Virus genome (UHGV): UHGV-0127437 | DNA: 51,462 nt | Source of the DNA: a virus | Strand: one strand, 5' to 3' | In this document: positions 1 through 51,462 of the stretch, one piece after another | Layout of the letters: each line of letters begins with the position of its first letter | How positions within the stretch are numbered: the stretch's first letter is position 1 | Program-made: the position numbers and the translations under genes | Notes under the pieces: generated by a model | What the model was told of the DNA's origin: nothing | What the model saw: the letters and a program-made list of their open reading frames with translations, nothing else | Database searches by the model: none

Positions 1-49
1 ACATTGATGGGCTATGCCGGGCAGATACAATTCACGACAGACACTTTTT

Positions 50-1315
50 TCACTTCACACGCAAAAGGTCTTCATATCGAGTGGTGTATCGCGGTGAGAG
101 CATCTCCCGCTTCATCTGCCACTGCTGTTGTATGCCCTGTCCGGCGAAGTAGAGCGTACCTACGCCGTCTTTGGTGTTGAGATGATCCAGCACCTTCATC
201 AGTTTGTCGCTATTGCGCCGCGGCGCGTTATCATCAAAAAGGTTGAGTTGTGCCACCCCCTGGCTGAAGAAGTCGCCGAGCATAACGCCTGCCTTCTGGT
301 AACGGCGTCCATCTTTCCAGACAGCATCCAGGCATCGCGTGGCCGCGCCGATAATGTCCCGGCTGTCCTGCGTCGGGGTCAGAAGCTTCACAGAGGCGCT
401 GTTGCCGTAATACGGTTCGTTCAGTGCAAACGGGCTTGTCTTCACGAACGCGGAGATAAACCGGCAATATTGATGCTCGCCGCGCAGCTTCTCCGCCGCC
501 CGGCTGGCGTAACTGAAAATCGCCTGACGCATCTCTTCGTAATCAGTGATACGACCACTGAAGGAGCGTGAGCAGACGATTTCCTGCTTTACTGGTGCAA
601 ACTCTTCCAGTTCCAGACACGGCTCACCACGCAGCTCGCGTACCGTTCTTTCGAGCACAACATTGAAATGCTTCTTGATAAACCGGATATCTGTGTCAGC
701 CAGGTCAAGAGCAGTTTCGATGCCCATCCCCTCCAGCTTTTTAGAGATGCGTCGCCCTATACCCCACACCTCGCCAACTGGCAGCGCAGCTAACAGTTTA
801 CGCTGCCGGCCCACGTTCGATAAATCAACAACACCACCAGTCTGTCGTTGCCACTTCTTTGCCGCATAGTTAGCCAGTTTCGCGAGGGTTTTTGTCTGCG
901 CAATACCGACACCGACGGTGAGATGTGTACGCTGTAATACTGTAGTGCGGATCTCCCGGCCAAATTCAGTAAGATCACGGCAGTTTCGCACGCCAGTCAT
1001 GTCACAAAATGCCTCGTCTATGCTGTAAATTTCGACGCGGGGACTAATTTCTTCCAGCGTTGTCATTACGCGATTCGACATATCAGCGTAAAGCTCATAG
1101 TTACTGGAGAACGCGACGATGCCGTGACGGCGAAAAGTCTCTTTTTGTTTGAAATAGGGCTCCCCCATTTTAACAAAGGACTTCGCTGCTGCTGAACGGG
1201 CAATAACACAGCCATCATTGTTAGAGAGAACGACAACCGGCCTTCCTTTTAGGTCTGGCCTGAACACCGTTTCACAACTCGCATAGAAGCTGTTCACGTC
1301 TACGAGTGCAAACAT
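50..1315 (-). CDS. umuC: DNA polymerase V catalytic subunit UmuC (Y-family translesion polymerase)
   Basis: 421-aa ORF. The N-terminus MFALVDVNSFYASCE...VVVLSNNDGCVIARS is the UmuC/Y-family signature. It starts directly after the stop of the umuD-like ORF. Confidence 0.9.
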   Translation of the reverse strand: MFALVDVNSFYASCETVFRPDLKGRPVVVLSNNDGCVIARSAAAKSFVKMGEPYFKQKETFRRHGIVAFSSNYELYADMSNRVMTTLEEISPRVEIYSIDEAFCDMTGVRNCRDLTEFGREIRTTVLQRTHLTVGVGIAQTKTLAKLANYAAKKWQRQTGGVVDLSNVGRQRKLLAALPVGEVWGIGRRISKKLEGMGIETALDLADTDIRFIKKHFNVVLERTVRELRGEPCLELEEFAPVKQEIVCSRSFSGRITDYEEMRQAIFSYASRAAEKLRGEHQYCRFISAFVKTSPFALNEPYYGNSASVKLLTPTQDSRDIIGAATRCLDAVWKDGRRYQKAGVMLGDFFSQGVAQLNLFDDNAPRRNSDKLMKVLDHLNTKDGVGTLYFAGQGIQQQWQMKREMLSPRYTTRYEDLLRVK

Positions 1316-1317
1316 AC

Positions 1318-1734
1318 TCAGCCAGCAGACTTCACGATGTAAGTTACGACGCCGAAAACCTCCAGATTGTCTTCACTTCCAATCATGATTGGTTTATACA
1401 CAGAGTTTTCAGGCTTGAGCATGACAGCAGGATGCAGCAACAGGCGCTTAACTGTGAACTCACCGTCGACCGCTGCAATGACAATGTCCCCATGCCCTGC
1501 TTTTCGTGAACTGTCGACTACCAACAAATCGCCTTCGCCGATTCCGGCATCACGCATAGAATCTCCTGTGGCCTTCACGAAATACGTCGCGCTTGGGTGC
1601 CTCACCAGCAATTCGTTAAGGTCTATACGCGACTCAACATAGTCCTGAGCAGGGGAAGGAAACCCGCATTGCACAAGGTCACTAAACATTGGGAGCGCCA
1701 CATGGCGTAGATCTGTAGGCGTGAAAAACTGCAT
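1318..1734 (-). CDS. umuD: UmuD (S24 self-cleaving accessory subunit of Pol V)
   Basis: [13 protein letters not shown]...ATGDSM...[17 protein letters not shown] matches UmuD. The track start 1743 is a GTG. The ATG at 1734 has AAGGTG 6 nt upstream. Confidence 0.9.
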
Positions 1735-1752
1735 GATAATCACCTTAATTGA

Positions 1753-1772
1753 TACTGATTATATATACAGTA
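1753..1772 (-). promoter_or_regulatory. LexA (SOS) box in front of umuDC
   Basis: TACTGattatatataCAGTA is a CTG-N10-CAG palindrome 19 nt upstream of the umuD ATG. Confidence 0.85.
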
Positions 1773-2034
1773 TTATTGTATCAATGGCAGCGATCAAGTC
1801 TCTTAGAAGTACAACACGGTAAGTAACTGGCGTGAGGTGAAATTTAGTTTTGTGGGACATCATCGGCGACCTGCACTATCGAACGATCGCCAACTGGCCG
1901 CATCAGTGTCTTGCATACGCTCTGGTGAGTAAACTTGACGACCCTTCGCCTTTAACGCCCCTCTATCATGTATGTCGATCAAGTACCGCGTTAGTGCTAC
2001 ACTTGCACTCTTTCAGAATTCACTGATTTTTCAC

Positions 2035-2397
2035 ATGTTAAAGCTATTTAGTCGATATGTTTCGGTTGGTGTTGTGAACACCGCGATTCATTGGTTATGC
2101 TTTGCTGGTTTGCTTCACTTCTTTGGCGCCAGCCAGGCCATTTCCAATGTTACGGCATTTTGCGTGGCTGTAACTTTTAGCTTCTTCGCTAATGCAAAGT
2201 TTACTTTCAACTCTCAGGCTACGACCGGGCGTTACATTGCGTTCGTCGTATTCATGGGGGTTATGGCTATGCTCACTGGGTTTATCGCAGATCAACTCAA
2301 GGCACCACCGATTTTAACGCTTGTGGCGTTCTCGGCTTTCAGCCTGATCGCGGGATTTATCTACTCAAAATTCATAGTATTTAGGGATGCTAAATGA
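2035..2397 (+). CDS. gtrA: GtrA-family bactoprenol-glucose flippase
   Basis: 120-aa polytopic membrane protein ([20 protein letters not shown]...YSKFIVF) immediately upstream of gtrB with an overlapping stop/start. Confidence 0.8.
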
Positions 2398-3314
2398 AAA
2401 TCTCTCTGATCGTTCCGGTCTTCAATGAAGAGGCCACGATACCGATTTTCTACAAAACGGTTCGGGAATTCGACGAATTAAAACAACATGAAGTTGAGAT
2501 AGTATTCATCAACGATGGCAGCAAAGACACAACGGAATCAATTATCAATGCGCTTGCTGTATCCGATCCGCTCGTCATGCCATTATCATTTACCCGTAAT
2601 TTTGGCAAGGAGCCAGCTTTGTTTGCCGGGCTTGATCACGCAACAGGTGATGCTGTTATCCCTATCGATGTCGATTTACAAGACCCCATTGAAGTTATCC
2701 CGCATCTGATAGAGAAATGGCAGGCTGGCGCTGATATGGTTCTGGCTAAACGCACCGATCGTTCAACGGATGGAAGGCTAAAACGAAAGACCGCAGAATG
2801 GTTCTACAAGTTACACAACAAAATCAGCAACCCACAGATCGAAGAGAATGTGGGTGATTTCCGTCTCATGTCCCGTGAGGTTGTGGAAAACATTAAGCTA
2901 ATGCCAGAACGTAACTTGTTCATGAAAGGCGTTCTTAGCTGGGTTGGCGGAAAGACTGACGTTGTGGAATATGCCCGCGGCGAGCGCGTAGCTGGTGACT
3001 CTAAATTCAATGGCTGGAAATTATGGAATCTGGCTCTTGAAGGGATCACCTCCTTCTCAACGTTTCCGCTACGCATGTGGACATACATTGGCCTTTTTGT
3101 CGCAGGTCTGTCATTCCTGTATGGGGCATGGATGATTGTTGATAAGTTATTTTTCGGCAACAGCGTCCCTGGCTATCCGTCGCTGCTTGTATCAATACTT
3201 TTCTTGGGGGGTATTCAACTTATTGGGATCGGTGTTCTTGGTGAGTATATAGGAAGAATTTATATAGAAACAAAGAAAAGACCAAAATATATTTTGGGGA
3301 AACGCAAAAAATGA
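2394..3314 (+). CDS. gtrB: GtrB bactoprenol glucosyltransferase (GT2)
   Basis: [13 protein letters not shown]...INDGSKD...DVDLQDP is a GT2 DxD-type N-terminal domain. Two C-terminal TM helices complete the typical GtrB architecture. Confidence 0.9.
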
Positions 3315-4909
3315 GAATAACGAAGATTTTTATTGTCACTTTGACATTCATTGTTATAAGTCTGCCTTTATTTGGTCACTTCTGGACGTCAGGAGACCTG
3401 TCCGCCCATTATTATAGGCTCATATCTATAAAACATCAGTTGGAAACACATCAGTTTCCGATGTATTTCGATTTCGTAACTGATAACATGCAAGGGTATG
3501 GATATTCATGGAATTTATTTTACCCTCCACTGACAGCTTTTCTGTATACAATTATAGAGCTATTAAGCTTTAATAGCATTGATGCTGTTATACAGTTAAA
3601 AATAAGCATAGCAATAATCTCAGCAATAAATTTTTTTATTATGTATTTTTCTGTAAAGAGAATTTTCAACTCTTCACAAATTGCTTTTATCTCAGCGATA
3701 CTATCCGTTACATCATACTATTTTCTATACAATCAATACACTCGCTCTGCATTTCCTGAAGCTCTTGCTATGAGCTTTGTACCCTTGTTACTTTTGGGGC
3801 TATTTGGGTACATCAACAACAATAAAAATAAAATTTATTTACCATTGTCGTTTTCGTTAATACTGTTAACAAATATACCCGCAACCATTGTCACTCTTAT
3901 ATTTATAACTTTATTTGTAGTAATCTTTCATAAGAAATTCATAGAACAATATCGAGATGTAATTTTACATTCATTTATAGTTATTGGTATAACGTCATTT
4001 TTTATACTTCCGCTTTATTACACATCTAAAGGTGACATTTACGCCTTTACATCTATGAAATCAAGTTATGAATCAATGTGGAAGCTAACCATACCAGTTA
4101 TTAACTTAATCATACCGACAAGAACAACGGAGTACCCTTTCAGACTTATTACACCGGGATGGGTTATAATGGGGCTAATAATAGCCTTGTTCACCATGAA
4201 AAAAAATGGTGATAAATTATCTTCCATGCTTGATGGGCACCATAAGGTGGCTATTTCAATATCTTTATTATTCATAATAATGTGCTCACAAATGTTCCCA
4301 TGGAATCACATACCAAAACAGCTTCCGGTACTTAATTTCATTCAGTTCCCCTGGCGAATGATGCTTATATCATCGCCAATCCTGTGCATTTTCGCTGCTC
4401 TAACTCTTGTCAAAATCGCCCAAGAATCCCAAGGGAAGAAAGGTTTAATTTATATTGTCATATTTTCATCAATTATTCTTTCTATGTATGCGTCAACAAG
4501 TCCATTCGATAACAAGGCGAGACTGCCATGGTATCAAGTATATCTTGATTACATGCCTAACAACATGGCGAGAAAAATAAATGAAATTAAAAAAACCAAA
4601 AAAGAACCTATAGTGTTAAGTGGAAATGGAAGTATTGTAAGCGCTAGATTAACTGGCGGCTATCCAACATATAAATATATTTGCATGGATGATTGTACAA
4701 TTCAACTTCCTGTAATTCCTTATAGAGGATATGAGGTAGAAGGAGTTAAATCTTTTTCTGAAAACAACATGGGGTTGATGCAGGTTAACGTATCAAAAGG
4801 GAGTGGGCAAATAAATTTAAAATATAATCCAATTATTATCTACATATCATACGGAATTACGTTAATCACAATAATATTGTTGTTATATTTTACAAGAAGA
4901 AAATCATGA
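3311..4909 (+). CDS. GtrC-type serotype-specific O-antigen glucosyltransferase (large polytopic membrane protein)
   Basis: 532-aa, very AT-rich, multi-TM ORF in the third position of a gtrAB cassette. The call rests on position and architecture, not on sequence recognition. Confidence 0.6.
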
Positions 4910-4911
4910 TA

Positions 4912-4938
4912 GAAGGGGCCGCATAAAACGGCCCCTTC
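4912..4938. terminator. Bidirectional intrinsic terminator between convergent gtrC and tailspike
   Basis: aaggggccg-cataaaa-cggcccctt GC-rich hairpin located between the two stop codons. Confidence 0.7.
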
Positions 4939-4941
4939 TTA

Positions 4942-6978
4942 TTAAACTATATTACCCACACCATCTTTCCACGCACTTCCTGTCCATGTGATAGCATAAC
5001 CAAGAGTTGTATCCAGTATCTGCGCTCCTGCATCTGCTGCGTTTAATGAAGGGCGTAGTGCGGTCGTAAAGCTCGGTATCCGCACAGGTTTGTTAGCCTG
5101 TATGACGTTGTTCGGAGAAGTAATGTTACCAAAAGAACCAGATACTACGTGGATGACTGCGTAGCGATAACGTAACGCACCTACGCCAGTCCCTTCATCA
5201 GTGCCTAATGAAATAGTGCCGTCTCTGTGTGGCCGCAGGTACGCATGGCTACCTGACTCGTATACCGGGCCGAGGCGCATTGGGTTGGCGGTGCCGATAC
5301 AGATCCAGTTGGCAGAGAATAGCCGGTTATATGCTGTAGGGGCAGACCCATCAACATTATTGACTGTCAGGTCACTGACACCCAAGCCGTTGTGCCCACC
5401 AATAATACTCACTCGACCCGTAAGGTTAGTCATATAGTGGGTTCCAGCTTCACTATAGGTGTTTACCAAGTTAACGTTCGCTACCCGGTTCATGTAGAGA
5501 TTCCCTACACGAATGGTCGTGTTAACAAAGAATAGCTTGCTGCCGCGCCCATCCTGCCATTCTTTCGGATAACCGTTGACTGACGTTGTACCACTCCCAG
5601 ATCCGTCTGTAGCGTAATCGTTCATTCGGTTCGCGGGTTTCTCTGCGGTGTTTATCGCGGCATCGAGGTAAACCCCGCGAATGACGCTATTTGAGAAAAA
5701 CAGGTCGGACGTTCCTGTGCCGCCCCAAATCCAGTTAAGCGCGTAGCCGTTAGCCCCTTGCGGGTATTTAGTCCCGTCCCGGATATCCCGGTCAGTACCC
5801 TTTAGTTTCAACCCATACGAGCTAATCGCGCTTACCAACTGAGTGGGCTGTTTTGGGTCGAGAGGCCATGCAAAGAAATTATCGAATGACAAATCGCACA
5901 TGCTTTGACTGTTGATGCGCCCATTGATATTGAACGTATTGCCAGAACCGTTATTCTGGTCAGATCGGGAGCAGTCGAGGAGAACTGCATCATTCGCAAA
6001 GTAGCCGATAACCGCAGTACCAGACAAGGTTAACCCTGACACTGCCGGAACAAACAGGCCATATGAGAAGCACGCCGTTGCCCCGACGTCATCCACCCCG
6101 GTCAGCGATGGCGCTTCAAGAGTCCCGTCTGTCCGTTTGCGCCACCCCATCAGCACAACGTTGTTGATTGAGATTCCGTGGTCGCAAATACATAAGCCTG
6201 CACTGATCGCCGGGTCATCAGCGCCCTCTACAACGTCTGTCAGGACGTACGTTGCGGGGGTGCCTTTGAGGTTAAATCGGGTAAATCCCGGATCACTGAT
6301 AAGCGTCGCGAGTGTCGTCGCCTCATGACGCATACTATGTGAACGCACCGTGACGGCCTGCGCACCGGTAATGGTCGTGTTTCGTGGGATCATTCCCCAT
6401 TCAATATCAAAATCACCTGGGGGGAAGTGGCAGTTCCTACCAGCATTCTCATCTAAAAACGCCTGGATTTCTTCTTTTGTTGCGCCGCTTCCCCCCGTGA
6501 AATACACGTCATAAGACAGCCGTTCTGCAACCGTCACATCACCATAGCCGATCTGATCTGCACCGGTTGGCAGCGCCAGTTCGCGGCGCAGGACATCGCT
6601 GACATCTACGGCCAGCCATTTTCCGACACCTGTACCGCCGGATGAATCTGGAGTAGAGCCTGGCGGAACGGTTTTCGGTAGGGTCGTTAGATCATCCCAG
6701 CGATACCATGCGCCTGTTGTCTCATCCTGAATGATGTCACCGGCGGAATTAATAACCGCCCCGCCCTGAAATGTCCCGACTGGATTTAAGCCGAGGTTCG
6801 CGAGCGCTGTTTTATAACGCTCTTCCATTCCATGCCACGTAAGGCGCGGCACGCCAAAACGGTCATCCCATGTTTCATTAACCCGGTCATTCGAAAGGTG
6901 ATCAAAGTTCTGTGCGTTATCGTAAAGAACCTTGGCGGATGCAGAACCAAGAGGTTCATTGGTGTTATAGGTGGTCAT
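4942..6978 (-). CDS. Tailspike / receptor-binding protein (probable beta-helix O-antigen depolymerase)
   Basis: 678-aa terminal gene of the tail module next to gtrABC. It is Gly/Asn/Thr-rich and repetitive, like beta-helix tailspikes. The N-terminal ~120 aa look like a conserved adaptor domain. Confidence 0.6.
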   Translation of the reverse strand: MTTYNTNEPLGSASAKVLYDNAQNFDHLSNDRVNETWDDRFGVPRLTWHGMEERYKTALANLGLNPVGTFQGGAVINSAGDIIQDETTGAWYRWDDLTTLPKTVPPGSTPDSSGGTGVGKWLAVDVSDVLRRELALPTGADQIGYGDVTVAERLSYDVYFTGGSGATKEEIQAFLDENAGRNCHFPPGDFDIEWGMIPRNTTITGAQAVTVRSHSMRHEATTLATLISDPGFTRFNLKGTPATYVLTDVVEGADDPAISAGLCICDHGISINNVVLMGWRKRTDGTLEAPSLTGVDDVGATACFSYGLFVPAVSGLTLSGTAVIGYFANDAVLLDCSRSDQNNGSGNTFNINGRINSQSMCDLSFDNFFAWPLDPKQPTQLVSAISSYGLKLKGTDRDIRDGTKYPQGANGYALNWIWGGTGTSDLFFSNSVIRGVYLDAAINTAEKPANRMNDYATDGSGSGTTSVNGYPKEWQDGRGSKLFFVNTTIRVGNLYMNRVANVNLVNTYSEAGTHYMTNLTGRVSIIGGHNGLGVSDLTVNNVDGSAPTAYNRLFSANWICIGTANPMRLGPVYESGSHAYLRPHRDGTISLGTDEGTGVGALRYRYAVIHVVSGSFGNITSPNNVIQANKPVRIPSFTTALRPSLNAADAGAQILDTTLGYAITWTGSAWKDGVGNIV

Positions 6979-6990
6979 GCTGGCCTCATA

Positions 6991-7019
6991 AAATAGAAAA
7001 CCCGCGATTATTCGCGGGT
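6991..7019 (-). terminator. Intrinsic terminator after the HExxH moron, just upstream of the tailspike start
   Basis: On the minus strand: ACCCGCGA-ATAA-TCGCGGGT followed by TTTTCTATTT. Confidence 0.65.
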
Positions 7020-7043
7020 TCTGAATGTTATCTAGTGGAGTGA

Positions 7044-7565
7044 TTATTTGATGAAAGACAAGATCTCATTTTCTTGGAAAGTGTATTTTTTATCCTCTTC
7101 CTCAACAGAGAGACAAAGTGCATCTGATAATTTCCTTACTACTGAATAATTATCAGCTATCAGTGTTGCGGTTTCCTGATCTACTTGATGGTGCAGCGAT
7201 TCAAAACTGATACTATTGCCGTAAAGATTTTTCAATAGCAGCAAGTATTCATGCGCTTTTAACCAGTCAAGACGCCCTCCTCCACCTGCATTAAACTCTC
7301 TTCTCACGGTGGCTGCATTATATGCAATACCATTAAATGCCTGTGCATACACACCAGACCATAAAGTAATTATTCTGGATTTGGTGAATGTTATTACGTC
7401 ATTGACATCATAAATGTTCCAGTCAGGTATTATAGTGGTCGACCCTTTCGGCCCTGAAAGAGAATCATTAATTATCTCTATAGGGCCGACAATACCACCT
7501 TGTAATTTCCATGAGAGCCAATGCCCAACCTCGTGTAACACAACATCCTTTAACTGAACCGCCAT
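7044..7565 (-). CDS. HExxH zinc-metallopeptidase-like moron protein (FtsH M41 / ImmA-like layout)
   Basis: The ATG at 7565 is preceded by GGGAGGGG. VVLHEVGHWL lies at residues 8-17. The downstream pattern ...IEII..GPKGSTTIIP...TKSRIITLWSGVYAQAF resembles the FtsH protease domain. The gene is AT-rich relative to the tail genes. Confidence 0.5.
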   Translation of the reverse strand: MAVQLKDVVLHEVGHWLSWKLQGGIVGPIEIINDSLSGPKGSTTIIPDWNIYDVNDVITFTKSRIITLWSGVYAQAFNGIAYNAATVRREFNAGGGGRLDWLKAHEYLLLLKNLYGNSISFESLHHQVDQETATLIADNYSVVRKLSDALCLSVEEEDKKYTFQENEILSFIK

Positions 7566-7607
7566 ATCCCCTCCCGCATCCACAGTCGATATTACACTAC
7601 ATCACGA

Positions 7608-10325
7608 TCATCCTACATTGCCGGGATAAGTGGCATTGTCGTAATCGTAGAAGCTGGGTTTATACTGCTTCGCCGTTACCTGGCATGTGCCATCAGATTG
7701 AGGCGCGATCTCAGAGATAATGGCGTTATAGCCAACGCGCGAAGAGTCGCAAAAAATAAGGCGTGGTGGCTCAATAGCCGGATCATTGAGGACGATTTCA
7801 GCAAATTCATTCAGGTATCGCACTGTCACCTGATAATCATCAGCCCTGATTGCCGTAAGAAGAGATGATGCGGTCCCGTCCTGAAATCGGATGATCACTC
7901 GCGGGTTTTCATAACTCCAATCCAGTGGCTCGGTTACCGTGAATGTTGTCAGCGCATTTTCGGTTGTCATTTCATCAACCAGACAGGAAATAGTTTTATT
8001 GCCAGGAATATCGTCTGTCAGCACTATGCGGTCGCCGACGTTATAGCAAAGGGCGTCCAGTTCGGTTAATGTCGTATGCGTCAGCCGTTGCTGTAGGTAC
8101 TTAATCAGCCGCCGCATGCCGATCTGATATGCCCGGTCCCGGTCGAGCACACCGTCAAGCGTATAGTCTTCGATTTTTACGGGCGTTGGATTTCCCGGTA
8201 TCCGGCACTGTACCGTTTCCTCCGCCCAGGTGGTGCCGTTGATATACGTAACGTCCACGCCGTCATAGTCGTCGTAAGACGGAGCCACGAACGCGGTTTG
8301 CAAGTCTTCTGTCATCTCATGTGGACTGATAACCCCCGACCAGGGCTTAACGCCTTCGCGCGCAACCGAGGCAAGCCCGTCTGCCAGCAGAAAATAGCTT
8401 TTCCCGGCGTTGGCGATCTTCTGCAAAACCTCCAGCGCAGATGTGCTGTCAGTCGTCTCGAAGTCGAAAAACTCATTGTCAGGCGTCCAGTACGCACTTT
8501 CCAGCGCATCAATGGCGTCGGTGTCCATATCCAGCCCCAGCGAGTTACCAACATAGTACAGCGCGCCGGAGATGCTGCGCGCCGCGCCAGTGTCGTAAAT
8601 CCTTGTAGCTACCACGTTCACCCGGCGATCGGACTGCGCCGCCAGCTTACCGCCGGTTTCCACCGTGACGCCCATCGTCGTTACGCCAGCGTACGATGAC
8701 GGCCTGGTCAGCAGGCGGCCACGCAATGATTGCCAGTACATATTATCTCGGCTGTTATCCTGCCCCTGCTCGTTAGTGCGCCGACACCGCACTTCAACAA
8801 GACCGGGAGAATTCAGCGTGATGCGCTCAGTGAAACCAAGGCCATTAATATTTTTTGTGTTATACGAACCGGTTTTGCTCATCCATCCCGAACCAGAACC
8901 ATAAACGCGGTACTGAACTTCCCAGCGAACCGTTCTGTTTTGTTTTCTCCCTTTTTTGTCGTACCCGCAAATGCCATTCGGGAAGAAGAAATTCACTTCA
9001 AACATGTCGATGGTTTCATTATCCGGGCATGCCAGAAATGGCCCCATCCAGGAGTCATTCTGGTTAACGCCAGATGCCTCAAAATCAAGTACGGTACGCG
9101 CCACGAAACCCGGCCATGTGTTATCGACAACACCGTCAATCAAGCGTTGAAGAGTCACACTGGTGCCGTCCACGTCGAAAATTTTGAACTGATATCCAGC
9201 GTGAGAAACAGAAAGCCTGATATACCCCTCAGGAATACCCGTAAAAGGCGCGCCGGTTTCATTCTCATAAGCCAGCGTTATAGACGCGGTGACTTCCTCT
9301 TCTTCCTCTGTCGCGTCTGCATGCGGCGTATACGAAGCGATAAACAGGCTATAGTCGACGCTGTTGTACCAGAGCGTTACCGGCATTCCGACGTAAGGGG
9401 CGATTTCCGCCAGATTGTCACTGGTAATACGGCTGTATGCGCCATCGTTGGTAACAACAAACTGATCGGGTACGATTAGCTCAACCGTCGCACCAGCAAC
9501 CCAGGAATCAGGCAGCTCGTTTGTTGCAGTATCGTCGTCAGCGCTTAATCCGTTAAATGTGATTGTACTTCCCGACACCGTCAGCGACTGCGCCACAACA
9601 TCATCCGTATCCGGCGCGGTCTGGGCCATATCCAGCCCGGCACCCGATGACGTCCCGCCAACCTCGGTAGAGTTAAACCAGTTTTCGCTACGGCGATCAC
9701 CAGCCACATTCTGACCTGGCTGAAAAACGGTGTACGTGAAACCATCACCAAGCGATGAAACTGGTGTGGCACCAACACGCATATCCCCTTCGCCGAATGA
9801 AAATTGTCCGAATCCCAGAGCAACGAACATTTCAACGGTCATCACTGTCGGATCGTCCGGGCGGAACCGGGTTACCGGCTGCACTACATAATCGGGGTAA
9901 ATTCGGCGGCGTCCGAACAGCTCGCGGATTGGATCGCCCAGTTTTGCACGATTCGCTTTTGCCGGGTTAACGTCCAGTGAATCGCCTGTCGACGAAGAAA
10001 AACCACCGGGATCTGATGCGCCAGGCGCAAAGAACAGCGCATAAGCCACAGATGCGACCGAAACAGCAACGGCAATCCACGCCAGCGCAACGGCGCCATG
10101 AGGAACCGGATAAATGCGCACATCACTTGTCGGGCTGATCGCATAATCGAACCATGCCGCAGCCGGGATATTCACGCCGTCCACTTCAATGGCGATCGGA
10201 TGTTTCATATCAGCGCGATAATTATCAACGTTCCGCGTCATCCACTGATGGATCGTGATAGCACTATGTTCATGCGTTTCCAGCGGTTCGCCAGGTAATC
10301 GGGAAGGATAAATTCTAATGGTCAC
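7608..10325 (-). CDS. Tail tip / host-specificity protein (J-like central fibre protein)
   Basis: 905-aa ORF following the NlpC/P60 tail protein, at the position and with the size of siphovirus J-like proteins. Confidence 0.7.
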   Translation of the reverse strand: MTIRIYPSRLPGEPLETHEHSAITIHQWMTRNVDNYRADMKHPIAIEVDGVNIPAAAWFDYAISPTSDVRIYPVPHGAVALAWIAVAVSVASVAYALFFAPGASDPGGFSSSTGDSLDVNPAKANRAKLGDPIRELFGRRRIYPDYVVQPVTRFRPDDPTVMTVEMFVALGFGQFSFGEGDMRVGATPVSSLGDGFTYTVFQPGQNVAGDRRSENWFNSTEVGGTSSGAGLDMAQTAPDTDDVVAQSLTVSGSTITFNGLSADDDTATNELPDSWVAGATVELIVPDQFVVTNDGAYSRITSDNLAEIAPYVGMPVTLWYNSVDYSLFIASYTPHADATEEEEEVTASITLAYENETGAPFTGIPEGYIRLSVSHAGYQFKIFDVDGTSVTLQRLIDGVVDNTWPGFVARTVLDFEASGVNQNDSWMGPFLACPDNETIDMFEVNFFFPNGICGYDKKGRKQNRTVRWEVQYRVYGSGSGWMSKTGSYNTKNINGLGFTERITLNSPGLVEVRCRRTNEQGQDNSRDNMYWQSLRGRLLTRPSSYAGVTTMGVTVETGGKLAAQSDRRVNVVATRIYDTGAARSISGALYYVGNSLGLDMDTDAIDALESAYWTPDNEFFDFETTDSTSALEVLQKIANAGKSYFLLADGLASVAREGVKPWSGVISPHEMTEDLQTAFVAPSYDDYDGVDVTYINGTTWAEETVQCRIPGNPTPVKIEDYTLDGVLDRDRAYQIGMRRLIKYLQQRLTHTTLTELDALCYNVGDRIVLTDDIPGNKTISCLVDEMTTENALTTFTVTEPLDWSYENPRVIIRFQDGTASSLLTAIRADDYQVTVRYLNEFAEIVLNDPAIEPPRLIFCDSSRVGYNAIISEIAPQSDGTCQVTAKQYKPSFYDYDNATYPGNVG

Positions 10326-10702
10326 TTCCAGAACTCCACTTTAACGAAGCGGCGAACAAACTGTGCCACCGGCGTGAAAGAAACGTTGGATTTAGGGTTG
10401 CATTCGGCCACATGCAGACGGCCATTAAGCACCACGACAACGCCGACATGCGTAACAGTTGAGCCTGAATAGCAGGCAACACCCGCACCTTCACATGGCT
10501 CGCAGCGTTGTAGGGAAAGCATCAGTTTCCTCGCTTCTCGATTAAGCCCTCCACTATCTTTCGTCACTCCGGCGAAATCCGGCCACTCATGAAGCCCCAG
10601 ATCGCGACGCACCTCATTCACAATGCCGAAACAGTCAAGTTCAGGGTAAGCGCGACCGCCCTTCAGCCATCTGACCGAAAGGTATTTATCTTGATTGAAC
10701 AT
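10322..10702 (-). CDS. NlpC/P60-family tail tip protein (lambda K-like cysteine peptidase)
   Basis: 126 aa with a candidate catalytic Cys (ELDCFGIV) and His (VTHVGVVV). It sits between the minor tail proteins and the J-like gene. Confidence 0.65.
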   Translation of the reverse strand: MFNQDKYLSVRWLKGGRAYPELDCFGIVNEVRRDLGLHEWPDFAGVTKDSGGLNREARKLMLSLQRCEPCEGAGVACYSGSTVTHVGVVVVLNGRLHVAECNPKSNVSFTPVAQFVRRFVKVEFWK

Positions 10703-10711
10703 TGAAACTCC

Positions 10712-11200
10712 TTAGCTCATGTAACGAAGGCCAGGATAGAACGGGAGTGTGTAGCGATAGCGTGGCCAGGCAGTATCCAGCACATTCATGTATCCCGCGA
10801 TAATCTGCGCCTGTGTTGCAGTCCAGTACCCGTTTTTAACCGTCAGGGTATAAGGACGGTCTGCGGGCGCGGCTAAATCGTCAGATGTATATTGTCGGTA
10901 GGTCACCGTGGCGCCACGTAGATTTTCCAGCGCGCTACGCACGGATGTGGATGCTTCTCCTTTGATGTTTGAGACAGCAAACTGCAAGTCCTGCGTGCCG
11001 TCACTGTTCCGCGCCGGTAGCGCAACATCGATGGCGCTGGCGATGAATGTGACCTCTTCACCAGTTTCCGTCGTCGCTGTTATATTGTCGTAGCCATCGC
11101 AGAGATACATGACATCATCACCGATGTTGATCTGCAAAGTTTTGATAATGACCTCTTCACCGGAAGAGGCGTACAGTCGTTTTAAAGTCGGACTGGTCAT
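10712..11200 (-). CDS. Minor tail / tail tip assembly protein
   Basis: About 162 aa. The ATG at 11200 forms an ATGA overlap with the upstream stop (the track start 11212 is a GTG). It is the second gene after the tape measure. Confidence 0.55.
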   Translation of the reverse strand: MTSPTLKRLYASSGEEVIIKTLQINIGDDVMYLCDGYDNITATTETGEEVTFIASAIDVALPARNSDGTQDLQFAVSNIKGEASTSVRSALENLRGATVTYRQYTSDDLAAPADRPYTLTVKNGYWTATQAQIIAGYMNVLDTAWPRYRYTLPFYPGLRYMS

Positions 11201-11661
11201 GCTTCCGGCCACTCCCTGTTAAGTGCAATATCGATGATGCTGCTGTTGATGATGTAATCCGGGAACTCAGCCCAGCCATCGCCGAGGACGGGTCGAGTCC
11301 ACAGCTCAAGCGTCGCGGAGAACTGCCAGTAAATCGGGGCGACCAGCGTCGGCCCCTGATAGATGTCCGTAAACCGACATTTGTAGAGTTCAACGCCCAG
11401 CGGCGTTTGCAACCGCATAAAAAACCAGTCGGCGCCGTCAGTGATGGTTTCGTGATACCAGCCCTCAAAAAGCTGAGCCTGAGCATCGTTTTCGAAAAAC
11501 CACTGCACATTTGCCTGTGTCGGTGTCGAAATAAACGCGCGGCGCTGACGGGCGCGGCCGGTGGTCATTTCGGTGCGCTTTAACGGACTGACTGGCTGAA
11601 ATGCATAACCGTCCTGAAGCGGCATAGGGAGATAATCGTGAGGGTAGTATTTTTCAGCCAT
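11197..11661 (-). CDS. Minor tail (distal tail-like) protein
   Basis: 154-aa ORF immediately after the tape measure gene. Its start overlaps the tape measure stop. Confidence 0.55.
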   Translation of the reverse strand: MAEKYYPHDYLPMPLQDGYAFQPVSPLKRTEMTTGRARQRRAFISTPTQANVQWFFENDAQAQLFEGWYHETITDGADWFFMRLQTPLGVELYKCRFTDIYQGPTLVAPIYWQFSATLELWTRPVLGDGWAEFPDYIINSSIIDIALNREWPEA

Positions 11662-14600
11662 CAGGTCGTTCTCCTTCCGGTGTACGTTCCTCGCATTGCG
11701 TTACCCACTTTCCCGTTACCCCGGACAATCTGGTTCGCCACCTGATCAACTGCGTCCGTCGTCGCCTTTTTGGCGGTGTTGGCGAGAGACATATCCATCT
11801 GCTCAGGCGTTACACCCTGCTGAATATGGAAGTCCTGCTGAATCTGGGGGCTGAATACAGTTGAATTACTGTTGTTATTGACGTTCTGCGCCCCCGTACC
11901 GAAACCGGGCTTGCTCAGCGTTGCATCCAGAGAACCACCATTGCGCAGCGCCTCAAGGTTCGAGACGCCTATCCGGTTGGTTGCAGCCTGGTCAAAAACA
12001 TACTCGCCTTTATGCACTATCCCGGCGGGCTGGTATTTCCCTCCTGGGCCAGTGTAACCACCATTAGCGAAGCCTGCGCCAGCAGTCATGGCTGATGAAG
12101 CAGCGGCAACTGCCGCAATTAAAGGAGTGGTTGCGGCCTCTGCTGCGGCCATCGCAGCTGGAGCTATTGCCCATCCCGTAATAGGGATCGCAGCCGCAGA
12201 AGCATATGCGTTAATTGCTGCAATCTGTGACATTGCGGTTGCTTGTCCGATCATTGATGCAGACGCGCCAGCCGCTGCCGTTTTTCCTACAAGCAATTGA
12301 ACAGCCTGATACACCAGCCACTGCGCCGCCATCTTCGTCAGCGCATCAATAACAGCTTCACCCATTCCTGTTGCCATGTTTTTAAATCCATCACTCAAAC
12401 TTTCCGTTCCATGCACCATCGCTGAAAGATTGGATGAAATGGCGGTTTCAGTGGAGTTTAGAATTGATGTTGCTGCTGTAGTAACTGATTCATAAAGTGT
12501 TGGGACACTGTTCAGATATGACTGCAACCCATTTTGAACACCTAACTGCCAGTTACCATTCAGTTGATCCAACTGAGTGTAATAGGATTGCTGCATGGCA
12601 AGGCGCTGATTGAGAGCCTGCTGTAGAGCGGCGGTTTCCTGGTCGTATAAGTTTTGCGAGATCTGCCCGGTCGTTCTCTGATTGGTTAATTCGACCTGCT
12701 TTTTTTGGTACTCACTGACGATTTTTGTCAGTTCCTGCTGACGTTTCTGCTCCTGAGAAAGCACCGTGTTGCTATTAAGGCTATTTTGTAGCCCTGTAGC
12801 ATCATTTTGCAGACCAGAAGAAAGCGTATTTTTATACGCTGTCAACTTATCAACATCTTTACGGAGCGCTATCTCCTTTTCGATAGCTGCGTTTTTCTGC
12901 AATTGAGCAGTAATAGCCTCCTGATTAGCCAGTAGGGATTTCTGATCAGCAGTCAAAGTTTTCTTCGATTTAATATCAGAAAGTTGTTGCTCCCATTTAA
13001 TAAGAGCTTGTTGCGCAGAACCTATTTTCTCTGTTGTGTCGAACTGTGAGGTTAAAGTAACGTACTGCTGGTTTAACTGATCCAGCATCCTCACGCCAGC
13101 ATTCTCGGTATATGCTTTACCTTTAGGTGTTTTTGGGGTTTTGGGATCCTTGTATCTATCGTTGATATTTTTCCGTAAACGAGCCTCTTCTTCCTTGCTG
13201 ATTACTGCACCATCTTTAATTGCTTTGGTTAGCTTGTCCTGTTCCTTTTTTCTTTTCTGCTCATTAGACAACGTCTGCTCAGTAAGTGAATTAATAACTT
13301 TCTGGGCCTCAATACTTTTTTGCTGGCGTTGGTTGTATCCATCAATTGTATTGTTAATTACGTCCTGCGCCGTTTTTTCACTTTGCAGTGTAGATAACCG
13401 CTGTTTAAGCAAAGTTACCGCTTTTCGCTGCCGATCTAAATCATCAGATTTCCATGCACCATAGGGACCTGCATTAGCGGCCTGTCCACGCTCCAAATCA
13501 GCAAGCGATTTCTGTGCGCGTTCAAGCTCGCTGCTGGCATCCTGAATTTTTTGCTCTACGGATGCTTCACGACCAACATCAAGCATGGCATCCCACGCCC
13601 ATCCAGCAGCTTTAGCCAGTGAGTTCCATGCGGTTTCCAGATACCCCAGATTTTCCTTAATCTGATTGGAGCGCTGAATCATCGACGAAGAATATGCTTC
13701 GCTGGCAACGCGCGCGGCTTCCTGCTGATTCCCTTCATCCTGAAGAGCTTTAATCTGGTTGTATGTTGCCAACGTAAGGAAGTGATACTGGTCGTTCAGT
13801 TTGGTGATGGCATCCAGAGGGTCCGCGGCGATTTTGTTGAAATCGTCCACCAGTTTATCTGTCGCAATACCTGTGGCTTCGCTCGTTTTAACAACGGCAG
13901 TTGTCACGCGCTCCAGCGAATCACCGACCACCTTTCCAGACTCCACCAGTAAATTTAACGTCGATGCCGCTTTGCCAGTGGTAGAGTTCGCCGCCATACC
14001 AGCGCGCGCAGCAATATCCGCCAGTTGCCCCGATGTTTTCCCTACCTGATTACCCGTCAGGATAAGTGATTTATTGAAAGCGTCCTGCTCCTGCGTGCCT
14101 TTGTAGTACGCCACGCCCAGCACGCCGACCGCGGCAGCCGCCAGCGTGAAAGGATTGATCAGGCCCATCACATAGGAGCCAACCCCTTTAATCGCCGGGC
14201 CGATACCGCCGAACATGTCCTTTAACTGGCCTCCCTGCTGCATCAGCACCATAAACGGACTTTGCCCGGTAGACAGACCCACGACGATATCGGTCATCTG
14301 AGCGGGCAGTATGCGCATCGCAAAAGCGGTTTGCTTTGCTGACATGCCAGTATTTTTCAGTTGCTCTGAAAACCCGGTGAGACGATTACGAGCCTCTTCG
14401 ATTTTTTTCGAATAGACATCAAAGGTCTCATCGTCCAGCATGCCTTTCGACTTGAATTTCGCGAGTTGTTGCTGTTGTTTATCCAGTTTATTCAGAGCCG
14501 CGTTAACTGGATCAATGCGGTCAAGCAGTTCCGATAATGCGGAAGATTCTTCCTCGGTGGCTTTAGTCACCTTCCCGGCACTGGCCGCTGCTTTCTGCCC

Positions 14601-14702
14601 CCACTCGGTAAGCCCGTGAAGGGCGCTGGTCAGGCTTTCAGCATTTTTTTCTGCGCCGGTGCTGTCAATAATGACGGCGAGGCGGGATGTCTGTTCTGCC
14701 AT
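11661..14702 (-). CDS. Tail tape measure protein
   Basis: 1013 aa, with long Ala/Gln/Lys-rich coiled-coil stretches and Gly/Ala hydrophobic segments. It lies downstream of the G/GT chaperone pair. Confidence 0.9.
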   Translation of the reverse strand: MAEQTSRLAVIIDSTGAEKNAESLTSALHGLTEWGQKAAASAGKVTKATEEESSALSELLDRIDPVNAALNKLDKQQQQLAKFKSKGMLDDETFDVYSKKIEEARNRLTGFSEQLKNTGMSAKQTAFAMRILPAQMTDIVVGLSTGQSPFMVLMQQGGQLKDMFGGIGPAIKGVGSYVMGLINPFTLAAAAVGVLGVAYYKGTQEQDAFNKSLILTGNQVGKTSGQLADIAARAGMAANSTTGKAASTLNLLVESGKVVGDSLERVTTAVVKTSEATGIATDKLVDDFNKIAADPLDAITKLNDQYHFLTLATYNQIKALQDEGNQQEAARVASEAYSSSMIQRSNQIKENLGYLETAWNSLAKAAGWAWDAMLDVGREASVEQKIQDASSELERAQKSLADLERGQAANAGPYGAWKSDDLDRQRKAVTLLKQRLSTLQSEKTAQDVINNTIDGYNQRQQKSIEAQKVINSLTEQTLSNEQKRKKEQDKLTKAIKDGAVISKEEEARLRKNINDRYKDPKTPKTPKGKAYTENAGVRMLDQLNQQYVTLTSQFDTTEKIGSAQQALIKWEQQLSDIKSKKTLTADQKSLLANQEAITAQLQKNAAIEKEIALRKDVDKLTAYKNTLSSGLQNDATGLQNSLNSNTVLSQEQKRQQELTKIVSEYQKKQVELTNQRTTGQISQNLYDQETAALQQALNQRLAMQQSYYTQLDQLNGNWQLGVQNGLQSYLNSVPTLYESVTTAATSILNSTETAISSNLSAMVHGTESLSDGFKNMATGMGEAVIDALTKMAAQWLVYQAVQLLVGKTAAAGASASMIGQATAMSQIAAINAYASAAAIPITGWAIAPAAMAAAEAATTPLIAAVAAASSAMTAGAGFANGGYTGPGGKYQPAGIVHKGEYVFDQAATNRIGVSNLEALRNGGSLDATLSKPGFGTGAQNVNNNSNSTVFSPQIQQDFHIQQGVTPEQMDMSLANTAKKATTDAVDQVANQIVRGNGKVGNAMRGTYTGRRTT

Positions 14703-14741
14703 TGCGGTCTCCGGGCATAAAAATACCCGGACATACCGGGC

Positions 14742-15529
14742 TTATTGTTTCTGTTTGCCGTGTTTTTTCTGTTCCTGCGCCCACTGCTCACGCCATGCGT
14801 CATCGAGGGCAAATATCGCCGCGTCAAATTCATCACGATCAATGAGGACGGGACGTGCAGAAAGAAAGCGCTCAATATCATGAAGCGATATCGGCAGCGG
14901 CGCGCCAGCCATCCCGGCATATAGCCGGGAGCGGGAAATAACGGAGTAAGCGTTGAGAATTTCCCCTGTCACACCATCAATTTCAGGCTCTGGGATTGGC
15001 GGGAGTTTTAATTTCTCCCTTCGCCACTTTGCCTTTTCGCCCTGCTCCCCGCCGAACTCGCTCAGCCACTTCTGCGCTTCGATGGCTTTTTTACGGTTTC
15101 CTGCTTTTGCTGCTCTTTTCCCTGGGCGATGCTGGCGGCTTCAGCCAGAATTTGCCAGTAAATCGCTGGTTCCTGTTTCATAAGTGCAGCACCGCGTTCC
15201 GGCGTGTATTCGATCGGCACCTCTTCGCCATCAACAAGCTCACCAACACCCTTCCAGTCTTTCAGCAGGTAACGCGCGCAGTTATCGATCAGCAGGTCAT
15301 CAGCAGAGTCAATTTCCCCAACCGCTGACAAGCTAAATTCACTGGTTCCAACCTGGTAACTGGCATCCATCTTTTCAATATGGCGGCGGATAAGGGCATT
15401 ACGTGAGCGGTACTGGTCGTTATCAATGCTGCTGACGAGCAATTTCAGCCCTTCAATGGGTTTAAGGTCTTTCAGCGGTGTAAACCAGCGCTCGCCGCCA
15501 ACATCAATTCGTGGGTTTAGGATAATCAT
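14742..15529 (-). CDS. Tail assembly chaperone GT-like fusion, made by a predicted -1 programmed frameshift
   Basis: The downstream ORF (14742..14972 and its upstream extension) is in the -1 frame relative to G. I read it as open from both slippery sites through to 14742. Confidence 0.55.
15062..15529 (-). CDS. Tail assembly chaperone (G-like)
   Basis: The ATG at 15529 has GGAG 7 nt upstream. It sits between the major tail and tape measure genes and ends in a Lys/Gln-rich tail containing slippery heptamers. Confidence 0.7.
   Translation of the reverse strand: MIILNPRIDVGGERWFTPLKDLKPIEGLKLLVSSIDNDQYRSRNALIRRHIEKMDASYQVGTSEFSLSAVGEIDSADDLLIDNCARYLLKDWKGVGELVDGEEVPIEYTPERGAALMKQEPAIYWQILAEAASIAQGKEQQKQETVKKPSKRRSG
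15116..15122 (-). promoter_or_regulatory. -1 ribosomal slippery heptamer G_GGA_AAA. A second candidate, A_AAA_AAG, is at 15086..15092.
   Basis: The zero-frame codons cag-GGA-AAA-gag and gtA-AAA-AAG lie in the last 20 codons of the G-like ORF. Lambda G/GT uses GGGAAAG. Confidence 0.55.
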
Positions 15530-15545
15530 TCGAAACTCCTGCATG

Positions 15546-15581
15546 AAAAAAGCCCGCGCCGCCATGCAGAGCGGAACGGGC
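15546..15581 (-). terminator. Hairpin plus T-tract attenuator after the major tail gene
   Basis: On the minus strand: GCCCGttCCGC...GCGGcgCGGGC followed by TTTTTTC, between 15592 and 15529. Confidence 0.45.
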
Positions 15582-15591
15582 AAGGGAAATT

Positions 15592-16752
15592 TTATGGTTC
15601 AGTTACGGTAATGGTTGCCGTATCGGTAAAAGTGCGCGCCTTAGCGGTGATAGTTGCCGTTCCGGCCGCAACACCAGTAACGACGCCTGACGCACTAACT
15701 GTTGCCACTTCAGGATCGGATGACTCCCACGTAACAGTATCCGTTGCGCCTGCGGGAGCCAGCGTTGCAGTGAGGCTGGTTGTATCGCCCACATCAACGG
15801 AAGCTGTTTCCGGGGTTACCGTGATGCCGGTTGCTGGAATGGTAACGGCGCGGGTAATGGTCGGTGACTCGTCGGCCGCAGTGATATCCAGTTGAACCTG
15901 GATAATGTCGGTATTGCCCCCATCCGGCCAGTCGCCTGCGACCTGCACTTTCGGGAAGTTAAATGTGTATTGCCCTTCGTCATTCGCCAGCGTGAAACTG
16001 AATGGCACGGTTGCACCGGTAAGTGTTTTGCTCCAGACCTCCCACGCAGCTTTAGACCATGACAATGTGATCGAACCTGACGGCGTAAAGGTGGTTGGGA
16101 TATTAGCCCCGGCATAGGGTGAACCGGTGCCGATGCAACGCTGGGTCTGGACGTTGTTGTCGAACTGGATGTTGAAGGTATCAATACAGAAGCCATCACC
16201 ACCGTCGATTCCGTTCAGGTTTATCGCAGTGACCTCTTTGAACGAGTAACGCAGTTCTCCAGCATTATCTGCGGGAGTACCGGTGATGTAACTCGTATCA
16301 TCTGCTTTTGAGCCCCAGCCCAGCCCGGCGAATGTGACTGTCGCGGTAACGTCGCCATCATTCGGGACCTCTAACTGGAACACGCTTACCTGCGCGCCAC
16401 GAATAATAGAGGCAATGCCAACGTCCGAAGCGTATGTTGCGAGTGAGAAAGAGATACGGTCATTCCCCATCGTCAGCACGTTGCCCGCCCACTCCGCGCC
16501 AAAGCACGAAGCCAGGAAGTCATCATGCTGGCCGTAGCGGAACTTTGCCCCGACATCGCCACCTACATCGACCGTTCCCAGCGTAGCGCCCTGTGCCATT
16601 CGGGTACCGCCGATTTCGTCGTTGTCATTGGTATTCTGGGATGGACCAACGCCCCAGCTTGTACGCTTGAAAAGATTCCAGACGCCTGCAGGCGTAATTC
16701 CTGGAGTCGTCTCCCGGATAAAGGCCGAGAGTACCTTAGCGCCGCTCGACAT
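15592..16752 (-). CDS. Major tail protein with C-terminal Ig-like (Big_2-type) domain
   Basis: 386 aa. The C-terminal ~80 aa (ITVTPETASVDVGDTTSLTATLAPAGATDTVTWESSDPEVATVSASGVVTGVAAGTATITA) form a classic Big_2 pattern. Confidence 0.8.
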   Translation of the reverse strand: MSSGAKVLSAFIRETTPGITPAGVWNLFKRTSWGVGPSQNTNDNDEIGGTRMAQGATLGTVDVGGDVGAKFRYGQHDDFLASCFGAEWAGNVLTMGNDRISFSLATYASDVGIASIIRGAQVSVFQLEVPNDGDVTATVTFAGLGWGSKADDTSYITGTPADNAGELRYSFKEVTAINLNGIDGGDGFCIDTFNIQFDNNVQTQRCIGTGSPYAGANIPTTFTPSGSITLSWSKAAWEVWSKTLTGATVPFSFTLANDEGQYTFNFPKVQVAGDWPDGGNTDIIQVQLDITAADESPTITRAVTIPATGITVTPETASVDVGDTTSLTATLAPAGATDTVTWESSDPEVATVSASGVVTGVAAGTATITAKARTFTDTATITVTEP

Positions 16753-16778
16753 GCGGTCACCTCCATCGAAGTTAAGCG

Positions 16779-17171
16779 CTACAGAGCGCGGTAAGGGATT
16801 TGTAGATTGAACTGAGACCAGCCATCCGTTTCGCCAGCGGGAACAGCGGATACGGCGAAATAACTGAGTTTTCCGTCATCCTGGAATTCGAATAATTCAC
16901 GGAGTTTGTCTGCTGTTTGAGTGATAAGCAGAGAGCCAGAACCAACAGGGACGAAGATCTGAATGATGAGGACGCCGGTACGGTGAACAACCGGACCACC
17001 GCCGATTTCATTTGCTCCGGCCATGCCTGAAATGTTGGTGAAACGAGCCCAGATATCACGACCACTTGGATCAAATACGGGTCCGTTTGGATAATCCACG
17101 GCATCAGAGGCAATAGCCGTCTGCGCCGTCATGCGAGCAATGACAGCGTTACGAATTTCTGTGAGGGTCAT
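16779..17171 (-). CDS. Tail completion / tail terminator-like protein
   Basis: 130-aa ORF directly upstream of the major tail gene. The call rests on position and on general resemblance to tail-terminator families. Confidence 0.5.
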   Translation of the reverse strand: MTLTEIRNAVIARMTAQTAIASDAVDYPNGPVFDPSGRDIWARFTNISGMAGANEIGGGPVVHRTGVLIIQIFVPVGSGSLLITQTADKLRELFEFQDDGKLSYFAVSAVPAGETDGWSQFNLQIPYRAL

Positions 17172-17719
17172 TTGTAGGCCTGTGTTACACCATTAAATGA
17201 AACCGCATAAACGCCTGCCGGTGCCTGCTTTGAGTGCCCGTTTTCAAGCGGTACGGAATAAGGAAGGTTTGACTGGATGTAGATGACCGAATAACTTGGC
17301 GCCGCAAGAATTGTCGACGTCCCGTTATTTATGGTGTTTGCACCGTTCGGGTCTGGCTCGCTTGGCACGTAATTGCTTGGAGAGCCAATGCTAACAAAAT
17401 GCGATGCCCGAAAAGTTCCTGCTCGATATTCTGCGGGACGTTTTATATCCATGCTGTCATTGACGCGGGCTTTCCTTTTAAGCCGTCCTGTTTTTGTCAG
17501 ATTTTCGGGGTTAGAGAGCTGCGACTCATTCCACTCGCTTACCGCTTTGTTGTATTGAACTGCTGTCTGGTTTACAGCCCATATTTCAGGGTTACCGACC
17601 GGTGACCGAATAACGATCTCATTGAGCAACTGAATGGCTATAACGCGTTGCAGTTTTCCGACATCCTCTTCCACTTTGTCAGCGAACAATGCAGGGTCAA
17701 GACTCCAGGCCTTAGTCAT
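17168..17719 (-). CDS. Head-tail joining (HK97 gp10-like neck) protein
   Basis: The ATG at 17719 has GGAGAG 8 nt upstream. The C-terminal LPYSVPLENGHSKQAPAGV resembles the gp10-family motif. Confidence 0.5.
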   Translation of the reverse strand: MTKAWSLDPALFADKVEEDVGKLQRVIAIQLLNEIVIRSPVGNPEIWAVNQTAVQYNKAVSEWNESQLSNPENLTKTGRLKRKARVNDSMDIKRPAEYRAGTFRASHFVSIGSPSNYVPSEPDPNGANTINNGTSTILAAPSYSVIYIQSNLPYSVPLENGHSKQAPAGVYAVSFNGVTQAYK

Positions 17720-17918
17720 CCCATACTCTCCGCCACTTGCAAAGAATCCGTTCAGGCACGAACAGTACAGCAAAAATTAGCGGCCATAAAAGCACGGCGA
17801 TTACACCATAAGTAGCCTTAAGCCATACCGAGCCACCATCCCTGACGAGCAATACGGATACAAACTCGAAAAGACCGAGAGGCAGTCCGCAGATTAGATA
17901 AAGCAGAAGAAATTGCAT
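17712..17918 (-). CDS. Small hydrophobic protein with about three predicted TM segments, embedded in the head-tail connector cluster
   Basis: 68 aa (MQFLLLYLICGLPLGLFEFVSVLL...VIAVLLWPLIFAVLFV). GGAGG lies 5 nt upstream. Its start forms a TAATG overlap with the upstream stop, and its 3' end overlaps the next gene's start. Confidence 0.55.
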   Translation of the reverse strand: MQFLLLYLICGLPLGLFEFVSVLLVRDGGSVWLKATYGVIAVLLWPLIFAVLFVPERILCKWRRVWDD

Positions 17919-18331
17919 TACACCCTCCGCAACTGAATGGAATATGTTGCTTTCGCCGGATCGGTTCCTGCCGTAATGACTTTGTAGCGTTGCTGTTCGC
18001 CGGTAATCAGGTCTGGTGCAGTGATGATGTGATCGACTTTCGGTTCGTCGGTAACTTCATTCGTCAGCGCTGTTAATTTCAGGTCGCCGTGCAGGATATT
18101 GACGCCATCAATGCGGTTGAGGCTGTATTTCGACAGAACGCCACGCCCGGTGTAGGTCACTGTGGTTTCACCGCCTGTTTCCGTTACCGGGTCCCATCCG
18201 GTTTGGATGACGTAAGAGCCGGTAAAGTCGTTAACAGCGTCGGCAAGATCGTCATCGAACGCTGCGGCGATTTCGGTCTGAAGCTCGTCACGAATGCCCA
18301 TGATGGACACCATTGCATTGCCGGAACTCAA
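17918..18331 (-). CDS. Head-tail connector module protein
   Basis: 137-aa ORF in the connector cluster. The true start may be an internal Met (18313 or 18301), because the track start overlaps the upstream ORF by 44 nt. Confidence 0.45.
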   Translation of the reverse strand: MSSGNAMVSIMGIRDELQTEIAAAFDDDLADAVNDFTGSYVIQTGWDPVTETGGETTVTYTGRGVLSKYSLNRIDGVNILHGDLKLTALTNEVTDEPKVDHIITAPDLITGEQQRYKVITAGTDPAKATYSIQLRRV

Positions 18332-18539
18332 CAGTGACTACACCACGTAATTTTCGCGTATACACGTCGCCATTTCGTTTTGCCCGGAGTGGATGCGGAG
18401 CGAATTCGACAATCCCCTTTCTCTCATTCGCATAAACGACATGGTTTATTTGGTGCCCGTTCACGAATACATCGCGACGCCCACGGCCATCGCCGACGTA
18501 ATGAATGTGTGGATTGATTGGTTCGATGATGCTTATCAC
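18288..18539 (-). CDS. Hypothetical small structural-module protein
   Basis: 83-aa ORF filling the gap between connector genes on the same strand. Confidence 0.4.
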   Translation of the reverse strand: MISIIEPINPHIHYVGDGRGRRDVFVNGHQINHVVYANERKGIVEFAPHPLRAKRNGDVYTRKLRGVVTVEFRQCNGVHHGHS

Positions 18540-18540
18540 G

Positions 18541-18951
18541 TTACCCCCTCACCAGCCTGATTTGTGACTGATTGACGCCATATGGCTTGAGCATCGCCAT
18601 CGCCAGTTGCAGATCGGAATCAAGAAGCGCAGTGCTATTAACCGCAAGTTCAGCGAATGTCTTTGATACGCTCACGCCGTCAGCATCAACGGAATTGCTC
18701 AGCAAAGAACCAGAGTTTGTTTTCTGCTGATACAGCCCGCCATTTGCTGCCGCCTGCGCCGCATATGCGCCAGCCTGCTTCACGTCATCAGGGATAATGA
18801 TTTCGTGGGTATTTTTGTCACATGGTAATTTCAGGCCAAGACCATTCATCCAGGCGTTAGCCATCAGTACCGATTTTGATTTTTTACTGGCATCAGTCCA
18901 GTCAGCACCGAGTATCTGATCAACGTCCGCCACCGTGATGTAGGTGATCAT
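18541..18951 (-). CDS. Head-tail connector (gp6-like adaptor) protein
   Basis: 136 aa. Its N-terminus (MITYITVADVDQILG...) and its position two genes downstream of the capsid gene are typical of gp6-like adaptors. Confidence 0.45.
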   Translation of the reverse strand: MITYITVADVDQILGADWTDASKKSKSVLMANAWMNGLGLKLPCDKNTHEIIIPDDVKQAGAYAAQAAANGGLYQQKTNSGSLLSNSVDADGVSVSKTFAELAVNSTALLDSDLQLAMAMLKPYGVNQSQIRLVRG

Positions 18952-18954
18952 GAA

Positions 18955-19218
<264 letters not shown>

Positions 19219-19232
19219 AAGCCCTCCAAAGG

Positions 19233-19251
19233 AAAAGGGGCCGAAGCCCCT
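19233..19251 (-). terminator. Hairpin after the capsid gene (attenuator or mRNA stabiliser)
   Basis: On the minus strand: AAGGGGC-TTCG-GCCCCTT followed by a T-rich stretch, between the capsid stop and the next SD. Confidence 0.4.
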
Positions 19252-19265
19252 TGTGTGTGATGGTG

Positions 19266-20402
19266 TTAGCCCAGAAGCATTACTGCGTGGGCTGGTTTGA
19301 TGGAAGCCACGCCCCACGCCAGGCCAACTTCATAACGCACCTGACGGTACTGACGATACAGCGCGATCTGGAAGGTGATACCGGAAACTGGGTCGGTGAC
19401 ATTCATCACGTCATCAGCGGTGTCACCACCTTCCGGCATCGCCGGGGTACGAGAAGCCAGCAGAAATGCGTTGCGGTCAAACGCCATATTTGCAGTGAAA
19501 CCACCGACTACAGTGATAGCAACGCCGTCTGCCAGGTCCTGACGCAGCCCCGGTGCTGCCAGGGTGATAGTGGTAGCGGTCGCAGCAGCAACGACATACT
19601 GGTTATCGTCACCAGCGAAAGTCACAAGCTGGCCCGCAGCAATAGCACCCGTGCCGGTATCAATGGCAATAAGGATATCGCCTTCGGACTTGGCGCCATT
19701 CACCAGGTAACCAGCAGCTGTAGCGGCAGCAGCGCGCTTAACTCCAGCAGAACTGTGGATATTGAAGCCCTGCAGACGCCCCAGAACACCCTCACGCAGC
19801 AATTGTTCAGTCCCGGCTTCATTGACTTTGAACAGAACCGATTGCTTACCACGCATGTTGGCAATGGCGTCAGAATCAAGAACCATCTGCAGGTTAGTCG
19901 TCGGAGAGCCATTTTGTTCCAGAACTTTTCGGGTGTTTGCCGCGTCGGAAAGATCATCTTTGATGCCAAACGGGGTAGTGCCAGCAGTACCAACAGCGCG
20001 TGATGTACCGTAATAAAGTGCCCCCAGATCGGAGTCAACTTCGTTAGACAACGCGCGGAATGCCTGGGTGAACTGGTCGGCTAGGATAGTGTTGTAAGTA
20101 CCTGCCGGGCCGAGAGCCAGTTGTTCTTCACCGTTCCATTTGACCGGTGCCATTTTGGATTTGGTAATTTTTACATCGACAGTGCCAATGTTCTGATCAC
20201 CAGTATTCGGCGCAGACGGCCCCGGTACGATATCCTCGGTAACTGCTTCCGGTGCGACCGGCGCAGTTACTGTCTGCCCCTTCGCCGCTGCGTCTGCTTT
20301 GGTATTGCGCGCGACGGCAGGAATAAACCCCACCTGCTCACGAGAAACGATATCCAGAGCGGTATAGATAGTCGGGATCAACCCGGTCAGTGTATTCGAC
20401 AT
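19266..20402 (-). CDS. Major capsid protein
   Basis: 378-aa ORF after the scaffold gene. Its size, position and Ala/Gly/Thr-rich composition fit HK97-fold coat proteins. Confidence 0.8.
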   Translation of the reverse strand: MSNTLTGLIPTIYTALDIVSREQVGFIPAVARNTKADAAAKGQTVTAPVAPEAVTEDIVPGPSAPNTGDQNIGTVDVKITKSKMAPVKWNGEEQLALGPAGTYNTILADQFTQAFRALSNEVDSDLGALYYGTSRAVGTAGTTPFGIKDDLSDAANTRKVLEQNGSPTTNLQMVLDSDAIANMRGKQSVLFKVNEAGTEQLLREGVLGRLQGFNIHSSAGVKRAAAATAAGYLVNGAKSEGDILIAIDTGTGAIAAGQLVTFAGDDNQYVVAAATATTITLAAPGLRQDLADGVAITVVGGFTANMAFDRNAFLLASRTPAMPEGGDTADDVMNVTDPVSGITFQIALYRQYRQVRYEVGLAWGVASIKPAHAVMLLG

Positions 20403-20488
20403 GATTCATTTTTCCTTAGAGATAGATTTGGGTTGGTTGAGCTATCCAGCTCTGGCGCCAGCCACCATCCGGAAGCTGGCAAATGCAG

Positions 20489-21253
20489 TTAGTCGACGAT
20501 GGTGATACCGTCTTTGAGGGCTGTCTGTTTCCCGGTCTGATCCAGAGAATCGAATGCTGAGCGTTTCATTGTTTTCTGCCCGGCATCGTGTTGAGTCGTT
20601 CGTGAACCACCGCCGTTATTGCCACTGGCTTTCAGGATGTGGTCTTTTTGCGGGTACTGCTCTACCAGGAACTCCAGCGCTTCATCGAATGAGGCCAGTT
20701 CGCCCGGTTTAGAGCGGGAATAAATTTTGTTGCCGGTGCCGTCATAGGCGACAACTTTACCCTCTTCGACTTTAAACGACTGCCCGAAGCGGGCCTGAAG
20801 CAGATCGGCAGGGATGGCGATTTTATCGGTGATAAATTTGGAGCCGGTAAAACTACCGCCGATCATCGAATCGTACAGTTGACCTTCCAGCGTTTTACTT
20901 TTGTTGTTGGCCTCATCCAGTTGCGCCTGGAATGATTTGGTGATTTCGGCTTTCACCTGGTCAACTGCGCCAGCATCGATCAGTTTTTTCTGGTCGATTT
21001 TGGTCATCATTTCGATTGCTTCGAGCGCCTTTTTAGGGTCTTCAATCCCTGAGAAAGCAGCAAGTTTTGTTTCAACGGCTTCTTTGGCTTCGCGATGGGA
21101 TTTAGCCTCGCCATTCAGCGCCGAGATTTTGCTGACAGCCTGAGCGGCATCGAAGCCAATTTCTTTCCCGTCGTCATGCACGTAAACCGGCAGACCATTA
21201 GCATCGACTTCTGCGTAGTGCTTACCATTTACTTCAACTGTCTTCAGTTTCAT
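20489..21253 (-). CDS. Scaffolding protein
   Basis: The likely start is the ATG at 21253 (MKLKTVEVNGKHY). It is an acidic and Lys-rich helical protein directly upstream of the capsid gene. Confidence 0.6.
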   Translation of the reverse strand: MKLKTVEVNGKHYAEVDANGLPVYVHDDGKEIGFDAAQAVSKISALNGEAKSHREAKEAVETKLAAFSGIEDPKKALEAIEMMTKIDQKKLIDAGAVDQVKAEITKSFQAQLDEANNKSKTLEGQLYDSMIGGSFTGSKFITDKIAIPADLLQARFGQSFKVEEGKVVAYDGTGNKIYSRSKPGELASFDEALEFLVEQYPQKDHILKASGNNGGGSRTTQHDAGQKTMKRSAFDSLDQTGKQTALKDGITIVD

Positions 21254-21314
21254 GTTGTTACCTTTGATTTGGTCATCCGACCGTTGCACCGCTCACCATC
21301 CGGATTGCGGCCAT

Positions 21315-21339
21315 AAAAAAGGCCGCCCGGAGGCAGCCT
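21315..21339 (-). terminator. Intrinsic terminator upstream of the scaffold gene
   Basis: On the minus strand: AGGCTGCC-TCCG-GGCGGCCT followed by TTTTTT. Confidence 0.65.
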
Positions 21340-21355
21340 GTTGTGAATTTCAGAT

Positions 21356-21380
21356 AATAAAAAAGGCCGCCTTAGCGACC
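21356..21380 (-). terminator. Intrinsic terminator of the 37-codon ORF
   Basis: On the minus strand: GGTCGC-TAAG-GCGGCC followed by TTTTTTATT. The TAA stop of the small ORF sits in the loop. Confidence 0.55.
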
Positions 21381-21485
21381 TTTCTTTTTGTATTCCCGTT
21401 CGAATTTCCACATTTCATAAATTGAACGACTGGATATAACTATTGCAACCAGACCTAAGGCTATTGTGATTAACTGGATAATCAT
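21372..21485 (-). CDS. Unannotated 37-aa single-TM peptide (MIIQLITIALGLVAIVISSRSIYEMWKFEREYKKKGR)
   Basis: It is too short to appear in the ORF track. AGGAGGTG lies 5 nt upstream of the ATG. It has a hydrophobic N-terminal half, a basic C-terminus and its own terminator. Confidence 0.5.
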   Translation of the reverse strand: MIIQLITIALGLVAIVISSRSIYEMWKFEREYKKKGR

Positions 21486-21514
21486 TATCACCTCCTGTTG
21501 GTCTAAATAAGATA

Positions 21515-22627
21515 TCACAACCCCGCCTCTTTAAACGCCTGTGCGTCACGTTCCCGCAACTGCGCCAGCGTCAGCCATTCGCCTTTATCGGTGTAGAACT
21601 CATCAGGAGACATACCACCATCACGAATCAACCGGGCGCGCTTCTCGCCAACGATTTGCTTCTGGCGATCGAACGACTGACGCGAGAACCATTCCTGATA
21701 GTTGGTATCGCCAGGCACAACACCATCCATACTGGCGCGTTCCGCTGGCGGGATATCGCGAACATCGATACCCAACTCTTTCGCTGATTTGAGGATGAAG
21801 GTTTCAGTGGAACGGCAGCAGAAATGAATTTTCCCTGGCCCCTGCAAATAAGGAATCTTATGACCGATTGGCTTATTTTCCAGCGTGTACTTAAGGCGGT
21901 CGCGAATCCTGCACATCTGCGTCGTTCGGTTGTCCAGGGTGGAAAGCCACTGCTTACCCTTCATCAGGTCGTTATTGGCGTCAGCAAAGCTGTTACGCGC
22001 CGTCGCCGCAAGGTGCCCCACTGCCGTTTTCGCGGTGCTGGCGGCATTGGCGCGACTCATCTGTAACGCGCCATCCTGATAGCCGCGATTAGCGTGACCG
22101 CGAACCTTGCGCGCTATCTGCTCGTTCGTATCTCCCAGCAAAAAACCCTGTCGAACTGCGTTACTGATGCGGTTGAGGCGATCCGCTTCGAGATTTGAGG
22201 CCCACTCACTGAGCAGTCGCCCCTGAAATGGCTGCGCCATTGCCGCAGCATAAACAGCGTCTGGAGAGATACCCACCAGCGGATGAACGTCGGTCACGAA
22301 CTCCGGCAACAGCGCGTCAAAGAGACTCAACTGATACCCCGCCTCATGTTGCGCCAGGTCATTCAGTTCAGTAGACAGGCTGGAAAACATGCCGTTTATC
22401 GCAGTGCGGTTAATTTCCCGCACGCTCGCCAGCAGCGCTTCAAGACGCGTGACCGTAAAGCTGTTCGGCTCTATGCCATCCATCGCCACCAGCAGGCGCG
22501 CTGTCAACTCAGCATCACTTTCGTTGAGCAGCTTCACCATCCTGTTGGCAACGCCGGTACTGTAACGACTAATCCAGATAGCGTGCGCTATGGACTCATC
22601 ACGCAGTTGTTCGTTAACCGTCGCCAT
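21515..22627 (-). CDS. Head morphogenesis protein (SPP1 gp7 / MuF-like)
   Basis: 370 aa immediately after the portal gene. The motif region ...KGKQWLSTLDNRTTQMCRIRDRLKY is typical of the gp7/MuF family. Confidence 0.75.
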   Translation of the reverse strand: MATVNEQLRDESIAHAIWISRYSTGVANRMVKLLNESDAELTARLLVAMDGIEPNSFTVTRLEALLASVREINRTAINGMFSSLSTELNDLAQHEAGYQLSLFDALLPEFVTDVHPLVGISPDAVYAAAMAQPFQGRLLSEWASNLEADRLNRISNAVRQGFLLGDTNEQIARKVRGHANRGYQDGALQMSRANAASTAKTAVGHLAATARNSFADANNDLMKGKQWLSTLDNRTTQMCRIRDRLKYTLENKPIGHKIPYLQGPGKIHFCCRSTETFILKSAKELGIDVRDIPPAERASMDGVVPGDTNYQEWFSRQSFDRQKQIVGEKRARLIRDGGMSPDEFYTDKGEWLTLAQLRERDAQAFKEAGL

Positions 22628-24017
22628 TGTTACCGCCCATCAACGTTACCTGCTGGTTTTTCAGCTCGTCGATAACCTCTTCCGGTTTCGCGTCAGGGTC
22701 GATGAATTTTAGCGCCTGAAGCACGCGAACGGCATCAACCTGGCGGATGTCGCCCCCCTGTCGCAGGGACTGAACGGCCATAGCAGCAGATGAATCGAAC
22801 GTCTGAGCAGTAACATCCAGTTCGGTGCGCACATCAACATTGCCGCCATCACTTTCACCAATCCACTGAGCCATGATTTGCAGAATGTTATCAAGTGCAT
22901 CCTCCAGAGAACTCGCCATGGTGTACAGTGGCGAGTTTTCCTGCATATGCTCTTCATGCGTCTGGTCGTCAGATTTTGTTGATGTGTTTTCTGCGCGCAG
23001 CAGTTTCGCACCCGCCTGGCGCATCTGATTTTCCAGATCATCCAGCGATGTTTTGCCGGATTCAATGGCAGCGCCGGTGTGCTCGGTGTATTCCATACCC
23101 TGCTTTGCGCGGTCGCTGAATTTAGTAGCGCTGGATGAGCCAATGACCAGTTCCTGATCGTCTTCCAGACCAAAAACTGACAGAAGCGGCACACGCACAA
23201 CATGAAGAATGTTGTCCTGCTCACTCTGGCTTTGCCAGTGCTTGATATTCAGCAATGCCAGATTCAACAGCGGCGGAGAACCGCGCATAAACCCGGTTTT
23301 CTTGGTGTAGAGCGTTACAAGGGTAATATCGTCGCGACTGGTTTCCCACTCTTCATAAAGAGTCCAGGTGGATTCCCCACCATCACCTTTGTTACGGCGC
23401 CAGATTTCCACTTTACGCGGCATGATGTGGCGGATCTGCTCAACTTTGGTTTGCCCGAAGTCGTCACCATCCACGACAATGACTTCTTTTACGCGTAACT
23501 CAGTGAGCACAACTTTTCCGCTGACAACCTTTGATTTCCAGCCGATCACCTGCCGAGGATTAAGCATCGTTACATACGGTCGACCACCAGCAGCCTGCTC
23601 GTCAGCTTTTGTGCGGATTTCTTCGGCGTTTGTGCGCGGGTAATCCACCAGTGCATGTGCGAGACCATACTGAAACGCCAGGCTAAAGAATTGCTGCGCC
23701 CAGACATCAAGGCGACTGCCTTCCATATCGATGTTTTCGGCATAATCTTTGATTTTTTCCGGCGTTTTTTCGCTTAACACTGTTGGCTCAGCAAATACGC
23801 GCCCGGTATTTTGCTTAATGCTTTCTTCGTAGGCCGGGAGCAGCGTCGCAACAGACAGGCGTTTCTTATAGTCCTCTTTGTCCTCGCGCGGCCAGCGAGG
23901 TAGGTAGGCTTCGCCCTGCCGGCGCATTTCCAGCGTGCCGCCCATCAGTGCATCGTTAATGTCCCACGCCTCAACCATGTCGTTATAGTCGAGGTTGGGT
24001 GTCGAAATATCTGGCAT
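22614..24017 (-). CDS. Portal protein
   Basis: 467-aa ORF between TerL and the MuF-like gene, with the canonical position and size. Confidence 0.75.
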   Translation of the reverse strand: MPDISTPNLDYNDMVEAWDINDALMGGTLEMRRQGEAYLPRWPREDKEDYKKRLSVATLLPAYEESIKQNTGRVFAEPTVLSEKTPEKIKDYAENIDMEGSRLDVWAQQFFSLAFQYGLAHALVDYPRTNAEEIRTKADEQAAGGRPYVTMLNPRQVIGWKSKVVSGKVVLTELRVKEVIVVDGDDFGQTKVEQIRHIMPRKVEIWRRNKGDGGESTWTLYEEWETSRDDITLVTLYTKKTGFMRGSPPLLNLALLNIKHWQSQSEQDNILHVVRVPLLSVFGLEDDQELVIGSSSATKFSDRAKQGMEYTEHTGAAIESGKTSLDDLENQMRQAGAKLLRAENTSTKSDDQTHEEHMQENSPLYTMASSLEDALDNILQIMAQWIGESDGGNVDVRTELDVTAQTFDSSAAMAVQSLRQGGDIRQVDAVRVLQALKFIDPDAKPEEVIDELKNQQVTLMGGNNGDG

Positions 24018-24020
24018 GGT

Positions 24021-25592
24021 TTACATCCGAAGTTTGGTGACTTTGCCGACTTTCTTCGGCGGTGAATGCAGAACTTCATAACGAGTTCCGTCCCAGTCGT
24101 GATCTTCCTGTTGCGTGTCAACGTCATCAGGGTTTTTGCTGTCGCGGACGAGTACAGGAATACGGCTTATCCAGCCACGGCAGTAATCAAAAACATAAAA
24201 CGCAGGTTTTTCTGGTATCCCGGATTCCAGTTTTTTACCTTCGACAACCGCCTCCAGCATGTCGGCAAACAATGCGGCGCCATTAACGCGAGAGCCGGGC
24301 TTTTTGTTGGCCTCAACCCATTTAACGCCCTGCACTTCCATTTTCTGAGCGATTGAAAGTTCATCATCGCCAGTGTTGTAGATCGCGCTGTCGGCCGGGC
24401 CGGGAACAACCTTTTTGCAGATACCCGGCATAATGTTGAGTTGTCCCTGAGTGACGCCATCGAGTTTTATCTCATCAGGTTCGTCAACTTCCTGGCCTGT
24501 TAGCCGCTTATCAATCCACGCAACGCCTTTTGCGACGTTGGTAGATGACATGTTCAGCCCTTTATTCAGTTCGTCAGGCGGGCAACCGTACCACTCGCCA
24601 ATCAGAATCAGAGACCCGGCGGGCGGGCAGAATTGACGCCCATCCGGCAGCGTCGCGACAGTGCCATCCGTGCGAGCCCACCAGAGATTAGAGAACGGCT
24701 TCGACTCACCCCAGTCATGGGAACGGTCAACGGTCCAGCTATCCGGTATGCGGAACGGCTTAATGACGTGAAGCGCCTCACTCCATAGATGGTCAAAGCG
24801 TCCGCCACTGGTAACATCCCACGAACCCTCTACCCATGCCTTGCGGCGGTTCGGGTCTTTGATGGACATCAGCGTTGCTATGTACTGCGGATCCAGATAC
24901 GGGTTCTCTTTGAAAGAACCGTGTATCGCGACGCGGGTTAACGTGATCTCTTCTTCCCGCTCGGTTTGAGGGTTGAACACTAATTGTTTGTGACGCTGTA
25001 CAGTTCCGCGCGGTGCCGGTTCGATAAATCGTTTTTTTACCCAGGTGTGACCGATGCCAAATGGGTTTGTCGTGCTGAATACTTCGAGTGGGATCGGTTT
25101 TAGCAACGATCCATCTTTTCGCGGATAGTCTTCAGGCCGGAACGATGAGCGGCGACACGAAAACATTGCTTCGTAGAAATCTGAGTTAGGTTGTTTGGTC
25201 AGCTCGTTAAAGCCGATAAACGGAAATTCCTGCCCGTGGAAGTTCCAGTAATCATCAGCTTCGCTTCCGAACCGGAACAGCAGTTCTTCACCAGTAGGCC
25301 ACACCCATCGCAATTCACTCGCGGACCGAAGAAAATTTGCCCCGTCGCCGAACAGGTTATACATACGCTTAGACTGCGTGATGATGTCTGCCAGGTTCTT
25401 ATACTCAGTGTCAAAAATGACACCGCGCCAGAATGAACCATAACCGACACCGACATTACGGCGAAAACGCGCCAACTGCGCAGCGGTTTTGCCTGGTCCG
25501 CGCGTTCCCTCGTAGAGGATCTCATTACATGGGCAACTCAGCGAAAGAGACTGTGATCCGGGCAGAGGCTTCCATACAGCCTTGTAATTCAT
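24021..25592 (-). CDS. Terminase large subunit
   Basis: 523 aa. Walker A-like YEGTRGPGKT lies near the N-terminus, and the C-terminal half looks nuclease-like. Its start overlaps the TerS stop. Confidence 0.85.
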   Translation of the reverse strand: MNYKAVWKPLPGSQSLSLSCPCNEILYEGTRGPGKTAAQLARFRRNVGVGYGSFWRGVIFDTEYKNLADIITQSKRMYNLFGDGANFLRSASELRWVWPTGEELLFRFGSEADDYWNFHGQEFPFIGFNELTKQPNSDFYEAMFSCRRSSFRPEDYPRKDGSLLKPIPLEVFSTTNPFGIGHTWVKKRFIEPAPRGTVQRHKQLVFNPQTEREEEITLTRVAIHGSFKENPYLDPQYIATLMSIKDPNRRKAWVEGSWDVTSGGRFDHLWSEALHVIKPFRIPDSWTVDRSHDWGESKPFSNLWWARTDGTVATLPDGRQFCPPAGSLILIGEWYGCPPDELNKGLNMSSTNVAKGVAWIDKRLTGQEVDEPDEIKLDGVTQGQLNIMPGICKKVVPGPADSAIYNTGDDELSIAQKMEVQGVKWVEANKKPGSRVNGAALFADMLEAVVEGKKLESGIPEKPAFYVFDYCRGWISRIPVLVRDSKNPDDVDTQQEDHDWDGTRYEVLHSPPKKVGKVTKLRM

Positions 25593-26077
25593 CCACCAAG
25601 AACCTCATTTTGTTGTTTCTGCGCAGCAGCTTCCCAGTCGTCAACGTTGTCACAGGATGGAACGGGCATAACGTTGTGAGTCGATATAACGTTCTGTTCA
25701 ACCTTTTGCTTGTTGGTATAAACGTCACCGACCTCTTTCGCAGCCTGTTCGAGAAGCTGGGCCGTCATGCCGAGGTTTTTCATGTTCTCGGCGGTCACAG
25801 ACATTCGTTGCAGTACGCGAAGCCGATAAGCCTTATTAGCAATCGGGATTTCTGCAATTTCCGTCTGGAAGCGCTCGCGGGTTTCGTTGAACATCTCCAC
25901 CCATTTTTTCGCCAGGCCTTTGCCGTTAGCTTTTGTCGGGTCGTGGGATTCAACCTGCTGACGGGGGATCGTGATGCCGAATTCTTTTTTGACAGCCTCC
26001 ACAACCTGAGAAGGGGTGTCGAAGCACGCAAGCGATTGAACGATGAAGGCTTTGACCTCACCTTTTAATGCCGCCAT
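25589..26077 (-). CDS. Terminase small subunit (DUF2280-like)
   Basis: 162-aa ORF immediately upstream of TerL, translationally coupled to it, with an HTH-like N-terminus. Confidence 0.6.
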   Translation of the reverse strand: MAALKGEVKAFIVQSLACFDTPSQVVEAVKKEFGITIPRQQVESHDPTKANGKGLAKKWVEMFNETRERFQTEIAEIPIANKAYRLRVLQRMSVTAENMKNLGMTAQLLEQAAKEVGDVYTNKQKVEQNVISTHNVMPVPSCDNVDDWEAAAQKQQNEVLGG

Positions 26078-26109
26078 AGCTTACCTGCCCGTCATAATCA
26101 GTCATAAAA

Positions 26110-26748
26110 TCAAGCCAGTTTCAGCATGCACGTCCCGCACGCTCTGGCAATGTTAAGATGTGCAACCTCCGCAGGCTTATTCGCCGCATCAACCATTTCC
26201 TGCACTTCATTACTGGCACCGTATCGGCGTACGACACCGACAAATTCTTCGACATCATGTCCGCGCAATGTCAGTACCGGCTGACCGGTCTCTTTATTGA
26301 ACTTCGGCGCGCCATAGTCGTCGGTAGACTGGGCAATATGGTAAAGCTCATGCTCTACCAGTGCGCAGAACTCAAGGTCACTGCATTGTGAGCAGTAATC
26401 GGCTGCCAGCGTGATGATGAACTTCGGAATGCGCCCGAACCATTCATACATCTGCTGTTCCATTCTGGCCTTCTGCCAGCCGCCGGCGCGGAGTATTACC
26501 TGTTCGGCCTGGCCGAGAACGTAGCGCCCTTTCTTCGCGAACGAATCGGACGCCCACATGAAGCAGAGATCGGCATCAATCAGGTGCGCGTGGTCAGGGT
26601 TATGGATGCTTCCTGTATCGCTCAGGATTTGCCTGTTTATCCACTCATGCACTTCATTGGCGGGGATCAGCCTGGTGTATGGCTGCCAGTTTTCAGCATT
26701 GATAAAGTTAACCGGCGGGAGTGGCCTGCGCTCGTCATCGTTAGCCAT
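26110..26748 (-). CDS. Phage metallopeptidase-like protein (HExxH)
   Basis: 212 aa with the motif VEHELYHIAQ. It occupies the first position of the packaging module, as in the 'putative phage metallopeptidase' families. Confidence 0.55.
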   Translation of the reverse strand: MANDDERRPLPPVNFINAENWQPYTRLIPANEVHEWINRQILSDTGSIHNPDHAHLIDADLCFMWASDSFAKKGRYVLGQAEQVILRAGGWQKARMEQQMYEWFGRIPKFIITLAADYCSQCSDLEFCALVEHELYHIAQSTDDYGAPKFNKETGQPVLTLRGHDVEEFVGVVRRYGASNEVQEMVDAANKPAEVAHLNIARACGTCMLKLA

Positions 26749-27127
26749 GAGTTAATCCTGTTTGAAGAAAAGGTAAGTAACCAGATTCGCCCGCCACGGC
26801 TCCGGCTGGCCGCTATGAAGGTAAAAGCTCGCGTTACCATCGCGAGGAAAACCCGGCGTGACCCGTTTTTGAATAACCACGCTCACTCGCGCAGGGAGAA
26901 TCCTCCTCAAGGAGGCTGCGGTCTTAGTTCGGGCGTGGAGACTGCGACGAATCGGCGCTATGGGCATTCTTGTCGCAGCGGTCGCCACCATCTCACGATG
27001 TTGCTATGCCACTTCCGTCTGTTCCGGCTGCCAAGATATGGATCACCTCATTGGTTGATGCCAATCTATGCTTCTTGTCGGGTAAGCATCAGCAAAGCAC
27101 CTTGGAAAGTGATTTGGTGATGCCAAC

Positions 27128-27150
27128 AAAAAACCGCCCGGAGGCGGCTA
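27128..27150 (-). terminator. Intrinsic terminator after the AT-rich moron (T-tracts on both sides)
   Basis: CCGCC-cgga-GGCGG stem. On the minus strand it is followed by TTTTTTG. Confidence 0.7.
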
Positions 27151-27152
27151 TT

Positions 27153-27512
27153 TTATTTTTTAGTAACTGTATATCGTATGGCCGTAGTCGTCATACGGCT
27201 GGCTGTGATGAATATTTTATATTTAATTTTTTCTGCATTAAAGAAATCTTTTAAGAGCTTATAGTAACGTTTAGTTATCTCTGCCCCTCTGTTTTTAATA
27301 TCTCCTTGAGTAAGCCCCTCACCTTCGTAAGTAATTTCAGCTTTTCTTTTCCCTAAGTAAACATTTTCGGGAAGCTCGTTACCATCGAAATCCTTCTTAA
27401 GTCCATTTTTTTCAAGTAGCTCGGAAACCTCACTATAGATGTTCGACTTATCACCGACCGTAATATCGAAGGTAACCATTACATAATATGAAATTGTGGC
27501 TTTTTTTGACAT
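27153..27512 (-). CDS. AT-rich moron protein of unknown function
   Basis: 119-aa Lys-rich ORF (MSKKATISYYVMVTFDITVGDKSNIYSEVSELLEKNGL...) between Rz/Rz1 and the packaging module, with its own terminator. Confidence 0.6.
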   Translation of the reverse strand: MSKKATISYYVMVTFDITVGDKSNIYSEVSELLEKNGLKKDFDGNELPENVYLGKRKAEITYEGEGLTQGDIKNRGAEITKRYYKLLKDFFNAEKIKYKIFITASRMTTTAIRYTVTKK

Positions 27513-27623
27513 TCACTATTTCTCCATTGAAGCGAAGAAATAGTATCGGCAAGTCTAAAAAAAATTTTATTAACTAAGATCAGACATACTACATTCGACT
27601 TGATGCTTCTCTCGCCAGAAGAC

Positions 27624-28193
27624 TTAATCTGCACTATTTGCGGAACTCCTGTTGTTTGAGCTTCTAACTGACTCATAAATCTTCTCGCATGTCATTCCAG
27701 CTCGGTAGCTTTCGTCAGATCGCTCAGCATAATATCGAGCCTCTTCTGCAAGGCGTCCGAGCATGTCGGCGAGCATTCCGGCGTCGACTCCGGCTGTTTT
27801 GCTTCTGACGGAAGCGGCAAGATTTGCGGTGTGCTTTGCGGCGTCCAGGCGGGTAGCGAGTTTTTTTGCTTCGGTGCGCAGCTGGTTAACAGTGGCAGAC
27901 AGGCCAGCAGCAGTGGCAGCAGATTTAGCGGCTTGTGCTTGTGCATCTTTTACAGCCTCATCACGGGCAATTATGCGCCCTTGTTCAATCCAGCGGGCGG
28001 CGGCCTGTGCGTTCACTGTCTGTGACGACTCCGCACTGTCGCGCTCTGCCCATTTTTTTTGCCAGTCCCTGTCGCTCCAGACATTTCCGGTGATAAACGC
28101 GCCAGCCACCAGAAGTAAAACGACAACGGGTTTCCACCAGGCTTTTATGCCAGCAATTAACAGCGCCGGGTTCACTGGTCTATCCCCCAGCAC
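27624..28193 (-). CDS. Rz: i-spanin (Rz-like)
   Basis: N-terminal TM ([18 protein letters not shown]) followed by an Ala/Gln-rich coiled coil. It follows the endolysin and contains the embedded lipoprotein ORF. Confidence 0.8.
27692..27946 (-). CDS. Rz1: o-spanin (Rz1-like lipoprotein) embedded out of frame in Rz
   Basis: It has a signal peptide with lipobox LLTSC ([23 protein letters not shown]) and a Pro-rich mature part. It lies entirely inside the Rz ORF. Confidence 0.8.
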
Positions 28194-28702
28194 GTAAGCG
28201 CGCTTTCCTGGTCGCGACGGGAAACCTGCCCAAAGCAGTTATTGGAGCGAATGCGGCAATCTTTTCCGCCGTCGAATATCCAACGCCTGATTTCAGCACA
28301 GGCCCCTTTGCGGTCTCCTGCGTTCAGCTTACGAAAAAATCCAGATGGCAGGCATTTACCAGAGCCGATGTTGTACGGGCAGAACGACGCGATCCCCGCT
28401 TTCTGTGGTTCTGTCAGTGGTACTTTGATATTTCGCTCTACCCAGGCCAGCGCTTTATCGCGCTCAATGGCGTTTACCTGGTCACATTTCGCCTGCGTCA
28501 GCTTCATGCCCTGCACCACCGGTTTACCATCAACCATTGTGGCGCCACGGCAAATCGTCCAGATCCCGCCACCATCTTTGTACGCTGTCAGACTGTTACC
28601 CTCTTTCTCATTCAGGAACTGATCGAGAATAACCGACGCTGGCGCACCGGCGAGAACCAGTGCCAGAACGGCGGCACTAAGTTTTGCTCTCCACCCCATC
28701 AT
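28172..28702 (-). CDS. SAR endolysin (T4-lysozyme-type, GH24)
   Basis: E-x8-D-x5-T triad ([18 protein letters not shown]). The N-terminal Ala/Gly/Leu-rich segment [21 protein letters not shown] looks like a signal-arrest-release anchor. Confidence 0.85.
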
Positions 28703-29004
28703 TCACCAGCCTTAGTAAGCGCGTCGGCAACAACACTTACAGCCGCCGGACGCTCAGCAATGGGTTTATCACTGATTCCATCCAGGTAATCGCGGATCAT
28801 GGCTGTGCGCTTCTCGTCTTCTTTACGTTTACGACGGGCATCAATTCGGCCATTTACGTAAGAGATCAGAGAAATAAGCAGGCCGACAGCACCAAAGAAC
28901 ATGTAGACCATGTCCTGTGTGGTAAAACCTAATGCTGCCGCGAGGGTTCCAACCCACGCGAAAAACTGCGTGAAAATGTTCCCTGAGTGATCGTTCATTC
29001 TCAT
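28699..29004 (-). CDS. Holin (two TM helices) with a dual-start motif
   Basis: MRMNDH... gives a Met1-Arg2-Met3 arrangement like lambda S107/S105. It has two hydrophobic helices and a highly charged C-terminus, directly upstream of the endolysin. Confidence 0.8.
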   Translation of the reverse strand: MRMNDHSGNIFTQFFAWVGTLAAALGFTTQDMVYMFFGAVGLLISLISYVNGRIDARRKRKEDEKRTAMIRDYLDGISDKPIAERPAAVSVVADALTKAGE

Positions 29005-29102
29005 GGTCTCTTACCTCGCGTTTTTCGGAGGCTGTGTGTAAGGGAAAGGCCGCCCGGTGGATTAACGACAAAACACAGAGGAATCGTTCCGAACGGCACA
29101 AA

Positions 29103-29124
29103 TAAAAAACCCGCCAGAAGCGGG
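29103..29124 (-). terminator. Intrinsic terminator upstream of the lysis cassette
   Basis: On the minus strand: CCCGC-TTCTG-GCGGG followed by TTTTTTATTT. Confidence 0.7.
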
Positions 29125-29192
29125 AATAGAAGATAAGCGCACGGCTTTAATCGCCCACAATGCGCGGGATAATTGTCCCAAGGTAGAGGGAT

Positions 29193-29513
29193 TCAGTTTT
29201 TTGCTACCCATTCTCGCCAGCGGGCCTCTCTAATCTCAGGGCTCAGTCGCTGATCTTCAAAATGGTTTGCCAAATTTATCGAATCTGGCAGCAATGCCCA
29301 GGCGACATAGAAATCATGTGGCTCAAACTCTCCACCAGCAAATTCGTATGCACCAACATGGTAAACCTCGCCGTCTTCTTCGAGTGCCAGCACCTGAGCA
29401 ATATGCCAACCATCACAGGGGTTAAGAAGGATAACCCAACGCCCATTAAATTCTTTGGTTGGTTTTTCACTTGCGGGTCTGAAATGAAGCTGTTCGGTAA
29501 TTGGTTGCGACAT
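29193..29513 (-). CDS. Hypothetical moron protein between Q and the lysis genes
   Basis: The likely start is the ATG at 29513 (MSQPITEQLHF...), giving 106 aa. It is bracketed by two hairpins. Confidence 0.55.
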   Translation of the reverse strand: MSQPITEQLHFRPASEKPTKEFNGRWVILLNPCDGWHIAQVLALEEDGEVYHVGAYEFAGGEFEPHDFYVAWALLPDSINLANHFEDQRLSPEIREARWREWVAKN

Positions 29514-29531
29514 ACTGGCTCCAGAAACGAC

Positions 29532-29557
29532 AAAGCCCCGCACGATGGCGAGGCTTT
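29532..29557 (-). promoter_or_regulatory. 9-bp hairpin downstream of Q (candidate tR'-like terminator or late-leader structure)
   Basis: On the minus strand: AAAGCCTCG-ccatcgtg-CGGGGCTTT followed by GTCGTTTCT. Confidence 0.3.
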
Positions 29558-29617
29558 AAGTTCGTCGACAATCAAAGCTATGGCGACAATATCAGATTTA
29601 CATGAAATATAGCCGTT

Positions 29618-30301
29618 TTAATCTACTTTTGCAATACTTTGCTCACAATTTGTCGCTTTTTGCTGCGAACGTGTTTTGGTTAATGATAGTAATGATTCCC
29701 TGTCCAGTTCAGCAAACAGTCGGAGCATACCCAACCAGTGCGCTGTAAAGGTCTTGGACCAGTTTTTATCCTCTACCCCCACCAGCGCCGCGAGATCGGC
29801 ATATTGATACTGCTCACGCCCTGCCAGCGCTGATTTCATATCCTGCGCCGCCAGCCAGATAAGCTGCCGCAGACGCTCTATTGTCTTTTTCGCCACGCGC
29901 TTCCCCCCCATTTGCTTACTGAACTGCTCCCACGCCCAGCGAGTAATGATTACCTGGTGATCCCAGCATGTGCTTTCGCTGTAATTCCAGAGCAACCAGG
30001 CTTTTTGATGCTCGTCGAGTGACATTAGCGCCCGACGCCATGAAGCAGTGGAGTATTCGACCGGCTGCACCAGCGGGATATGCGATCCTTTGGCGTGTGA
30101 TTGTTTTCCGGGGATCGGAGGGTTGTTCAGCGTTATCAGTTTTCCCGTAACTTCATCGCGTACACGCAACCTCTTGCGGGGATAAGTATTCGTATCGAAC
30201 TGCGCGTTCTCCAGCCAGGCCATTAACTGTCCCTTTGTCGCTCCGCTCAGATCTACCGTGGCCGCAATCAGTTGCTGACGAATATAGGATAAATTTTTCA
30301 C
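29618..30301 (-). CDS. Late-gene antitermination protein Q
   Basis: 227 aa with a GTG start preceded by GGGGA. It is the last regulatory gene before the lysis cassette, and its sequence style resembles the phage antitermination-Q family. Confidence 0.7.
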   Translation of the reverse strand: MKNLSYIRQQLIAATVDLSGATKGQLMAWLENAQFDTNTYPRKRLRVRDEVTGKLITLNNPPIPGKQSHAKGSHIPLVQPVEYSTASWRRALMSLDEHQKAWLLWNYSESTCWDHQVIITRWAWEQFSKQMGGKRVAKKTIERLRQLIWLAAQDMKSALAGREQYQYADLAALVGVEDKNWSKTFTAHWLGMLRLFAELDRESLLSLTKTRSQQKATNCEQSIAKVD

Positions 30302-30434
30302 TGATTTTCCCCTGCTTTCTGCTGAATACGGATGTAATTGCGAAGGATGCGGTATGCCACAGGAAAAGATCCCCGGTAGCGATAAATACGGAGACGCAGC
30401 CAGCGCCAGCGAAGAGACTCAATAACTTCAGGCT

Positions 30435-30821
30435 TCACTTGTCCACCCTCTCGTTTTGCCATAGCGGCAACATCCCTTTATGTCCTGCTCGCCTGATCCT
30501 TGATTTAGCATTACGCTCAATCTGGATCAGCTTTTCGATGTTCTGTCGGCGCTGCTTTTCTTCCCGACGCAGATATTTCACATTCTCGACATATCTGTTT
30601 TCGGTATCACATAGGTGCAGGATGTAGTTGAAAGGGTCCACCAGCGCATCGCAGCGACGACAGCGCAATGTTCGCTCCTTTTCATCCACCCAGACGGAAT
30701 CGTGATGACAATAAATTTTGCCGCCTTCTTCCCGTCGCATCGCCAGTTCGTCGCGCAGATCCTCTTTCCTCTCGGGGAACGCAACGACATTGCTCAGTTC
30801 TTTTTCCGTTTCGGTTGTCAT
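30435..30821 (-). CDS. Zinc-ribbon-like nin-region protein
   Basis: The ATG at 30821 forms an ATGA overlap with the rusA stop. It contains a CHH...CRRC cluster followed by a basic coiled coil. Confidence 0.5.
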   Translation of the reverse strand: MTTETEKELSNVVAFPERKEDLRDELAMRREEGGKIYCHHDSVWVDEKERTLRCRRCDALVDPFNYILHLCDTENRYVENVKYLRREEKQRRQNIEKLIQIERNAKSRIRRAGHKGMLPLWQNERVDK

Positions 30822-31174
30822 ACGCCCTCCTCGATGATGATCTGACCTTTCTCGCCCCATAGCTTCGTGATGCGACAATCCCAGACGCTGGAATCATCAT
30901 CAAACAGGGCATCCATCAGTGCTTTAAGCATGTTGTCGCAGTCTGGTTTTGACTGGTGCGGCTTGCCGTTGAACTGCTCTCGCTTCTTTTTGCTCCAACT
31001 CGCTGGCATCGGCATAACGAACGTGACGTGGGCGCCGGACTCCGGCAGATGAATTTTGCGCAGGCGTGCTTCATCGCAGAATGCCCGGTAACGCATGACC
31101 GCTGGTCGAGTTTTCCATTTGTCGGCCCGGGTCATTCTGGGCTTGCCGATCGGCGTGATGTCGTAAATTTTCAT
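30818..31174 (-). CDS. rusA: RusA-family Holliday junction resolvase
   Basis: 118 aa. It contains KPDCDNMLKALMDALFDD, the RusA catalytic aspartate motif region. Confidence 0.85.
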   Translation of the reverse strand: MKIYDITPIGKPRMTRADKWKTRPAVMRYRAFCDEARLRKIHLPESGAHVTFVMPMPASWSKKKREQFNGKPHQSKPDCDNMLKALMDALFDDDSSVWDCRITKLWGEKGQIIIEEGV

Positions 31175-31452
31175 ACAGGCACCACCAGCCCACGGCGGAC
31201 TATCTCAATGACAGTAAGCACGATAGCGCGGTCCATTAACTGCCGACGCTCATCGCGAGAGAGGTTTTTTCCGTTGTCTATTTCTGTATGGCAGTGCACA
31301 CAAATTGCAGCAGTTGCACAGTCATCTGCTTTCAACCCCATGCCCTTGCCTTCGTTTCGGTGAGCAACTTGCGTCCCCCACTCCCCACACAGGACACAGC
31401 GCTCAATCTGACCAACGGCAGCGAGCCATTTCCTATTTCGATAAATAGCCAT
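31171..31452 (-). CDS. YbcO/DUF1364-like Cys-His nuclease-like nin protein
   Basis: CVLCGEWGTQVAHRNEGKG...CVHCHTEID parallels the Cys/His layout of DLP12 YbcO. The ATG at 31452 lies 2 nt after the upstream stop. Confidence 0.5.
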   Translation of the reverse strand: MAIYRNRKWLAAVGQIERCVLCGEWGTQVAHRNEGKGMGLKADDCATAAICVHCHTEIDNGKNLSRDERRQLMDRAIVLTVIEIVRRGLVVPV

Positions 31453-31454
31453 GC

Positions 31455-31661
31455 TCACCCCCAGCCTTTTTGTCGGAAGGTTCTCGGCGTCCGCGCCGGA
31501 CGTTCGCACTCTTGTAATTTCGCGCTGACTGTCCAGGTCAGGAAATCAGGATTGAGGCTCTTTTTGGCTCTGACGCCGCGAGACTGATAATCGGCAATCA
31601 GGCGCTCTGCCTGCTCGGTGGTGCATTCCGTGTGGTGAAAATATGAATACTTCATCGCCAT
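31455..31661 (-). CDS. Hypothetical nin-region protein
   Basis: 68 aa starting at the ATG at 31661 (TGATG overlap with the upstream stop). The longer track ORF starts inside the upstream gene. Confidence 0.45.
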   Translation of the reverse strand: MAMKYSYFHHTECTTEQAERLIADYQSRGVRAKKSLNPDFLTWTVSAKLQECERPARTPRTFRQKGWG

Positions 31662-32260
31662 CACCCCGCAAAGCTCATAAGCTGGGCGGCGGCGTTCTCG
31701 GCCTCTTCCCTGCTGTTGAAGGTACGGGACAAGATCCAGCGCCACAGGACATCGAGTGCGGCCTTATACAGGTGCTGGAATTCGGTTTCGTCCATACTGG
31801 CGAACGCGATGCTGCGAGGGTGTTTGCGGAGCGTGCCATCTGGTAACTGTATGGCGTCAAAGTGACCGGCCTCGACAGTTACCCAGGCGCGGTAAGCGTC
31901 AAAGGATTTGCACAGGCTTATGCCGTTCGTGATACGGCGACTGGCGATCTGCTCCAGATACTGCTCGGCAGCGTCCAGCAGAGCGCTTTCATTGCCGCCG
32001 TATGAGGCAAGGAATCTGGCATAACCGTTAACGAGTTTGCGTTCATTCGAAGAAATAGCGCCGCCGGTTGGTTCCCAGTATTCGAACCCGAGATTCAGGA
32101 GCGCAAAGAAACGGCGATGAAACGCAGGATTGCGTACAAGTTTAAAGTCGGCAACCAGAACGGAGCCGAGCTTGCATTTTGATTGCAGAAAATCACTGGT
32201 CTCCGGCGTCGCGGGGATCAGGATTCCTGTTGACTGCTTAATGAGTTGTAATTGCGCCAT
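31661..32260 (-). CDS. DUF1367-like phage protein
   Basis: 199 aa. MAQLQLIKQSTGILIPATPET...FHRRFFALLNLGFEYW resembles a conserved lambdoid nin-region family. Confidence 0.55.
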   Translation of the reverse strand: MAQLQLIKQSTGILIPATPETSDFLQSKCKLGSVLVADFKLVRNPAFHRRFFALLNLGFEYWEPTGGAISSNERKLVNGYARFLASYGGNESALLDAAEQYLEQIASRRITNGISLCKSFDAYRAWVTVEAGHFDAIQLPDGTLRKHPRSIAFASMDETEFQHLYKAALDVLWRWILSRTFNSREEAENAAAQLMSFAG

Positions 32261-32297
32261 GGTTGTTCACTCCGTGGCGCAGCAGGTTAACGGCTGT

Positions 32298-32546
32298 TCA
32301 GACCGTTGATTTCATATTATCAGAAGGTGGCGTTACCCGGTAGCCGAGACGGCGAATAAATTGCATAAAGCCATTGGGAGTAAAGACTTCTTCATCATCC
32401 AGCAAAGGCCGCATAGAAACCATGCCATTGACGCGATAGATAAGATGCCTGCCCGACGAAGGAAAGCTAAACACCACGCAGCCGTCAGACCGTCTTACAA
32501 TGTCATACCAGTTATCTTCTGACGTTTGCAAAGCTGAATTACTCAC
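32298..32546 (-). CDS. Small protein downstream of dinI; candidate LexA-controlled antirepressor
   Basis: 82 aa with GGGAGA 5 nt upstream. It lies in the same transcription direction as dinI, 117 nt downstream, with only a weak hairpin between them. Confidence 0.4.
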   Translation of the reverse strand: MSNSALQTSEDNWYDIVRRSDGCVVFSFPSSGRHLIYRVNGMVSMRPLLDDEEVFTPNGFMQFIRRLGYRVTPPSDNMKSTV

Positions 32547-32663
32547 ATTCTGTTCTCCCTTCGAGCGACATACAGACGCGGTTAAAAATTGTCGGCAGCA
32601 GCATCAAAGGGATACGCAAATTGCGGTATTCTGAAAAAATGCGCGCCAGCCCCAAGCGCAATG

Positions 32664-32897
32664 TTAGTAAAACCAGTCGTCGGCGCTTTCCCAGGTCTCC
32701 TGAAGAATCTCCTCAATGCGCTGCTTGTCCCCTTTTTCACCCCCCAGAATACTCAGGCCATCAGCCCCGGCGCGGCGAATTGTAAGTTTGACCCCTTCAT
32801 AGTTCTGGCTGAGCCTGCGTAACAGTTCGGCTTCTAATGCTGGCACTGCGCCATCAGGAAGTTTCTTTGTTCGATCAATAGTTAACTCAACTTTCAT
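32664..32897 (-). CDS. dinI: DinI-family DNA-damage-inducible protein
   Basis: MKVELTIDRTKKLPDGAVPALEAELLRRL...GGEKGDKQRIEEILQETWESADDWFY closely parallels E. coli DinI (...KEDKQRISEILQETWESADDWF). The ATG at 32897 has GGAGG upstream. Confidence 0.9.
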   Translation of the reverse strand: MKVELTIDRTKKLPDGAVPALEAELLRRLSQNYEGVKLTIRRAGADGLSILGGEKGDKQRIEEILQETWESADDWFY

Positions 32898-32915
32898 AGT
32901 GGCCTCCATTGCGTA

Positions 32916-32935
32916 TACTGTATTTTTATACAGTA
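32916..32935 (-). promoter_or_regulatory. LexA (SOS) box upstream of the dinI-like gene
   Basis: TACTGTATTTTTATACAGTA is a perfect CTGT-N8-ACAG palindrome 19 nt upstream of the dinI ATG. Confidence 0.9.
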
Positions 32936-33006
32936 TACCTATAAAACGAAATGATCAACGTTTTAAGAGCACGAATTGTTAACCCATAGACACAAATTTC
33001 AGGCGT

Positions 33007-33028
33007 AAAAAAACCCGCCGAAGCGGGT
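33007..33028 (-). terminator. Intrinsic terminator ending the upstream two-gene cassette
   Basis: On the minus strand: ACCCGC-TTCG-GCGGGT followed by TTTTTTTAC. Confidence 0.75.
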
Positions 33029-33173
33029 TTAATCATTAAGAGCATTTGCATCTGTGGCAGGTGAGGAGTTCATATTGTGCTCGCATTTAAGTCCCCTTAA
33101 ATGCGCAGAAGCCGCAATCGGGTGTTCAGTCCGACTGCGATTTAATTATTGCTGGTTGATTATTAAAAATCGA

Positions 33174-33437
33174 TCAACACTGATATGGAGGAATTTGGTA
33201 CCTTGCGATCGCGTCTTGAGGATTTTCAGGGAAAACACCATCTCGAGTTGCGATTAAGTATGTTGCCCCACCAAAAAAATGTCTAACAACAAAATAATCT
33301 TTCATAATCGGCGTTTGTGTCTGGTCTGAAGCAAGAGGCTCAGTTGGCAACTGAATTATGGACTCTCCGTTATAGTTCTCAAGTGTTGCAATCTTATATT
33401 TACGGACTTTATCGCAAGCTAAAAAATGAGTGCTCAC
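33174..33437 (-). CDS. Hypothetical 87-aa protein (second gene of an overlapping pair)
   Basis: Its GTG start forms a GTGA overlap with the upstream stop and is preceded by GGAGGAGGAG. The gene is AT-rich. Confidence 0.5.
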   Translation of the reverse strand: MSTHFLACDKVRKYKIATLENYNGESIIQLPTEPLASDQTQTPIMKDYFVVRHFFGGATYLIATRDGVFPENPQDAIARYQIPPYQC

Positions 33438-33664
33438 TTCTCCTCCTCCTGTTTTAAGTATACCGAATCGCTACCTTGAAGTAAGGTTATCGGTTGCTCG
33501 GAGGAAATCTTTACCCTCCACTGGGTAATTTCGAAAATGCTCTTGCTTCTTAGTGATGACAAACATGCTCTTGCAACCGTTTTACGTGATACTTGGACGG
33601 CAAGGCCAGTGTTAACCTTGCCTCGCTCATTCTGTGACTTTGCCGCACTGTTAAAATCACTCAT
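33434..33664 (-). CDS. Hypothetical 76-aa protein (first gene of an overlapping pair)
   Basis: ATG with GAGG 7 nt upstream. The gene is AT-rich and I recognise no family. Confidence 0.5.
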   Translation of the reverse strand: MSDFNSAAKSQNERGKVNTGLAVQVSRKTVARACLSSLRSKSIFEITQWRVKISSEQPITLLQGSDSVYLKQEEEK

Positions 33665-33826
33665 TGGCTACCTCGCAATCGTTCAGTATACGTCCCAATA
33701 CAACCCTAGGTGTTTGTTTTGTCTAGAAACGAAACCCGTAGTAAACTTTATTAAGTTGCAAACAAAATTCACCGCCTTAATCTAAAAACTTAAAACCAAT
33801 TTAATTACAAAGGTTCATTACAGTAA

Positions 33827-34393
33827 CTATATGCTCAAGATAATAATATCACGCCCCAATAACACACTTACAATTGCGGGCCAATGACTAAAAATGAATA
33901 CAACCAAAGAGATGAGACATATTACAAAGATAATAATGCATAACCACTTCATTGAAAGGTATAATAACTCACCTCTTTTCACTCGCTTCCACTCTTTTTT
34001 TAATACATTATGGCTTGCCATGGTGAAATCATCGATATCTTCTTTTAAATCTGAAGAAGGTGTTCCAGAAGATACTTTAACATTAAGTAATTTAATGGCA
34101 TCTCTTAGAACAGTTTCTTCTCTTGAAGGTTTACTATGATTGAGCCTGAGATAAATTTCTGATTGAACTACTGTGATCCCTTTGTATGCAGATTTTCGTT
34201 CTTCATCTGAAACTTCCGAGTCTCTTCTCAATACATCATAAAATCCAAGCAGGTTTGAAAGAGCTTGCCTTAATTCAGAGATCCATGCCTGACGGAACTC
34301 AGATGTTTTTAGTTCCTTAGTAATAACAAGACTAATCATCGCGCCAATTGCGGCTAAAAATGCTATAATTACAGCAATGACAGGTTCATTCAC
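33827..34393 (-). CDS. Membrane protein with N- and C-terminal TM helices flanking a ~130-aa helical domain
   Basis: 188 aa with a GTG start. TM segments are VIAVIIAFLAAIGAMISLVI and LCIIIFVICLISLVVFIF. It is very AT-rich and divergent from the next operon. Confidence 0.55.
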   Translation of the reverse strand: MNEPVIAVIIAFLAAIGAMISLVITKELKTSEFRQAWISELRQALSNLLGFYDVLRRDSEVSDEERKSAYKGITVVQSEIYLRLNHSKPSREETVLRDAIKLLNVKVSSGTPSSDLKEDIDDFTMASHNVLKKEWKRVKRGELLYLSMKWLCIIIFVICLISLVVFIFSHWPAIVSVLLGRDIIILSI

Positions 34394-34495
34394 TTTTCTT
34401 ACCCCTAAAATAATTAGCCTAAAAGCTCCTGAAATCAGAATATCTAATCTTACTGGATATAAATTTAAAGATAGACTTTAAAGCCAAACCTAGTA

Positions 34496-34504
34496 TGTTA
34501 GAAT
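34496..34504 (+). promoter_or_regulatory. Extended -10 promoter element (TGtTAGAAT) for the membrane-protein/methyltransferase operon
   Basis: TG-n-TAGAAT lies 50 nt upstream of the ATG at 34555, with TTTAAA about 16 nt further upstream. Confidence 0.4.
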
Positions 34505-34554
34505 AACCTTTTAACAAGAAGTTTGTCGACATTTTAACGTAACCGAGAAGTAAA

Positions 34555-35136
34555 ATGAACGCTAACTCACAGCCAACGCCAGATCAAGAAATCAAGATCG
34601 AGGTCATCCGCTGGCATCAAAAACTCCAGGAAATCACCTACATCGAAGCTGGTCAACACATGCGTGCTTTGAACCAACTGATGTGGCAGATTCCAAGTCT
34701 GGTAATCGCCATTAATGGTGGGCTCTGGTATGCTGCTACACTAGTTAATGAAGCCTCACTTTGGATGATTTTTGCTTTTTTAACAGTTTTCGACCTGCTC
34801 ACTATTTGCACGCTTTTTCGACTTAGGGTTCTGATAGGAAAAAAAATAACCAAACAAAATGATATTGAAGAACTATCGAAAAATAGCATACTTCAAGACC
34901 TTAGTAATAAATCCGGCATAATAATCTCACCTACCCCAGCTCCTAAAAAAGAGAGCAAGTTCATTGTAGTTGGATGCTGGACCATATGCTTATTGCTCTG
35001 CGCTATTATTAATTTTCATGGCTCATTTAATCCGTCGATATTTTCAAAACCTAGCGAAAACAATAAGTCCGAACAAAACACAACTCACCTCATCTGTGTT
35101 TCTAAGACAGCACCCACAAATGGAGAAATAAAATGA
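34555..35136 (+). CDS. Three-TM membrane protein of unknown function
   Basis: 193 aa with GAGAAG upstream. Two adjacent TM helices follow an N-terminal amphipathic helix, and a third TM lies near residue 135. It is AT-rich. Confidence 0.6.
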   Translation: MNANSQPTPDQEIKIEVIRWHQKLQEITYIEAGQHMRALNQLMWQIPSLVIAINGGLWYAATLVNEASLWMIFAFLTVFDLLTICTLFRLRVLIGKKITKQNDIEELSKNSILQDLSNKSGIIISPTPAPKKESKFIVVGCWTICLLLCAIINFHGSFNPSIFSKPSENNKSEQNTTHLICVSKTAPTNGEIK

Positions 35137-35738
35137 CCACATGGAAATTTTATGATGACAATGCCTTACGTTTATTTAATGACTATCAATCCCTAAATTT
35201 TAAAGATATATTTTCTGACGTTGAATCCTACTTCCTTGCTTCCCGCGGAGATGCTCTGGACGTAGGTGCTGGTTCTGGAAGGGATTCTGCTGCTTTATTT
35301 AAAATGGGCTACAATGTAACAGCTGTAGAGCCAAGCGATAACATGCGAAATCTTGCGGCCGAAAATCATAAGCACTGTGATATTACTTGGGTCAATGATT
35401 CATTGCCTGAACTAAGAAAGATCACTCAATCACTAAAGACCTTTGACCTTATAATTGTTAGTGCAGTCTGGATGCACCTAAATGAAAACCAGCAGGAGAG
35501 GTCGTTATTTACTCTATTCAATCTTCTATCCGCCAATGGAGTTATGATCATTACATTGCGATTAGGGCCAGCCGAACCCGATAGACAAATCAGTGTGATT
35601 TACACAGAAGATTTAATTGCTCTTTCAAAAAAATTAGGGCTAACGGTTGAATATATTAGCCCTGTCAATACGGATAGTTTTAATAGACCATCCGTTACTT
35701 GGCAAAAAGTGGTTTTATCTAAAAAAACCACTTCATAG
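35133..35738 (+). CDS. Class I SAM-dependent methyltransferase (small-molecule/protein type)
   Basis: Motif I is ALDVGAGSGRDSAALFKMGYNVTAVEP and post-I is DLIIVSAVWMHL. There is no DPPY/NPPY DNA-MTase motif. It has an ATGA overlap with the upstream membrane ORF and GGAGAA as SD. Confidence 0.75.
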   Translation: MTTWKFYDDNALRLFNDYQSLNFKDIFSDVESYFLASRGDALDVGAGSGRDSAALFKMGYNVTAVEPSDNMRNLAAENHKHCDITWVNDSLPELRKITQSLKTFDLIIVSAVWMHLNENQQERSLFTLFNLLSANGVMIITLRLGPAEPDRQISVIYTEDLIALSKKLGLTVEYISPVNTDSFNRPSVTWQKVVLSKKTTS

Positions 35739-35744
35739 ATGCCA

Positions 35745-36989
35745 TTACTCACAAAGCCCATAACGTGATGAACAGACCTCGGTATTCAGGCTTGATTTGA
35801 CCAAGTCGTAGACTTTCCCCCCGCGACCTGTTTTGGCCCACTCCACAACTTCATCAACACTTGGCGAGTTCAGGTTTGCGCGAGGTCCATAGAACCCAGA
35901 CCAATCAATATGCTGCACCTCAGGTTCTAACCCATAGAGCTGCACATTTCTACCAAGGGGCAGGTCAAACGACTTCATCCAGCGCTGGTTTATCTCGCCA
36001 ACACTCATCCAGTGAACCCAGCGAGACGTTAGACGAACCTTCAGCTCCCACTCTTTGTGCTTCTCAATATGCTCCGGCCAGCGCGAAAATGTCTCAGCAA
36101 TTTCTTCTTTGTTACACAGCACGCAATTCATACAACCGACACGTGAGGCTCCCTGCGTGTAAAGCGGGTTTGGCGATATCCCGAAGTATTTGTGGAGCGC
36201 GAATACATCTGTGGCCGTCCACTGGTGAATGGGAAGGAAGTTATACAAAAAATCCGGGTCACGCTTGTCAGTGGAGAAGCGCTCATAGCTGGCTCTCTTT
36301 GATGACTCATCTGCCCGTACACCAGACCACTGGACGACCACGTCGCCATCATCCAGCATTGGTTGCAGAGCTTTATCAAAGGCGATCTGAATTTTGAGCT
36401 CATCGGTACAGAATCGGTCGCGAAGCATCGGAAATTTACCATGCAACAGTGCGCAGTCTAGAAAGCTATTTCCGCTTGGATGCATAACAGACAGAGCAGC
36501 ATCCAGCGCAGTTTCGAATTCAATTCCCCAACGCTCAGCAGTACGCAGCCAGGCCTGCCCAAACGCTGTATCGGAGCGGCCGAGTGAAGGCATAACAACA
36601 CCCCTATATGCCCCCATACGAATGGCCTGACGCTTAACCCAGTTCTTCTGGATGTATCCTCGGCGGCGTTCAAAATCAACCTCGGTATATATCCGCTTAA
36701 CAACCTGAACTGGCGCGCATCCAATCTGTTCATGGATAGTTTTTGCGAACTGTACGGTAAGCTCGTGTTCATTATCTGTATCAGCCATAACAGCCTGAAC
36801 TCTACCGCCAAACAATGCATGGGCAACTGCCAGAGTGGCCGTGCTGTCCTTTCCTGCTGAATAATTGACGACGATTTTGTGATCATCAGGGATGCGGAAT
36901 TCAGTGAGGTAGCGATTATAGGCCAATCCAATTTCGCGAATTTTTTCGCTGATGTCGGTCGGTGCAATAATCATTGCTGCGTTGCTCAT
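35745..36989 (-). CDS. PAPS-reductase-family PP-loop ATP pyrophosphatase (DndC/SspD/IbrA-like)
   Basis: 414 aa. PP-loop VVNYSAGKDST, plus the CysH-type C-terminal signature PIHQWTATDVFALH...NPLYTQGASRVGCMNCVLC. Confidence 0.75.
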   Translation of the reverse strand: MSNAAMIIAPTDISEKIREIGLAYNRYLTEFRIPDDHKIVVNYSAGKDSTATLAVAHALFGGRVQAVMADTDNEHELTVQFAKTIHEQIGCAPVQVVKRIYTEVDFERRRGYIQKNWVKRQAIRMGAYRGVVMPSLGRSDTAFGQAWLRTAERWGIEFETALDAALSVMHPSGNSFLDCALLHGKFPMLRDRFCTDELKIQIAFDKALQPMLDDGDVVVQWSGVRADESSKRASYERFSTDKRDPDFLYNFLPIHQWTATDVFALHKYFGISPNPLYTQGASRVGCMNCVLCNKEEIAETFSRWPEHIEKHKEWELKVRLTSRWVHWMSVGEINQRWMKSFDLPLGRNVQLYGLEPEVQHIDWSGFYGPRANLNSPSVDEVVEWAKTGRGGKVYDLVKSSLNTEVCSSRYGLCE

Positions 36990-37399
36990 AGCTTCACTCC
37001 ATGACGTAGTTGGGCGGTAAACTCTTTAGCCACCGTTGAATATGGATGTTCATGACAATCAAGGACTTTCAAACTGTCAGCAAACATCTCCACACCCTGA
37101 GCCCGAACTTCTGCCAGGTACGCGTCGGTTGCCGGGGTGATCATAGCTGCCACCGCGTCATCGATATGACAATCATCAATACCGCAAAAATTCGCCTCTT
37201 CACGGTTCGCGTTCAGGTGGCGAATGATCTTTTTGGCAGCCTTAAGCCCCGCATTCTCGGCAGCCAGCGCCGCGAGCTTGGCTTCCGATTCGGCAAGTTT
37301 CTTACGCAAACCAGTTTCACAGGTATGCGCGCCGCTGCGCCCCCTCTCAAAGGAGAATCCGCAGTCACAATAAAAAACGTTGTCTTTCTCGGTGATCAT
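36986..37399 (-). CDS. Ead/Ea22-like protein
   Basis: 137 aa with a Cys-rich N-terminus, a coiled coil and a C-terminal ...TPATDAYLAEVRAQGVEMFA typical of Ea22-like proteins. It has an ATGA overlap with the PAPS-reductase-like gene. Confidence 0.5.
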   Translation of the reverse strand: MITEKDNVFYCDCGFSFERGRSGAHTCETGLRKKLAESEAKLAALAAENAGLKAAKKIIRHLNANREEANFCGIDDCHIDDAVAAMITPATDAYLAEVRAQGVEMFADSLKVLDCHEHPYSTVAKEFTAQLRHGVKL

Positions 37400-37656
37400 G
37401 CAGCCGCCTTGTTGTGTGAAAAACGTTTCAGGTCAAAGTCGATAGTTGCCCGCAGGTCACGGAAGATTCCGCAGCGCCCGTGACGAACCAGGCCACCCTG
37501 CTCTACCGCTACGCGGAGATATTTCTCCGCTGTGGTCCGGTGCAGGCCGAACATCGCAACGACGTCATTCGTGGTGATGCGTCCCTGCTCCTTCACAAGT
37601 TCGATAATCCGGTTGATGATCAGGGTGCGTTCTTTGTCGGTTTTCTTTCTGGCCAT
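37396..37656 (-). CDS. Small winged-helix-like DNA-binding protein
   Basis: 86 aa (RIIELVKEQGRITTNDVVAMFGLHRTTAEKYLRVAVEQGGLV). Confidence 0.45.
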   Translation of the reverse strand: MARKKTDKERTLIINRIIELVKEQGRITTNDVVAMFGLHRTTAEKYLRVAVEQGGLVRHGRCGIFRDLRATIDFDLKRFSHNKAAA

Positions 37657-37659
37657 CGG

Positions 37660-38346
37660 TTATTCCCTCCCTGTCAGCTGCTGAACGAGATTTCTGTGGC
37701 GACCAATAACACGAACCGCGTCACGCAGTTTGGTCAGTTGCTCCAGCTTGTTTCTGGTGCGGCGGATTTCGCGAGAAATGTCCCGCACCGCTGGTACCGC
37801 TTCGACTGCGGCGCGCCCTTCAGTGAACGAGGGGATTTCACTCACGATCTGTTCGACCGGTTTTGCTTCTTCCGGCGCGGCAGGTGCCTCCGGTACCGGT
37901 TCTTGCTTAACGGGTTCTGTCACAACAGCAAGGGACCAGGTAACGCCTTTGCCCTTCCCGTTCTTCACCACAACGCCCTGGCGCTCCAGCGCGCGAAGAA
38001 CAGAGACCATTCCGCGGGCATTGCGATTGACGGCCGCGGCCAGCGAAACGGTCGTCATTGCCCCCTGCTCACGCAGCTGCTGTCGGACGACATCAGGATC
38101 TACGGGTTCCGGCTCCTCACCTTTCAGGCGCGGCGCCGGATGAACAGGTGCATTAGGCGTTGACTGCTGAGACTGACCTTTCACGGTACCGAGGAACCAG
38201 CCGCCGTCTCCAAAATCGCATAACCCCTGATCACGCTGCTCACGTAACATGGTGAGCGCATCAACCGGGTCGATTTCAAGACGGTCAGCAACTTCGCGGT
38301 ATGTCGCCCGCCCCATTTTTTCCAGTACCTGAATTACGGTTTCCAT
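37660..38346 (-). CDS. DUF1627-like protein with two winged-helix-like segments and a Pro/Glu-rich linker
   Basis: The ATG at 38346 has GAGGAA upstream. It lies immediately after P, as in many lambdoid prophages. Confidence 0.5.
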   Translation of the reverse strand: METVIQVLEKMGRATYREVADRLEIDPVDALTMLREQRDQGLCDFGDGGWFLGTVKGQSQQSTPNAPVHPAPRLKGEEPEPVDPDVVRQQLREQGAMTTVSLAAAVNRNARGMVSVLRALERQGVVVKNGKGKGVTWSLAVVTEPVKQEPVPEAPAAPEEAKPVEQIVSEIPSFTEGRAAVEAVPAVRDISREIRRTRNKLEQLTKLRDAVRVIGRHRNLVQQLTGRE

Positions 38347-38357
38347 GTGATTTCCTC

Positions 38358-39047
38358 TCAAATCAGTCCAGCGTCTTTTCGCTGTTTGTATTTCGCCATC
38401 AGCATCTGCGCCGGAGTCGGGCCTCGATCCTGATCTGGTGCGGTAAGTGCCCGACGTACTGGTGGAACTGGTTTCCCATCGAGAACACGCATTTCCCAGT
38501 CGTGGAGTAAATCGCCAGCAACGCGAACAAGCTCTTTCTCGCTGAGCTGGCCGTCAGTACCGCGTCTGCGCAGTTCAAGGCAAATGTGATAGAGCACGGG
38601 CTGGCTCCACGGGTATTGCTCACTGGTCGGGTAGCGAAAAACCAGCTTTCGCCAGCGCCAGTATTCGCTCATGATGTCGTCCACACTGACCCCCAGCGCG
38701 CCACTCCCCTCACGGCACCACGAAATAAACTGACCCGGCGACGGCCAGAACGGTGACTGACTGGATCGGGCTTTCTGCATTCCGGCTGAAAGCTGCTCAC
38801 GGGAGGTGATGCCTGACTCAGCAAAAGCGGCGATCCATTGCTGCTTTGCAACGCGAATATCATCGCCAGTACGTAGGTTCGTCTGAGTGGATGCCGGAAA
38901 TACCTGCATGAGATTTTCAAAAAGCATATCCACCAGCTTTTCAGCGTCACTGTTAACAACCTTACGGCCGTCGTAAGAATCTCCAGCCATGCGCGATAGC
39001 ATTTCGCTGTCGCGATTCTGAATTGCACGATAAAGATCCGGGGTCAT
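38358..39047 (-). CDS. Replication protein P (DnaB helicase loader, lambda P-like)
   Basis: ...QWIAAFAESGITSREQLSAGMQKARSSQSPFWPSPGQFISWCRE aligns with lambda P (...QWVLAFRENGITTMEQVNAGMRVARRQNRPFLPSPGQFVAWCRE). It has an ATGA overlap with the O stop. Confidence 0.9.
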   Translation of the reverse strand: MTPDLYRAIQNRDSEMLSRMAGDSYDGRKVVNSDAEKLVDMLFENLMQVFPASTQTNLRTGDDIRVAKQQWIAAFAESGITSREQLSAGMQKARSSQSPFWPSPGQFISWCREGSGALGVSVDDIMSEYWRWRKLVFRYPTSEQYPWSQPVLYHICLELRRRGTDGQLSEKELVRVAGDLLHDWEMRVLDGKPVPPVRRALTAPDQDRGPTPAQMLMAKYKQRKDAGLI

Positions 39048-40042
39048 AAAAATTTCTCCCATGCTTCAGCACTGTTCCAGTGCGGGCCGGTTTCGGATTT
39101 GCTTGCGCTGACATCTGCGCGTGGCTTGCGGGTAGTGTCTTCACGGTGAAGGGTTAACGTGTCCCACTTGGCGCGGAGCTTTGCGGGGGAGAGAATATTT
39201 TTGTACCAGAACGAGTCTTTGCAGGCCCATCTGAACAACTCACAAATCTCTTTGTGGGTGCGTCCGTCCAGCTGGCGCATCAGGCGTATGTCATTCGCCC
39301 AGCCAGCCATGTTTGGTTTTTTCAGGGATGGTTTGGTGATGTCACGCAGCGCCAGCATCCACTCTGCGCAGCGGAGATCGTCAGATGTCCCCCACTTGTC
39401 ACCTTTCGGAGTCTGGACTGCTGCATCAGGAACAACTTTGGAAATTCTCTGACGTACATTAAATACGTTAGTATTTAATATATATTGTTCATGATGTGCG
39501 CTTGTTTGTGCGGATGTATGTGCGCTTTCATGTGCGCTACCTACCGCCAAACCCGCGCCGTTACTGGCTTCGCCATGTGCGGGCATATGTGCGCTGGTAT
39601 GTGCGGAAGTTTGTGCGGGCAAATTGTCCATTTTTTGAGCATATTCGGCATAATTTGAGATCGTGATCACACGCCCTCTTTGCCGCTCCCCTTCAATGGA
39701 AATCATCCCTTCACGCACAAAAAACGTCAGCATTCTCTCAACAGCATCACGGCTTGTTGGGTTGCCTTTTCTGTCACGTAGTTTCAGGCCCAGATCGGCC
39801 GCCGTGGTCACCAGTTGTCCGGTTTGTAGCGGCCATTGGCGACCTTTAAAGCTCGCTGTGTATGGCTGGCTGGCAGCGCCCAAAAGCAGGTTATCCCACA
39901 ACGTACGCAGGTAAACATCTTCTGACCAGGGCTGCTTGAGTACACTCCGGTACAACGGGATGAATCCGGTCTTCTGGTTTTCCATCCGGTTGCTCCTGAC
40001 GGCGGTACGCGCCGCAAAATCGGCGTAGGCGACATTCGACAT
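39044..40042 (-). CDS. Replication initiator O-like protein (contains the origin)
   Basis: 332 aa upstream of P. Its N-terminal winged-helix region is followed by a (T/Q)SAH repeat linker encoded by the iterons. Confidence 0.8.
   Translation of the reverse strand: MSNVAYADFAARTAVRSNRMENQKTGFIPLYRSVLKQPWSEDVYLRTLWDNLLLGAASQPYTASFKGRQWPLQTGQLVTTAADLGLKLRDRKGNPTSRDAVERMLTFFVREGMISIEGERQRGRVITISNYAEYAQKMDNLPAQTSAHTSAHMPAHGEASNGAGLAVGSAHESAHTSAQTSAHHEQYILNTNVFNVRQRISKVVPDAAVQTPKGDKWGTSDDLRCAEWMLALRDITKPSLKKPNMAGWANDIRLMRQLDGRTHKEICELFRWACKDSFWYKNILSPAKLRAKWDTLTLHREDTTRKPRADVSASKSETGPHWNSAEAWEKFL
39495..39617. repeat. Origin iterons: 8 copies of TGTGCG on a 12-bp register, in two clusters of four, next to an AT-rich tract
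   Basis: TGTGCG starts at 39495, 39507, 39519, 39531 and at 39576, 39588, 39600, 39612. The AT-rich block 39441-39490 adjoins them, giving lambda-ori-like geometry inside O. Confidence 0.8.
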
Positions 40043-40157
40043 AGCTATGCCTCCCTTGCCTGGTGTTTTGAAAAACTCTTTGTCATAATGACCTCGTGAT
40101 TTCGCCTGGAATTACACCGAAGGCCGTCTGTGTTGGCGCACAGCGGTCTTCACCCTT

Positions 40158-40412
40158 TCAGAACAAGCCCTGTTGCCTGCCCCGTTTAGCCCGTTTTGAA
40201 TCAAACCGATCAGCCGGTAATGTTTGCTTTTCTGCCCACAATTTCGCGTGGCGTAAAACATCATCAAAAATCCTCCCCTTTCTGCTTGCCTGACTCATTC
40301 GCTTGTACATATCGACGGCCTGAAATGCCCCCCCCTGAGCCACCGCTACGGTGAAGCCCTGGCGGATCAACTCTTCCCGGACGTGCTTTTCTATGAACTC
40401 CAAATGATTCAT
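40158..40412 (-). CDS. Hypothetical early protein
   Basis: 84-aa ORF between the CII-like and O genes, with GAGG 9 nt upstream. Confidence 0.45.
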   Translation of the reverse strand: MNHLEFIEKHVREELIRQGFTVAVAQGGAFQAVDMYKRMSQASRKGRIFDDVLRHAKLWAEKQTLPADRFDSKRAKRGRQQGLF

Positions 40413-40421
40413 CTGGTAACC

Positions 40422-40964
40422 TCACATGACACCCGGCGCTATGGCCGCGATACCACTCAGAACCTGAACGACAGCATCACCCGGCAACATATTCAGCAGA
40501 TGCTCAATCCCTTCCCTGACCTCTTTCACCAGCTGATGCTTTGGCGCATTCAGCATTACGGCCTGTTTCGCCTCGCTGATTTCCTTCTCCATCGCTGCAA
40601 AACGCGTCATGAAACAATCCTGTCCGATAAGACGCCCACGAAATTCCATCGGCAAAACAGCCAGGATTGCAGGAGTCAGCTGGCGGATGTTTTCGCGCGC
40701 ATATCCGGTATCACTGTCCAGCCAGCGGAAAAGCTTCTGCCGCTTACGGCTCAAGTCATCAGGAAAATCCAACCCGGCGCCGCCCTGCCGTTCCCATTCT
40801 TCAACGATGATCCCGGCGACTACGTCCTGGTTGTCCAGCGATGCCGACCACGCACGAACGGCAGCACGAATCTGGTCATGCTTATCCGCCGGATCAGGCT
40901 GATTGCGATTTATCATCGTGGCCGGAGGAAACCCGGTATTTTGTTGAAATGAAATTGAATGCAC
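40422..40964 (-). CDS. YdaT-family protein (functional CII analogue in Rac/CP-933P-type immunity regions)
   Basis: ...EEWERQGGAGLDFP...LFRWLDSDTGYARENIRQLTPAILAVLPMEFRGRL parallels E. coli YdaT (...EEYLRQGGGELP...YHRWLKGETKTQREKIQKLIPAILAILPRELRHRL). The GTG start lies 2 nt after the cro stop. Confidence 0.7.
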   Translation of the reverse strand: MHSISFQQNTGFPPATMINRNQPDPADKHDQIRAAVRAWSASLDNQDVVAGIIVEEWERQGGAGLDFPDDLSRKRQKLFRWLDSDTGYARENIRQLTPAILAVLPMEFRGRLIGQDCFMTRFAAMEKEISEAKQAVMLNAPKHQLVKEVREGIEHLLNMLPGDAVVQVLSGIAAIAPGVM

Positions 40965-40966
40965 GG

Positions 40967-41200
40967 TTACGCCCTCGCTTCCTGCGCCGGTAATCCATCC
41001 GTTGGGTTCGGATACAGATCAGGGCGCAATTCGTGAGGGGTAACACCGGTTATGCTGTGAATTTTTAATATGTAATCTGGCGGCACAATGCCTCTGTCGC
41101 GATGTTTCCAATGGCTAATTGACATACTGGTTACACCAAGTGCCATGCTTAACTTTCTCGCTGAACCAGCAGCCTTAATTGCTTTATCAAGTGCTGTCAT
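40967..41200 (-). CDS. Cro-like / YdaS-type HTH regulator
   Basis: 77 aa. The HTH is ARKLSMALGVTSMSISHWKH. It is the first gene of the rightward (here minus-strand) early operon and has AGGAGA as SD. Confidence 0.75.
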   Translation of the reverse strand: MTALDKAIKAAGSARKLSMALGVTSMSISHWKHRDRGIVPPDYILKIHSITGVTPHELRPDLYPNPTDGLPAQEARA

Positions 41201-41227
41201 TTTCTTCTCCTAACTATCAACGAAGAA

Positions 41228-41256
41228 AGTAAACCACAGATTTATATTTCAAGCAA
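41228..41256 (-). promoter_or_regulatory. PR candidate (TTGCTT-N17-TTTACT) with operator OR-a (41228..41246) covering the spacer and -10
   Basis: It has the same geometry as PL: -35 element, 4 nt, then a 19-bp operator whose last 6 nt form the -10. The OR-a plus-strand sequence is agtaaaccacagatttata. Confidence 0.5.
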
Positions 41257-41274
41257 TATTCAATTTATTGAGTG

Positions 41275-41293
41275 TGTAAACTAACCATTTACA
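41275..41293. promoter_or_regulatory. Operator OR-b (tgtaaactaaccatttaca)
   Basis: 19-bp palindrome TGTAAA-N7-TTTACA, 47 bp from OR-a and 9 nt upstream of the repressor ATG. Confidence 0.55.
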
Positions 41294-41301
41294 ATGAGAG
41301 A

Positions 41302-41685
41302 ATGAGAAAAGAAGAACCCAACAAAGCATTGATAGCGCGACTCAATGAGGTCTATGCCAGAGGCATTACCAAAGCAGATATGGCGCGAATAGCCGGAGTC
41401 TCGCCTCAGGCGGTCAATAGCTGGTTTAAAAAAGGCGTTATTAGCAAAAAATCAGCACTGGCTATAGCCGATGCTGTTGGCGTTTCGATCGCCTGGCTAC
41501 TCGGGGAAGATGTCGGCGAGAAAGATGGTATGAAGCCCGACGAGCAGCGCCTGCTGGAACTCTATCGCCAGTTGCCGGAAGAAGAGCAGCAGAACATGTT
41601 GCGGATCGTGTCTCTGCGCCTTAAGGAACTCGACGAGCTGTACGCCAAGTACATGGGACGGCGGATTAAGGGTGATGCGGAATAA
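41302..41685 (+). CDS. Prophage repressor (CI-like HTH) lacking an S24 autocleavage domain
   Basis: 127 aa from the ATG at 41302. The HTH_3-type segment is ITKADMARIAGVSPQAVNSWFKKG, followed by a short helical C-terminus. It is divergent from cro. Confidence 0.75.
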   Translation: MRKEEPNKALIARLNEVYARGITKADMARIAGVSPQAVNSWFKKGVISKKSALAIADAVGVSIAWLLGEDVGEKDGMKPDEQRLLELYRQLPEEEQQNMLRIVSLRLKELDELYAKYMGRRIKGDAE

Positions 41686-41771
41686 CTCCCCACGGAGAGC
41701 TTATGAGGCTGGGTATTGCACATAGGCCATACGAACCACCTCTGGGTAGAAAACTTAAATAAAATTTAATA

Positions 41772-42692
41772 GTGGGAATGGTAATGGAAGCACCTTATCA
41801 ATTAGAATTCACTGAAAACATTTATTATTCAATAGGTAATAACCCCAGCATTAAAGAAATCATTGAGTCTCTTCAAGGCTGGGAAGCTATTATCAAACAA
41901 TCTAAAGGAGTCCTTGCAGAGCTAACTGGAAGTGATATCCTGGATATTGAAGTTAGGGTTCAAAAGTTAGAAGTCGGGAGCCTAACTGAAAAAATTCTTA
42001 TCAAGTTAGGTTTTGGCAACGAAGAGAATTTTGATAAATTTCTCGAAAATGCGCATGAAAGGTACATCGGAGAAGGAAAAATGCGTAGCGCCTTAGTTTG
42101 GACGGTTATAGCAGGTGTACTCGCCACGGGTATGTATTTAGCCGTCAAAAACATGGCACCCAATAATGCCTCCCACTTCGAAGCAAATAATAATATAATC
42201 ATTAACATAGGTGCTGGCGAAACTAACATTTCACCTGAAAGAATACAGTCGGTGCTCAATAGTACATTAGTTGATAAAAAAACCGCTGCCAAAGGTGCTG
42301 TCAAAATTTTATCTCCAGCGCGAAATGACGAAAATGCAACATTAATGATAGGTAGCGATAACACTTCCGTAACAATACCTTCAGATTTAATCTCTAAAAC
42401 ACCAACCGAGGTTAGTTTTGAAGCTGATACATATACTCGAGACCATTACGATGTTGACCTTGAGATAAGAGCTCTTGATCTCGACAATCCGACAAAGGGA
42501 TGGGCTGCCGTGATTCCTGGCTTAGTTGATCGAAGGGTAAAACTAGTTTTGGCACCCGGGATTAAACCAGAAGACCTATCCCATAAATTCGCCTTCCGCG
42601 CTGATGTAACCATTACTTATAAACTTACGTCATCTAAAGGCGAAGCATACAAGCCAACAGAAATATTTTTAAGCAAATTAATCGCGGAATGA
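41772..42692 (+). CDS. Unrecognised single-pass membrane protein co-oriented with the repressor (rex/sie position)
   Basis: About 302-306 aa, with possible starts at GTG 41772, ATG 41778 or ATG 41784. It has a central TM (ALVWTVIAGVLATGMYLAV), is AT-rich, and ends at a terminator. Confidence 0.65.
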   Translation: MGMVMEAPYQLEFTENIYYSIGNNPSIKEIIESLQGWEAIIKQSKGVLAELTGSDILDIEVRVQKLEVGSLTEKILIKLGFGNEENFDKFLENAHERYIGEGKMRSALVWTVIAGVLATGMYLAVKNMAPNNASHFEANNNIIINIGAGETNISPERIQSVLNSTLVDKKTAAKGAVKILSPARNDENATLMIGSDNTSVTIPSDLISKTPTEVSFEADTYTRDHYDVDLEIRALDLDNPTKGWAAVIPGLVDRRVKLVLAPGIKPEDLSHKFAFRADVTITYKLTSSKGEAYKPTEIFLSKLIAE

Positions 42693-42698
42693 AATTAA

Positions 42699-42721
42699 CC
42701 CGGCCACCGCGCCGGGTTTTT
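42699..42721 (+). terminator. Intrinsic terminator of the repressor operon
   Basis: CCCGGC-caccgc-GCCGGG followed by TTTTT. Confidence 0.7.
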
Positions 42722-43038
42722 ATTGCCCTTTCCTCACAAACTCCGCAGCATCCCTCTTTGCGCCCTTGACTGTTTAGCAGCTATACACGCTACATCTACT
42801 TAATCAGGCTATCCTTGTTGATATATGATGCAAATAATCAGTTGGGAAATAATAAGAGAGTATCTGATAGTATGCCTGGTAACTGTTGTTATGGTCGCCG
42901 CGATTTCACTGGTTATGCTGGCCTGGTGAATTTTGCAGGGGTCTTTTCCCTGAAACATGCGCGACAACACACTCTGGTAAGACAAGCTCTGTTATGGTGC
43001 ATGAACAAGAAATAACAGCACCATATATCCGACTTACA

Positions 43039-43072
43039 GCCCGGATTACGACACGTTCCGGGCTTTTTTTTT
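43039..43072 (+). terminator. Strong intrinsic terminator with no annotated upstream gene
   Basis: GCCCGGA-ttacgacacgt-TCCGGGC followed by T9. Confidence 0.7.
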
Positions 43073-43075
43073 GCC

Positions 43076-43285
43076 CTATTCTTCCAGCAACTTCACCGCC
43101 AGTTCCATCGCCTGAATCTGGTCAGCATCCCACTTATCCAGCCCCTTCGATATCTCCGTTCGTATCACGTCAGCTATAGCCACTCTTTTGGTTTCATGCC
43201 CTTCAGCCACCATCGCAAACACAACATCACCCACAATCCGGCACATTTCCTGATAGCGCAACTGCGCCAGTTCCTCGTAATCCAT
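43076..43285 (-). CDS. Small helical protein, possibly YmgB/AriR-like
   Basis: 69 aa from the ATG at 43285, with GAGGG 6 nt upstream. The pattern ...IVGDVVFAMVAEGHETKRVAIADVIRTEI...AMELAVKLL loosely resembles the AriR family. It is antisense to both flanking operons. Confidence 0.4.
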   Translation of the reverse strand: MDYEELAQLRYQEMCRIVGDVVFAMVAEGHETKRVAIADVIRTEISKGLDKWDADQIQAMELAVKLLEE

Positions 43286-43343
43286 CACTAACCCTCGGCA
43301 ATTGATGTTTTTGTGAGCATAACACACGCTCCCTCTCCCAACA

Positions 43344-43362
43344 TATAAACCTAAAATTTACA
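43344..43362. promoter_or_regulatory. Operator OL-a (tataaacctaaaatttaca)
   Basis: It matches the TRTAAAC-N5-ATTTAYA consensus and lies 47 bp from OL-b and 18 nt upstream of the PL -35. Confidence 0.5.
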
Positions 43363-43380
43363 CCAAACATTAATTGAAAG

Positions 43381-43409
43381 TTGACACAACTATAAACCAG
43401 TGATTTAAT
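43381..43409 (+). promoter_or_regulatory. PL promoter (TTGACA-N17-TTTAAT) overlapped by operator OL-b (43391..43409)
   Basis: It has a consensus -35, a 17-nt spacer and a near-consensus -10. OL-b (tataaaccagtgatttaat) covers the spacer and -10. Confidence 0.65.
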
Positions 43410-43558
43410 CAATATCACAGCAACACGACCACCCAGGCAGGACGCCCACGAAGTAGCCGTCCGGGGCATACGAAGACCGGAATGAGGTGGATGAGTTAAC
43501 GCGCAGCAGGTATCAAACGTTCCGCCAGCCGGGCGACAACGGCAAGCAGAGGGTGAAA

Positions 43559-43831
43559 ATGAAAATTGATTTAGATCTCAAGGCGCAGGGAGTTGACGTT
43601 TCAACCAGCGGTTATCGCGATTTTGTTAACGCCGAAATTCGCGGCGTTGAAGTGGATGATGTGCTGGAAGAAATCGAAAGCGATGTACTGTTCGCTGCCA
43701 TCGACCTGCCGGATTACATCGACTGGGCTGACAACAACAGCAAGTTACCGGAAATTCTGGATCGTCTTTCTCCTGACGAGGTCATTAGCTGGCTTCGCGA
43801 TAACGGGCATCTGGAGGATAACGATGATTAA
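43559..43831 (+). CDS. Highly acidic first PL-operon protein
   Basis: 90 aa from the ATG at 43559, with GAGGG upstream. By my count it has 25 D/E against 7 K/R. Confidence 0.55.
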   Translation: MKIDLDLKAQGVDVSTSGYRDFVNAEIRGVEVDDVLEEIESDVLFAAIDLPDYIDWADNNSKLPEILDRLSPDEVISWLRDNGHLEDNDD

Positions 43832-43952
43832 CCAGCAGCAAGTCCGGGAGGCTCAACGCCTTGCATGGTTCGCCGTTCGGCATCGCAATATCCAGGTATG
43901 GGAAGAAGCCAAACGTATTTACGCACTTGCTATCGGGAGGACTCTTCACTGA
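43824..43952 (+). CDS. Hypothetical 42-aa protein
   Basis: MINQQQVREAQRLAWFAVRHRNIQVWEEAKRIYALAIGRTLH. It has an ATGA overlap with the upstream stop and a TGATG overlap with the next start. Confidence 0.4.
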   Translation: MINQQQVREAQRLAWFAVRHRNIQVWEEAKRIYALAIGRTLH

Positions 43953-44137
43953 TGGAGACGCTATTCGCACTGGTATTAACGGTCGCAATGACCAACGGTG
44001 ACTTTCAGGATGTGATTCTCGGTGTATATGACAACCAGCAGGAATGCCAGGCCGCAGCTGTCGAGCAAAAGGTTAATGGTGAGTGCTGGCCTGTTGAGGG
44101 AATTATTCGCAACGGAGAGCTGCCAGCAAGCATCTGA
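43952..44137 (+). CDS. Small DUF1482-like protein
   Basis: METLFALVLTVAMTNGDFQDVILGVYDNQQECQAAAVEQKVNGECWPVEG..., translationally coupled to the upstream ORF. Confidence 0.45.
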   Translation: METLFALVLTVAMTNGDFQDVILGVYDNQQECQAAAVEQKVNGECWPVEGIIRNGELPASI

Positions 44138-44146
44138 GGAGGGGTA

Positions 44147-44305
44147 ATGCAGAAAGAATGCGGTTACTGCCGCAAACCCGTTGAAGAAGGCAAAGAAGTA
44201 AAGAGCATCCTTTTCTATCGCAATGGCAACCGGCTTGCCAACAAAGAAAAAGAATACTGCTCAAAGCAATGCGCTGAATACGATCAGATGGCGCACGAAA
44301 GTTAA
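44147..44305 (+). CDS. Small CxxC...CxxxC zinc-ribbon (TRASH/MYM-like) protein
   Basis: 52 aa (MQKECGYCRKPVEEGKEV...EYCSKQCAEYDQMAHES) with GGAGG 5 nt upstream. It is not in the ORF track. Confidence 0.5.
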   Translation: MQKECGYCRKPVEEGKEVKSILFYRNGNRLANKEKEYCSKQCAEYDQMAHES

Positions 44306-44392
44306 CCAGCAGTCCTGAAATATGAAACAAAAAATTCGCCATTAATTTGGCGCGGCTTCTTACACCCTGAATTTAACAACCGGAGAAGTTTT

Positions 44393-44680
44393 ATGGAAAT
44401 CGTAAAAATCGAAATGAACCTGAAAGCAGTGAATAAAGAATTGGCTGTATTCAACTGCGAGAAGAAAGTATCAGGCGTTATTCATTCAGCCGAAACGGGC
44501 GCGGTCACGGTCATTCTTGACGGTGGCTATGTATTCGGCAAGTTCGACTGTCCTCTTTGTGCTGTAGAGGCAATTTCAATGCTGTCCGTAAAAGTAAGTG
44601 ATGGCGATAACGCCGGGTTTGGCAACTACCGCAGCTACAAACTCGATTACTCAGAAAAGGTTTTCAGCACCGTTCATTAA
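44393..44680 (+). CDS. Hypothetical early-left protein
   Basis: 95-aa ORF with GGAGAAG as SD. Confidence 0.5.
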   Translation: MEIVKIEMNLKAVNKELAVFNCEKKVSGVIHSAETGAVTVILDGGYVFGKFDCPLCAVEAISMLSVKVSDGDNAGFGNYRSYKLDYSEKVFSTVH

Positions 44681-44686
44681 GCAAAA

Positions 44687-44703
44687 GCCCACACGAAGTG
44701 GGC
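44687..44703 (+). promoter_or_regulatory. boxB-like hairpin GCCCAC-ACGAA-GTGGGC
   Basis: 6-bp GC stem with a pentaloop, in an 127-nt gap before the recE-like gene. It shares CACGAAGT with a PL-leader hairpin. Confidence 0.3.
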
Positions 44704-44807
44704 CTGCCCGTCCGGCGTCACCGACCAAAGCGAACCGGACATTTCTACCTGGTAAAACCGAGGTGCCATTAAGGCGCCTCCATTCTACACGAATTGAGGA
44801 TAAAATA

Positions 44808-47720
44808 ATGAGTGGAACTAATCCTGTATTTTTAGTCCGCAAAGCAAAGAAATCATCAGGCCAGAAAGATGCAGTTCTCTGGTGCAGCGATGATCTTGAA
44901 GCGGCAAATGCCACACTGGATTATCTCCTGATTAAATCCGGCGCAAAGCTGAAAGATTATTTTAAAGCTGTTGCCACTAATTTCCCCGTCGTTAACGAGC
45001 TTCCGCCAGAAGGCGAACTCAGCTTAACGTTCTGCGATTTCTACCAGCTTGGAAGCGACAACATGACCTGGGCGCAGATCCCCGGTGTTACGTTGCCCTC
45101 TTCTGATGCTGCCGCCGAAGCACGTCAGCATATCGTTAACGGTGTTGATACCGAAACAGGTGAAGTGCTGGAAGATCACACAGAAGAAGTTGTTGATACC
45201 GAAACTGGCGAAATTACCCAGCACGAACAGCCGTCAACTGAAGACAATGGCGATCGACCTGAACACCCTCAGTTAACTGTTGTGGCAACGATGCCCTTCC
45301 GTCATCGCGTTCTGGCTCAACATATTGGCGATGGCGAGTATCTCTATCATGTCGATGAAGAGCAGAAAAAAGCAATTCTCGCTCTGGAAATGGACACTGA
45401 TAACTCATATGTCCAGAACCTTTTACTTGCGTCTGAGAATGTTGAACCATTCAAAAAGGCCATTGAACACGATATCCATAAAGCGGTAAATGCTGTTAAG
45501 AACGTGTTTCCTGCCGATGGCAAAATCCCTGAGCTGGCAAGCGTTATCCAGTTTCTGAAAACATGGTTCGATACCCCTCATATTGATCGCGGGCTGCTCG
45601 TTAAAGAGTGGTGCAAAGGTAATCGTGTATCAGCTATTCAGCGTACTGAAAGCGGCGCGAACGCTGGCGGCGGAATTGCATCCGATCGCAAAATGCCCCA
45701 GACCACTCTCGGTCTTGAATTTGAAATAGCCTTAGGCCTGCTGGCGCGTCAGTATGAATTTGATATTTATTCTCTGCCATTGCAGATCGAACTAAAGGCT
45801 AATTCAATCATGAACGCAGTTGACGACCCTGAGTGGCTGGCAACGCGCGAACTGTTCGTGTCAATGCCTGGTGGTCTGGACTATTCCCGCGCATGCATCG
45901 TTGCAACGGTAAAAACCACACCAGATGAACTGTACAAATCCCCATTTCGCCACCGCGAGTACCTGAATAAGGTGCTGACAGAAACTGACCATGCCAATCC
46001 CGATCCGCTTGTCGTTGATATTGCCTGCGGACGTTCGTCCATGCCTATGCCAACGCCAGTAAGACAGGATGAACCATCCGTTGAAGAAGTAAACCGACAA
46101 CTCGCAGCTGCGCGCGGTGATTACGTTGAAGGTATCAGTGACCCTAACGATCCGAAGTGGGTTCATGAAGACTACAACGCCGCCTCAAATGAGGGAGAAA
46201 AAACGGAAAATGAGGACGTCGCCGATGTGCAGGTTCAAGAAACTGACGGTAATGAAGAACAGGCTGGTGATGCGCTGCGTACAAGCGAAAGCGATCTGGG
46301 GAATGGTGAAGAAGCAGATACCGGCGAACAAGCCGATGTAGACCACAATCAACCGGAAGTGAGCCAGAACAACGATTCTGCAAGCCATTCTGAGCCAGAA
46401 GCGCAACAGGAAGAACCAATGCCAGTGTGGCCGGAATACTTCGAGCCGGGGCGTTATGAAGGCGTACCGAACGAGGTATATCACGCGGCGAATGGCACCA
46501 GTTCGACGATGGTAAAAGATGCCCGGGTATCGCTGATGTATTTCGAGGCGCGCCACGTATCCAAAACCATCCAGAAAGAACGCACCAAAGTCCTGGATAT
46601 GGGGAATCTGGTGCACGCGCTGGCATTACAGCCTGAACAACTGGAAAAAGAGTTCAGCATCGAGCCGGAAATCCCGGAAGGTGCGCTCACGACGACAGCG
46701 ACGATCCGCGCGGTTATCGACGAACACAACGCCAGCCTGCCGGCATTACTCACCGCAGACGATATCAAAGCGTTGCTGGAAGAATACAACGCCACCCTGC
46801 CCGCGCCATTACCGCTTGGGGCATCCGTTGACGAAGCGTATGCGTCATATGAGCAACTCCCGGAAGAGTTCCAGCGCATCGAAAACGGGACTAAGCATAC
46901 AGCAGCGGCAATGAAGGCCTGCATCAAAGAATACAACGCCACCCTGCCGCCGCAGGTGAAAACCAGCGGAAGCCGTGACGCGCTGCTTGAGCAACTGGCG
47001 ATCATCAACCCTGACCTGGTCGCACAGGAAGCACAGAAGCCACAGCCGTTGAAAGTATCCGGCACCAAAGCGGATCTGATTCAGGCAGTGAAATCCGTCA
47101 AACCTGAAACAGTGTTTGCCGACGAGCTGCTTGACGCATGGCGCGAAAACCCCGGCGATAAAATTCTGGTTACCCGCCAGCAGTTGAGCACCGCGCAGGC
47201 CATCCAGAAAGCGCTGCTGAATCACCCGACCGCCGGGAAGCTGCTGACGCATCCGAACCGCGCCGTAGAGGTGAGCTATTTCGGTATTGATGAGGAAACC
47301 GGGCTGGAAATCCGCGTGCGCCCAGACCTTGAAATCGACATGGGCGGCCTGCGCATCGGTGCGGACCTGAAAACCATCAGCATGTGGAATATCAAGCAGG
47401 AAGGCCTGCGCGCCAAACTGCACCGGGAAATCATCGAGCGCGATTATCACCTGAGCGCTGCCATGTACTGCGAAACCGCAGCGCTGGACCAGTTTTTCTG
47501 GATATTCGTCAACAAAGACGAGAACTACCACTGGATCGCCATCGTCGAGGTATCCGAAGAGTTGCTGGAACTCGGCATGCTGGAATACCGCAAAGCAATG
47601 CGCGCCATAGCGAACGGGTTCGACACTGGCGAATGGCCAGCGCCGATTACCGAAGATTACGCCGAAGAACTCAACGATTTTGATGTGCGCCGCCTTGAAG
47701 CGCTGCGCGTACAGGCATAA
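44808..47720 (+). CDS. recE: RecE-like exonuclease VIII (C-terminal PD-(D/E)XK domain) with a long N-terminal extension
   Basis: 970 aa from the ATG at 44808 (GAGGA SD). The C-terminus (...GVPNEVYHAANGTSST...IRVRPDLEID...GADLKTIS...YHLSAAMYCE) fits the RecE-type nuclease. It lies immediately upstream of the annealase. Confidence 0.65.
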   Translation: MSGTNPVFLVRKAKKSSGQKDAVLWCSDDLEAANATLDYLLIKSGAKLKDYFKAVATNFPVVNELPPEGELSLTFCDFYQLGSDNMTWAQIPGVTLPSSDAAAEARQHIVNGVDTETGEVLEDHTEEVVDTETGEITQHEQPSTEDNGDRPEHPQLTVVATMPFRHRVLAQHIGDGEYLYHVDEEQKKAILALEMDTDNSYVQNLLLASENVEPFKKAIEHDIHKAVNAVKNVFPADGKIPELASVIQFLKTWFDTPHIDRGLLVKEWCKGNRVSAIQRTESGANAGGGIASDRKMPQTTLGLEFEIALGLLARQYEFDIYSLPLQIELKANSIMNAVDDPEWLATRELFVSMPGGLDYSRACIVATVKTTPDELYKSPFRHREYLNKVLTETDHANPDPLVVDIACGRSSMPMPTPVRQDEPSVEEVNRQLAAARGDYVEGISDPNDPKWVHEDYNAASNEGEKTENEDVADVQVQETDGNEEQAGDALRTSESDLGNGEEADTGEQADVDHNQPEVSQNNDSASHSEPEAQQEEPMPVWPEYFEPGRYEGVPNEVYHAANGTSSTMVKDARVSLMYFEARHVSKTIQKERTKVLDMGNLVHALALQPEQLEKEFSIEPEIPEGALTTTATIRAVIDEHNASLPALLTADDIKALLEEYNATLPAPLPLGASVDEAYASYEQLPEEFQRIENGTKHTAAAMKACIKEYNATLPPQVKTSGSRDALLEQLAIINPDLVAQEAQKPQPLKVSGTKADLIQAVKSVKPETVFADELLDAWRENPGDKILVTRQQLSTAQAIQKALLNHPTAGKLLTHPNRAVEVSYFGIDEETGLEIRVRPDLEIDMGGLRIGADLKTISMWNIKQEGLRAKLHREIIERDYHLSAAMYCETAALDQFFWIFVNKDENYHWIAIVEVSEELLELGMLEYRKAMRAIANGFDTGEWPAPITEDYAEELNDFDVRRLEALRVQA

Positions 47721-47732
47721 GGGGGAATAACA

Positions 47733-48821
47733 ATGTCCAATTTAGTCGCCACCACTGAAAACCAAACTCAGAAAATCGACAACGTTTCTATCCTGACGAA
47801 CGGGGAACTGTTCAACCGCCTGCGCACGCTTTCGGAGGTAATGGCCAACAGTGGAAACTTCGTCCCAGATCATTACCGGGGGAAACCGGACGCCTGCATG
47901 GCTGTTGTGATGCAGGCTGCGCGCTGGGGCATGGATCCTTTCGCTGTAGCGCAAAAGACTTTCATCGTCGGGAATTCCGGTGTGCTTGGTTATGAAGCGC
48001 AGCTGGTTAATGCGGTGATCAACACTATGGCCCCCACTAAGGATCGTATCCACTTTGAATGGTTCGGCGAATGGGAAAATATCGTTGGACGGTTCGTGGA
48101 GAAGACAAGCAGCCAGAATAAAAAGTACATCGCGCCGGGCTGGAATTTGAAAGACGAAGCTGGCGTGGGCGTTCGCGCCTGGGCAACGCTTAAAGGTGAA
48201 TCTGAACCGCGCGAGCTGGTCCTGATGCTTTCGCAAGCACAGGTACGCAATTCAACATTGTGGGCAACCGACCCACGCCAGCAGTTAGCCTATCTCGCCG
48301 TTAAACGTTGGGCGCGTCTCTACTGCCCCGACGTGATTCTCGGGGTTTATACCGCCGATGAGATTGACGAGCGTGAGGAGAAGGTAATCAACCCCTCGTC
48401 TGTTGAAAGGGTCACCATTGATGAGATTGCCAGCAGTGCGCGCACGACAGCCAGCGCGCAGGAATCAACTAAAAACATCGATCAGTTAGCCGACGATCTG
48501 CGTGACCGCATTGAAAAAGCAATGACGGTCGACCAGGCAAGCGCTATCCGCGGTGAAATCGAGACCGAAAAACCAATACTTGGCACAGCTCTATACACGG
48601 AACTGAAAAATAAGGCCGTTCGTCGTTATTACCTGGTCGATCACCGCAACCGGGTGGAAGCGGCTATCAATGCCCTGCCTAACCCGGGCGAACCAGAAGC
48701 GGCAGAACTGTTTGCTAAAGCTGAAGGCGTTCTCAATGCCGCCAAACGTCACTTGGGCGATGAACTGTACGACCAGTTCCGCATCACCCTGGACGACATG
48801 AAACCGGAATACGTGGGCTAA
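47733..48821 (+). CDS. recT: RecT/Red-beta-superfamily single-strand annealing protein
   Basis: ACMAVVMQAARWGMDPFAVAQKTFIV and WATDPRQQLAYLAVKRWARLYCPDVILGVY parallel the Bet motifs (IALLIVANQYGLNPW and WQSHPKRMLRHKAMIQCARLAFGFAGIY). Confidence 0.7.
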   Translation: MSNLVATTENQTQKIDNVSILTNGELFNRLRTLSEVMANSGNFVPDHYRGKPDACMAVVMQAARWGMDPFAVAQKTFIVGNSGVLGYEAQLVNAVINTMAPTKDRIHFEWFGEWENIVGRFVEKTSSQNKKYIAPGWNLKDEAGVGVRAWATLKGESEPRELVLMLSQAQVRNSTLWATDPRQQLAYLAVKRWARLYCPDVILGVYTADEIDEREEKVINPSSVERVTIDEIASSARTTASAQESTKNIDQLADDLRDRIEKAMTVDQASAIRGEIETEKPILGTALYTELKNKAVRRYYLVDHRNRVEAAINALPNPGEPEAAELFAKAEGVLNAAKRHLGDELYDQFRITLDDMKPEYVG

Positions 48822-48861
48822 GGGAGGCGGGAGGGCGGCCCCTCCCGTCACAGGGGGTTAT

Positions 48862-49101
48862 ATGCGCCTTATCAATCGCAGTAAGCAATCTCCGTTAGGT
48901 CGTCGGGCATGCGATGCAGCACTGGCAAAGCATGTTGAGCTTTACGGGGAGTTTGGCCGACAGAAAACAAAGACCACTTATACCGTGGCGGTCGACGGCG
49001 TGAAGGTGACAGTAGAAGTTGTTAACCGACATAAGAGCTATGTCGCCACCGCAATGACAGGTATGCGCCGACTGCGCGCACTGCCAGGGCAGATTGCCTG
49101 A
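48862..49101 (+). CDS. Hypothetical protein
   Basis: 79-aa ORF between recT-like and xis. Confidence 0.4.
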   Translation: MRLINRSKQSPLGRRACDAALAKHVELYGEFGRQKTKTTYTVAVDGVKVTVEVVNRHKSYVATAMTGMRRLRALPGQIA

Positions 49102-49124
49102 TAACGAATTATCAATGTCACAAC

Positions 49125-49150
49125 ACCGGCGCATCTATACTGGCGCCGGT
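49125..49150 (+). promoter_or_regulatory. 8-bp perfect hairpin upstream of xis
   Basis: ACCGGCGC-atctatactg-GCGCCGGT with no T-tract. It could be a processing or attenuation structure in front of xis-int. Confidence 0.3.
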
Positions 49151-49165
49151 TACCTGAGGTGAACC

Positions 49166-49381
49166 ATGTCACAGGTAATTTTTAACGAAGAGTGGGTTGT
49201 TGAGTCCAGACTTACCGAAAGAACAGGACTTACTGAAGGACAGATTAAAAATTATCGCCAGAAACTATGGGTTGAAGGTGTTCACTTCAAGCGCCTTACT
49301 GCGCTTGGACAGACTGACAACTCTAAAGGTCTGCTTTGGTACAACTACCCGAAGATTAATCAGTTAGTTCAGGATGCTTAA
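49166..49381 (+). CDS. xis: Excisionase-like protein (DUF1233/e14-type)
   Basis: 71 aa directly upstream of int and overlapping it. EWVVESRLTERTGLTEGQIKNYRQKLWVEGVHFKR resembles e14-type excisionases. Confidence 0.65.
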   Translation: MSQVIFNEEWVVESRLTERTGLTEGQIKNYRQKLWVEGVHFKRLTALGQTDNSKGLLWYNYPKINQLVQDA

Positions 49382-50667
49382 TGAAATACCCGACTGGTGT
49401 TGAACTGCATAACGGAAAAATCAGGATCACATTTATCTATCGCGGCATTCGTTGCCGCGAAGTTCTCCAGGGTTGGGTTGTCAACAGTAGCAATATTAAA
49501 AAAGCGGGCAATCTGCGCGCGGCAATTGTGAGTGAGATACAACTCGGTAAGTTCGACTACGCAGATCGTTTCCCGGAATCAAAGGCTCTTAAGAAATTTT
49601 CGTCCACAAAACGGATCTCCACATTCAAAGAACTGAGTGATTTTTTTACAGATACAAAGTCACTGGAGGTATCTGAAGCCACTTTGCTATCCATCACATC
49701 AGTCGTTAACACCCTGAAACGAGTCGTGGGCGAGAACACACGGCTGGTTGATATTCAGCACGCAGATATTCTGAATTACCGCAAAGAACTCCTGACCGGG
49801 GAGGTTTTCAACCCTTCAATGCCAAACCGCATCAAAAATGGGCGCGCGCCCTCAACAGTCAATAAACAGATGGCTGTTTTATCAGAAATGCTGAAGCTTG
49901 CAAACCGAAGCCAGTTTATATTGCATGCTCCTTATGAAGGAGTGTCGAGACTCAAGTTATCTAAAAATGATCCCGATCCACTTTTACTTCATGAGTACCA
50001 GGCACTGATAGCCGCCCTTCCCCGTAGCCAGGCATTAATCATCATTATTGCAGTGCATACGGGGATGAGGCCGGGCGAGATATGCGCACTGGCATGGGAA
50101 GATATTGATTTGGTAAAAGGTGAAATCCACGTATCCAGAAATTTGACGAACAAGCGAGTATTTGTACCCCCTAAAACAGATGCCGGGATAAGGACGATAA
50201 CGTTGCTGAAACCTGCTCATGATGCTCTGCTGGAGCAATACGAAATCACCGGGAACAGTCCAAAACAGGAAATTAAGTTTCATCATCGTGAGATCGGAAA
50301 AACTGAGCAGCAATATCTTCGCTTCGTTTTTTCACCGACATCATACTCGTCAACGAAAGGCGGTTACTTTTCCAAGGACTCGATTTCCTATGGCTGGAGG
50401 CGTGGAACTAAACTTTCAGGTATACGTGAGCGCAATCCATATCAGTCGCGTCACACATATGCCTGCTGGACGCTGATGGCCGGAGCGAACCCGTCGTTCA
50501 TTGCCAGCCAGATGGGGCATGAAGATGCGCGTATGGTGTACGAGGTTTACTCCAAGTGGATTGGTGACATGAACCAGGATCAGGTCAACATGCTGAACAA
50601 TCAGATGCCGACAGCACTGCCCCCAGGACGCCCCCACGGGCGAGGGAGTATGAAAAAAGTCATTTAA
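49381..50667 (+). CDS. int: Tyrosine integrase (lambda-Int family with N-terminal arm-binding domain)
   Basis: 428 aa. Catalytic-region motifs are HTGMRPGEICALAWEDID and SRHTYACWTLMAGANPSFIASQMGHEDARMVYEVYSKW. Confidence 0.9.
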   Translation: MKYPTGVELHNGKIRITFIYRGIRCREVLQGWVVNSSNIKKAGNLRAAIVSEIQLGKFDYADRFPESKALKKFSSTKRISTFKELSDFFTDTKSLEVSEATLLSITSVVNTLKRVVGENTRLVDIQHADILNYRKELLTGEVFNPSMPNRIKNGRAPSTVNKQMAVLSEMLKLANRSQFILHAPYEGVSRLKLSKNDPDPLLLHEYQALIAALPRSQALIIIIAVHTGMRPGEICALAWEDIDLVKGEIHVSRNLTNKRVFVPPKTDAGIRTITLLKPAHDALLEQYEITGNSPKQEIKFHHREIGKTEQQYLRFVFSPTSYSSTKGGYFSKDSISYGWRRGTKLSGIRERNPYQSRHTYACWTLMAGANPSFIASQMGHEDARMVYEVYSKWIGDMNQDQVNMLNNQMPTALPPGRPHGRGSMKKVI

Positions 50668-50737
50668 TTTCATAGCGCTGGTTTCAATCCACACAATCAG
50701 CGTTAAACTACTAATACCGTTAATTTAGGGAGAAAAG

Positions 50738-51412
50738 ATGATGCGCGTACTGGTTGTCGAAGATAATGCCTTATTACGCCACCACCTGAAGGTTCAATTA
50801 CAGGATTTGGGGCACCAGGTTGATGACGCAGAAGATGCAAAGGAAGCCGATTATTATCTTAACGAGCATCTGCCGGACATCGCCATCGTCGATTTAGGCC
50901 TCCCGGATGAAGACGGGCTTTCGCTGATCCGCCGCTGGCGCAGCAATGACGTTTCCCTTCCTGTTCTGGTATTAACCGCCCGTGAGGGCTGGCAGGATAA
51001 AGTGGAAGTGCTGAGCGCCGGCGCCGACGACTACGTGACAAAACCATTTCATATTGAAGAAGTGGTCGCGCGTATGCAGGCGTTAATGCGCCGCAACAGC
51101 GGCCTGGCCTCGCAGGTTATCTCTATTCCGCCTTTTCAGGTGGATCTCTCCCGCCGTGAATTGTCCGTAAATGATGAAGTGATAAAACTGACGGCGTTTG
51201 AATACACCATTATGGAAACGCTGATCCGCAATAATGGCAAAGTCGTCAGCAAAGATTCGTTGATGCTACAGCTCTACCCGGATGCGGAACTGCGTGAAAG
51301 CCATACCATTGATGTATTAATGGGGCGCTTACGCAAAAAAATTCAGGCGCGATATCCTGATGATGTGATTACCACCGTCCGTGGTCAGGGATACCTGTTC
51401 GAACTGCGCTAA
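50738..51412 (+). CDS. phoP: Response regulator PhoP
   Basis: 224 aa, near-identical in pattern to enterobacterial PhoP ([23 protein letters not shown]...[12 protein letters not shown]). Confidence 0.95.
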
Positions 51413-51462
51413 TGAATAAATTACTGCGTCATCTTTTTCCTTTATCGCTGCGCCTGCGCTTT
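51412..51462 (+). CDS. phoQ: Sensor kinase PhoQ, first 17 codons only (runs off the window)
   Basis: [17 protein letters not shown] compares with E. coli/Salmonella MKKLLRLFFPLSLRVRF. It has a TAATG overlap with the phoP stop. Confidence 0.85.
   Translation, partial: MNKLLRHLFPLSLRLRF

What the first reader, a model, noticed from the sequence alone, without database searches (positions are those of the whole stretch)
21311..21515. Unannotated 37-codon hydrophobic-peptide gene flanked by two terminators between the MuF-like and scaffold genes
The 225-bp gap holds a minus-strand mini-gene. AGGAGGTG-N5-ATG is followed by MIIQLITIALGLVAIVISSRSIYEMWKFEREYKKKGR, with one TM helix and a basic tail. 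It ends in a hairpin plus T-tract (21356-21380), and a second terminator follows (21315-21339). This composition is typical of type I toxins and small membrane-active phage peptides. Two tandem terminators in the middle of the head operon are also unusual, and they require Q-modified polymerase for read-through.
Basis: partly seen in the sequence, partly recalled or inferred. Interest (0 to 1): 0.5.

Follow-up and report, generated by a model that had tools for sequence, protein, structure and literature searches.

The report
Conserved phage membrane-peptide gene with terminators
The gap between two head-assembly genes of this prophage (apparently from Citrobacter koseri) holds a real, evolutionarily conserved gene for a 37-residue membrane peptide of unknown role, sitting as swappable cargo in front of a widely shared pair of transcription stop signals, which is an ordinary kind of phage accessory gene rather than a toxin-antitoxin system.

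Summary
On the minus strand there is AGGAGG-N5-ATG, a 37-codon ORF (21485-21372), and two hairpin+T6 terminators (T1, T2).

The ORF is a real gene. Relatives of 34-38 aa occur in HK639, CobraSix and about 20 viral or metagenome loci, with an invariant ISSRSIYEMW motif. dN/dS is 0.04-0.30, and synonymous sites are saturated between the two context classes.

It is AT-rich cargo (GC 35% vs 55%) in a variable slot. Relatives have the slot empty, or filled by an unrelated 79-aa gene, in front of the same terminator(s). The window copy looks recombinant inside the T1 stem, which put the stop codon in the loop and added Gly-Arg.

No promoter-like site, antisense RNA or conserved SD-masking fold was found, so the type I toxin reading is unsupported.

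A Q gene, a PR'-like promoter, a terminated leader and several further terminators make this a normal Q-dependent late operon. Tandem terminators are not unusual here.

Best reading: a late-transcribed, moron-like accessory gene for an N-out/C-in inner-membrane peptide that probably binds a membrane partner. Its function is untested. It is a new, uncharacterised member of a known kind, of modest interest.

The parts
21515..22627 (-). MuF-like head morphogenesis gene (upstream neighbour)
   Evidence: PF04233; phrog_241 head morphogenesis, E = 1e-176
21491..21496 (-). Shine-Dalgarno AGGAGG, 5 nt before the ATG
   Evidence: Read. SD-like GGAGG/GAGG motifs at equivalent spacing in all homologs.
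21372..21485 (-). 37-codon gene for a single-helix membrane peptide (stop TAA 21374-21372)
   Evidence: ORF. Identical protein P0001 is called in many assemblies. Homologs found. dN/dS 0.04-0.30. TM and topology. AF2 helix. L008 has an in-frame TAG just upstream, which excludes the longer GTG start.
21359..21386 (-). Terminator T1: GGTCGC-TAAG-GCGGCC + T6, extended by A-tract/U-tract pairing. The stop codon is in the loop. Also terminator-like on the plus strand.
   Evidence: -16.7 kcal/mol, z = -4.4. Stem invariant in 18 peptide loci. HK639 ortholog annotated as terminator. Plus-strand reading.
21315..21339 (-). Terminator T2: AGGCTGCC-TCCG-GGCGGCCT + T6
   Evidence: Conserved with T1 as one module in L001, L002, L003 and L008.
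21313..21327 (-). 15-nt direct repeat GGCGGCCTTTTTTAT, copy in T2 (the other copy is 21357-21371 in T1)
   Evidence: 2 matches against 0.01 expected. The HK639-type single terminator aligns as the product of a deletion between the repeats.
20489..21253 (-). DUF6651 scaffold-like gene (downstream neighbour)
   Evidence: PF20356, E = 2e-66; phrog_784 and phrog_206 head scaffolding, E = 1e-25
29618..30301 (-). Q antiterminator gene of the same late operon
   Evidence: PF06323, E = 2.4e-118
29531..29634 (-). PR'-like promoter (TTGCAA-17-TATATT), short leader (Rfam isrJ) and tR'-like terminator

Best explanation
The gap holds a genuine accessory (moron-like) gene. It encodes a 37-residue, single-helix inner-membrane peptide, and it sits in a variable cassette slot whose fixed downstream boundary is a widely shared intrinsic-terminator module.

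Shown:
- The peptide belongs to a small family (34-38 aa, invariant L5, G11, I15, I17, S18, R20, Y23, E24, M25, W26). So far it is seen only in siphophage or prophage late operons of Enterobacterales, under purifying selection.
- It occurs in two different genomic contexts. In both, its stop codon abuts or lies inside the same GGTCGC-N4-GCGGCC-T6 hairpin.
- It is AT-rich relative to its neighbours.
- In relatives the same slot is empty or carries an unrelated 79-aa gene.

Inferred:
- It has no promoter of its own. It is transcribed from PR' with the late genes by Q-modified polymerase, which reads through T1 and T2, and it is translated from its own strong SD. T1 and T2 stop unmodified polymerase, for example in the prophage state or for read-in transcripts.
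- The window's allele arose by recombination within the T1 stem between an HK639-like peptide gene (…AAA TAG GTCGC) and the Klebsiella-phage-type T1-T2 module (…GGT CGC TAA GG). This moved the stop into the loop and added Gly-Arg.
- The peptide inserts N-out/C-in. Through its invariant juxtamembrane motif ISSRSIYEMW it binds a larger inner-membrane protein at the cytoplasmic face late in infection. This would be a non-essential modulatory role, for example blocking DNA entry of other phages or tuning envelope or lysis physiology, rather than non-specific membrane damage.
For: - Gene reality. Translated homologs exist in HK639 (69% identity, same MuF/scaffold slot) and CobraSix (58%). There are 13 viral and 5 metagenome loci.
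- Selection. dN/dS is 0.04-0.30 where dS is unsaturated, and dS is saturated between classes, with Ser AGY<->TCN and Arg CGN<->AGA switches inside the invariant motif. SD motifs are conserved.
- Topology. The TM segment and positive C-flank are, and the AF2 single helix.
- Cargo and slot. Megablast homology breaks at the gap and resumes at window 21382, the T1 stem. A 79-aa gene occupies the slot in L001-L003, L027 and L076 with the same T1-T2. The slot is empty in L085 and absent in vB_EcoS-683R6. Extra cargo is present in L013, L014 and L019.
- Composition. GC is 35% vs 55%, and GC3 is 37% vs 63%.
- Terminator module. T1-T2 is 97% identical between otherwise non-alignable flanks. The same T1 follows at least 120 unrelated ORFs and ES18 gp3, where it is annotated as a terminator.
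- Late operon.
- No own or antisense promoter was detected.
- Literature frame. Morons are additions with deviant GC and their own promoter and terminator, and HK97 gp15 is a small inner-membrane moron product that excludes superinfecting phage (PMC3594210).
Against: - There are no expression, localisation or phenotype data, so the peptide's role is inference only.
- Absence of a promoter rests on sigma-70 consensus scans, which miss weak or atypical promoters. Expression from the prophage (a classical moron) is therefore not excluded.
- T1 stem sequence, including its U.G wobble, is strictly invariant, and the stop codon is always at -3, -2 or +6 of the stem. Both could hint at a functional coupling between ORF and terminator that this explanation treats as mere co-inheritance.
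- L013 has lost the stop codon (TAG->CAG) and reads through the hairpin.
- The family is rare: 2 clusters among 1.84 billion representatives, and none found among the 185,579 species-representative genomes.
Confidence: 0.6

Rival explanations
1. Classical moron. The peptide gene has its own weak promoter inside the 3' end of the MuF gene and is expressed from the repressed prophage, with T1/T2 ending that transcript. The peptide would then give the lysogen a benefit such as superinfection exclusion, like HK97 gp15.
For: Three of four moron criteria are met: it is an addition relative to relatives, its GC deviates, and it has a terminator directly after the gene (definition in PMC3594210). Its product is a small inner-membrane protein, like gp15. 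T1/T2 make most sense as the end of a short transcript.
Against: No promoter-like site at 9/12 or better lies upstream of the ORF in the window, HK639 or CobraSix. Permissive 8/12 matches are not positionally conserved. In HK639 the ATG follows the MuF stop by 3 nt. There is no similarity to YebO/gp15 (no Pfam hit at E <= 1).
Confidence: 0.2
2. Translation-gated terminator (leader-peptide-type attenuator). The ORF exists mainly so that a ribosome reaching its stop codon covers the 5' arm of T1 and suppresses termination. This would couple transcription into the scaffold/coat genes to translation, possibly with nascent-peptide-mediated stalling at the stop codon as with TnaC.
For: The stop codon is at -3, -2 or +6 of the stem in all 18 peptide loci, against a median of -18 for 77 other cargo genes using the same terminator. 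Moving a stop codon from 28 to 5 bp before a terminator lowered termination from about 90% to under 10%, and this was reversed by abolishing translation (PMC4824070). Ribosome-controlled termination after a mini-ORF is known for mccA (PMC4231749). The conserved YEMW lies 9-11 residues from the C-terminus.
Against: Conservation extends over the whole TM helix, which a pure occupancy device does not need. The W-to-stop distance differs (9 vs 11 residues) between widespread alleles, which argues against a precise arrest geometry. The ORF is only about 111-117 nt, and terminators within the first ~100 bp of a coding region still work because the ribosome lags (PMC4824070). In the window T2, about 33 nt further on, would terminate anyway. 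Q-modified polymerase should ignore both. 18% of other cargo genes also abut the hairpin.
Confidence: 0.07
3. Type I toxin or generic membrane-damaging peptide. This would be a small hydrophobic toxin whose translation is held in check by an antisense RNA.
For: Its size, single TM helix and basic tail resemble type I toxins. T1 also looks like a terminator on the plus strand. A weak isrK-like plus-strand hit covers 21307-21385 (27.3 bits).
Against: No plus-strand promoter-like site was found. The isrK hit is about half the gathering score and consists of generic GC hairpins and A/U runs. There is no own promoter, no long structured 5' UTR and no conserved SD sequestration. The gene is embedded in a late structural operon. 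A specific invariant juxtamembrane motif suggests a defined partner rather than bulk membrane damage. There are no PADLOC, Pfam or NCBIfam toxin hits.
Confidence: 0.05
4. Chance ORF. The gap would then be only a terminator-bearing intergenic spacer.
For: A 37-codon ORF is short. There are no Pfam or NCBIfam families. It is unannotated in HK639.
Against: dN/dS is far below 1 with saturated synonymous sites, including two-step Ser codon switches. SD and start are conserved. It is retained in two unrelated genomic contexts.
Confidence: 0.01

Closest known systems
HK97 gp15 moron (small inner-membrane superinfection-exclusion protein; PMC3594210)
   Same: A small membrane protein gene inserted as extra DNA between morphogenesis genes of a lambdoid siphophage late operon. 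It has deviant GC, is followed by a terminator, and is absent or replaced in relatives.
   Different: gp15 has its own promoter, is expressed from the prophage and belongs to the YebO family. Here no promoter-like site was found and there is no YebO similarity. The function here is untested.
Internal intrinsic terminators of Q-dependent lambdoid late operons (e.g. the annotated terminators of HK639 and of ES18 after gp3)
   Same: A GC hairpin plus T-tract between late genes, downstream of a Q gene, PR' and tR'. The identical T1 stem occurs in HK639 and ES18, where the depositors annotated it as a terminator.
   Different: Here two are in tandem (the T1-T2 module), flanked by a 15-nt direct repeat. 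T1 has the upstream gene's stop codon in its loop.
Bacterial small membrane proteins that regulate larger membrane proteins (e.g. AcrZ, MgtS, MgrB, SgrT; from my own knowledge)
   Same: A peptide of about 30-50 aa with a single TM helix, a short charged cytoplasmic tail and a conserved interfacial motif.
   Different: No sequence similarity. This one is phage-encoded, and no partner is known.
Type I toxins (Hok, TisB, Ldr, Ibs, ZorO)
   Same: A short hydrophobic peptide with a basic end.
   Different: No antisense RNA, own promoter or regulatory 5' UTR was detected, and the gene lies inside a structural operon.
Ribosome-controlled terminators after mini-ORFs (pyrBI leader from my own knowledge; mccA, PMC4231749; position effect, PMC4824070)
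   Same: A short ORF ends at or within an intrinsic terminator hairpin, so a terminating ribosome would occlude the 5' arm.
   Different: The peptide is conserved as a protein along its whole length. A second terminator follows in the window. Q antitermination makes gating unnecessary during lytic growth.

Membership tests
Moron (as defined in PMC3594210) | Extra DNA relative to closely related phages | tested here: met
   The slot is empty in L085, absent in vB_EcoS-683R6, and holds an unrelated 79-aa gene in L001-L003, L027 and L076.
Moron (as defined in PMC3594210) | GC content differs from surrounding genes | tested here: met
   GC 35% vs 55% (MuF), GC3 37% vs 63%. Homologs show 42-48% vs 52-59%.
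Moron (as defined in PMC3594210) | Own terminator | tested here: met
   T1 abuts or overlaps the stop codon in all 18 loci.
Moron (as defined in PMC3594210) | Own promoter giving expression from the repressed prophage | tested here: not met
   No sigma-70-like site at 9/12 or better upstream in the window, HK639 or CobraSix, and no positionally conserved weaker site. A consensus scan is not proof of absence.
YebO / HK97 gp15 family | Sequence similarity to the YebO family (Pfam YebO model, accession recalled as PF13974) | tested here: not met
   No Pfam hit at E <= 1 and no NCBIfam family for the window peptide. This relies on the Pfam-A copy containing a YebO model; gp15 itself was not fetched and compared directly.
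Type I toxin-antitoxin | Small hydrophobic membrane peptide | tested here: met
   37 aa with a 17-residue TM segment.
Type I toxin-antitoxin | Antisense or trans RNA antitoxin with its own promoter | tested here: not met
   No plus-strand promoter-like site. Only a sub-threshold isrK-like match built from generic hairpins.
Type I toxin-antitoxin | Own promoter and a structured 5' UTR that masks the SD | tested here: not met
   The SD lies 19 nt after the MuF stop. Folds differ between homologs and z-scores are mostly insignificant.
Type I toxin-antitoxin | Toxicity on expression | not testable with these tools
   Needs an induction experiment.
Intrinsic (Rho-independent) terminator | Stable GC-rich hairpin directly followed by a U-tract | tested here: met
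   T1 -16.7 kcal/mol and T2 -16.4 kcal/mol, each followed by T6.
Intrinsic (Rho-independent) terminator | Structure maintained in evolution | tested here: inconclusive
   The T1 stem never varies in 18 loci while the loop has 9 variants. L003 has U.G->C-G in T1 and G-C->G.U changes in T2. There are no double compensatory changes.
Intrinsic (Rho-independent) terminator | Termination in vivo or in vitro | not testable with these tools
   Needs Term-seq or single-round transcription.
Q-dependent lambdoid late operon | Q gene, then a constitutive late promoter, short leader and tR', upstream of lysis and morphogenesis genes on one strand | tested here: met
   PF06323 Q at 29618-30301. TTGCAA-17-TATATT at 29634-29606. 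isrJ-type leader at 29602-29532 with a terminator at 29558-29531. Then holin, lysozyme, spanin-like, terminase, portal and MuF genes.
Leader-peptide attenuator (pyrBI/TnaC type) | ORF ends at or within the terminator hairpin | tested here: met
   Stop offset is -3, -2 or +6 in all loci.
Leader-peptide attenuator (pyrBI/TnaC type) | Termination responds to translation of the ORF | not testable with these tools
   Needs reporter assays with start-codon or SD mutants.

The most novel reading that the evidence does not exclude
The peptide ORF and the abutting invariant-stem terminator are one functional unit: a mobile, translation-gated terminator. In this reading the conserved nascent peptide (YEMW 9-11 residues before the stop) holds the terminating ribosome on the 5' arm of the hairpin. 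Read-through into downstream morphogenesis genes by non-Q-modified polymerase would then depend on translation or on a sensed signal, and the released peptide would additionally act in the membrane.
Probability: 0.05. Interest if true: 0.7.

Novelty: new member of a known kind. Interest (0 to 1): 0.3.

Why it matters
If the reading is right, this adds an uncharacterised family of phage-encoded mini membrane proteins that gene callers often miss or mis-frame (HK639 and CobraSix). It also gives a clean example of how accessory genes are swapped in phage late operons. Here a short terminator module, 97% identical between otherwise non-alignable flanks, marks the junction, and the crossover point can be placed inside the hairpin stem. 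Both points fit existing ideas about morons and mosaicism rather than changing them. The practical value is better annotation and a small, tractable candidate for a membrane-targeting phage effector.

Tried and rejected
- Family libraries. Pfam, NCBIfam and PADLOC gave nothing for the window peptide. PHROG hits were only E = 0.09-0.3. A MamI hit for the HK639 peptide (19.8 bits vs a cut-off of 80) was rejected as generic TM similarity.
- PDB profile search gave only E ~ 1.
- Serratia phage Tlacuache gp53 (tblastn E = 5) was rejected as not significant.
- Plasmids gave no match. E. coli complete genomes gave no HK639-type copy, and only the scaffold 5' end matched in 2 records.
- Genome contigs. 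The alignment-based scan confirmed none. A pattern tying ATGTGG to the terminator gave 4 hits, none a peptide homolog; two show the same terminator after other genes and two are chance.
- Exhaustive HMMER against 1.84 billion representatives found only the query cluster and one 34-aa relative.
- Literature. The HK639 papers and the motif string gave nothing on this ORF.
- SD-masking mRNA structure. It was predicted for the window but is neither conserved nor significant in homologs.
- isrK-like plus-strand RNA. The hit is sub-threshold, made of generic hairpins, and has no promoter.
- A force-sensing arrest peptide of the MifM/SecM type was rejected on my own reasoning. With 35-38 residues the TM segment would still be in or at the ribosomal exit tunnel when the stop codon is reached.
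- The 48-aa GTG-started version of the ORF was rejected because L008 has an in-frame TAG just upstream of the ATG.
Full report
**1. What is in the sequence**

On the minus strand the MuF-like head-morphogenesis gene (PF04233; phrog_241) ends at 21515. Nineteen bases later comes AGGAGG (21496-21491), then a 5-nt spacer, then ATG (21485). The ORF has 37 codons, MIIQLITIALGLVAIVISSRSIYEMWKFEREYKKKGR, and ends with TAA at 21374-21372.

The stop codon lies in the loop of hairpin T1: GGTCGC-TAAG-GCGGCC (21380-21365) followed by T6. With the upstream A-tract the predicted stem is 12 bp, at -16.7 kcal/mol and z = -4.4. T2 (21339-21320 plus T6) is -16.4 kcal/mol, z = -2.6.

The next gene is DUF6651/phrog_784, distantly phrog_206 head scaffolding. 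It starts at ATG 21253, so the gap is 261 bp, not 225.

The SD spacing was mis-stated. T1 is missing from the simple scan. I read this as the A-tract letting the stem consume the T-tract. The orthologous hairpins are found by the same scan in HK639 and CobraSix.

**2. The ORF is a real gene**

tblastn finds translated relatives in two phages.
- In E. coli phage HK639 (69% identity) the relative is unannotated and sits in the same MuF/scaffold slot, followed by a terminator annotated by the depositors.
- In Enterobacter phage CobraSix (58%) it lies between a phrog_797 gene and the Neck1/tail-completion gene. The CDS annotated there is in a different frame.

Scans of viral and metagenome contigs add 13 and 5 loci. 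They fall into class A (MuF/scaffold slot) and class B (CobraSix-type slot).

Ten positions are invariant (L5, G11, I15, I17, S18, R20, Y23, E24, M25, W26), and the ISSRSIYEMW motif that spans most of them is kept in nearly all copies. Nei-Gojobori dN/dS is 0.04-0.30 wherever dS is not saturated. Between classes synonymous sites are saturated while the motif is kept through AGY<->TCN serine and CGN<->AGA arginine switches. Every copy has an SD at proper spacing. In L008 an in-frame TAG excludes the longer GTG start.

The identical 37-aa protein is already called in many assemblies (116 index blocks), always between MuF and DUF6651. One source names it 'Uncharacterised protein [Citrobacter koseri]'. 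The window is therefore most likely a C. koseri prophage.

The family is small. An exhaustive HMMER search of 1.84 billion representatives finds only the query cluster and one 34-aa relative. No Pfam, NCBIfam, PADLOC or PDB relative exists.

**3. The peptide**

A 17-residue hydrophobic segment starts at residue 1-4. The N-flank is 0-3 residues and the C-flank carries a net charge of +2 to +4. AlphaFold2 gives one helix over residues 2-36 at pLDDT 88. By the positive-inside rule (established knowledge) this predicts N-out/C-in insertion, with the invariant R-S-I-Y-E-M-W stretch at the cytoplasmic interface. G11, A14 and S18 form a small-residue face, which is my inference.

**4. The slot and the terminator module**

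Megablast of the region shows a mosaic break. MuF matches one set of phages. Homology to another set resumes at window 21382, the first bases of the T1 stem.

- In Klebsiella phages 5 LV-2017 and ST16-OXA48phi5.1 and in Flyfo Tbat2_3, the slot holds an unrelated 79-aa gene ending ...CAA GGT CGC TAA GG, followed by the same T1 and T2.
- In L085 the slot is empty: MuF stop, 7 nt, then T1.
- In vB_EcoS-683R6 there is no slot at all.
- Some loci have additional small cargo genes.

The T1-T2 module is 97% identical between the window and ST16-OXA48phi5.1, although the cargo upstream and the scaffold type downstream are not alignable. HK639-type loci have a single terminator. It aligns exactly as the product of a deletion between the two 15-nt direct repeats GGCGGCCTTTTTTAT of T1 and T2.

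Comparing HK639 (AAA TAG GTCGC TTCG GCGGCC) with the window (AAA GGT CGC TAA G GCGGCC) shows where the window allele joins. A peptide gene meets the 79-aa-type terminator inside the stem, which explains both the stop codon in the loop and the extra Gly-Arg. This is inference.

The peptide ORF is AT-rich: GC 35% vs 55%, GC3 37% vs 63%. Homologs show 42-48% vs 52-59%.

The exact T1 pattern occurs in at least 120 viral contigs after dozens of unrelated, mostly small ORFs. It also follows ES18 gp3, where it is annotated as a putative terminator, and unrelated genes in Atlantibacter and Pantoea genomes.

**5. Transcriptional setting**

A Q antiterminator gene (PF06323, E = 2e-118) lies at 29618-30301 on the same strand. 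A PR'-like TTGCAA-17-TATATT overlaps its 3' end and runs just past it, followed by a short leader that Rfam matches as isrJ and a strong hairpin terminator. Holin, lysozyme, DUF2514, metallopeptidase, terminase, portal and MuF genes come next.

Further strong same-strand terminators lie at 29124, 27149, 19252, 14741 and 7022. Internal terminators, including the tandem pair, are thus a regular feature of this Q-dependent operon. That Q-modified polymerase reads through them is the lambda paradigm and was not tested here.

No promoter-like site at 9/12 or better lies near the peptide ORF on either strand in the window, HK639 or CobraSix. Permissive 8/12 matches are not positionally conserved.

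**6. Testing the type I toxin idea**

Only the 'small hydrophobic peptide' criterion is met.
- No antisense promoter was found.
- No Rfam family reaches threshold in the gap.
- A plus-strand isrK-like hit (27.3 bits vs a gathering score of 50) is built from generic GC hairpins and A/U runs of the reverse-complemented T2-T1.
- The SD-masking fold predicted for the window is neither significant nor conserved in homologs.

**7. Moron membership**

By the definition in PMC3594210, three criteria are met: addition, deviant GC and terminator. The fourth, an own promoter, was not found. I therefore call it moron-like cargo co-transcribed with the late genes. A promoter-bearing classical moron stays as the main rival, at 0.2.

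**8. ORF-terminator coupling**

In all 18 peptide loci, which were retrieved by protein similarity only, the T1 stem is invariant while the loop has 9 variants. The stop codon is at -3, -2 or +6 of the stem. For 77 other cargo genes using the same terminator the median is -18, and 18% are within 5 nt.

Experiments in E. coli show that a stop codon 5 bp before a terminator lowers termination from about 90% to under 10% in a translation-dependent way. They also show that terminators in the first ~100 bp of a coding region remain efficient (PMC4824070).

T1 could therefore be partly ribosome-gated. Several points keep this a low-probability (0.07) reading:
- The ORF is short.
- T2 is present in the window.
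- Q antitermination makes gating unnecessary during lytic growth.
- The W-to-stop distance varies (9 vs 11 residues).
- The peptide is conserved along its whole length.

Why the stem sequence, including a U.G wobble, never changes remains unexplained. Frequent recombination at this linker is my guess.

**9. Verdict**

It is best explained as accessory cargo in a terminator-bounded cassette slot of a Q-dependent late operon, encoding an N-out/C-in mini membrane protein that probably binds a membrane partner. Its function is unknown and untested.

The type I toxin reading and the 'unusual tandem terminators' claim are not supported.

- Novelty: a new, uncharacterised member of a known kind.
- Interest: 0.3.
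- Most novel surviving reading: a mobile translation-gated terminator, p ~ 0.05.

Noticed in passing
window 29532-29602 (-): Rfam isrJ (69 bits, above gathering) lies just downstream of the Q gene, between a PR'-like promoter and a strong terminator. Here the 'isrJ sRNA' looks like the short terminated late-leader transcript (a lambda 6S-RNA analogue) of a lambdoid prophage.
   Followed up: partly
window 44682-44770 (-): Rfam isrB Hfq-binding sRNA match (99.9 bits, full length). It lies antisense to the 5' end of a 1040-aa plus-strand ORF (44598-47720).
   Followed up: no
L005 (CobraSix NC_071003) 3001-3108 vs annotated CDS 3003-3194: The annotated gp15 CDS is in a different frame, runs through the terminator and overlaps gp16. 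The conserved 35-aa peptide frame (3001-3108) is the one under selection, so this is probably a mis-annotation. HK639 lacks any annotation for its copy (L004 2992-3108).
   Followed up: yes
L001 2273-2512; L002 and L003 2272-2511; L027; L076: An unrelated 79-aa gene (MKIFLKGGPRDGE...YHYQGR) with no Pfam, PHROG, NCBIfam or PADLOC family occupies the same slot. Its stop codon is also in the T1 loop. It is unannotated in KY271399.
   Followed up: partly
L013 2992-3174: One class A copy has TAG->CAG at the stop and reads through the terminator hairpin to 64 aa. It also has Cys substitutions in the motif (RCVYEMWC) and an extra phrog_3540 ORF upstream in place of the MuF end. It may be a decaying or divergent allele.
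   Followed up: no
L014 844-1071; L019 2765-2992; L151; L154: In some class B loci a ~70-aa protein with its own hydrophobic segment and a coiled C-terminus (…EVRKLIENVDELERRVKDL) ends a few bases before the peptide ATG. This would be a second small membrane-protein cargo in the same slot.
   Followed up: no
window 21271-21282 (-) and homologs: The leader of the DUF6651 scaffold gene contains a conserved palindromic GGTCGGATGACC preceded by GC-rich repeats (…GCGGATG…GCGG…). It is conserved in HK639, L003, L011 and L001. A possible regulatory or processing element.
   Followed up: no
window 18955-19218 (-): A small gene after the coat gene (phrog_1514) carries a run of ~10 Glu-Gln repeats, from a (GAGCAG)n tandem repeat near 19080-19140.
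   Followed up: no
window 27132-27149 (-): The terminator after the lysis cassette (AGCCGCCTCCGGGCGGTT + T-tract) closely resembles T2 (…GCCTCCGGGCGG…). The hairpin also reads as terminator-like on the plus strand.
   Followed up: no
viral contigs L024-L103; ES18 (L156 2002-2023); L021; L022: The exact GGTCGC-N4-GCGGCC-T6 hairpin follows at least 120 unrelated, mostly small accessory ORFs across enterobacterial phages. I estimate only a few exact matches would be expected by chance in that collection. It may act as a common recombination linker for cargo exchange.
   Followed up: partly

Follow-up and report, generated by a model that had tools for sequence, protein, structure and literature searches.

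The closest described relatives of the locus analysed here are the SOS-induction modules of the Gifsy prophages of Salmonella, in which, as the first-pass annotation had correctly stated with reference to the work of Lemire, Figueroa-Bossi and Bossi published in 2011, small LexA-repressed antirepressors are encoded next to dinI homologues (PMC3121763). These phages possess repressors that are short and are not cleaved upon induction. Their LexA box is preceded by a terminator-like palindrome, adjoins a dinI homologue and lies ~1.3 kb downstream of the replication genes, and between dinI and irsA there is a gene for a small protein with a GUG start, which binds the repressor and suffices for induction, giving the gene order dinI, antirepressor, irsA (PMC3121763). 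Experiments on the Gifsy phages revealed an A2B2 complex, the loss of DNA binding, and both the sufficiency and the necessity of the antirepressor (PMC3121763). GfoA (Gifsy-1 of S. Typhimurium ATCC14028) and GfhA (Gifsy-3) are encoded in operons of the same build (terminator, LexA box, dinI, small ORF with a GUG start, irsA), and each inactivates both of the heteroimmune repressors GfoR and GfhR; GtgR is insensitive to either (PMC3121763). Conserved dinI-irsA regions and homologues of GfoA had already been noted in Citrobacter, Escherichia, Klebsiella and Enterobacter (PMC3121763). FsoA of Fels-1 is controlled by the Fels-1 repressor and not by LexA. LexA-repressed antirepressors that bind a non-cleavable repressor are also found outside this group, namely Tum of coliphage 186, which possesses a DinI-like half, and AntC of phage N15.

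We analysed a stretch of 51,462 nucleotides (UHGV virus genome UHGV-0127437), hereafter called the window, which has the appearance of a complete lambdoid prophage. It encodes an integrase (49381-50667), RecE-like and RecT-like proteins, an immunity region, the replication proteins O and P, a nin region with RusA and Q, structural proteins, a tail spike and gtrABC-like genes. The prophage host is probably Citrobacter koseri, whereas the Gifsy phages reside in Salmonella; window positions 22298-42545 are matched at 99.8% identity by an NCTC assembly (L039). The prophage is flanked by umuDC-like genes with a LexA-like box of their own (1753-1772). On the minus strand of the window, a terminator, a promoter, a LexA box, a dinI homologue, an 82-aa ORF with a GTG start and a DUF1367 gene follow one another (Table 1), and the order terminator, LexA box, dinI, small GTG-start ORF, DUF1367 is identical to that of the Gifsy operon described in PMC3121763. 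We interpret this module as one for the SOS induction of a lambdoid prophage of the Gifsy-1/Gifsy-3 type. It is an ordinary member of a characterised system, the mechanism of which is already known (published in 2011, PMC3121763). The first-pass annotation had proposed the 82-aa ORF as a candidate antirepressor, a proposal supported by its gfoA-like termini, the layout of the operon, the partner repressor and the linkage to a LexA box. Arguing from sequence and from analogy with the Gifsy phages, we put the probability that it encodes a LexA-controlled antirepressor of the resident repressor at roughly 0.86.

Table 1. Features of the predicted SOS-induction module and of the immunity region, in window coordinates.
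Feature	Position	Strand	Basis or remarks
Intrinsic terminator	33007-33030	-	stem AAACCCGC-TTCG-GCGGGTTT, then T-run; sequence reading and folding
Putative sigma-70 promoter	32930-32958	-	-35 TTGATC (32953-32958); -10 TATACT or TACTGT
LexA box, palindromic (predicted)	32916-32935		TACTGTATAAAAATACAGTA on the coding (-) strand
Phage dinI homologue, 77 aa, first gene of the operon	32664-32897	-	Pfam DinI (PF06183), E=1.6e-26, profile positions 1-63 of 63
Terminator-like hairpin, GCGC..GCGC stem and six-T run	32632-32660	-	terminator scan
Shine-Dalgarno sequence AGGGAG of the 82-aa ORF	32555-32560	-	sequence reading
GfoA-type antirepressor gene (predicted), 82 aa, GTG start	32298-32546	-	gfoA primer match, homologue family
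irsA homologue (DUF1367), 199 aa, third gene of the operon	31661-32260	-	Pfam DUF1367, E=1.1e-94
cII-like gene	40422-40964		PHROG match; follows the cro-like gene
Cro-like gene, YdaS-type HTH	40967-41200	-	PHROG match; divergent from the repressor gene
Prophage repressor, GfoR/GfhR family, 127 aa	41302-41685	+	Pfam HTH_3 and Phage_CI_repr HTH

The terminator lies directly 5' of the SOS promoter and is found at the same place before the box in Gifsy-2, in Enterobacteria phage mEp237 and in several Citrobacter loci; it would insulate the dinI operon against early-right transcription coming from upstream. For the promoter itself there are two candidate -10 elements, TATACT (32932-32937, with a 15-nt spacer) and TACTGT (32930-32935, with a 17-nt spacer), both of which overlap the LexA box. 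Since the consensus promoter scan placed the SOS promoter below its threshold and did not report it, we base its assignment on the geometry conserved in Gifsy-2 (TTGAAT-N15-TATACT) and related loci and on the published Gifsy work. In the promoter region, the window and Gifsy-1 have different sequences. The perfect LexA box announced upstream of the phage dinI homologue by the first-pass annotation was recovered by the motif scan as a predicted site: TACTGTATAAAAATACAGTA is the only zero-mismatch instance of TACTGT-N8-ACAGTA in the window, its arms are perfectly palindromic, and it agrees with the idealised consensus TACTG(TA)5CAGTA at 18 of 20 positions. The shorter pattern CTGT-N8-ACAG is matched twice in the window, against 0.5 matches expected by chance; the second match (40128-40143) was rejected, as its GC-rich spacer is unlike that of a LexA site. 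A predicted LexA box at the operon promoter, with a Rho-independent terminator before it, is thus present as in the Gifsy type.

The first-pass annotation had also described the 82-aa ORF as having a good Shine-Dalgarno sequence and the same orientation as dinI, and indeed its GTG start codon stands behind AGGGAG and its product is a conserved protein, with homologues that form 38 clusters and share 16 invariant and 14 nearly invariant alignment columns. As in the Gifsy phages, it is the small GTG-start gene between the homologues of dinI and irsA. The comparison with GfoA suggested by the first-pass annotation could be made at both termini of the protein, as deduced from the primers printed in PMC3121763, and it revealed homology at each of them. 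At the 5' end, primers pp866, le117 and le175 give ATG/GTG-AGTAATTCAGCTTTGCAAAAG (MSNSALQK), while the window ORF reads GTGAGTAATTCAGCTTTGCAAACG (MSNSALQT), so that (A/G)TG AGT AAT TCA GCT TTG CAA of gfoA is matched at 20/20 nt. At the 3' end, primers le163 and pp867 give ...CGTCGTCTCGGCTACCGGGTAACACCACCTTCTGATATA, which encodes RRLGYRVTPPSDI followed by a stop codon, and the window ORF encodes RRLGYRVTPPSDNMKSTV followed by a stop codon, the stretch RRLGYRVTPPSD being identical in both proteins. A 1-nt indel separates the two genes just before the stop codon of gfoA: an extra A in the window changes GAT-ATA-TGA into GAT-AAT-ATG and makes the C-terminus five residues longer than that of GfoA (SDNMKSTV vs SDI). 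In terms of residues, 7/8 N-terminal and 12/12 C-terminal positions agree. We infer from the match of both termini to the gfoA primers that the window ORF is a GfoA orthologue; a Salmonella homologue that carries the GfoA N-terminus (P0001) is 93% identical to it. The exact protein is deposited as ABV13015.1/A8AHQ2_CITK8 of Citrobacter koseri, it was counted in 408 contigs, always under the name hypothetical, and it belongs to the PHROG family phrog_340 (E=1.4e-20).

The relationship to GftA of Gifsy-2 (located at L001 3161-3382), the second protein that the first-pass annotation had proposed for comparison, is more remote. BLASTP of the window ORF against GftA found no significant pairwise similarity (E=0.72); a relationship emerged at the level of profiles, where hhalign of the two families yielded 50 colinear columns (probability 47%, E=1.9e-4), and a PHROG cross-match between the two had E=0.022, GftA being placed in PHROG 4847 and the window ORF in 340. 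Such profile-only similarity agrees with the published description of GfoA and GfhA as "more distantly related" to GftA (PMC3121763). GftA resembles the window ORF in its position between dinI and irsA, its GUG start, its LexA box and a nearly identical spacer after dinI; it differs in its target, since GtgR/GftR represents another repressor subfamily than that of the window. Much closer to the window are Enterobacteria phage mEp237 (gp48-gp50, with the repressor gp39) and Salmonella phage SEN34, the DNA of which is 82-83% identical across the promoter, dinI, the ORF and the DUF1367 gene; gp49 of mEp237 is 98% identical to the window ORF, whereas gp39 is of a GfhR-like immunity type, unlike the window repressor. 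In both phages these genes are annotated as hypothetical or as HTH only, and our literature search found no functional study of them.

When one genome was scanned for each species, full-length homologues of the ORF turned up in 28 enterobacterial loci, from genera that include Citrobacter, Enterobacter, Raoultella, Kluyvera, Leclercia, Atlantibacter, Siccibacter and Silvania. A CTGT-N8-ACAG box is present within ~110-390 nt upstream of the ORF in 28/28 loci, and likewise in mEp237 and Gifsy-2; elsewhere in the ~560 kb of surveyed loci only 17 such boxes were found (~0.03 per kb). No box was found upstream of a truncated homologue in Mangrovibacter (L031), which is outside the 28. In 21 loci dinI lies between the box and the ORF, with a dinI-ORF spacer of 105-117 nt or, in four loci, of only 41-42 nt. 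Seven loci lack dinI, and in these the box is ~110-190 nt upstream of the ORF, which indicates that the box travels with the antirepressor gene and not with dinI. The ORF begins with GTG behind a G-rich Shine-Dalgarno sequence in 29/29 loci with an assigned start, and it is followed by a DUF1367 gene in nearly all surveyed loci. A repressor of the type found in the window lies beside cro and cII, 5-9 kb upstream, in 20/28 loci, and six of six long contigs with an identical ORF carry such a repressor (127-163 aa, HTH_3 only). The exceptions are L009, with a lambda-CI-like repressor, and L021, with a GtgR-like repressor; the flank of 10 kb contained no immunity region in seven to eight loci.

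The view that the 127-aa repressor of the window consists of an HTH alone and is too short for an S24 domain is upheld by the Pfam analysis, which found no match to Peptidase_S24; only ~60 residues follow the HTH. An in-frame GTG at 41272 provides an alternative start, yet the resulting product of 137 aa would still be too short. We therefore rejected a self-cleaving repressor of the lambda CI/LexA type (S24 domain, Ser/Lys dyad, Ala-Gly cleavage site). The sole S24 protein among the window ORFs scanned is a UmuD-like ORF (1318-1743). The C-terminus of the repressor, AKYMGRRIKGDAE, resembles those of GfhR (AKYMSRRIKGEGA) and GfoR (EKYMKGRIRTRED), the GfoR and GfhR termini being deduced from primers le101 and le103 (PMC3121763). 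Among the repressors that adjoin orthologous ORFs, several begin with MKEKTHQ, which is the N-terminus of GfoR, and others with M(E/M)KVKHH, a start similar to the MTKVKHH that a gfhR primer encodes; gp39 of mEp237 starts with MEKVKHH, and its C-terminal half is ~90% identical to the window repressor. The latter aligns with repressors of both types and shares with GfoR and GfhR its short length, the presence of an HTH only and the type of tail, which places it in their family. Its HTH part, on the other hand, differs from theirs (MRKEEPN... vs MKEKTHQ... and MTKVKHH...), and its immunity specificity thus differs as well. The arrangement of repressor, cro and cII is repeated in related contigs.

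Comparison of 24 repressors that adjoin GfoA-type ORFs revealed that the HTH part is divergent (mean pairwise identity 61%, minimum 41%), whereas the C-terminal 54 residues are strongly conserved (mean 85%, minimum 67%). A tail of ~55 residues (GEDVGEKDG...LRLKELDELYAKYM) is common to at least five HTH/immunity types of repressor, found in Citrobacter, Salmonella, Enterobacter, Leclercia, Atlantibacter and other genera. A conserved tail combined with a divergent HTH agrees with the published finding that GfoA and GfhA cross-react with the heteroimmune GfoR and GfhR, and suggests that the tail may be the surface bound by the antirepressor. Given the insensitivity of GtgR to GfoA, it is this conserved tail from which we infer that the HTH variant of the window would be sensitive to the product of the neighbouring ORF. 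It may be argued that a genuine GfoA homologue need not have its own repressor as a target, and that it acts in trans on co-resident heteroimmune prophages or is redundant here. The published specificity is indeed patchy, as GtgR ignores GfoA and GfhA, and FsoA of Fels-1 acts on Gifsy-2 but has no apparent role in the induction of its own phage (PMC3121763); GfoA-type ORFs also occur beside the lambda-CI-like and GtgR-like repressors of the two exceptional loci mentioned above. However, the window repressor possesses the GfoR/GfhR-type tail, its type accompanies the ORF in most of the surveyed loci and in all six contigs with an identical ORF, and neither an S24 route nor another antirepressor was seen among the window ORFs scanned, and we consider this explanation improbable.

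Searches for domains and folds gave no match for the 82-aa ORF. A Pfam search assigned it to no family, and in particular found no DinI domain; a PDB sequence search with the profile of the ORF family returned nothing below E=0.7; and the AlphaFold2 model (four strands and one helix, pLDDT 75) had no Foldseek match in the PDB below E=1, so that the fold yields no functional clue. A large antirepressor of the P22 Ant/KilA type (ANT, KilA-N or BRO domains) was rejected, as the ORF has no Pfam match of any kind. An antirepressor of the Tum type was rejected as well: Tum is a fusion of 146 aa in which the antirepressor part precedes the DinI part (PMC3121763), whereas in the window dinI and the ORF are distinct genes, 117 nt apart and with dinI first, and the ORF lacks a DinI domain. 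No sequence similarity to Tum or AntC was detected. The missing Pfam family, solved relative and fold match, together with the "hypothetical" labels in the databases, would also suit an SOS accessory protein that works with DinI or IrsA in the modulation of RecA or recombination, with the repressor inactivated in some other way. We find this very hard to reconcile with the match of both termini to GfoA, the sufficiency of which for induction was demonstrated (PMC3121763), with the finding that deletion of dinI or irsA in Gifsy phages has no effect on induction (PMC3121763), and with the persistence of the LexA box beside the ORF where dinI is absent.

It is likely that dinI starts at the ATG at 32897, which has GGAGG 6 nt before it and which is also the start of the 77-aa calls in related contigs; the ATG further upstream, at 32909, is a less probable start. 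The third gene, encoding the DUF1367/IrsA homologue, starts 37 nt past the end of the ORF, and its product is 88% identical to that of STM1020 of Gifsy-2. The spacer between dinI and the ORF (117 nt) is nearly identical in the window and in Gifsy-2, although the downstream genes differ. A weak hairpin at about 32575-32600, which the first-pass annotation had considered as a potential terminator of the dinI transcripts, turned out to be the apex of a long imperfect hairpin without a T-run, and the fold around it is no better than that of shuffled sequence (single-sequence prediction, z=-0.84). The terminator-like hairpin is found directly after the dinI stop codon (32642-32660, stem of 6 pairs, loop of 7, then six T) and is kept in Gifsy-2 and mEp237 as well as in Citrobacter loci; its role may be that of a partial attenuator that separates the antirepressor gene from dinI. 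RNAalifold predicted a weak consensus structure for the spacer (-4.7 kcal/mol). A proposed anti-SD:SD helix (32604-32611 with 32557-32564) can pair in 96% of cells of the alignment, but shuffled sequences do equally well, and no compensatory changes were found in the aligned spacers. An Rfam search of 32200-33200 returned nothing at the gathering score.

Published genetic data bear on transcription through this spacer. Replacement of the LexA-box region 5' of the Gifsy-2 dinI by PBAD made induction arabinose-dependent (PMC3121763), and strain D23580 carries a Gifsy-1 whose induction and phage production are lost through a single SNP in the -10 element of the dinI promoter, production being restored by repair of the SNP (PMC5322425); co-transcription from the dinI promoter was thus demonstrated genetically in Gifsy-1 and Gifsy-2 (PMC3121763, PMC5322425). 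Taken together with the near-identity of the Gifsy-2 spacer, these results indicate that transcripts from the dinI promoter reach the antirepressor gene through such a spacer, and the full termination after dinI that the first-pass annotation had named as an objection to its proposal is unlikely. That transcripts nevertheless stop at the terminator-like hairpin with its six-T run, leaving only dinI under LexA control here and the ORF outside the SOS response, is scarcely credible in view of the short stem, of the same spacer in Gifsy-2, where a promoter 5' of dinI drives induction (PMC3121763), and of the strong conservation of the protein, whose Shine-Dalgarno sequence and GTG start are conserved too.

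For the LexA-controlled antirepressor that we favour, the following course of events can be proposed. In the lysogen, the host LexA protein would occupy the box that overlaps the -10 element, the upstream terminator would block read-through, and the operon of dinI, the gfoA-like gene and the irsA homologue would stay silent. DNA damage would activate RecA and thereby the self-cleavage of LexA, the operon would be transcribed, and the 82-aa GfoA orthologue would be made, at a low level of translation that is probably due to the GTG start and possibly to the spacer hairpins. The antirepressor would then bind the 127-aa repressor and strip it off the operators between the repressor and cro genes, so that the early operons fire. 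As the repressor would not be cleaved, we propose that induction is in principle reversible once LexA has been replenished. Our analysis provides the sequence features of the module, the predicted GfoA orthology at the termini, the repressor's family and the conserved linkage between LexA box and ORF; repressor binding, the A2B2 complex, the loss of DNA binding, and an antirepressor that is both sufficient and necessary, would be carried over by analogy from the Gifsy phages.

It is tempting to combine several of these observations. The repressor tail may be a docking module common to the GfoA-type antirepressors; one SOS-induced antirepressor could fire heteroimmune prophages in trans throughout this phage group; and the invariant GTG, together with attenuator-like and SD-sequestering hairpins in the spacer, may set the threshold of induction. 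That all three hold jointly is a tentative suggestion, which we would rate as somewhat less probable than its opposite.

The biological consequences of our finding are small, as the Gifsy mechanism was worked out experimentally in 2011, and its value lies mainly in annotation: the protein is labelled "hypothetical protein" throughout, both in hundreds of public contigs and in mEp237 and SEN34, which have been isolated as phages. Modest leads on the threshold of induction come from the box that follows the ORF in the absence of dinI, from the GTG found wherever a start was assigned and from the tail conserved behind a variable HTH. For the prophages that carry it, identification of this protein as an antirepressor predicts LexA-mediated, reversible induction and a possible cross-talk among co-resident prophages.

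Translation of the antirepressor, the 82-aa GfoA orthologue encoded downstream of dinI, may be limited at its start. Its start codon is GTG in each locus for which a start was assigned, and in nine of 30 loci, including the window, a minimal start-stop ORF, ATGTGA (ATG-TGA), overlaps this codon. Both features might throttle antirepressor synthesis. On the same (minus) strand, CCCUUUGA (32604-32611) could base-pair with UCGAAGGG (32557-32564), which contains the antirepressor Shine-Dalgarno sequence. Across 12 loci, 96% of cells allow this pairing, but shuffled sequences perform equally well, and no compensatory covariation was found.

The 127-aa HTH-only repressor also has a second potential start, an in-frame GTG (segment 41272-41301) located 30 nt 5' of the repressor ATG, which would add the peptide MCKLTIYNER. 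Similar peptides are kept in related contigs, namely MYKPNIYNDP in L030 and the extension of a 139-aa call in L037, and the arrangement is reminiscent of gfhR, the Gifsy-3 repressor gene, for which two functional in-frame starts have been reported. The intergenic region between the repressor and the divergent cro-like gene carries a direct repeat, GTAAACCACAGATTTA (41229-41244) and GTAAACTAACCATTTA (41276-41291), with 75% identity and 47-nt spacing; its copies are candidate operator half-sites.

Upstream of the SOS promoter we found a non-coding element. The sequence annotated as "IR4" in phage phi80 matches it at 86-94% identity, as do sequences from HK225, HK639 and Enterobacter phages. The predicted fold of the window element (z=-2.65) is a hairpin of 9 bp, capped by a GGGG loop, and then the terminator that precedes the SOS promoter. 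Its match to the Rfam family rsmX is below threshold (28 bits vs the gathering score of 56), and it is missing from the other GfoA-type loci, i.e. those with a homologue of the antirepressor ORF. It might act as a small RNA or as a 3'-UTR module. Further away, a mixed cargo block (33434-36989) is flanked by replication genes on one side and by the SOS operon on the other.

Near the first position of the window, a second LexA-like box with one mismatch (TACTGATTATATATACAGTA, 1753-1772) lies directly upstream of a UmuD-like and a UmuC-like gene on the minus strand. These two genes may be host DNA or prophage cargo; their neighbours are gtrA/gtrB/gtrC-like genes (1972-4909) and the gene for the prophage tail spike.

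Features of the window discussed in the text
Feature	Position	Strand	Remarks
ATGTGA over antirepressor start	32543-32548		also in L004, L008, L018, L023-L026, L034
Non-coding element	33047-33160	-	between ORF 33174-33437 and SOS promoter
HolE/theta-like ORF	33434-33664		phrog_1105
Predicted membrane protein	33827-34393
Opposite-strand gene pair	34555-35738	+	one is a SAM methyltransferase
PAPS-reductase-like protein	35745-36989		414 aa
UmuD-like gene	1318-1743	-	Peptidase_S24
UmuC-like gene	50-1315	-

In two related loci the LexA-box/dinI/GfoA-like operon occurs together with a repressor of another type. In L009 (Enterobacter quasihormaechei) this repressor is lambda-CI-like (L009 1062-1670; 33% identity over 216 aa, E=1e-30), and in L021 it resembles GtgR, the target of Gifsy-2 GftA (L021 751-1029). 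In such mosaics the antirepressor may be redundant, or it may work in trans.

Follow-up and report, generated by a model that had tools for sequence, protein, structure and literature searches.

The locus

The window analysed here is the whole 51,462-nt stretch of virus genome UHGV-0127437, and it is a lambdoid prophage of Citrobacter koseri. From about 29 to 40 kb the early operon lies on the minus strand, and the sole plus-strand genes are the two of a bicistron within an AT-rich island. The parts of the island, and the gene at its right-hand border, are as follows.

33827-34393, minus strand: 188-aa gene, an ORF with a GTG start
34394-34554: divergent intergenic region, 161 bp, GC 0.29
34555-35136, plus strand: 193-aa membrane gene, an ORF, first of the bicistron
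35133-35738, plus strand: 201-aa methyltransferase gene, an ORF
35745-36989, minus strand: PAPS-reductase-like gene, an ORF encoding 414 aa (Pfam PAPS_reduct, 1.3e-23)

The GC content of the island is 0.371 versus 0.497 for the whole window; it is as low in only 2% of same-size segments, and the remaining ones of these lie in the gtr operon. By part, it is 0.353 in the 188-aa gene, 0.292 in the intergenic region, 0.397 in the membrane gene, 0.383 in the methyltransferase gene and 0.500 in the PAPS-reductase-like gene. The stop codon of the membrane gene overlaps the start codon of the methyltransferase gene as ATGA (seen directly in AAAATGACC), and 6 nt separate the stop of the methyltransferase gene from that of the convergent PAPS-reductase-like gene. 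In the divergent region, at 34477-34504 on the plus strand, there is a sigma-70-like site, TTTAAA-N16-TAGAAT with a TG upstream (an extended −10, TG-n-TAGAAT), from which the bicistron could be transcribed without the phage early operon. The site is a consensus match that is not above chance, as 5 promoter-like matches are found in the 161 bp and 8.2 are expected from shuffled sequence.

A sequence-only reading had described an AT-rich island in a backbone of about 50% GC, an interruption of the minus-strand early operon, a divergent region of about 160 bp with an extended −10, an ATGA overlap and a 6-bp gap to the convergent PAPS-reductase-like gene, and all of these were reproduced. Its proposal that the region is foreign, AT-rich cargo within the nin region of a lambdoid prophage is supported as well. 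No near-identity DNA match to the island was found in phage and E. coli collections. The best reading of the island is that it consists of two unrelated pieces of prophage cargo, the bicistron (34555-35738) and the 188-aa gene.

The 188-aa gene

Hydrophobic segments lie at 8-24 and 151-167 of the 188-aa protein, near both ends, in keeping with the transmembrane helix at each end that had been predicted for it. The protein is 100% identical to C. koseri ABV13020.1, and its family has two invariant motifs, TKExKTSEFRQAWI and LKKEWKRVKRGE. Its UniRef name is SLATT-domain protein. That name was not reproduced: the protein and 32 relatives gave no match to SLATT (at E<=1) or to any other family.

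The three genes of the island had been taken together as one defence system, and they are indeed adjacent, all AT-rich and in the same divergent arrangement in C. koseri and Klebsiella relatives. Their distribution elsewhere argues against such a system. The 188-aa family has 120 matches in IMG/VR, and at 79 of the 80 best of these viral loci the pair of bicistron genes is absent within 5 kb; Pantoea and Kosakonia prophages also carry the gene without the pair. Conversely, E. coli, Enterobacter, K. aerogenes, Burkholderia and metagenomes have loci of the pair with no 188-aa gene, and the three-gene synteny does not hold. Most loci of the pair are without the 188-aa gene because the Citrobacter/Klebsiella clade is the only one in which it is seen beside the pair. 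For the 188-aa and 193-aa membrane proteins a shared ancestry is rejected by hhalign (probability 0.5%), and the two membrane families are unrelated. A single three-gene defence system is, on these grounds, very improbable. Judged by its sequence relatives and their settings, the 188-aa gene is an independent, single-gene membrane cargo that is common in temperate phages and lies outside the system of the bicistron.

The membrane gene and the methyltransferase gene as a unit

The bicistron is a genuine conserved two-gene unit. At about 70 loci with a strong match to the membrane protein and a contig of sufficient length (from Enterobacterales, Burkholderia, Methylotenera, Microvirgula and metagenomes), the methyltransferase gene lies directly 3′ of the membrane gene on the same strand, with a spacing of −3 to +16 bp at all but a few. 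Identities among the membrane proteins and among the methyltransferases, taken pairwise, rise and fall together (r=0.93, 120 pairs), and the membrane module and the methyltransferase form one polypeptide in 13 of the 145 listed 50%-identity representatives, and also at three of the loci. The positions occupied in prophages are those of cargo, namely the nin region, the exo-xis region and just after gene P, and pair loci adjoin NACHT, toxin-antitoxin, dnd and transposase genes. The earlier suggestion of a context typical of defence genes is supported by these neighbours and sites. As had been anticipated for an undescribed candidate, a PADLOC scan of six proteins around the island matched no described defence system to the pair at HMM level. 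A full-text literature search found no description of the pair, and a term search of comparative-genomics papers on Dnd and BREX systems found no mention of the methyltransferase.

The 193-aa protein has hydrophobic segments at 48-64 (weak), 72-88 and 136-152. Its description as a three-TM protein is only partly secure: three hydrophobic segments there are, but the first is borderline (KD 1.54) and in most homologues does not reach the threshold. The AF2 model (pLDDT 72.6) has helices at 9-63, 66-105 and 137-158. Upstream of the hydrophobic segments is an invariant juxtamembrane motif, E-AGQH-R-LNQ-MWQ-P...GGLWY. Homologues found number 66, and the family is small, with 225 representatives at E<=1e-3 among 1.84 billion proteins; in some representatives the module is instead fused to an RNase_T (DEDDh) exonuclease. 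No Pfam, PHROG, NCBIfam or PADLOC family matches the protein. A resemblance to SLATT-like pore-forming modules had been suspected, and it was not borne out, since SLATT models gave no match to the protein and 31 relatives even at E<=1. When both membrane families (32-33 members each) were compared with Pfam and PADLOC, the only matches were noise-like and sub-threshold (DUF7321, TraS, LeoBC and 1TM/2TM effectors). The 193-aa protein is predicted to be an effector or a membrane anchor.

The methyltransferase and its nuclease-linked relatives

The 201-aa protein is a class I SAM-dependent methyltransferase (Methyltransf_25, 3.8e-12; TehB, 31.5 bits, in Pfam) of one compact domain. Its SAM motif, LDVGAGSGRD, is intact, and the residues invariant specifically in its family are W113-M114-H115, R143, R151, D181, R185 and W190; the window protein holds every invariant column of the family alignment (LDVGAGSGRD, EP, SAVWMH, TLR-G, R151, D181, R185, W190). 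A [DNS]PP[YFW] motif is absent from it and its structural neighbours are small-molecule, peptide and tRNA methyltransferases. The fold is that of a small-molecule or peptide enzyme rather than a DNA methylase, as the sequence-only reading had suggested from the missing motif. A restriction-modification DNA methyltransferase is ruled out by the lack of a motif IV of either DPPY or PC type, the length of 201 aa and the single domain. Every NCBIfam equivalog, TehB, UbiG and BioC among them, falls well short of its cut-off (for TehB 21.7-31.3 bits versus 218-303), and there are weak similarities to TPMT and TehB, which are thiol/chalcogen methylases.

The family to which this enzyme belongs, which the earlier reading overlooked and for which no published name was found, is present in more than 555 species, mostly as HNH nuclease fusions. 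At 80 species-level loci, a fusion to an HNH_4 module is present in 48 and a split version in 1, an SBD-nuclease neighbour in 5, a PLD-ResIII-DUF3427 protein in 2-4 and the membrane partner in 3, with no recognised partner at 21. The window methyltransferase is 35-45% identical to members linked to HNH, SBD or PLD-helicase proteins. The PLD-ResIII-DUF3427 partner matches the PADLOC model mREase_IV (5.8e-114), and a partner protein in Vibrio matches both an SBD structure (8h0l, 1.7e-26) and an HNH structure (6yex, 3e-30). Proteins of about 375 aa encoded downstream of stand-alone methyltransferases are SBD-HNH_2 proteins; the alternative that they are a split HNH_4 module was rejected. No SBD was detectable in the middle domain of the methyltransferase-HNH fusions by hhalign (probability 0.2%) or by a PDB profile search.

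Comparison with described systems

Defence systems with small TM effectors (CBASS with 1TM, 2TM or SLATT effectors and the retron/DRT-associated 2TM proteins) likewise have a small membrane protein beside, or fused to, a cytoplasmic enzyme, are located in prophage or defence hotspots and alternate between fused and split forms. Unlike them, the pair is without a cyclase, TIR or reverse-transcriptase partner, the 193-aa family has no effector HMM match, and the partner is a small-molecule-type SAM methyltransferase, which to our knowledge is found beside a small TM effector in no described system. Nor was a context of SLATT type (SMODS/CD-NTase, SLOG or TIR) found, as the neighbours of the pair are PAPS reductase and phage nin/replication genes and the relatives of the 188-aa gene stand alone.

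Closer ties are with type IV restriction enzymes, both the SBD-HNH type (ScoMcrA, SprMcrA, EcoWI) and the SauUSI-like PLD-helicase-DUF3427 type. Relatives of the methyltransferase with 38-45% identity and the same invariants are translationally coupled to proteins of SBD-HNH, SBD-NOV_C or PLD-helicase-DUF3427 type. The module in the window, however, has neither nuclease nor SBD, its partner being a membrane protein. Type IV enzymes are described as working alone, with no methyltransferase (PMC6224610, PMC7461809).

The best PADLOC match of the methyltransferase is to the mad2 model of MADS (PDLC04134, 2.1e-17, 61 bits), and it is confined to positions 291-447 of 492, the Rossmann domain. The MADS operon has 8 genes, of which mad6-8 are mandatory, and its methylase is described as a DNA N6-methyltransferase marking TCAGNNNNTCC (bioRxiv 10.1101/2023.03.30.534895). 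Membership of MADS was rejected, the bicistron being flanked by phage genes with mad2 alone matched among the six proteins scanned around the island, and a DNA N6-adenine methyltransferase of that type was set aside on the absence of DPPY and the non-DNA-methylase fold neighbourhood. The TehA/TehB arrangement also pairs, in one bicistron, a membrane protein with a class I methyltransferase of TehB type, and the Pfam TehB match is above its cut-off. Membership was again rejected, on the equivalog scores given above and the lack of a TehA-family partner; there is no TehA-family match because the partner of about 190 aa, with 2-3 hydrophobic segments, has no Pfam family. The window methyltransferase also differs from TehB in belonging to a nuclease-linked family. 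By analogy, type VII toxin-antitoxin systems (MntA, TakA) may be alike in that an enzyme chemically modifies and silences its partner, with tight co-variation of the two, though here the modification would be a methylation and its target a membrane protein.

Possible functions of the pair

The pair is a good candidate for an anti-virus system because relatives of its enzyme are fused to, or lie beside, DNA-cutting enzymes in hundreds of bacteria. The reading that we put forward, with belief and doubt about evenly balanced, is that the bicistron is a two-gene defence or exclusion module expressed in the lysogen, in which the membrane protein is the effector and the methyltransferase the sensor or regulator, and that it is a branch of an undescribed family of systems centred on this methyltransferase. 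With its own promoter region the bicistron would be a self-contained module, probably expressed in the lysogen, where a small inner-membrane protein and its dedicated cytoplasmic methyltransferase would act together. Across the family of conflict systems the methyltransferase would be the constant sensor or regulator and the partner the variable effector, which may be a fused HNH nuclease, an SBD nuclease, a PLD-helicase protein resembling type IV restriction enzymes or, in prophages, a membrane protein. In the lysogen the methyltransferase might hold the membrane protein inactive, whether through methylation of the invariant cytoplasmic motif in that protein or through a ligand that the enzyme consumes or binds. 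Phage infection would alter this inactive state, and the membrane protein would then damage the membrane (abortive infection) or stop DNA entry (exclusion). On prophage induction, convergent read-through from the early operon via the PAPS-reductase gene would silence the pair. We infer the defence function, the sensor and effector roles, the methylation target and this silencing by convergent transcription.

Several points weigh against a defence module. No relation of the 193-aa protein to known pore-forming or abortive-infection effectors is detectable, and, since it also occurs fused to enzymes, its role may be no more than that of a membrane anchor. Its topology is inconsistent: the module has three hydrophobic segments, and the fusions have cytoplasmic enzymes on both sides of it. 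We know of no precedent for one methyltransferase regulating effectors as unlike as nucleases and a membrane protein; family loci without a recognised partner make up 21 of the 80, and the promoter-like site, a consensus match, does not stand out from chance. Were the pair instead a toxin-antitoxin or addiction module, the membrane protein would be a toxin and the methyltransferase an enzymatic (type VII-like) antitoxin acting by methylation, and the effect would be to stabilise the prophage or mobile element rather than to stop phages. The strict pairing, translational coupling, co-variation and fusions all suit this, the Burkholderia copies sit among VapB, YhaV/PrlF and transposase genes, and the invariant polar motif beside the membrane could be a methyl acceptor. 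The toxin-first gene order and the similar size of the enzyme do not suit it, and fusion in cis to nucleases at 48 of the 80 loci would be unusual for a labile antitoxin, so that we regard it as rather unlikely; it does overlap the defence reading, because many toxin-antitoxin systems have a defence role. Comparably minor, in our estimate, is the likelihood that the pair is a membrane-tethered small-molecule or lipid methyltransferase giving the lysogen a physiological trait, the 193-aa protein being its anchor or substrate channel only. Traits that come into question are TehAB-like detoxification of tellurite, selenite or thiols, and quinone or phospholipid methylation. The low scores against TehB, UbiG and BioC speak against such a trait, as does the fusion of the membrane module to a DEDDh exonuclease as well; a lipid or metalloid methylase would also leave unexplained a family that keeps its invariant residues and is mostly tied to nucleases and SBD domains.

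A further possibility concerns sulfur. The PAPS-reductase-like gene, which the sequence-only reading passed over as a companion, is a far steadier neighbour of the pair than the 188-aa gene. Its 414-aa product is a PP-loop protein like PAPS reductase, DndC and SspD (PADLOC SspD 1.3e-17, BrxP 1.6e-15, DndC 1.8e-8) and scores below every NCBIfam cut-off (for DndC 32 bits versus 290). The similarity is at domain level and there is no Dnd or Ssp partner among the neighbouring genes, so the protein was not assigned to either system; it is possibly a functional partner or trigger of the pair. The real unit would then be PAPS reductase, methyltransferase and membrane protein, engaged in sulfur-based nucleic-acid chemistry. 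Such a unit might S-methylate a thiolated or phosphorothioated product, in an accessory or counter-defence role, or might guard against such modification. Nearly every Enterobacterales prophage locus has a PAPS_reduct gene directly next to the pair in convergent orientation, in the nin and exo-xis regions alike, and two classes of it that are only about 38% mutually identical both adjoin the pair. Among complete E. coli genomes one PAPS type is present in 29 and the pair in 29, and in a second E. coli group (15 genomes, PAPS gene 73-74% identical) the pair is present in one inspected member. In other genomes relatives of the pair adjoin Dnd clusters proper: the pair is divergent from dndBCDE in Microvirgula, and a methyltransferase-HNH fusion is directly 5′ of dndC and dndD in Elioraea. 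In an alphaproteobacterial MAG such a fusion is convergent with a 416-aa PAPS_reduct gene. The coupling of methyltransferase relatives to SBD nucleases that recognise phosphorothioate DNA, and the weak TPMT and TehB similarities, point the same way. Yet no PAPS_reduct gene accompanies the pair in K. aerogenes, in another prophage, in Burkholderia and at most environmental loci, and one E. coli genome has the PAPS gene with other downstream cargo. The PAPS gene has the GC content of the backbone (0.50) and the pair does not (0.39), it is on the opposite strand with a different promoter, and its identities correlate with those of the pair moderately (r=0.57). Synthesis of phosphorothioate by a lone DndC/SspD-like protein is not known to us, and enzymatic S-methylation of phosphorothioate is not described in the literature searched. 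A sulfur-based unit of this kind is therefore unlikely.

Extended to the whole methyltransferase family, the proposal would be of a sulfur-directed nucleic-acid immunity enzyme, recognising or S-methylating phosphorothioate or thiolated DNA or nucleotides that come from enzymes of PAPS-reductase/DndC type. It would mark, destabilise or report such DNA, and the outcome would be passed to interchangeable effectors; this, taken with its effector step as a single claim, we also hold to be improbable. (The interchangeable effectors would be HNH and SBD nucleases, PLD-helicases and, in prophages, the membrane protein.) If true, an enzyme that alkylates a modification of the DNA backbone would be new to biochemistry, and more than 500 species would have a defence of a new, modification-sensing class.

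Meaning

The grouping of the genes is corrected by this analysis, and the 188-aa gene is to be treated apart from the pair. If the pair does defend against phages, it would represent a system in which a small-molecule-type SAM methyltransferase is the constant component, and we know of no described defence system with such an enzyme as its core. Self-contained, 1.3 kb long and carried by prophages of E. coli, Klebsiella and Citrobacter, the module is easy to test. It would also offer a way into the wider family, which occurs in more than 555 species, chiefly as methyltransferase-HNH fusions, and goes unrecognised in the defence catalogues of today. With the recurring ties to phosphorothioate-binding nucleases and DndC-like genes, the ways in which cells and phages sense or exploit sulfur-modified DNA would become directly testable.

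Island layout and composition

Exact protein matches assign the window to a lambdoid prophage in Citrobacter koseri ATCC BAA-895 (CP000822.1), where the AT-rich island has replication genes on one side and nin/Q genes on the other. The coordinates and features assigned to it by the sequence-only reading all proved correct when the ORF list, junctions and GC content were recomputed.

33827-34393, minus strand: 188-aa ORF, GTG start
34555-35136, plus strand: 193-aa membrane-protein ORF
35133-35738, plus strand: 201-aa methyltransferase ORF, its ATGA overlap with the 193-aa ORF read directly in the sequence
35745-36989, minus strand: 414-aa PAPS_reduct gene, convergent, its stop 6 nt from the methyltransferase stop

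The GC content of the island is 0.371 against 0.497 for the window, which bears out the contrast drawn with a backbone of about 50% GC. It is equally low in only 2% of same-size windows, the rest of which are in the gtr operon. The 161-bp intergenic region between the 188-aa and 193-aa genes (GC 0.29) contains a promoter-like TTTAAA-N16-TAGAAT with an upstream TG at 34477-34504 (a consensus match only). The extended −10 proposed for this divergent region is present, but such matches are no more numerous there than in shuffled sequence. Because the pair formed by the 193-aa and methyltransferase genes has its own promoter region, runs counter to the early operon and is of foreign composition, its arrangement suggests a lysogen-expressed moron.

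Separation of the 188-aa gene from the pair

A three-gene defence system had been proposed, comprising both membrane proteins and the methyltransferase. However, the 188-aa gene is independent of the bicistron, and it was separate occurrence of the genes that the sequence-only reading had said would refute such a system. Its family has 120 IMG/VR matches, and the pair is within 5 kb in one of the 80 best loci, that one being the C. koseri prophage itself. Relatives with 35-41% identity are present alone in Pantoea and Kosakonia prophages, and the gene is beside the pair in the Citrobacter/Klebsiella clade only. A common origin of the two membrane families was considered and rejected, the two being unrelated.

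Neither membrane protein has a meaningful Pfam, PHROG, NCBIfam or PADLOC match. The SLATT-like resemblance suggested for the 193-aa protein was not upheld: no SLATT model matched at E≤1 when relatives were scanned singly (32 of the 193-aa family and 33 of the 188-aa family). UniRef names the 188-aa protein a SLATT-domain protein, an assignment that profile scans did not reproduce.

The bicistron as a unit

The bicistron of membrane protein and methyltransferase is a real two-gene unit, as its ATGA overlap had led the earlier reading to propose. The 193-aa protein has homologues in Klebsiella (84% identity), E. coli (58%, the cluster being present on 393 contigs), K. aerogenes, Serratia, Burkholderia, Microvirgula and metagenomes; in Escherichia phage phi458 the pair is the hypothetical Orf2 and Orf3. 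At all loci with a strong match and sufficient contig, the methyltransferase gene is 3′ of the 193-aa gene on the same strand, almost always at a spacing of −3 to +16 bp. The two proteins also co-vary closely in their pairwise identities (r=0.93). They can even form a single chain of 331-391 aa, as at loci L162, L164 and L165 and in 13 of the 145 membrane-module representatives listed at 50% identity.

The membrane module itself is rare, a search of 1.84 billion proteins giving 225 representatives at E≤1e-3, and has an invariant motif, R-x-LNQ-MWQ-P...GGLW, bordering its first hydrophobic segment. It is also fused to an N-terminal RNase_T (DEDDh) exonuclease (L159 5152-6408; L161 591-1610; protein P0366) and, in protein P0396, is C-terminal to a different domain of ~250 aa. 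The fusions attach cytoplasmic enzymes to either end of a module that has, besides a positively charged linker, three hydrophobic segments, so one or more of these segments is probably non-spanning.

The pair has varied neighbours. In a Klebsiella aerogenes prophage it lies in a nin-region hotspot (L100-L102, 7390-10395 and 1646-3667), adjoining a gene for a 633-aa NACHT protein, with a DUF6998 protein and a 673-aa HATPase_c_3 protein also encoded there. In Burkholderia it is among toxin-antitoxin genes and transposases; directly 3′ of it are unannotated 616-, 515- and 301-aa genes (L010 7532-11835; L011 1871-6174), with a weak AAA_16 match only, which may be another candidate system.

Partners of the methyltransferase family

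The METHYLTRANSFERASE family, to which the 201-aa protein belongs, is found in at least 555 species and has conserved residues outside the SAM site (W113-M114-H115, R143, R151, D181, R185 and W190). Partners were counted at its best 80 species-level loci.

Partners of the methyltransferase at the best 80 species-level loci
48 of 80: N-terminal methyltransferase domain fused to a C-terminal ~370-aa module ending in an HNH_4 nuclease
1 of 80: split version of methyltransferase-HNH_4
5 of 80: coupled to sulfur-binding-domain (SBD) proteins
2-4 of 80: coupled to a PLD-ResIII-S24-DUF3427 protein of 1,097-1,104 aa
3 of 80: with the membrane partner
21 of 80: no recognised partner

In the fusions a SAM methyltransferase of the small-molecule type forms the N-terminus and is followed by a conserved middle (LPDDGTGALP...STYKLGLLR) and, at the C-terminus, by HNH_4; 46 of them, against the census count of 48, went into the C-terminal model. 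A PADLOC scan of the fusions returned the methyltransferase and HNH domains and nothing further. Proteins of ~560-600 aa with this architecture form a large family (L022, L025, L027, L034, L039, L059 and others). A PLD-helicase is also adjacent in 4 of the 48, and in Marinobacter fusions are directly 3′ of its gene.

The PLD-ResIII-S24-DUF3427 partners match the PADLOC type IV methyl-directed restriction enzyme (5.8e-114). A Vibrio partner matches the NCBIfam 'phosphorothioated DNA-binding restriction endonuclease' (1.2e-17) and, among solved structures, an SBD (8h0l, 1.7e-26) and an HNH (6yex, 3e-30). The coupled stand-alone methyltransferase is a partner for type IV enzymes described as solitary. 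Translational coupling to phosphorothioate-DNA-binding SBD-HNH_2 proteins or to an SBD-NOV_C protein is seen at L055 (5983-7727), L023, L065, L073 and L078. When one enzyme stays constant while its nuclease or membrane partners are exchanged, in fused as well as split form, comparative genomics usually reads the pattern as a mark of conflict systems.

The PAPS-reductase neighbour

Immediately beyond the methyltransferase gene, and convergent with it, Enterobacterales prophages have a PAPS_reduct gene. This neighbour is kept in the nin region (Citrobacter, Klebsiella, E. coli EC5) and between xis and exo (E. coli phi458 type), and two PAPS classes, mutually only ~38% identical, share the arrangement. 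Outside Enterobacterales, dndBCDE is the divergent neighbour of the pair in Microvirgula; in Elioraea, dndC and dndD come after a methyltransferase-HNH fusion; and in an alphaproteobacterial MAG, which also has a membrane-methyltransferase pair, such a fusion is convergent with a 416-aa PAPS_reduct gene. This recurrence is what favours the pair being an accessory to PAPS-reductase-dependent modification. However, the pair is without PAPS_reduct in K. aerogenes, another prophage, Burkholderia and most environmental loci, the PAPS gene has backbone-level GC, and its identities correlate only moderately with those of the pair (r=0.57). The link to sulfur-modification machinery, weighed on both sides, is therefore taken as non-obligate, real but unexplained; an accessory role is improbable.

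Among complete E. coli genomes one PAPS type is in 29 and the pair in 29. In a second group of 15 genomes the PAPS gene is 73-74% identical; of two inspected, one has the pair and the other a PAPS variant followed by different genes. The slot 3′ of the PAPS-reductase gene seems to hold exchangeable cargo. At L168 (2414-5992, E. coli strain 126) a 443-aa PAPS-reductase variant has a different C-terminal end, and 287-, 62- and 350-aa genes 3′ of it on the same strand replace the pair.

Other features of the window

32664-32909, minus strand: DinI-family protein (1.6e-26)
33434-33664, minus strand: DNA polymerase III theta (HolE)-like (phrog_1105, 6e-14)
within 32664-33664, minus strand: 87-aa protein (phrog_37071)

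These three small genes (32664-33664) are just 3′ of the 188-aa gene in lower-GC DNA, and two of them look like small replisome or SOS-response modulators. The gtr block (1972-4909, plus strand, GC 0.38), a second AT-rich cargo, is an operon of gtrA-like, gtrB-like (Glycos_transf_2) and gtrC-like membrane-protein genes with the layout of O-antigen glucosylation (serotype conversion) cassettes, and adjoins the tailspike gene (4942-6978, minus strand). The left edge (50-1743, minus strand) has umuC-like (50-1315, IMS family 1.1e-38) and umuD-like (1318-1743, so labelled from position and size only) genes. A 306-aa ORF (41772-42692, plus strand, GC about 0.40-0.45, zero Pfam matches) adjoins a 137-aa ORF (41272-41685) and may be another lysogen-expressed cargo gene; in L013, the same prophage, their counterparts encode an HTH_3/Phage_CI_repr repressor and a ~302-aa protein that likewise lacks a Pfam match.

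Proposed function

In behaviour the pair resembles enzyme-plus-membrane-effector defence systems, and the methyltransferase relatives resemble type IV restriction loci. By the criteria applied, the module does not qualify as SLATT, MADS, TehAB, a restriction-modification methylase or Dnd/Ssp. No description of the pair, of methyltransferase-HNH fusions or of SBD nucleases with a methyltransferase partner appeared in the literature searched. A module serving addiction alone, with the methyltransferase as enzymatic antitoxin, is unlikely, and a tethered small-molecule or lipid methylase of TehAB-like kind is equally so; both are slightly ahead of the PAPS accessory role. No greater likelihood than that last is given to the family representing a categorically new sulfur-directed immune chemistry.

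The pair is best seen as a candidate defence module of the prophage whose effector is a membrane protein. In the most economical model the membrane protein would damage the membrane or block DNA entry, and the methyltransferase would act as its sensor or regulator, as it would for nucleases in other branches. Candidate methyl acceptors are the invariant R, N and Q of the juxtamembrane motif, a nucleotide-like ligand and sulfur-modified DNA. In the window 6 bp (35739-35744) separate the ends of the methyltransferase and PAPS genes; the gap is 11 bp in E. coli, and in Klebsiella there is instead an overlap of 19 bp (L006 7190-7208). Because this leaves terminators no room, convergent transcription must collide. 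On induction, read-through from the early-operon PAPS gene across the junction might silence the pair. Though its mechanism is inferred, the pair has clear bounds, occurs widely and lends itself to testing.

Follow-up and report, generated by a model that had tools for sequence, protein, structure and literature searches.

Phage genes annotated as PAPS reductases are very common. Among them, those for Orf84 of phage 186 and NinC of lambda are classic cases that have gone without a known function for decades and tend to be set aside as sulfur-metabolism genes. NinC is non-essential, as evident from the nin5 deletion, and 186 Orf84 (CP84) is given in its database record as non-essential and without a known phenotype. 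A profile search (E ≤ 1e-30) grouped phage 'PAPS reductases' into 555 clusters at 50% identity, with both proteins among them.

The bacterial proteins DndC, SspD and BrxP adopt the same fold; their PP-loop is of the canonical ATP type, and they have Cys ligands. Phosphorothioate synthesis is reported to need a PAPS-domain protein and a P-loop NTPase of the DndD/SspC/BrxC type, DndC being accompanied by dndD/dndE (PMC12914056); in BrxP of BREX type 4, the PAPS domain is fused to DUF4007 and the gene stands with brxC/pglZ/brxL. For phages, transfer of the PAPS-domain::Dam protein p0018 from Vibrio phage 44E38.1, along with the neighbouring p0019 of unknown function, reportedly permitted growth on a Dnd host (10.1101/2021.05.05.442762), and PAPS reductases are contained in Aca-regulated anti-defence operons (PMC13551039).

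Here, a PP-loop enzyme of this fold and its gene neighbours were analysed in a window of 51,462 nucleotides (UHGV-0127437), which represents a lambdoid prophage in Citrobacter koseri ATCC BAA-895. The analysis ties one clade of phage 'PAPS reductases' to phosphorothioation biology via a conserved partner pair and links to DNA methyltransferases, resulting in the testable hypothesis of counter-defence against Dnd/Ssp, and singles out the pair as a previously undescribed module accessory to the Dnd/Ssp islands of bacteria. Should this be confirmed, the one DNA-backbone modification system known so far would gain a player on the phage side as well as a new component.

The enzyme and its relatives

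The enzyme (414 aa; 35745-36989, minus strand) matches Pfam PAPS_reduct (PF01507; E 1.3e-23, 84.3 bits at a gathering cut-off of 22.5, residues 38-290) and PHROG 424 ('PAPS reductase'; E 6e-65). Its residues 40-414 align with residues 14-334 of 186 Orf84 (BLASTP E 4e-57, 35% identity), including the CSSxYGxCE tail, and the invariant columns are identical in long-form and 186-type groups (47 sequences). Within the PAPS-reductase fold it belongs to the large clade of phage 186 Orf84, as one of its long forms. With 186 Orf84 it has in common the PP-loop, ADTxNEH, FCxxELK, GVRxxES, GCMxC and the CSSxYGxCE tail, as well as a place in an early operon beside replication genes; it differs in a 39-aa N-terminal extension, a ~45-aa insert (roughly residues 118-160), a variable insert (roughly 330-372), and in its location in a lambdoid nin region, whereas orf84 is found upstream of gene A.

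Lambda NinC (290 aa) was aligned to the enzyme over 189 columns with an hhalign probability of 97% and E 1e-10. Fold, PP-loop, DTGxEH, FCTDxLK, GIRADE and the nin-region location are common to both, but NinC is without the Cys-pair tail, its CxxC cysteines align one step later, with Cys289 and Cys292 of the enzyme, and its gene follows NinB, while the enzyme gene precedes it. As the two are only 26% identical, they are distant cousins from related clades and not members of one family. The preliminary description had mentioned neither membership in the 186 Orf84 clade, nor the kinship to NinC, nor the published anti-Dnd precedent of a PAPS-domain protein.

The SAGKDS PP-loop and a Cys-rich C-terminal signature, both noted previously for this 414-aa frame, were found in the translation. 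The PP-loop, an ATP pyrophosphatase motif (residues 44-49; 36843-36860, minus strand), is invariant at S44, G46, K47, D48 and S49 in the 47 sequences, the family form being SGGKDS, whereas the aligned position reads SFGIQAA in 6vpu and SFSGAED in 2goy, the degenerate sulfonucleotide loop of PAPS/APS reductases. It is followed on the minus strand by FCTDELK (36393-36413) with the invariant Cys194, by GVRADES (36303-36323), by CMNC (36123-36134) with the invariant Cys286 and Cys289, and by the C-terminal tail CSSRYGLC (35751-35774) with the invariant Cys406 and Cys413. These five cysteines are invariant across the 47 sequences, with the 186-type included for the tail; Cys292 is not conserved. 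In the predicted model the tail is disordered (pLDDT < 50 for residues 389-408 and 411-414), and it differs from that of CysH/APS reductases, which is characterized by an ECGLH motif that the enzyme translation does not contain.

In APS reductases, the CxxC cysteines are ligands of a [4Fe-4S] cluster. With HMMER, C286xxC289 aligns to IGCEPC and IGCAPC of the APS reductases 2goy and 7lhr; the signature had been termed CysH-type, but a C-terminal CxxC is of the APS-reductase/DndC type and E. coli CysH has no Cys there. Judging by motif order and not by coordinates, the Cys194 motif is a candidate counterpart of the APS-reductase CCxxRK, which would make Cys194 the candidate third Fe-S ligand, and [4Fe-4S] ligation by the enzyme is a prediction from motifs. 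Three conserved Cys ligands close to the active site characterise the [4Fe-4S] PP-loop sulfurtransferases of the TtuA/NcsA/DndC type, to which Cys194, Cys286 and Cys289 would be the candidate counterparts.

Assignment of the enzyme to DndC, SspD, BrxP, CysH or IbrA was ruled out by the models of those families. Its earlier label as PAPS-reductase/DndC/SspD-like holds for PP-loop, fold and partial SspD, BrxP and DndC matches, but its scores stay far below the cut-offs for DndC, CysH and APS reductase. Against TIGR03183, the DndC equivalog model with a cut-off of 290, it scores 32.2 bits over residues 187-264 only. A separate partial model match to DndC has an E of 2e-8; the PADLOC match to SspD covers residues 183-329 only (62 bits, E 1e-17), and that to BrxP residues 219-309 (54 bits, E 2e-15). 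PDB sequence searches yielded weak partial matches only, and the fold of the enzyme is equally close to the tRNA thiolases TtuA/NcsA and to APS reductases.

The locus and its convergent gene pair

The enzyme gene lies in the lambdoid nin region, before NinB, as the last gene of a translationally coupled chain of O, P, DUF1627, DUF977 and a 137-aa ORF (36986-37399, minus strand). The coupling to this ORF described previously is a true ATGA overlap (...GTG AAG CTA TGA, with the ATG overlapping the TGA). Its description as Ea22-like was not borne out: there is no Pfam match, PF13935 included, the PHROGs to which it belongs (492, 614 and 368) are all of unknown function, and only its C-terminal half (~65 aa) resembles the C-terminus of P22 EaE (~48% identity), the rest being without resemblance. 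Among the loci compared, the full-length ORF occurs in C. koseri prophages only, and in relatives the slot upstream of the enzyme is taken by DUF4752, exonuclease, Dam, ParB-HTH or other genes. Only this prophage lineage has the coupling, and the ORF is a lineage-specific neighbour and not a conserved partner. A megablast search with the region found no match in the phage collection and, in 15 E. coli genomes, an identity of only ~79%.

Unlike DndC, SspD and BrxP, the enzyme is phage-borne and encoded in a lytic operon. As previously stated for ParB/IbrB, desulfurase and BREX genes, partners of the described systems were not found in the window: ParB, Dam, MT-A70, Dcm and desulfurase were searched by tblastn with neighbour proteins, by motif scan and by a Pfam scan of the 45 other ORFs (best 25 of 45 families), BREX genes by the same Pfam scan, a P-loop NTPase of the DndD/SspC/BrxC type, a nickase and DndE by motif and Pfam scan (best 25 of 45 families), and dndD/dndE (P-loop NTPase, RHH protein) among the called genes and by the Pfam scan (best 25 of 45 families). 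SspB was likewise not found in the window, there is no DUF4007 or SspC gene among the called genes around the enzyme, and the brxC/pglZ/brxL neighbours of BrxP were not found by the Pfam scan (best 25 of 45 families).

On the other side, the stop codon of the enzyme gene is 6 bp from that of a convergent gene for a class I SAM methyltransferase (201 aa; 35133-35738, plus strand), with a GC content of 38% for the latter and 50% for the PAPS-like gene, so that the enzyme indeed abuts an AT-rich methyltransferase island. The methyltransferase gene is ATGA-coupled to that of a membrane protein (193 aa; 34555-35136, plus strand), which is preceded by an AT-rich divergent intergenic region (34394-34554), the likely promoter region of the pair. 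It contains a promoter-like TTTAAA-16-TAGAAT with an upstream TG (34477-34504, plus strand) and a second promoter-like site on the minus strand (34529-34500), both of which are only suggestive, because such sites are no more numerous here than in shuffled sequence. Beyond it, another AT-rich membrane protein (188 aa; 33827-34393, minus strand; GC 35%) occurs in C. koseri prophages only and is a doubtful member of the cassette.

The methyltransferase has Pfam matches to Methyltransf_25/11/12/23 and TehB, its closest PDB entries are PH0226, TehB and GNMT, and its translation contains no (D/N)PP(Y/F) motif; it is of the TehB/UbiE-like small-molecule type and not a DNA methyltransferase. A match to PADLOC mad2 was discarded, being limited to the generic methyltransferase domain. 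The membrane protein shows two hydrophobic stretches (residues ~66-94 and ~133-157) and belongs to no known family; its homologues number about 234. Together with 22 homologues it gave nothing significant in Pfam or PHROG scans, and it matched no PADLOC model; DUF4231 and DUF202, the UniRef labels of two homologues, were not reproduced by the Pfam scan. Matches to TauE/SafE sulfite exporters, found for 3 of the 23 proteins, were weak and far below threshold (best E 0.002).

Recurrence of the pair with PAPS-fold enzymes

A search from the methyltransferase side gave 24 viral loci, of which 20 contain the pair together with a PAPS-like gene: in 19 as the direct convergent neighbour and in one (L155) ~2.5 kb away. 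In three of these loci (L156-158) the PAPS-like gene is a short 186-type one, 33% identical to the enzyme, and overall the pair-linked enzymes span clades that are only 33-39% identical, in differing phage types and positions; in phage phi458, which plates on E. coli MC1061, the cassette is located elsewhere in the genome, after exo. In every phage locus, the pair is convergent to the enzyme gene and 10-15 GC points more AT-rich. The pairwise identities of enzymes and methyltransferases gave a Spearman coefficient of 0.68. Of the long-form relatives of the enzyme, ~75% have no such pair, and in L153 the pair follows lambda P in the absence of a PAPS-like gene. What follows the enzyme gene downstream varies between loci and may be the A gene, MT-A70, an O-like gene or a small ORF. 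The pair is a recurrent companion of the enzyme family, and enzyme gene and pair are read here as a mobile cassette of three genes.

In bacteria, orthologues of the pair (38-45% identity for the methyltransferase, 36-44% for the membrane protein) adjoin genes of the Dnd, Ssp or DndFGH-like type in each of the 11 families looked up. The neighbours are dndBCDE in some and sspB/C/D in others, and further DndE, DndB together with a desulfurase, or an FtsK protein resembling DndH, sometimes accompanied by a desulfurase. Two comprehensive papers on phosphorothioation say nothing of a partner made up of a membrane protein and a class I methyltransferase; a methyltransferase of this class, located between dndEDCB and dptFGH, is noted only in an Erwinia typing paper.

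DNA methyltransferases form a second link. Some relatives of the enzyme adjoin MT-A70, Dam or Dcm genes or are fused to them, with one MT-A70::PAPS fusion beside Nmad5, and genes with DNA-methyltransferase motifs occupy position -1 in 10 of 81 and position +1 in 9 of 83 cases, compared to ~2% further away. ParB-HTH proteins precede the enzyme gene in three relatives (L061, L093 and L119), and a ParB-like gene is found downstream of the relative in phiE125. Vibrio phage p0018 is likewise a phage PAPS-domain protein with a DNA methyltransferase, compared here by its description only; the enzyme of this prophage differs from it in being neither fused nor adjacent to a DNA methyltransferase. A tblastn search for the PAPS::Dam fusion of 44E38.1 recovered a 263-aa clade and the NinC clade, not the fusion. 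PAPS reductases are unmentioned in a preprint on P2/186 defence hotspots.

Proposed role and alternative readings

The cassette and the bacterial context of the pair point to a role in the DNA-modification warfare between phage and host. Most likely, the enzyme would be an accessory, phosphorothioation-linked counter-defence enzyme, because the pair accompanies Dnd/Ssp islands, because relatives are fused or adjacent to DNA methyltransferases, and because one such fusion is reported to be anti-Dnd. The gene would then be a non-essential, delayed-early accessory gene. As an ATP-dependent PP-loop enzyme, its product would adenylate its substrate, carry a [4Fe-4S] cluster on Cys194, Cys286 and Cys289, and employ the flexible tail with Cys406 and Cys413 as a sulfur or redox relay that may be fed by a host cysteine desulfurase; enzyme and convergent pair would act as a mobile three-gene cassette. 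Tentatively, and with somewhat less than an even chance of being right in this specific form, phosphorothioation-linked DNA chemistry would allow replicating phage DNA to escape host restriction of the Dnd/Ssp type or another modification-dependent type. The invariant PP-loop and cysteines, the partial SspD, BrxP and DndC matches, the correlated identities of enzyme and methyltransferase and the presence of PAPS reductases in anti-defence operons also speak for it. Against it speak the failure to find a P-loop NTPase, nickase or DndE in the window by motif and Pfam scan (best 25 of 45 families), the low scores with the DndC, CysH and APS-reductase profiles, the many long-form relatives without the pair and the pair without an enzyme in L153, the small-molecule type of the methyltransferase, the non-essential nature of 186 Orf84, and the convergent, AT-rich state of the pair, which would likewise suit a moron under its own regulation. 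An action of the enzyme on a carboxymethyl-cytosine handle was considered and rejected, as that pathway uses an unrelated AMP-forming ligase (PMC12783734).

A bolder version, to which we give about one chance in four, takes the pair for an accessory that has so far escaped notice and is universal to the DNA sulfurtransferases of the PAPS fold (DndC, SspD, Orf84-like). The pair might, for instance, methylate a sulfur intermediate or the sulfur of the phosphorothioate itself, or serve as a membrane-located sensor of the modification; the prophage cassette would then be a minimal, NTPase-independent writer, editor or masker of phosphorothioate-type DNA marks.

The three genes could instead serve prophage defence by superinfection exclusion, the enzyme marking self DNA or producing a sulfur signal, and a lysogen-expressed methyltransferase sensor acting with a membrane effector. 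We regard this as unlikely. The pair is AT-rich, has a putative promoter of its own and is transcribed against the lytic operon in the manner of prophage morons, in bacteria it resides in defence islands beside Dnd, Ssp and DndFGH-like genes, and a small membrane protein is the companion expected from many abortive-infection effectors. However, the membrane protein matches no PADLOC model, most relatives of the enzyme are without the pair, the experimental precedent (Vibrio p0018/p0019) is one of anti-defence, and the enzyme gene belongs to the lytic early operon and would therefore not be co-expressed with the pair.

With a similarly low probability, the enzyme acts on something other than DNA, namely a tRNA base or a small molecule, which it would thiolate or activate in another way. 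Methylation of the resulting sulfur (or Se/Te) compound, be it product or by-product, would fall to the methyltransferase, and its export or anchoring to the membrane protein. The methyltransferase is indeed closest to small-molecule enzymes (TehB, UbiE-like, GNMT, PEAMT), the enzyme fold is as near to TtuA/NcsA as to APS reductases, and the TauE/SafE matches of the three membrane-protein homologues could be read as a trace of export, but these are far under threshold, the adjacency and fusion to DNA methyltransferases, the ParB-HTH proteins and Nmad5 point to DNA, and the bacterial neighbours of the pair are DNA phosphorothioation systems.

It is improbable that the enzyme really stands alone, next to a methyltransferase island that is an unrelated moron at a downstream recombination hot spot. 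The GC gap of 10-15 points and the convergent orientation would fit this, as would the variable downstream slot and the pair without an enzyme in L153. Against it are the direct convergent PAPS-like neighbour in 19 of 24 loci, with another 2.5 kb off, and the company of the same pair with DndC and SspD in bacteria; a link to three clades of a single fold is not accounted for by chance insertion. The preliminary description, which had called the enzyme stand-alone, was in this respect only partly right, as the pair does not merely abut it but recurs with the enzyme family and with Dnd/Ssp islands.

Very improbable is a co-activator of the IbrA/YbdN type, which would regulate prophage or host genes together with a ParB-like IbrB/YbdM partner. 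A PP-loop PAPS_reduct domain is common to both, the phi458 orthologue is annotated as 'putative transcriptional regulator', and ParB-type neighbours occur in the four relatives named above. E. coli YbdN, however, contains DUF3440 (E 3e-32), which is absent from the enzyme, and the two align by hhalign over 58 columns only (probability 83%); when the ParB-like proteins encoded beside relatives served as tblastn queries, the window gave no match.

Least of all do we expect an auxiliary metabolic gene, that is a CysH-like PAPS/APS reductase, which would form sulfite from PAPS or APS with thioredoxin and so boost the sulfate assimilation of the infected host: such genes are commonly annotated and interpreted in the literature in this way, and fold, GVRxxES and NPLY are common to sulfonucleotide reductases, but the enzyme has a canonical ATP PP-loop and no ECGLH tail, scores far below the family cut-offs (32 bits against 165 for TIGR00434, 42 against 235 for TIGR02055 and 49 against 154 for PRK02090), and keeps genomic company that is related to DNA and not to sulfur assimilation.

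The enzyme gene, its operon and its family

The window, a lambdoid prophage of Rac/lambda-like type, carries, as the preliminary description had it, a 414-aa ORF (35745..36989, minus strand) joined by an ATGA overlap to a 137-aa ORF (36986..37399, minus strand), with the motifs SAGKDS (36843-36860) and NPLYTQG...RVGCMNCVLC (CMNC at 36123-36134) in place. Citrobacter koseri ATCC BAA-895 (CP000822) encodes an identical 414-aa protein, as do other assemblies with the same prophage region. The enzyme gene is the last in a chain of overlapping or closely packed genes, comprising O (39044-40042), P (38358-39062), a DUF1627 gene (37660-38361), a DUF977/Ren-like gene (37396-37656) and, directly before it, the 137-aa ORF; it is therefore part of the rightward early (pR-type) operon, at the place that the nin region takes in lambda. 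NinB (31661-32260) lies farther downstream, with no NinC after it in this prophage; a DinI-like gene (32664-32909, minus strand) is located between the AT-rich island and NinB.

The enzyme matched Pfam PAPS_reduct with 84 bits (cut-off 22.5) and PHROG 424 ("PAPS reductase") with an E-value of 6e-65. Partial matches were obtained with the SspD model (62 bits, residues 183-329 only), the BrxP model (54 bits) and the named-system model of DndC (about 30 bits). NCBIfam scores were 32 bits for DndC (cut-off 290), 32 bits for CysH (cut-off 165) and 42 bits for APS reductase (cut-off 235), and PRK02090 scored 49 bits (cut-off 154). By each family's sequence criteria, the enzyme thus classifies as a non-member of SspD, BrxP, DndC, CysH and APS reductase.

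Judged by alignment, the enzyme truly belongs with phage 186 Orf84: the two share 35% identity from residue 40 through to the final residue, the C-terminal tail CSS(R)YG(L)CE being covered too. Compared to Orf84, the enterobacterial long form has an extra N-terminal extension, an extra insert of ~45 residues and a variable insert near residues 330-372. According to the phage 186 record, Orf84 is non-essential, and translation of replication protein A requires Orf84 to be translated to its end. The family is large, with at least 6189 clusters (90% identity) matching Orf84 at E <= 1e-10 and 555 clusters (50% identity) found by profile search at E <= 1e-30. A more remote homologue of the enzyme is lambda NinC, which has its motifs in the same order and aligns with it over 189 columns (hhalign probability 97%, E 1e-10). 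NinC is encoded at 41081-41953 of the lambda genome, and NinC-like genes occur in 541 phage records, Stx phages and numerous Vibrio phages among them. As a member of a common, previously annotated family, the enzyme gene is ordinary when taken alone.

Genomic neighbourhoods in phages and bacteria

For neighbourhood comparison, 109 related loci were reduced to 84 non-redundant gene orders. The enzyme gene repeatedly terminates early recombination/replication operons, with family members following bet-exo, ERF-SSB or RecT and preceding the 186 A gene or O-like genes. Genes with catalytic motifs of DNA methyltransferases (Dam/D12, MT-A70 and Dcm types) cluster in the slots immediately flanking the enzyme gene: 10 of 81 loci have one at position -1 and 9 of 83 have one at +1, compared with about 2% farther away. 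In phiE125, the order is methyltransferase, PAPS-like gene, ParB-like gene; in Agrobacterium phage Rivra, methyltransferases flank the PAPS-like gene on either side. One Aeromonas prophage (L008, 6357-10094) encodes DUF4406, Nmad5, a 232-aa protein and an MT-A70::PAPS-like fusion consecutively, an arrangement suggestive of a gene cluster for nucleotide or DNA modification.

The 137-aa protein, previously described as Ea22-like, matches no Pfam family and occurs at full length in C. koseri prophages only, with weak partial matches in two other loci. Its resemblance to P22 EaE is confined to the C-terminal ~65 residues, and it does not align with the true Ead/Ea22 protein (PF13935) encoded upstream in another relative, L115. 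The proposed coupling is therefore uninformative on function.

On the other side of the enzyme gene, a 193-aa membrane protein (34555-35136, plus strand) is ATGA-coupled to a 201-aa class I SAM methyltransferase of the small-molecule type (35133-35738, plus strand). This pair is convergent and directly after the enzyme gene also in an E. coli prophage, in many viral contigs and in phage phi458, where the entire trio follows exo near int, outside the nin region. When viral contigs were queried from the methyltransferase side, a PAPS-like gene was present in 20 of 24 loci, as the direct convergent neighbour in 19 and ~2.5 kb off in one (L155). In three of these contigs (L156-158) it is a short, 186-type gene, only 33% identical, ending an ERF-SSB operon. 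Exceptions are L153, L152 and L162, the clearest being the lambdoid contig L153, where the pair (4326-5597) converges with lambda P and O and a PAPS-like gene is absent. Pairwise identities of enzyme and methyltransferase correlate with a Spearman coefficient of 0.68 over 11 non-independent loci. We take the methyltransferase island to be a partner of the enzyme gene, beyond a mere neighbour, and the label "stand-alone" does not hold up; the association extends to the 33%-identical short form. About three quarters of the long-form relatives lack the pair.

Homologues of the membrane protein (~234) extend to beta- and gamma-proteobacteria, and genomic context was taken for 11 of them. In all 11, the membrane protein is followed by a methyltransferase 38-45% identical over its full length to that of the window, and phosphorothioation genes adjoin the pair. 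These are dndB, dndC (PAPS_reduct, 492 aa), dndD and dndE in Chromobacterium and Microvirgula; DUF4007 (SspB), a 1134-1144 aa protein, a 275-aa PAPS_reduct protein (SspD) and a HATPase protein in Chitinimonas, Methylotenera and one metagenome; an HNH nuclease, an 857-aa protein and then DndE in Burkholderia anthina; and DndB with a cysteine desulfurase, within 7 kb, in Luteimonas. In three further loci, large proteins with an FtsK domain are encoded, in some cases together with a desulfurase; we read these proteins as DndFGH-like, going by a description of DndH variants (PMC10853773). Through these contexts, the pair connects with three distinct PAPS-reductase-fold clades, DndC, SspD and phage Orf84-like, which we regard as the strongest new clue on the function of the enzyme gene.

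Such a pair goes unmentioned in the comprehensive phosphorothioation papers examined, and the literature searched seems to contain no description of a link between the cassette and Dnd/Ssp islands. A typing paper on Erwinia amylovora places a 442-463 aa class I SAM methyltransferase with a variable poly-Asn tract between the dndEDCB and dptFGH clusters, giving no functional reading; this protein could be a relative in fused form.

Predicted chemistry and possible role

Over 47 long-form and 186-type sequences, invariant residues comprise the PP-loop (S44, G46, K47, D48, S49), D70, E74 and H75, G223, V224, R225, E228 and S229, and the cysteines C194, C286, C289, C406 and C413. In HMMER alignments to solved structures, the family retains a canonical ATP-pyrophosphatase loop where PAPS/APS reductases have the degenerate loops SFGIQAA and SFSGAED, and its GCMxC lines up with IGCEPC and IGCAPC in APS reductases, the cysteines of which ligate a [4Fe-4S] cluster. 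The enzyme would accordingly be predicted to adenylate its substrate at the expense of ATP, with a putative three-cysteine Fe-S site and a probably mobile Cys-pair tail like that of sulfur-transfer PP-loop enzymes. Of the earlier interpretation, the PP-loop fold and the reserve about the target stand, and Ea22 coupling and solitary occurrence do not.

Tentatively, and with somewhat less than even confidence, we propose an accessory early-lytic PP-loop/Fe-S enzyme for phosphorothioation-linked DNA chemistry, acting in counter-defence; the pair would be its conserved partner. A 479-aa PAPS-domain::Dam fusion of Vibrio crassostreae podophages was transferred, along with an adjacent gene, into a sensitive phage, which then grew on a host with dndFGH-dependent resistance (preprint 10.1101/2021.05.05.442762), and PAPS reductases occur in Aca-controlled anti-defence operons (2026 survey, PMC13551039). 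Phosphorothioate synthesis reportedly requires a P-loop NTPase in addition to a PAPS-domain protein, and NTPase-less isolates had no phosphorothioate (PMC12914056). The main weaknesses of the counter-defence reading are that the window, among the matches listed, yielded no NTPase, nickase or DNA-targeting partner, that the methyltransferase is of a small-molecule type, that the pair is AT-rich and convergent, and that it is mostly missing from long-form relatives.

Less probably, the trio could be a prophage defence module, as the bacterial contexts of the pair might suggest; the enzyme gene itself sits in an early operon. The substrate could also be tRNA or a small molecule, in keeping with the methyltransferase type, with DNA-methyltransferase neighbours and Dnd/Ssp islands pointing to DNA. 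That the pair is an unrelated, independently regulated moron would also fit its GC content in every phage locus (35-40%, against 47-54% for the enzyme gene) and its invariably convergent orientation; the 20 of 24 loci speak for partnership. A CysH-like metabolic gene, the sense in which the literature commonly casts the Orf84 clade (no functional study of which was found in the literature searched), sits poorly with the CysH score and the retained ATP-pyrophosphatase loop. The enzyme also falls outside IbrA/YbdN, and an IbrA-like regulator is improbable, as E. coli YbdN has a DUF3440 domain that the enzyme lacks and the profile alignment to IbrA/YbdN spans 58 columns only. The cassette link makes the role of NinC and Orf84-type phage "PAPS reductases", an old question, directly testable.

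Other features of the prophage

Beside the pair, and divergent from it, a 188-aa protein (33827-34393, minus strand; 35% GC) with hydrophobic segments at both termini is found in C. koseri prophages only and matches no family. The membrane-protein gene of the E. coli phi458 group (L067, L070, L069, L011) has, near the N-terminus of its longest ORF, an in-frame poly-Q stretch that is 5, 7 or 9 residues long.

A Rac-like immunity region is made up of a CI-like HTH repressor (41272-41685, plus strand) and, facing it on the minus strand, YdaS/YdaT-like genes at 40967-41200 and 40422-40964. The segment 44598-51412 (plus strand) includes Rac-type recE (Exonuc_VIII, 1040 aa) and recT, and the integrase (49381-50667, plus strand) followed by a host OmpR-type response regulator (50738-51412, plus strand) marks the prophage end. 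At the left edge of the window, a umuD/umuC-like pair (50-1743, minus strand) matches Peptidase_S24 and IMS/IMS_C/DUF4113 (Y-family polymerase), the Peptidase_S24 match presumably belonging to a 141-aa ORF (1318-1743). It is followed by a gtrA/gtrB/gtrC-like O-antigen glucosylation (lysogenic conversion) cassette (1972-4909, plus strand; GtrA_DPMS_TM, Glycos_transf_2 and a 532-aa membrane protein), around which the GC content falls to 34-35%.
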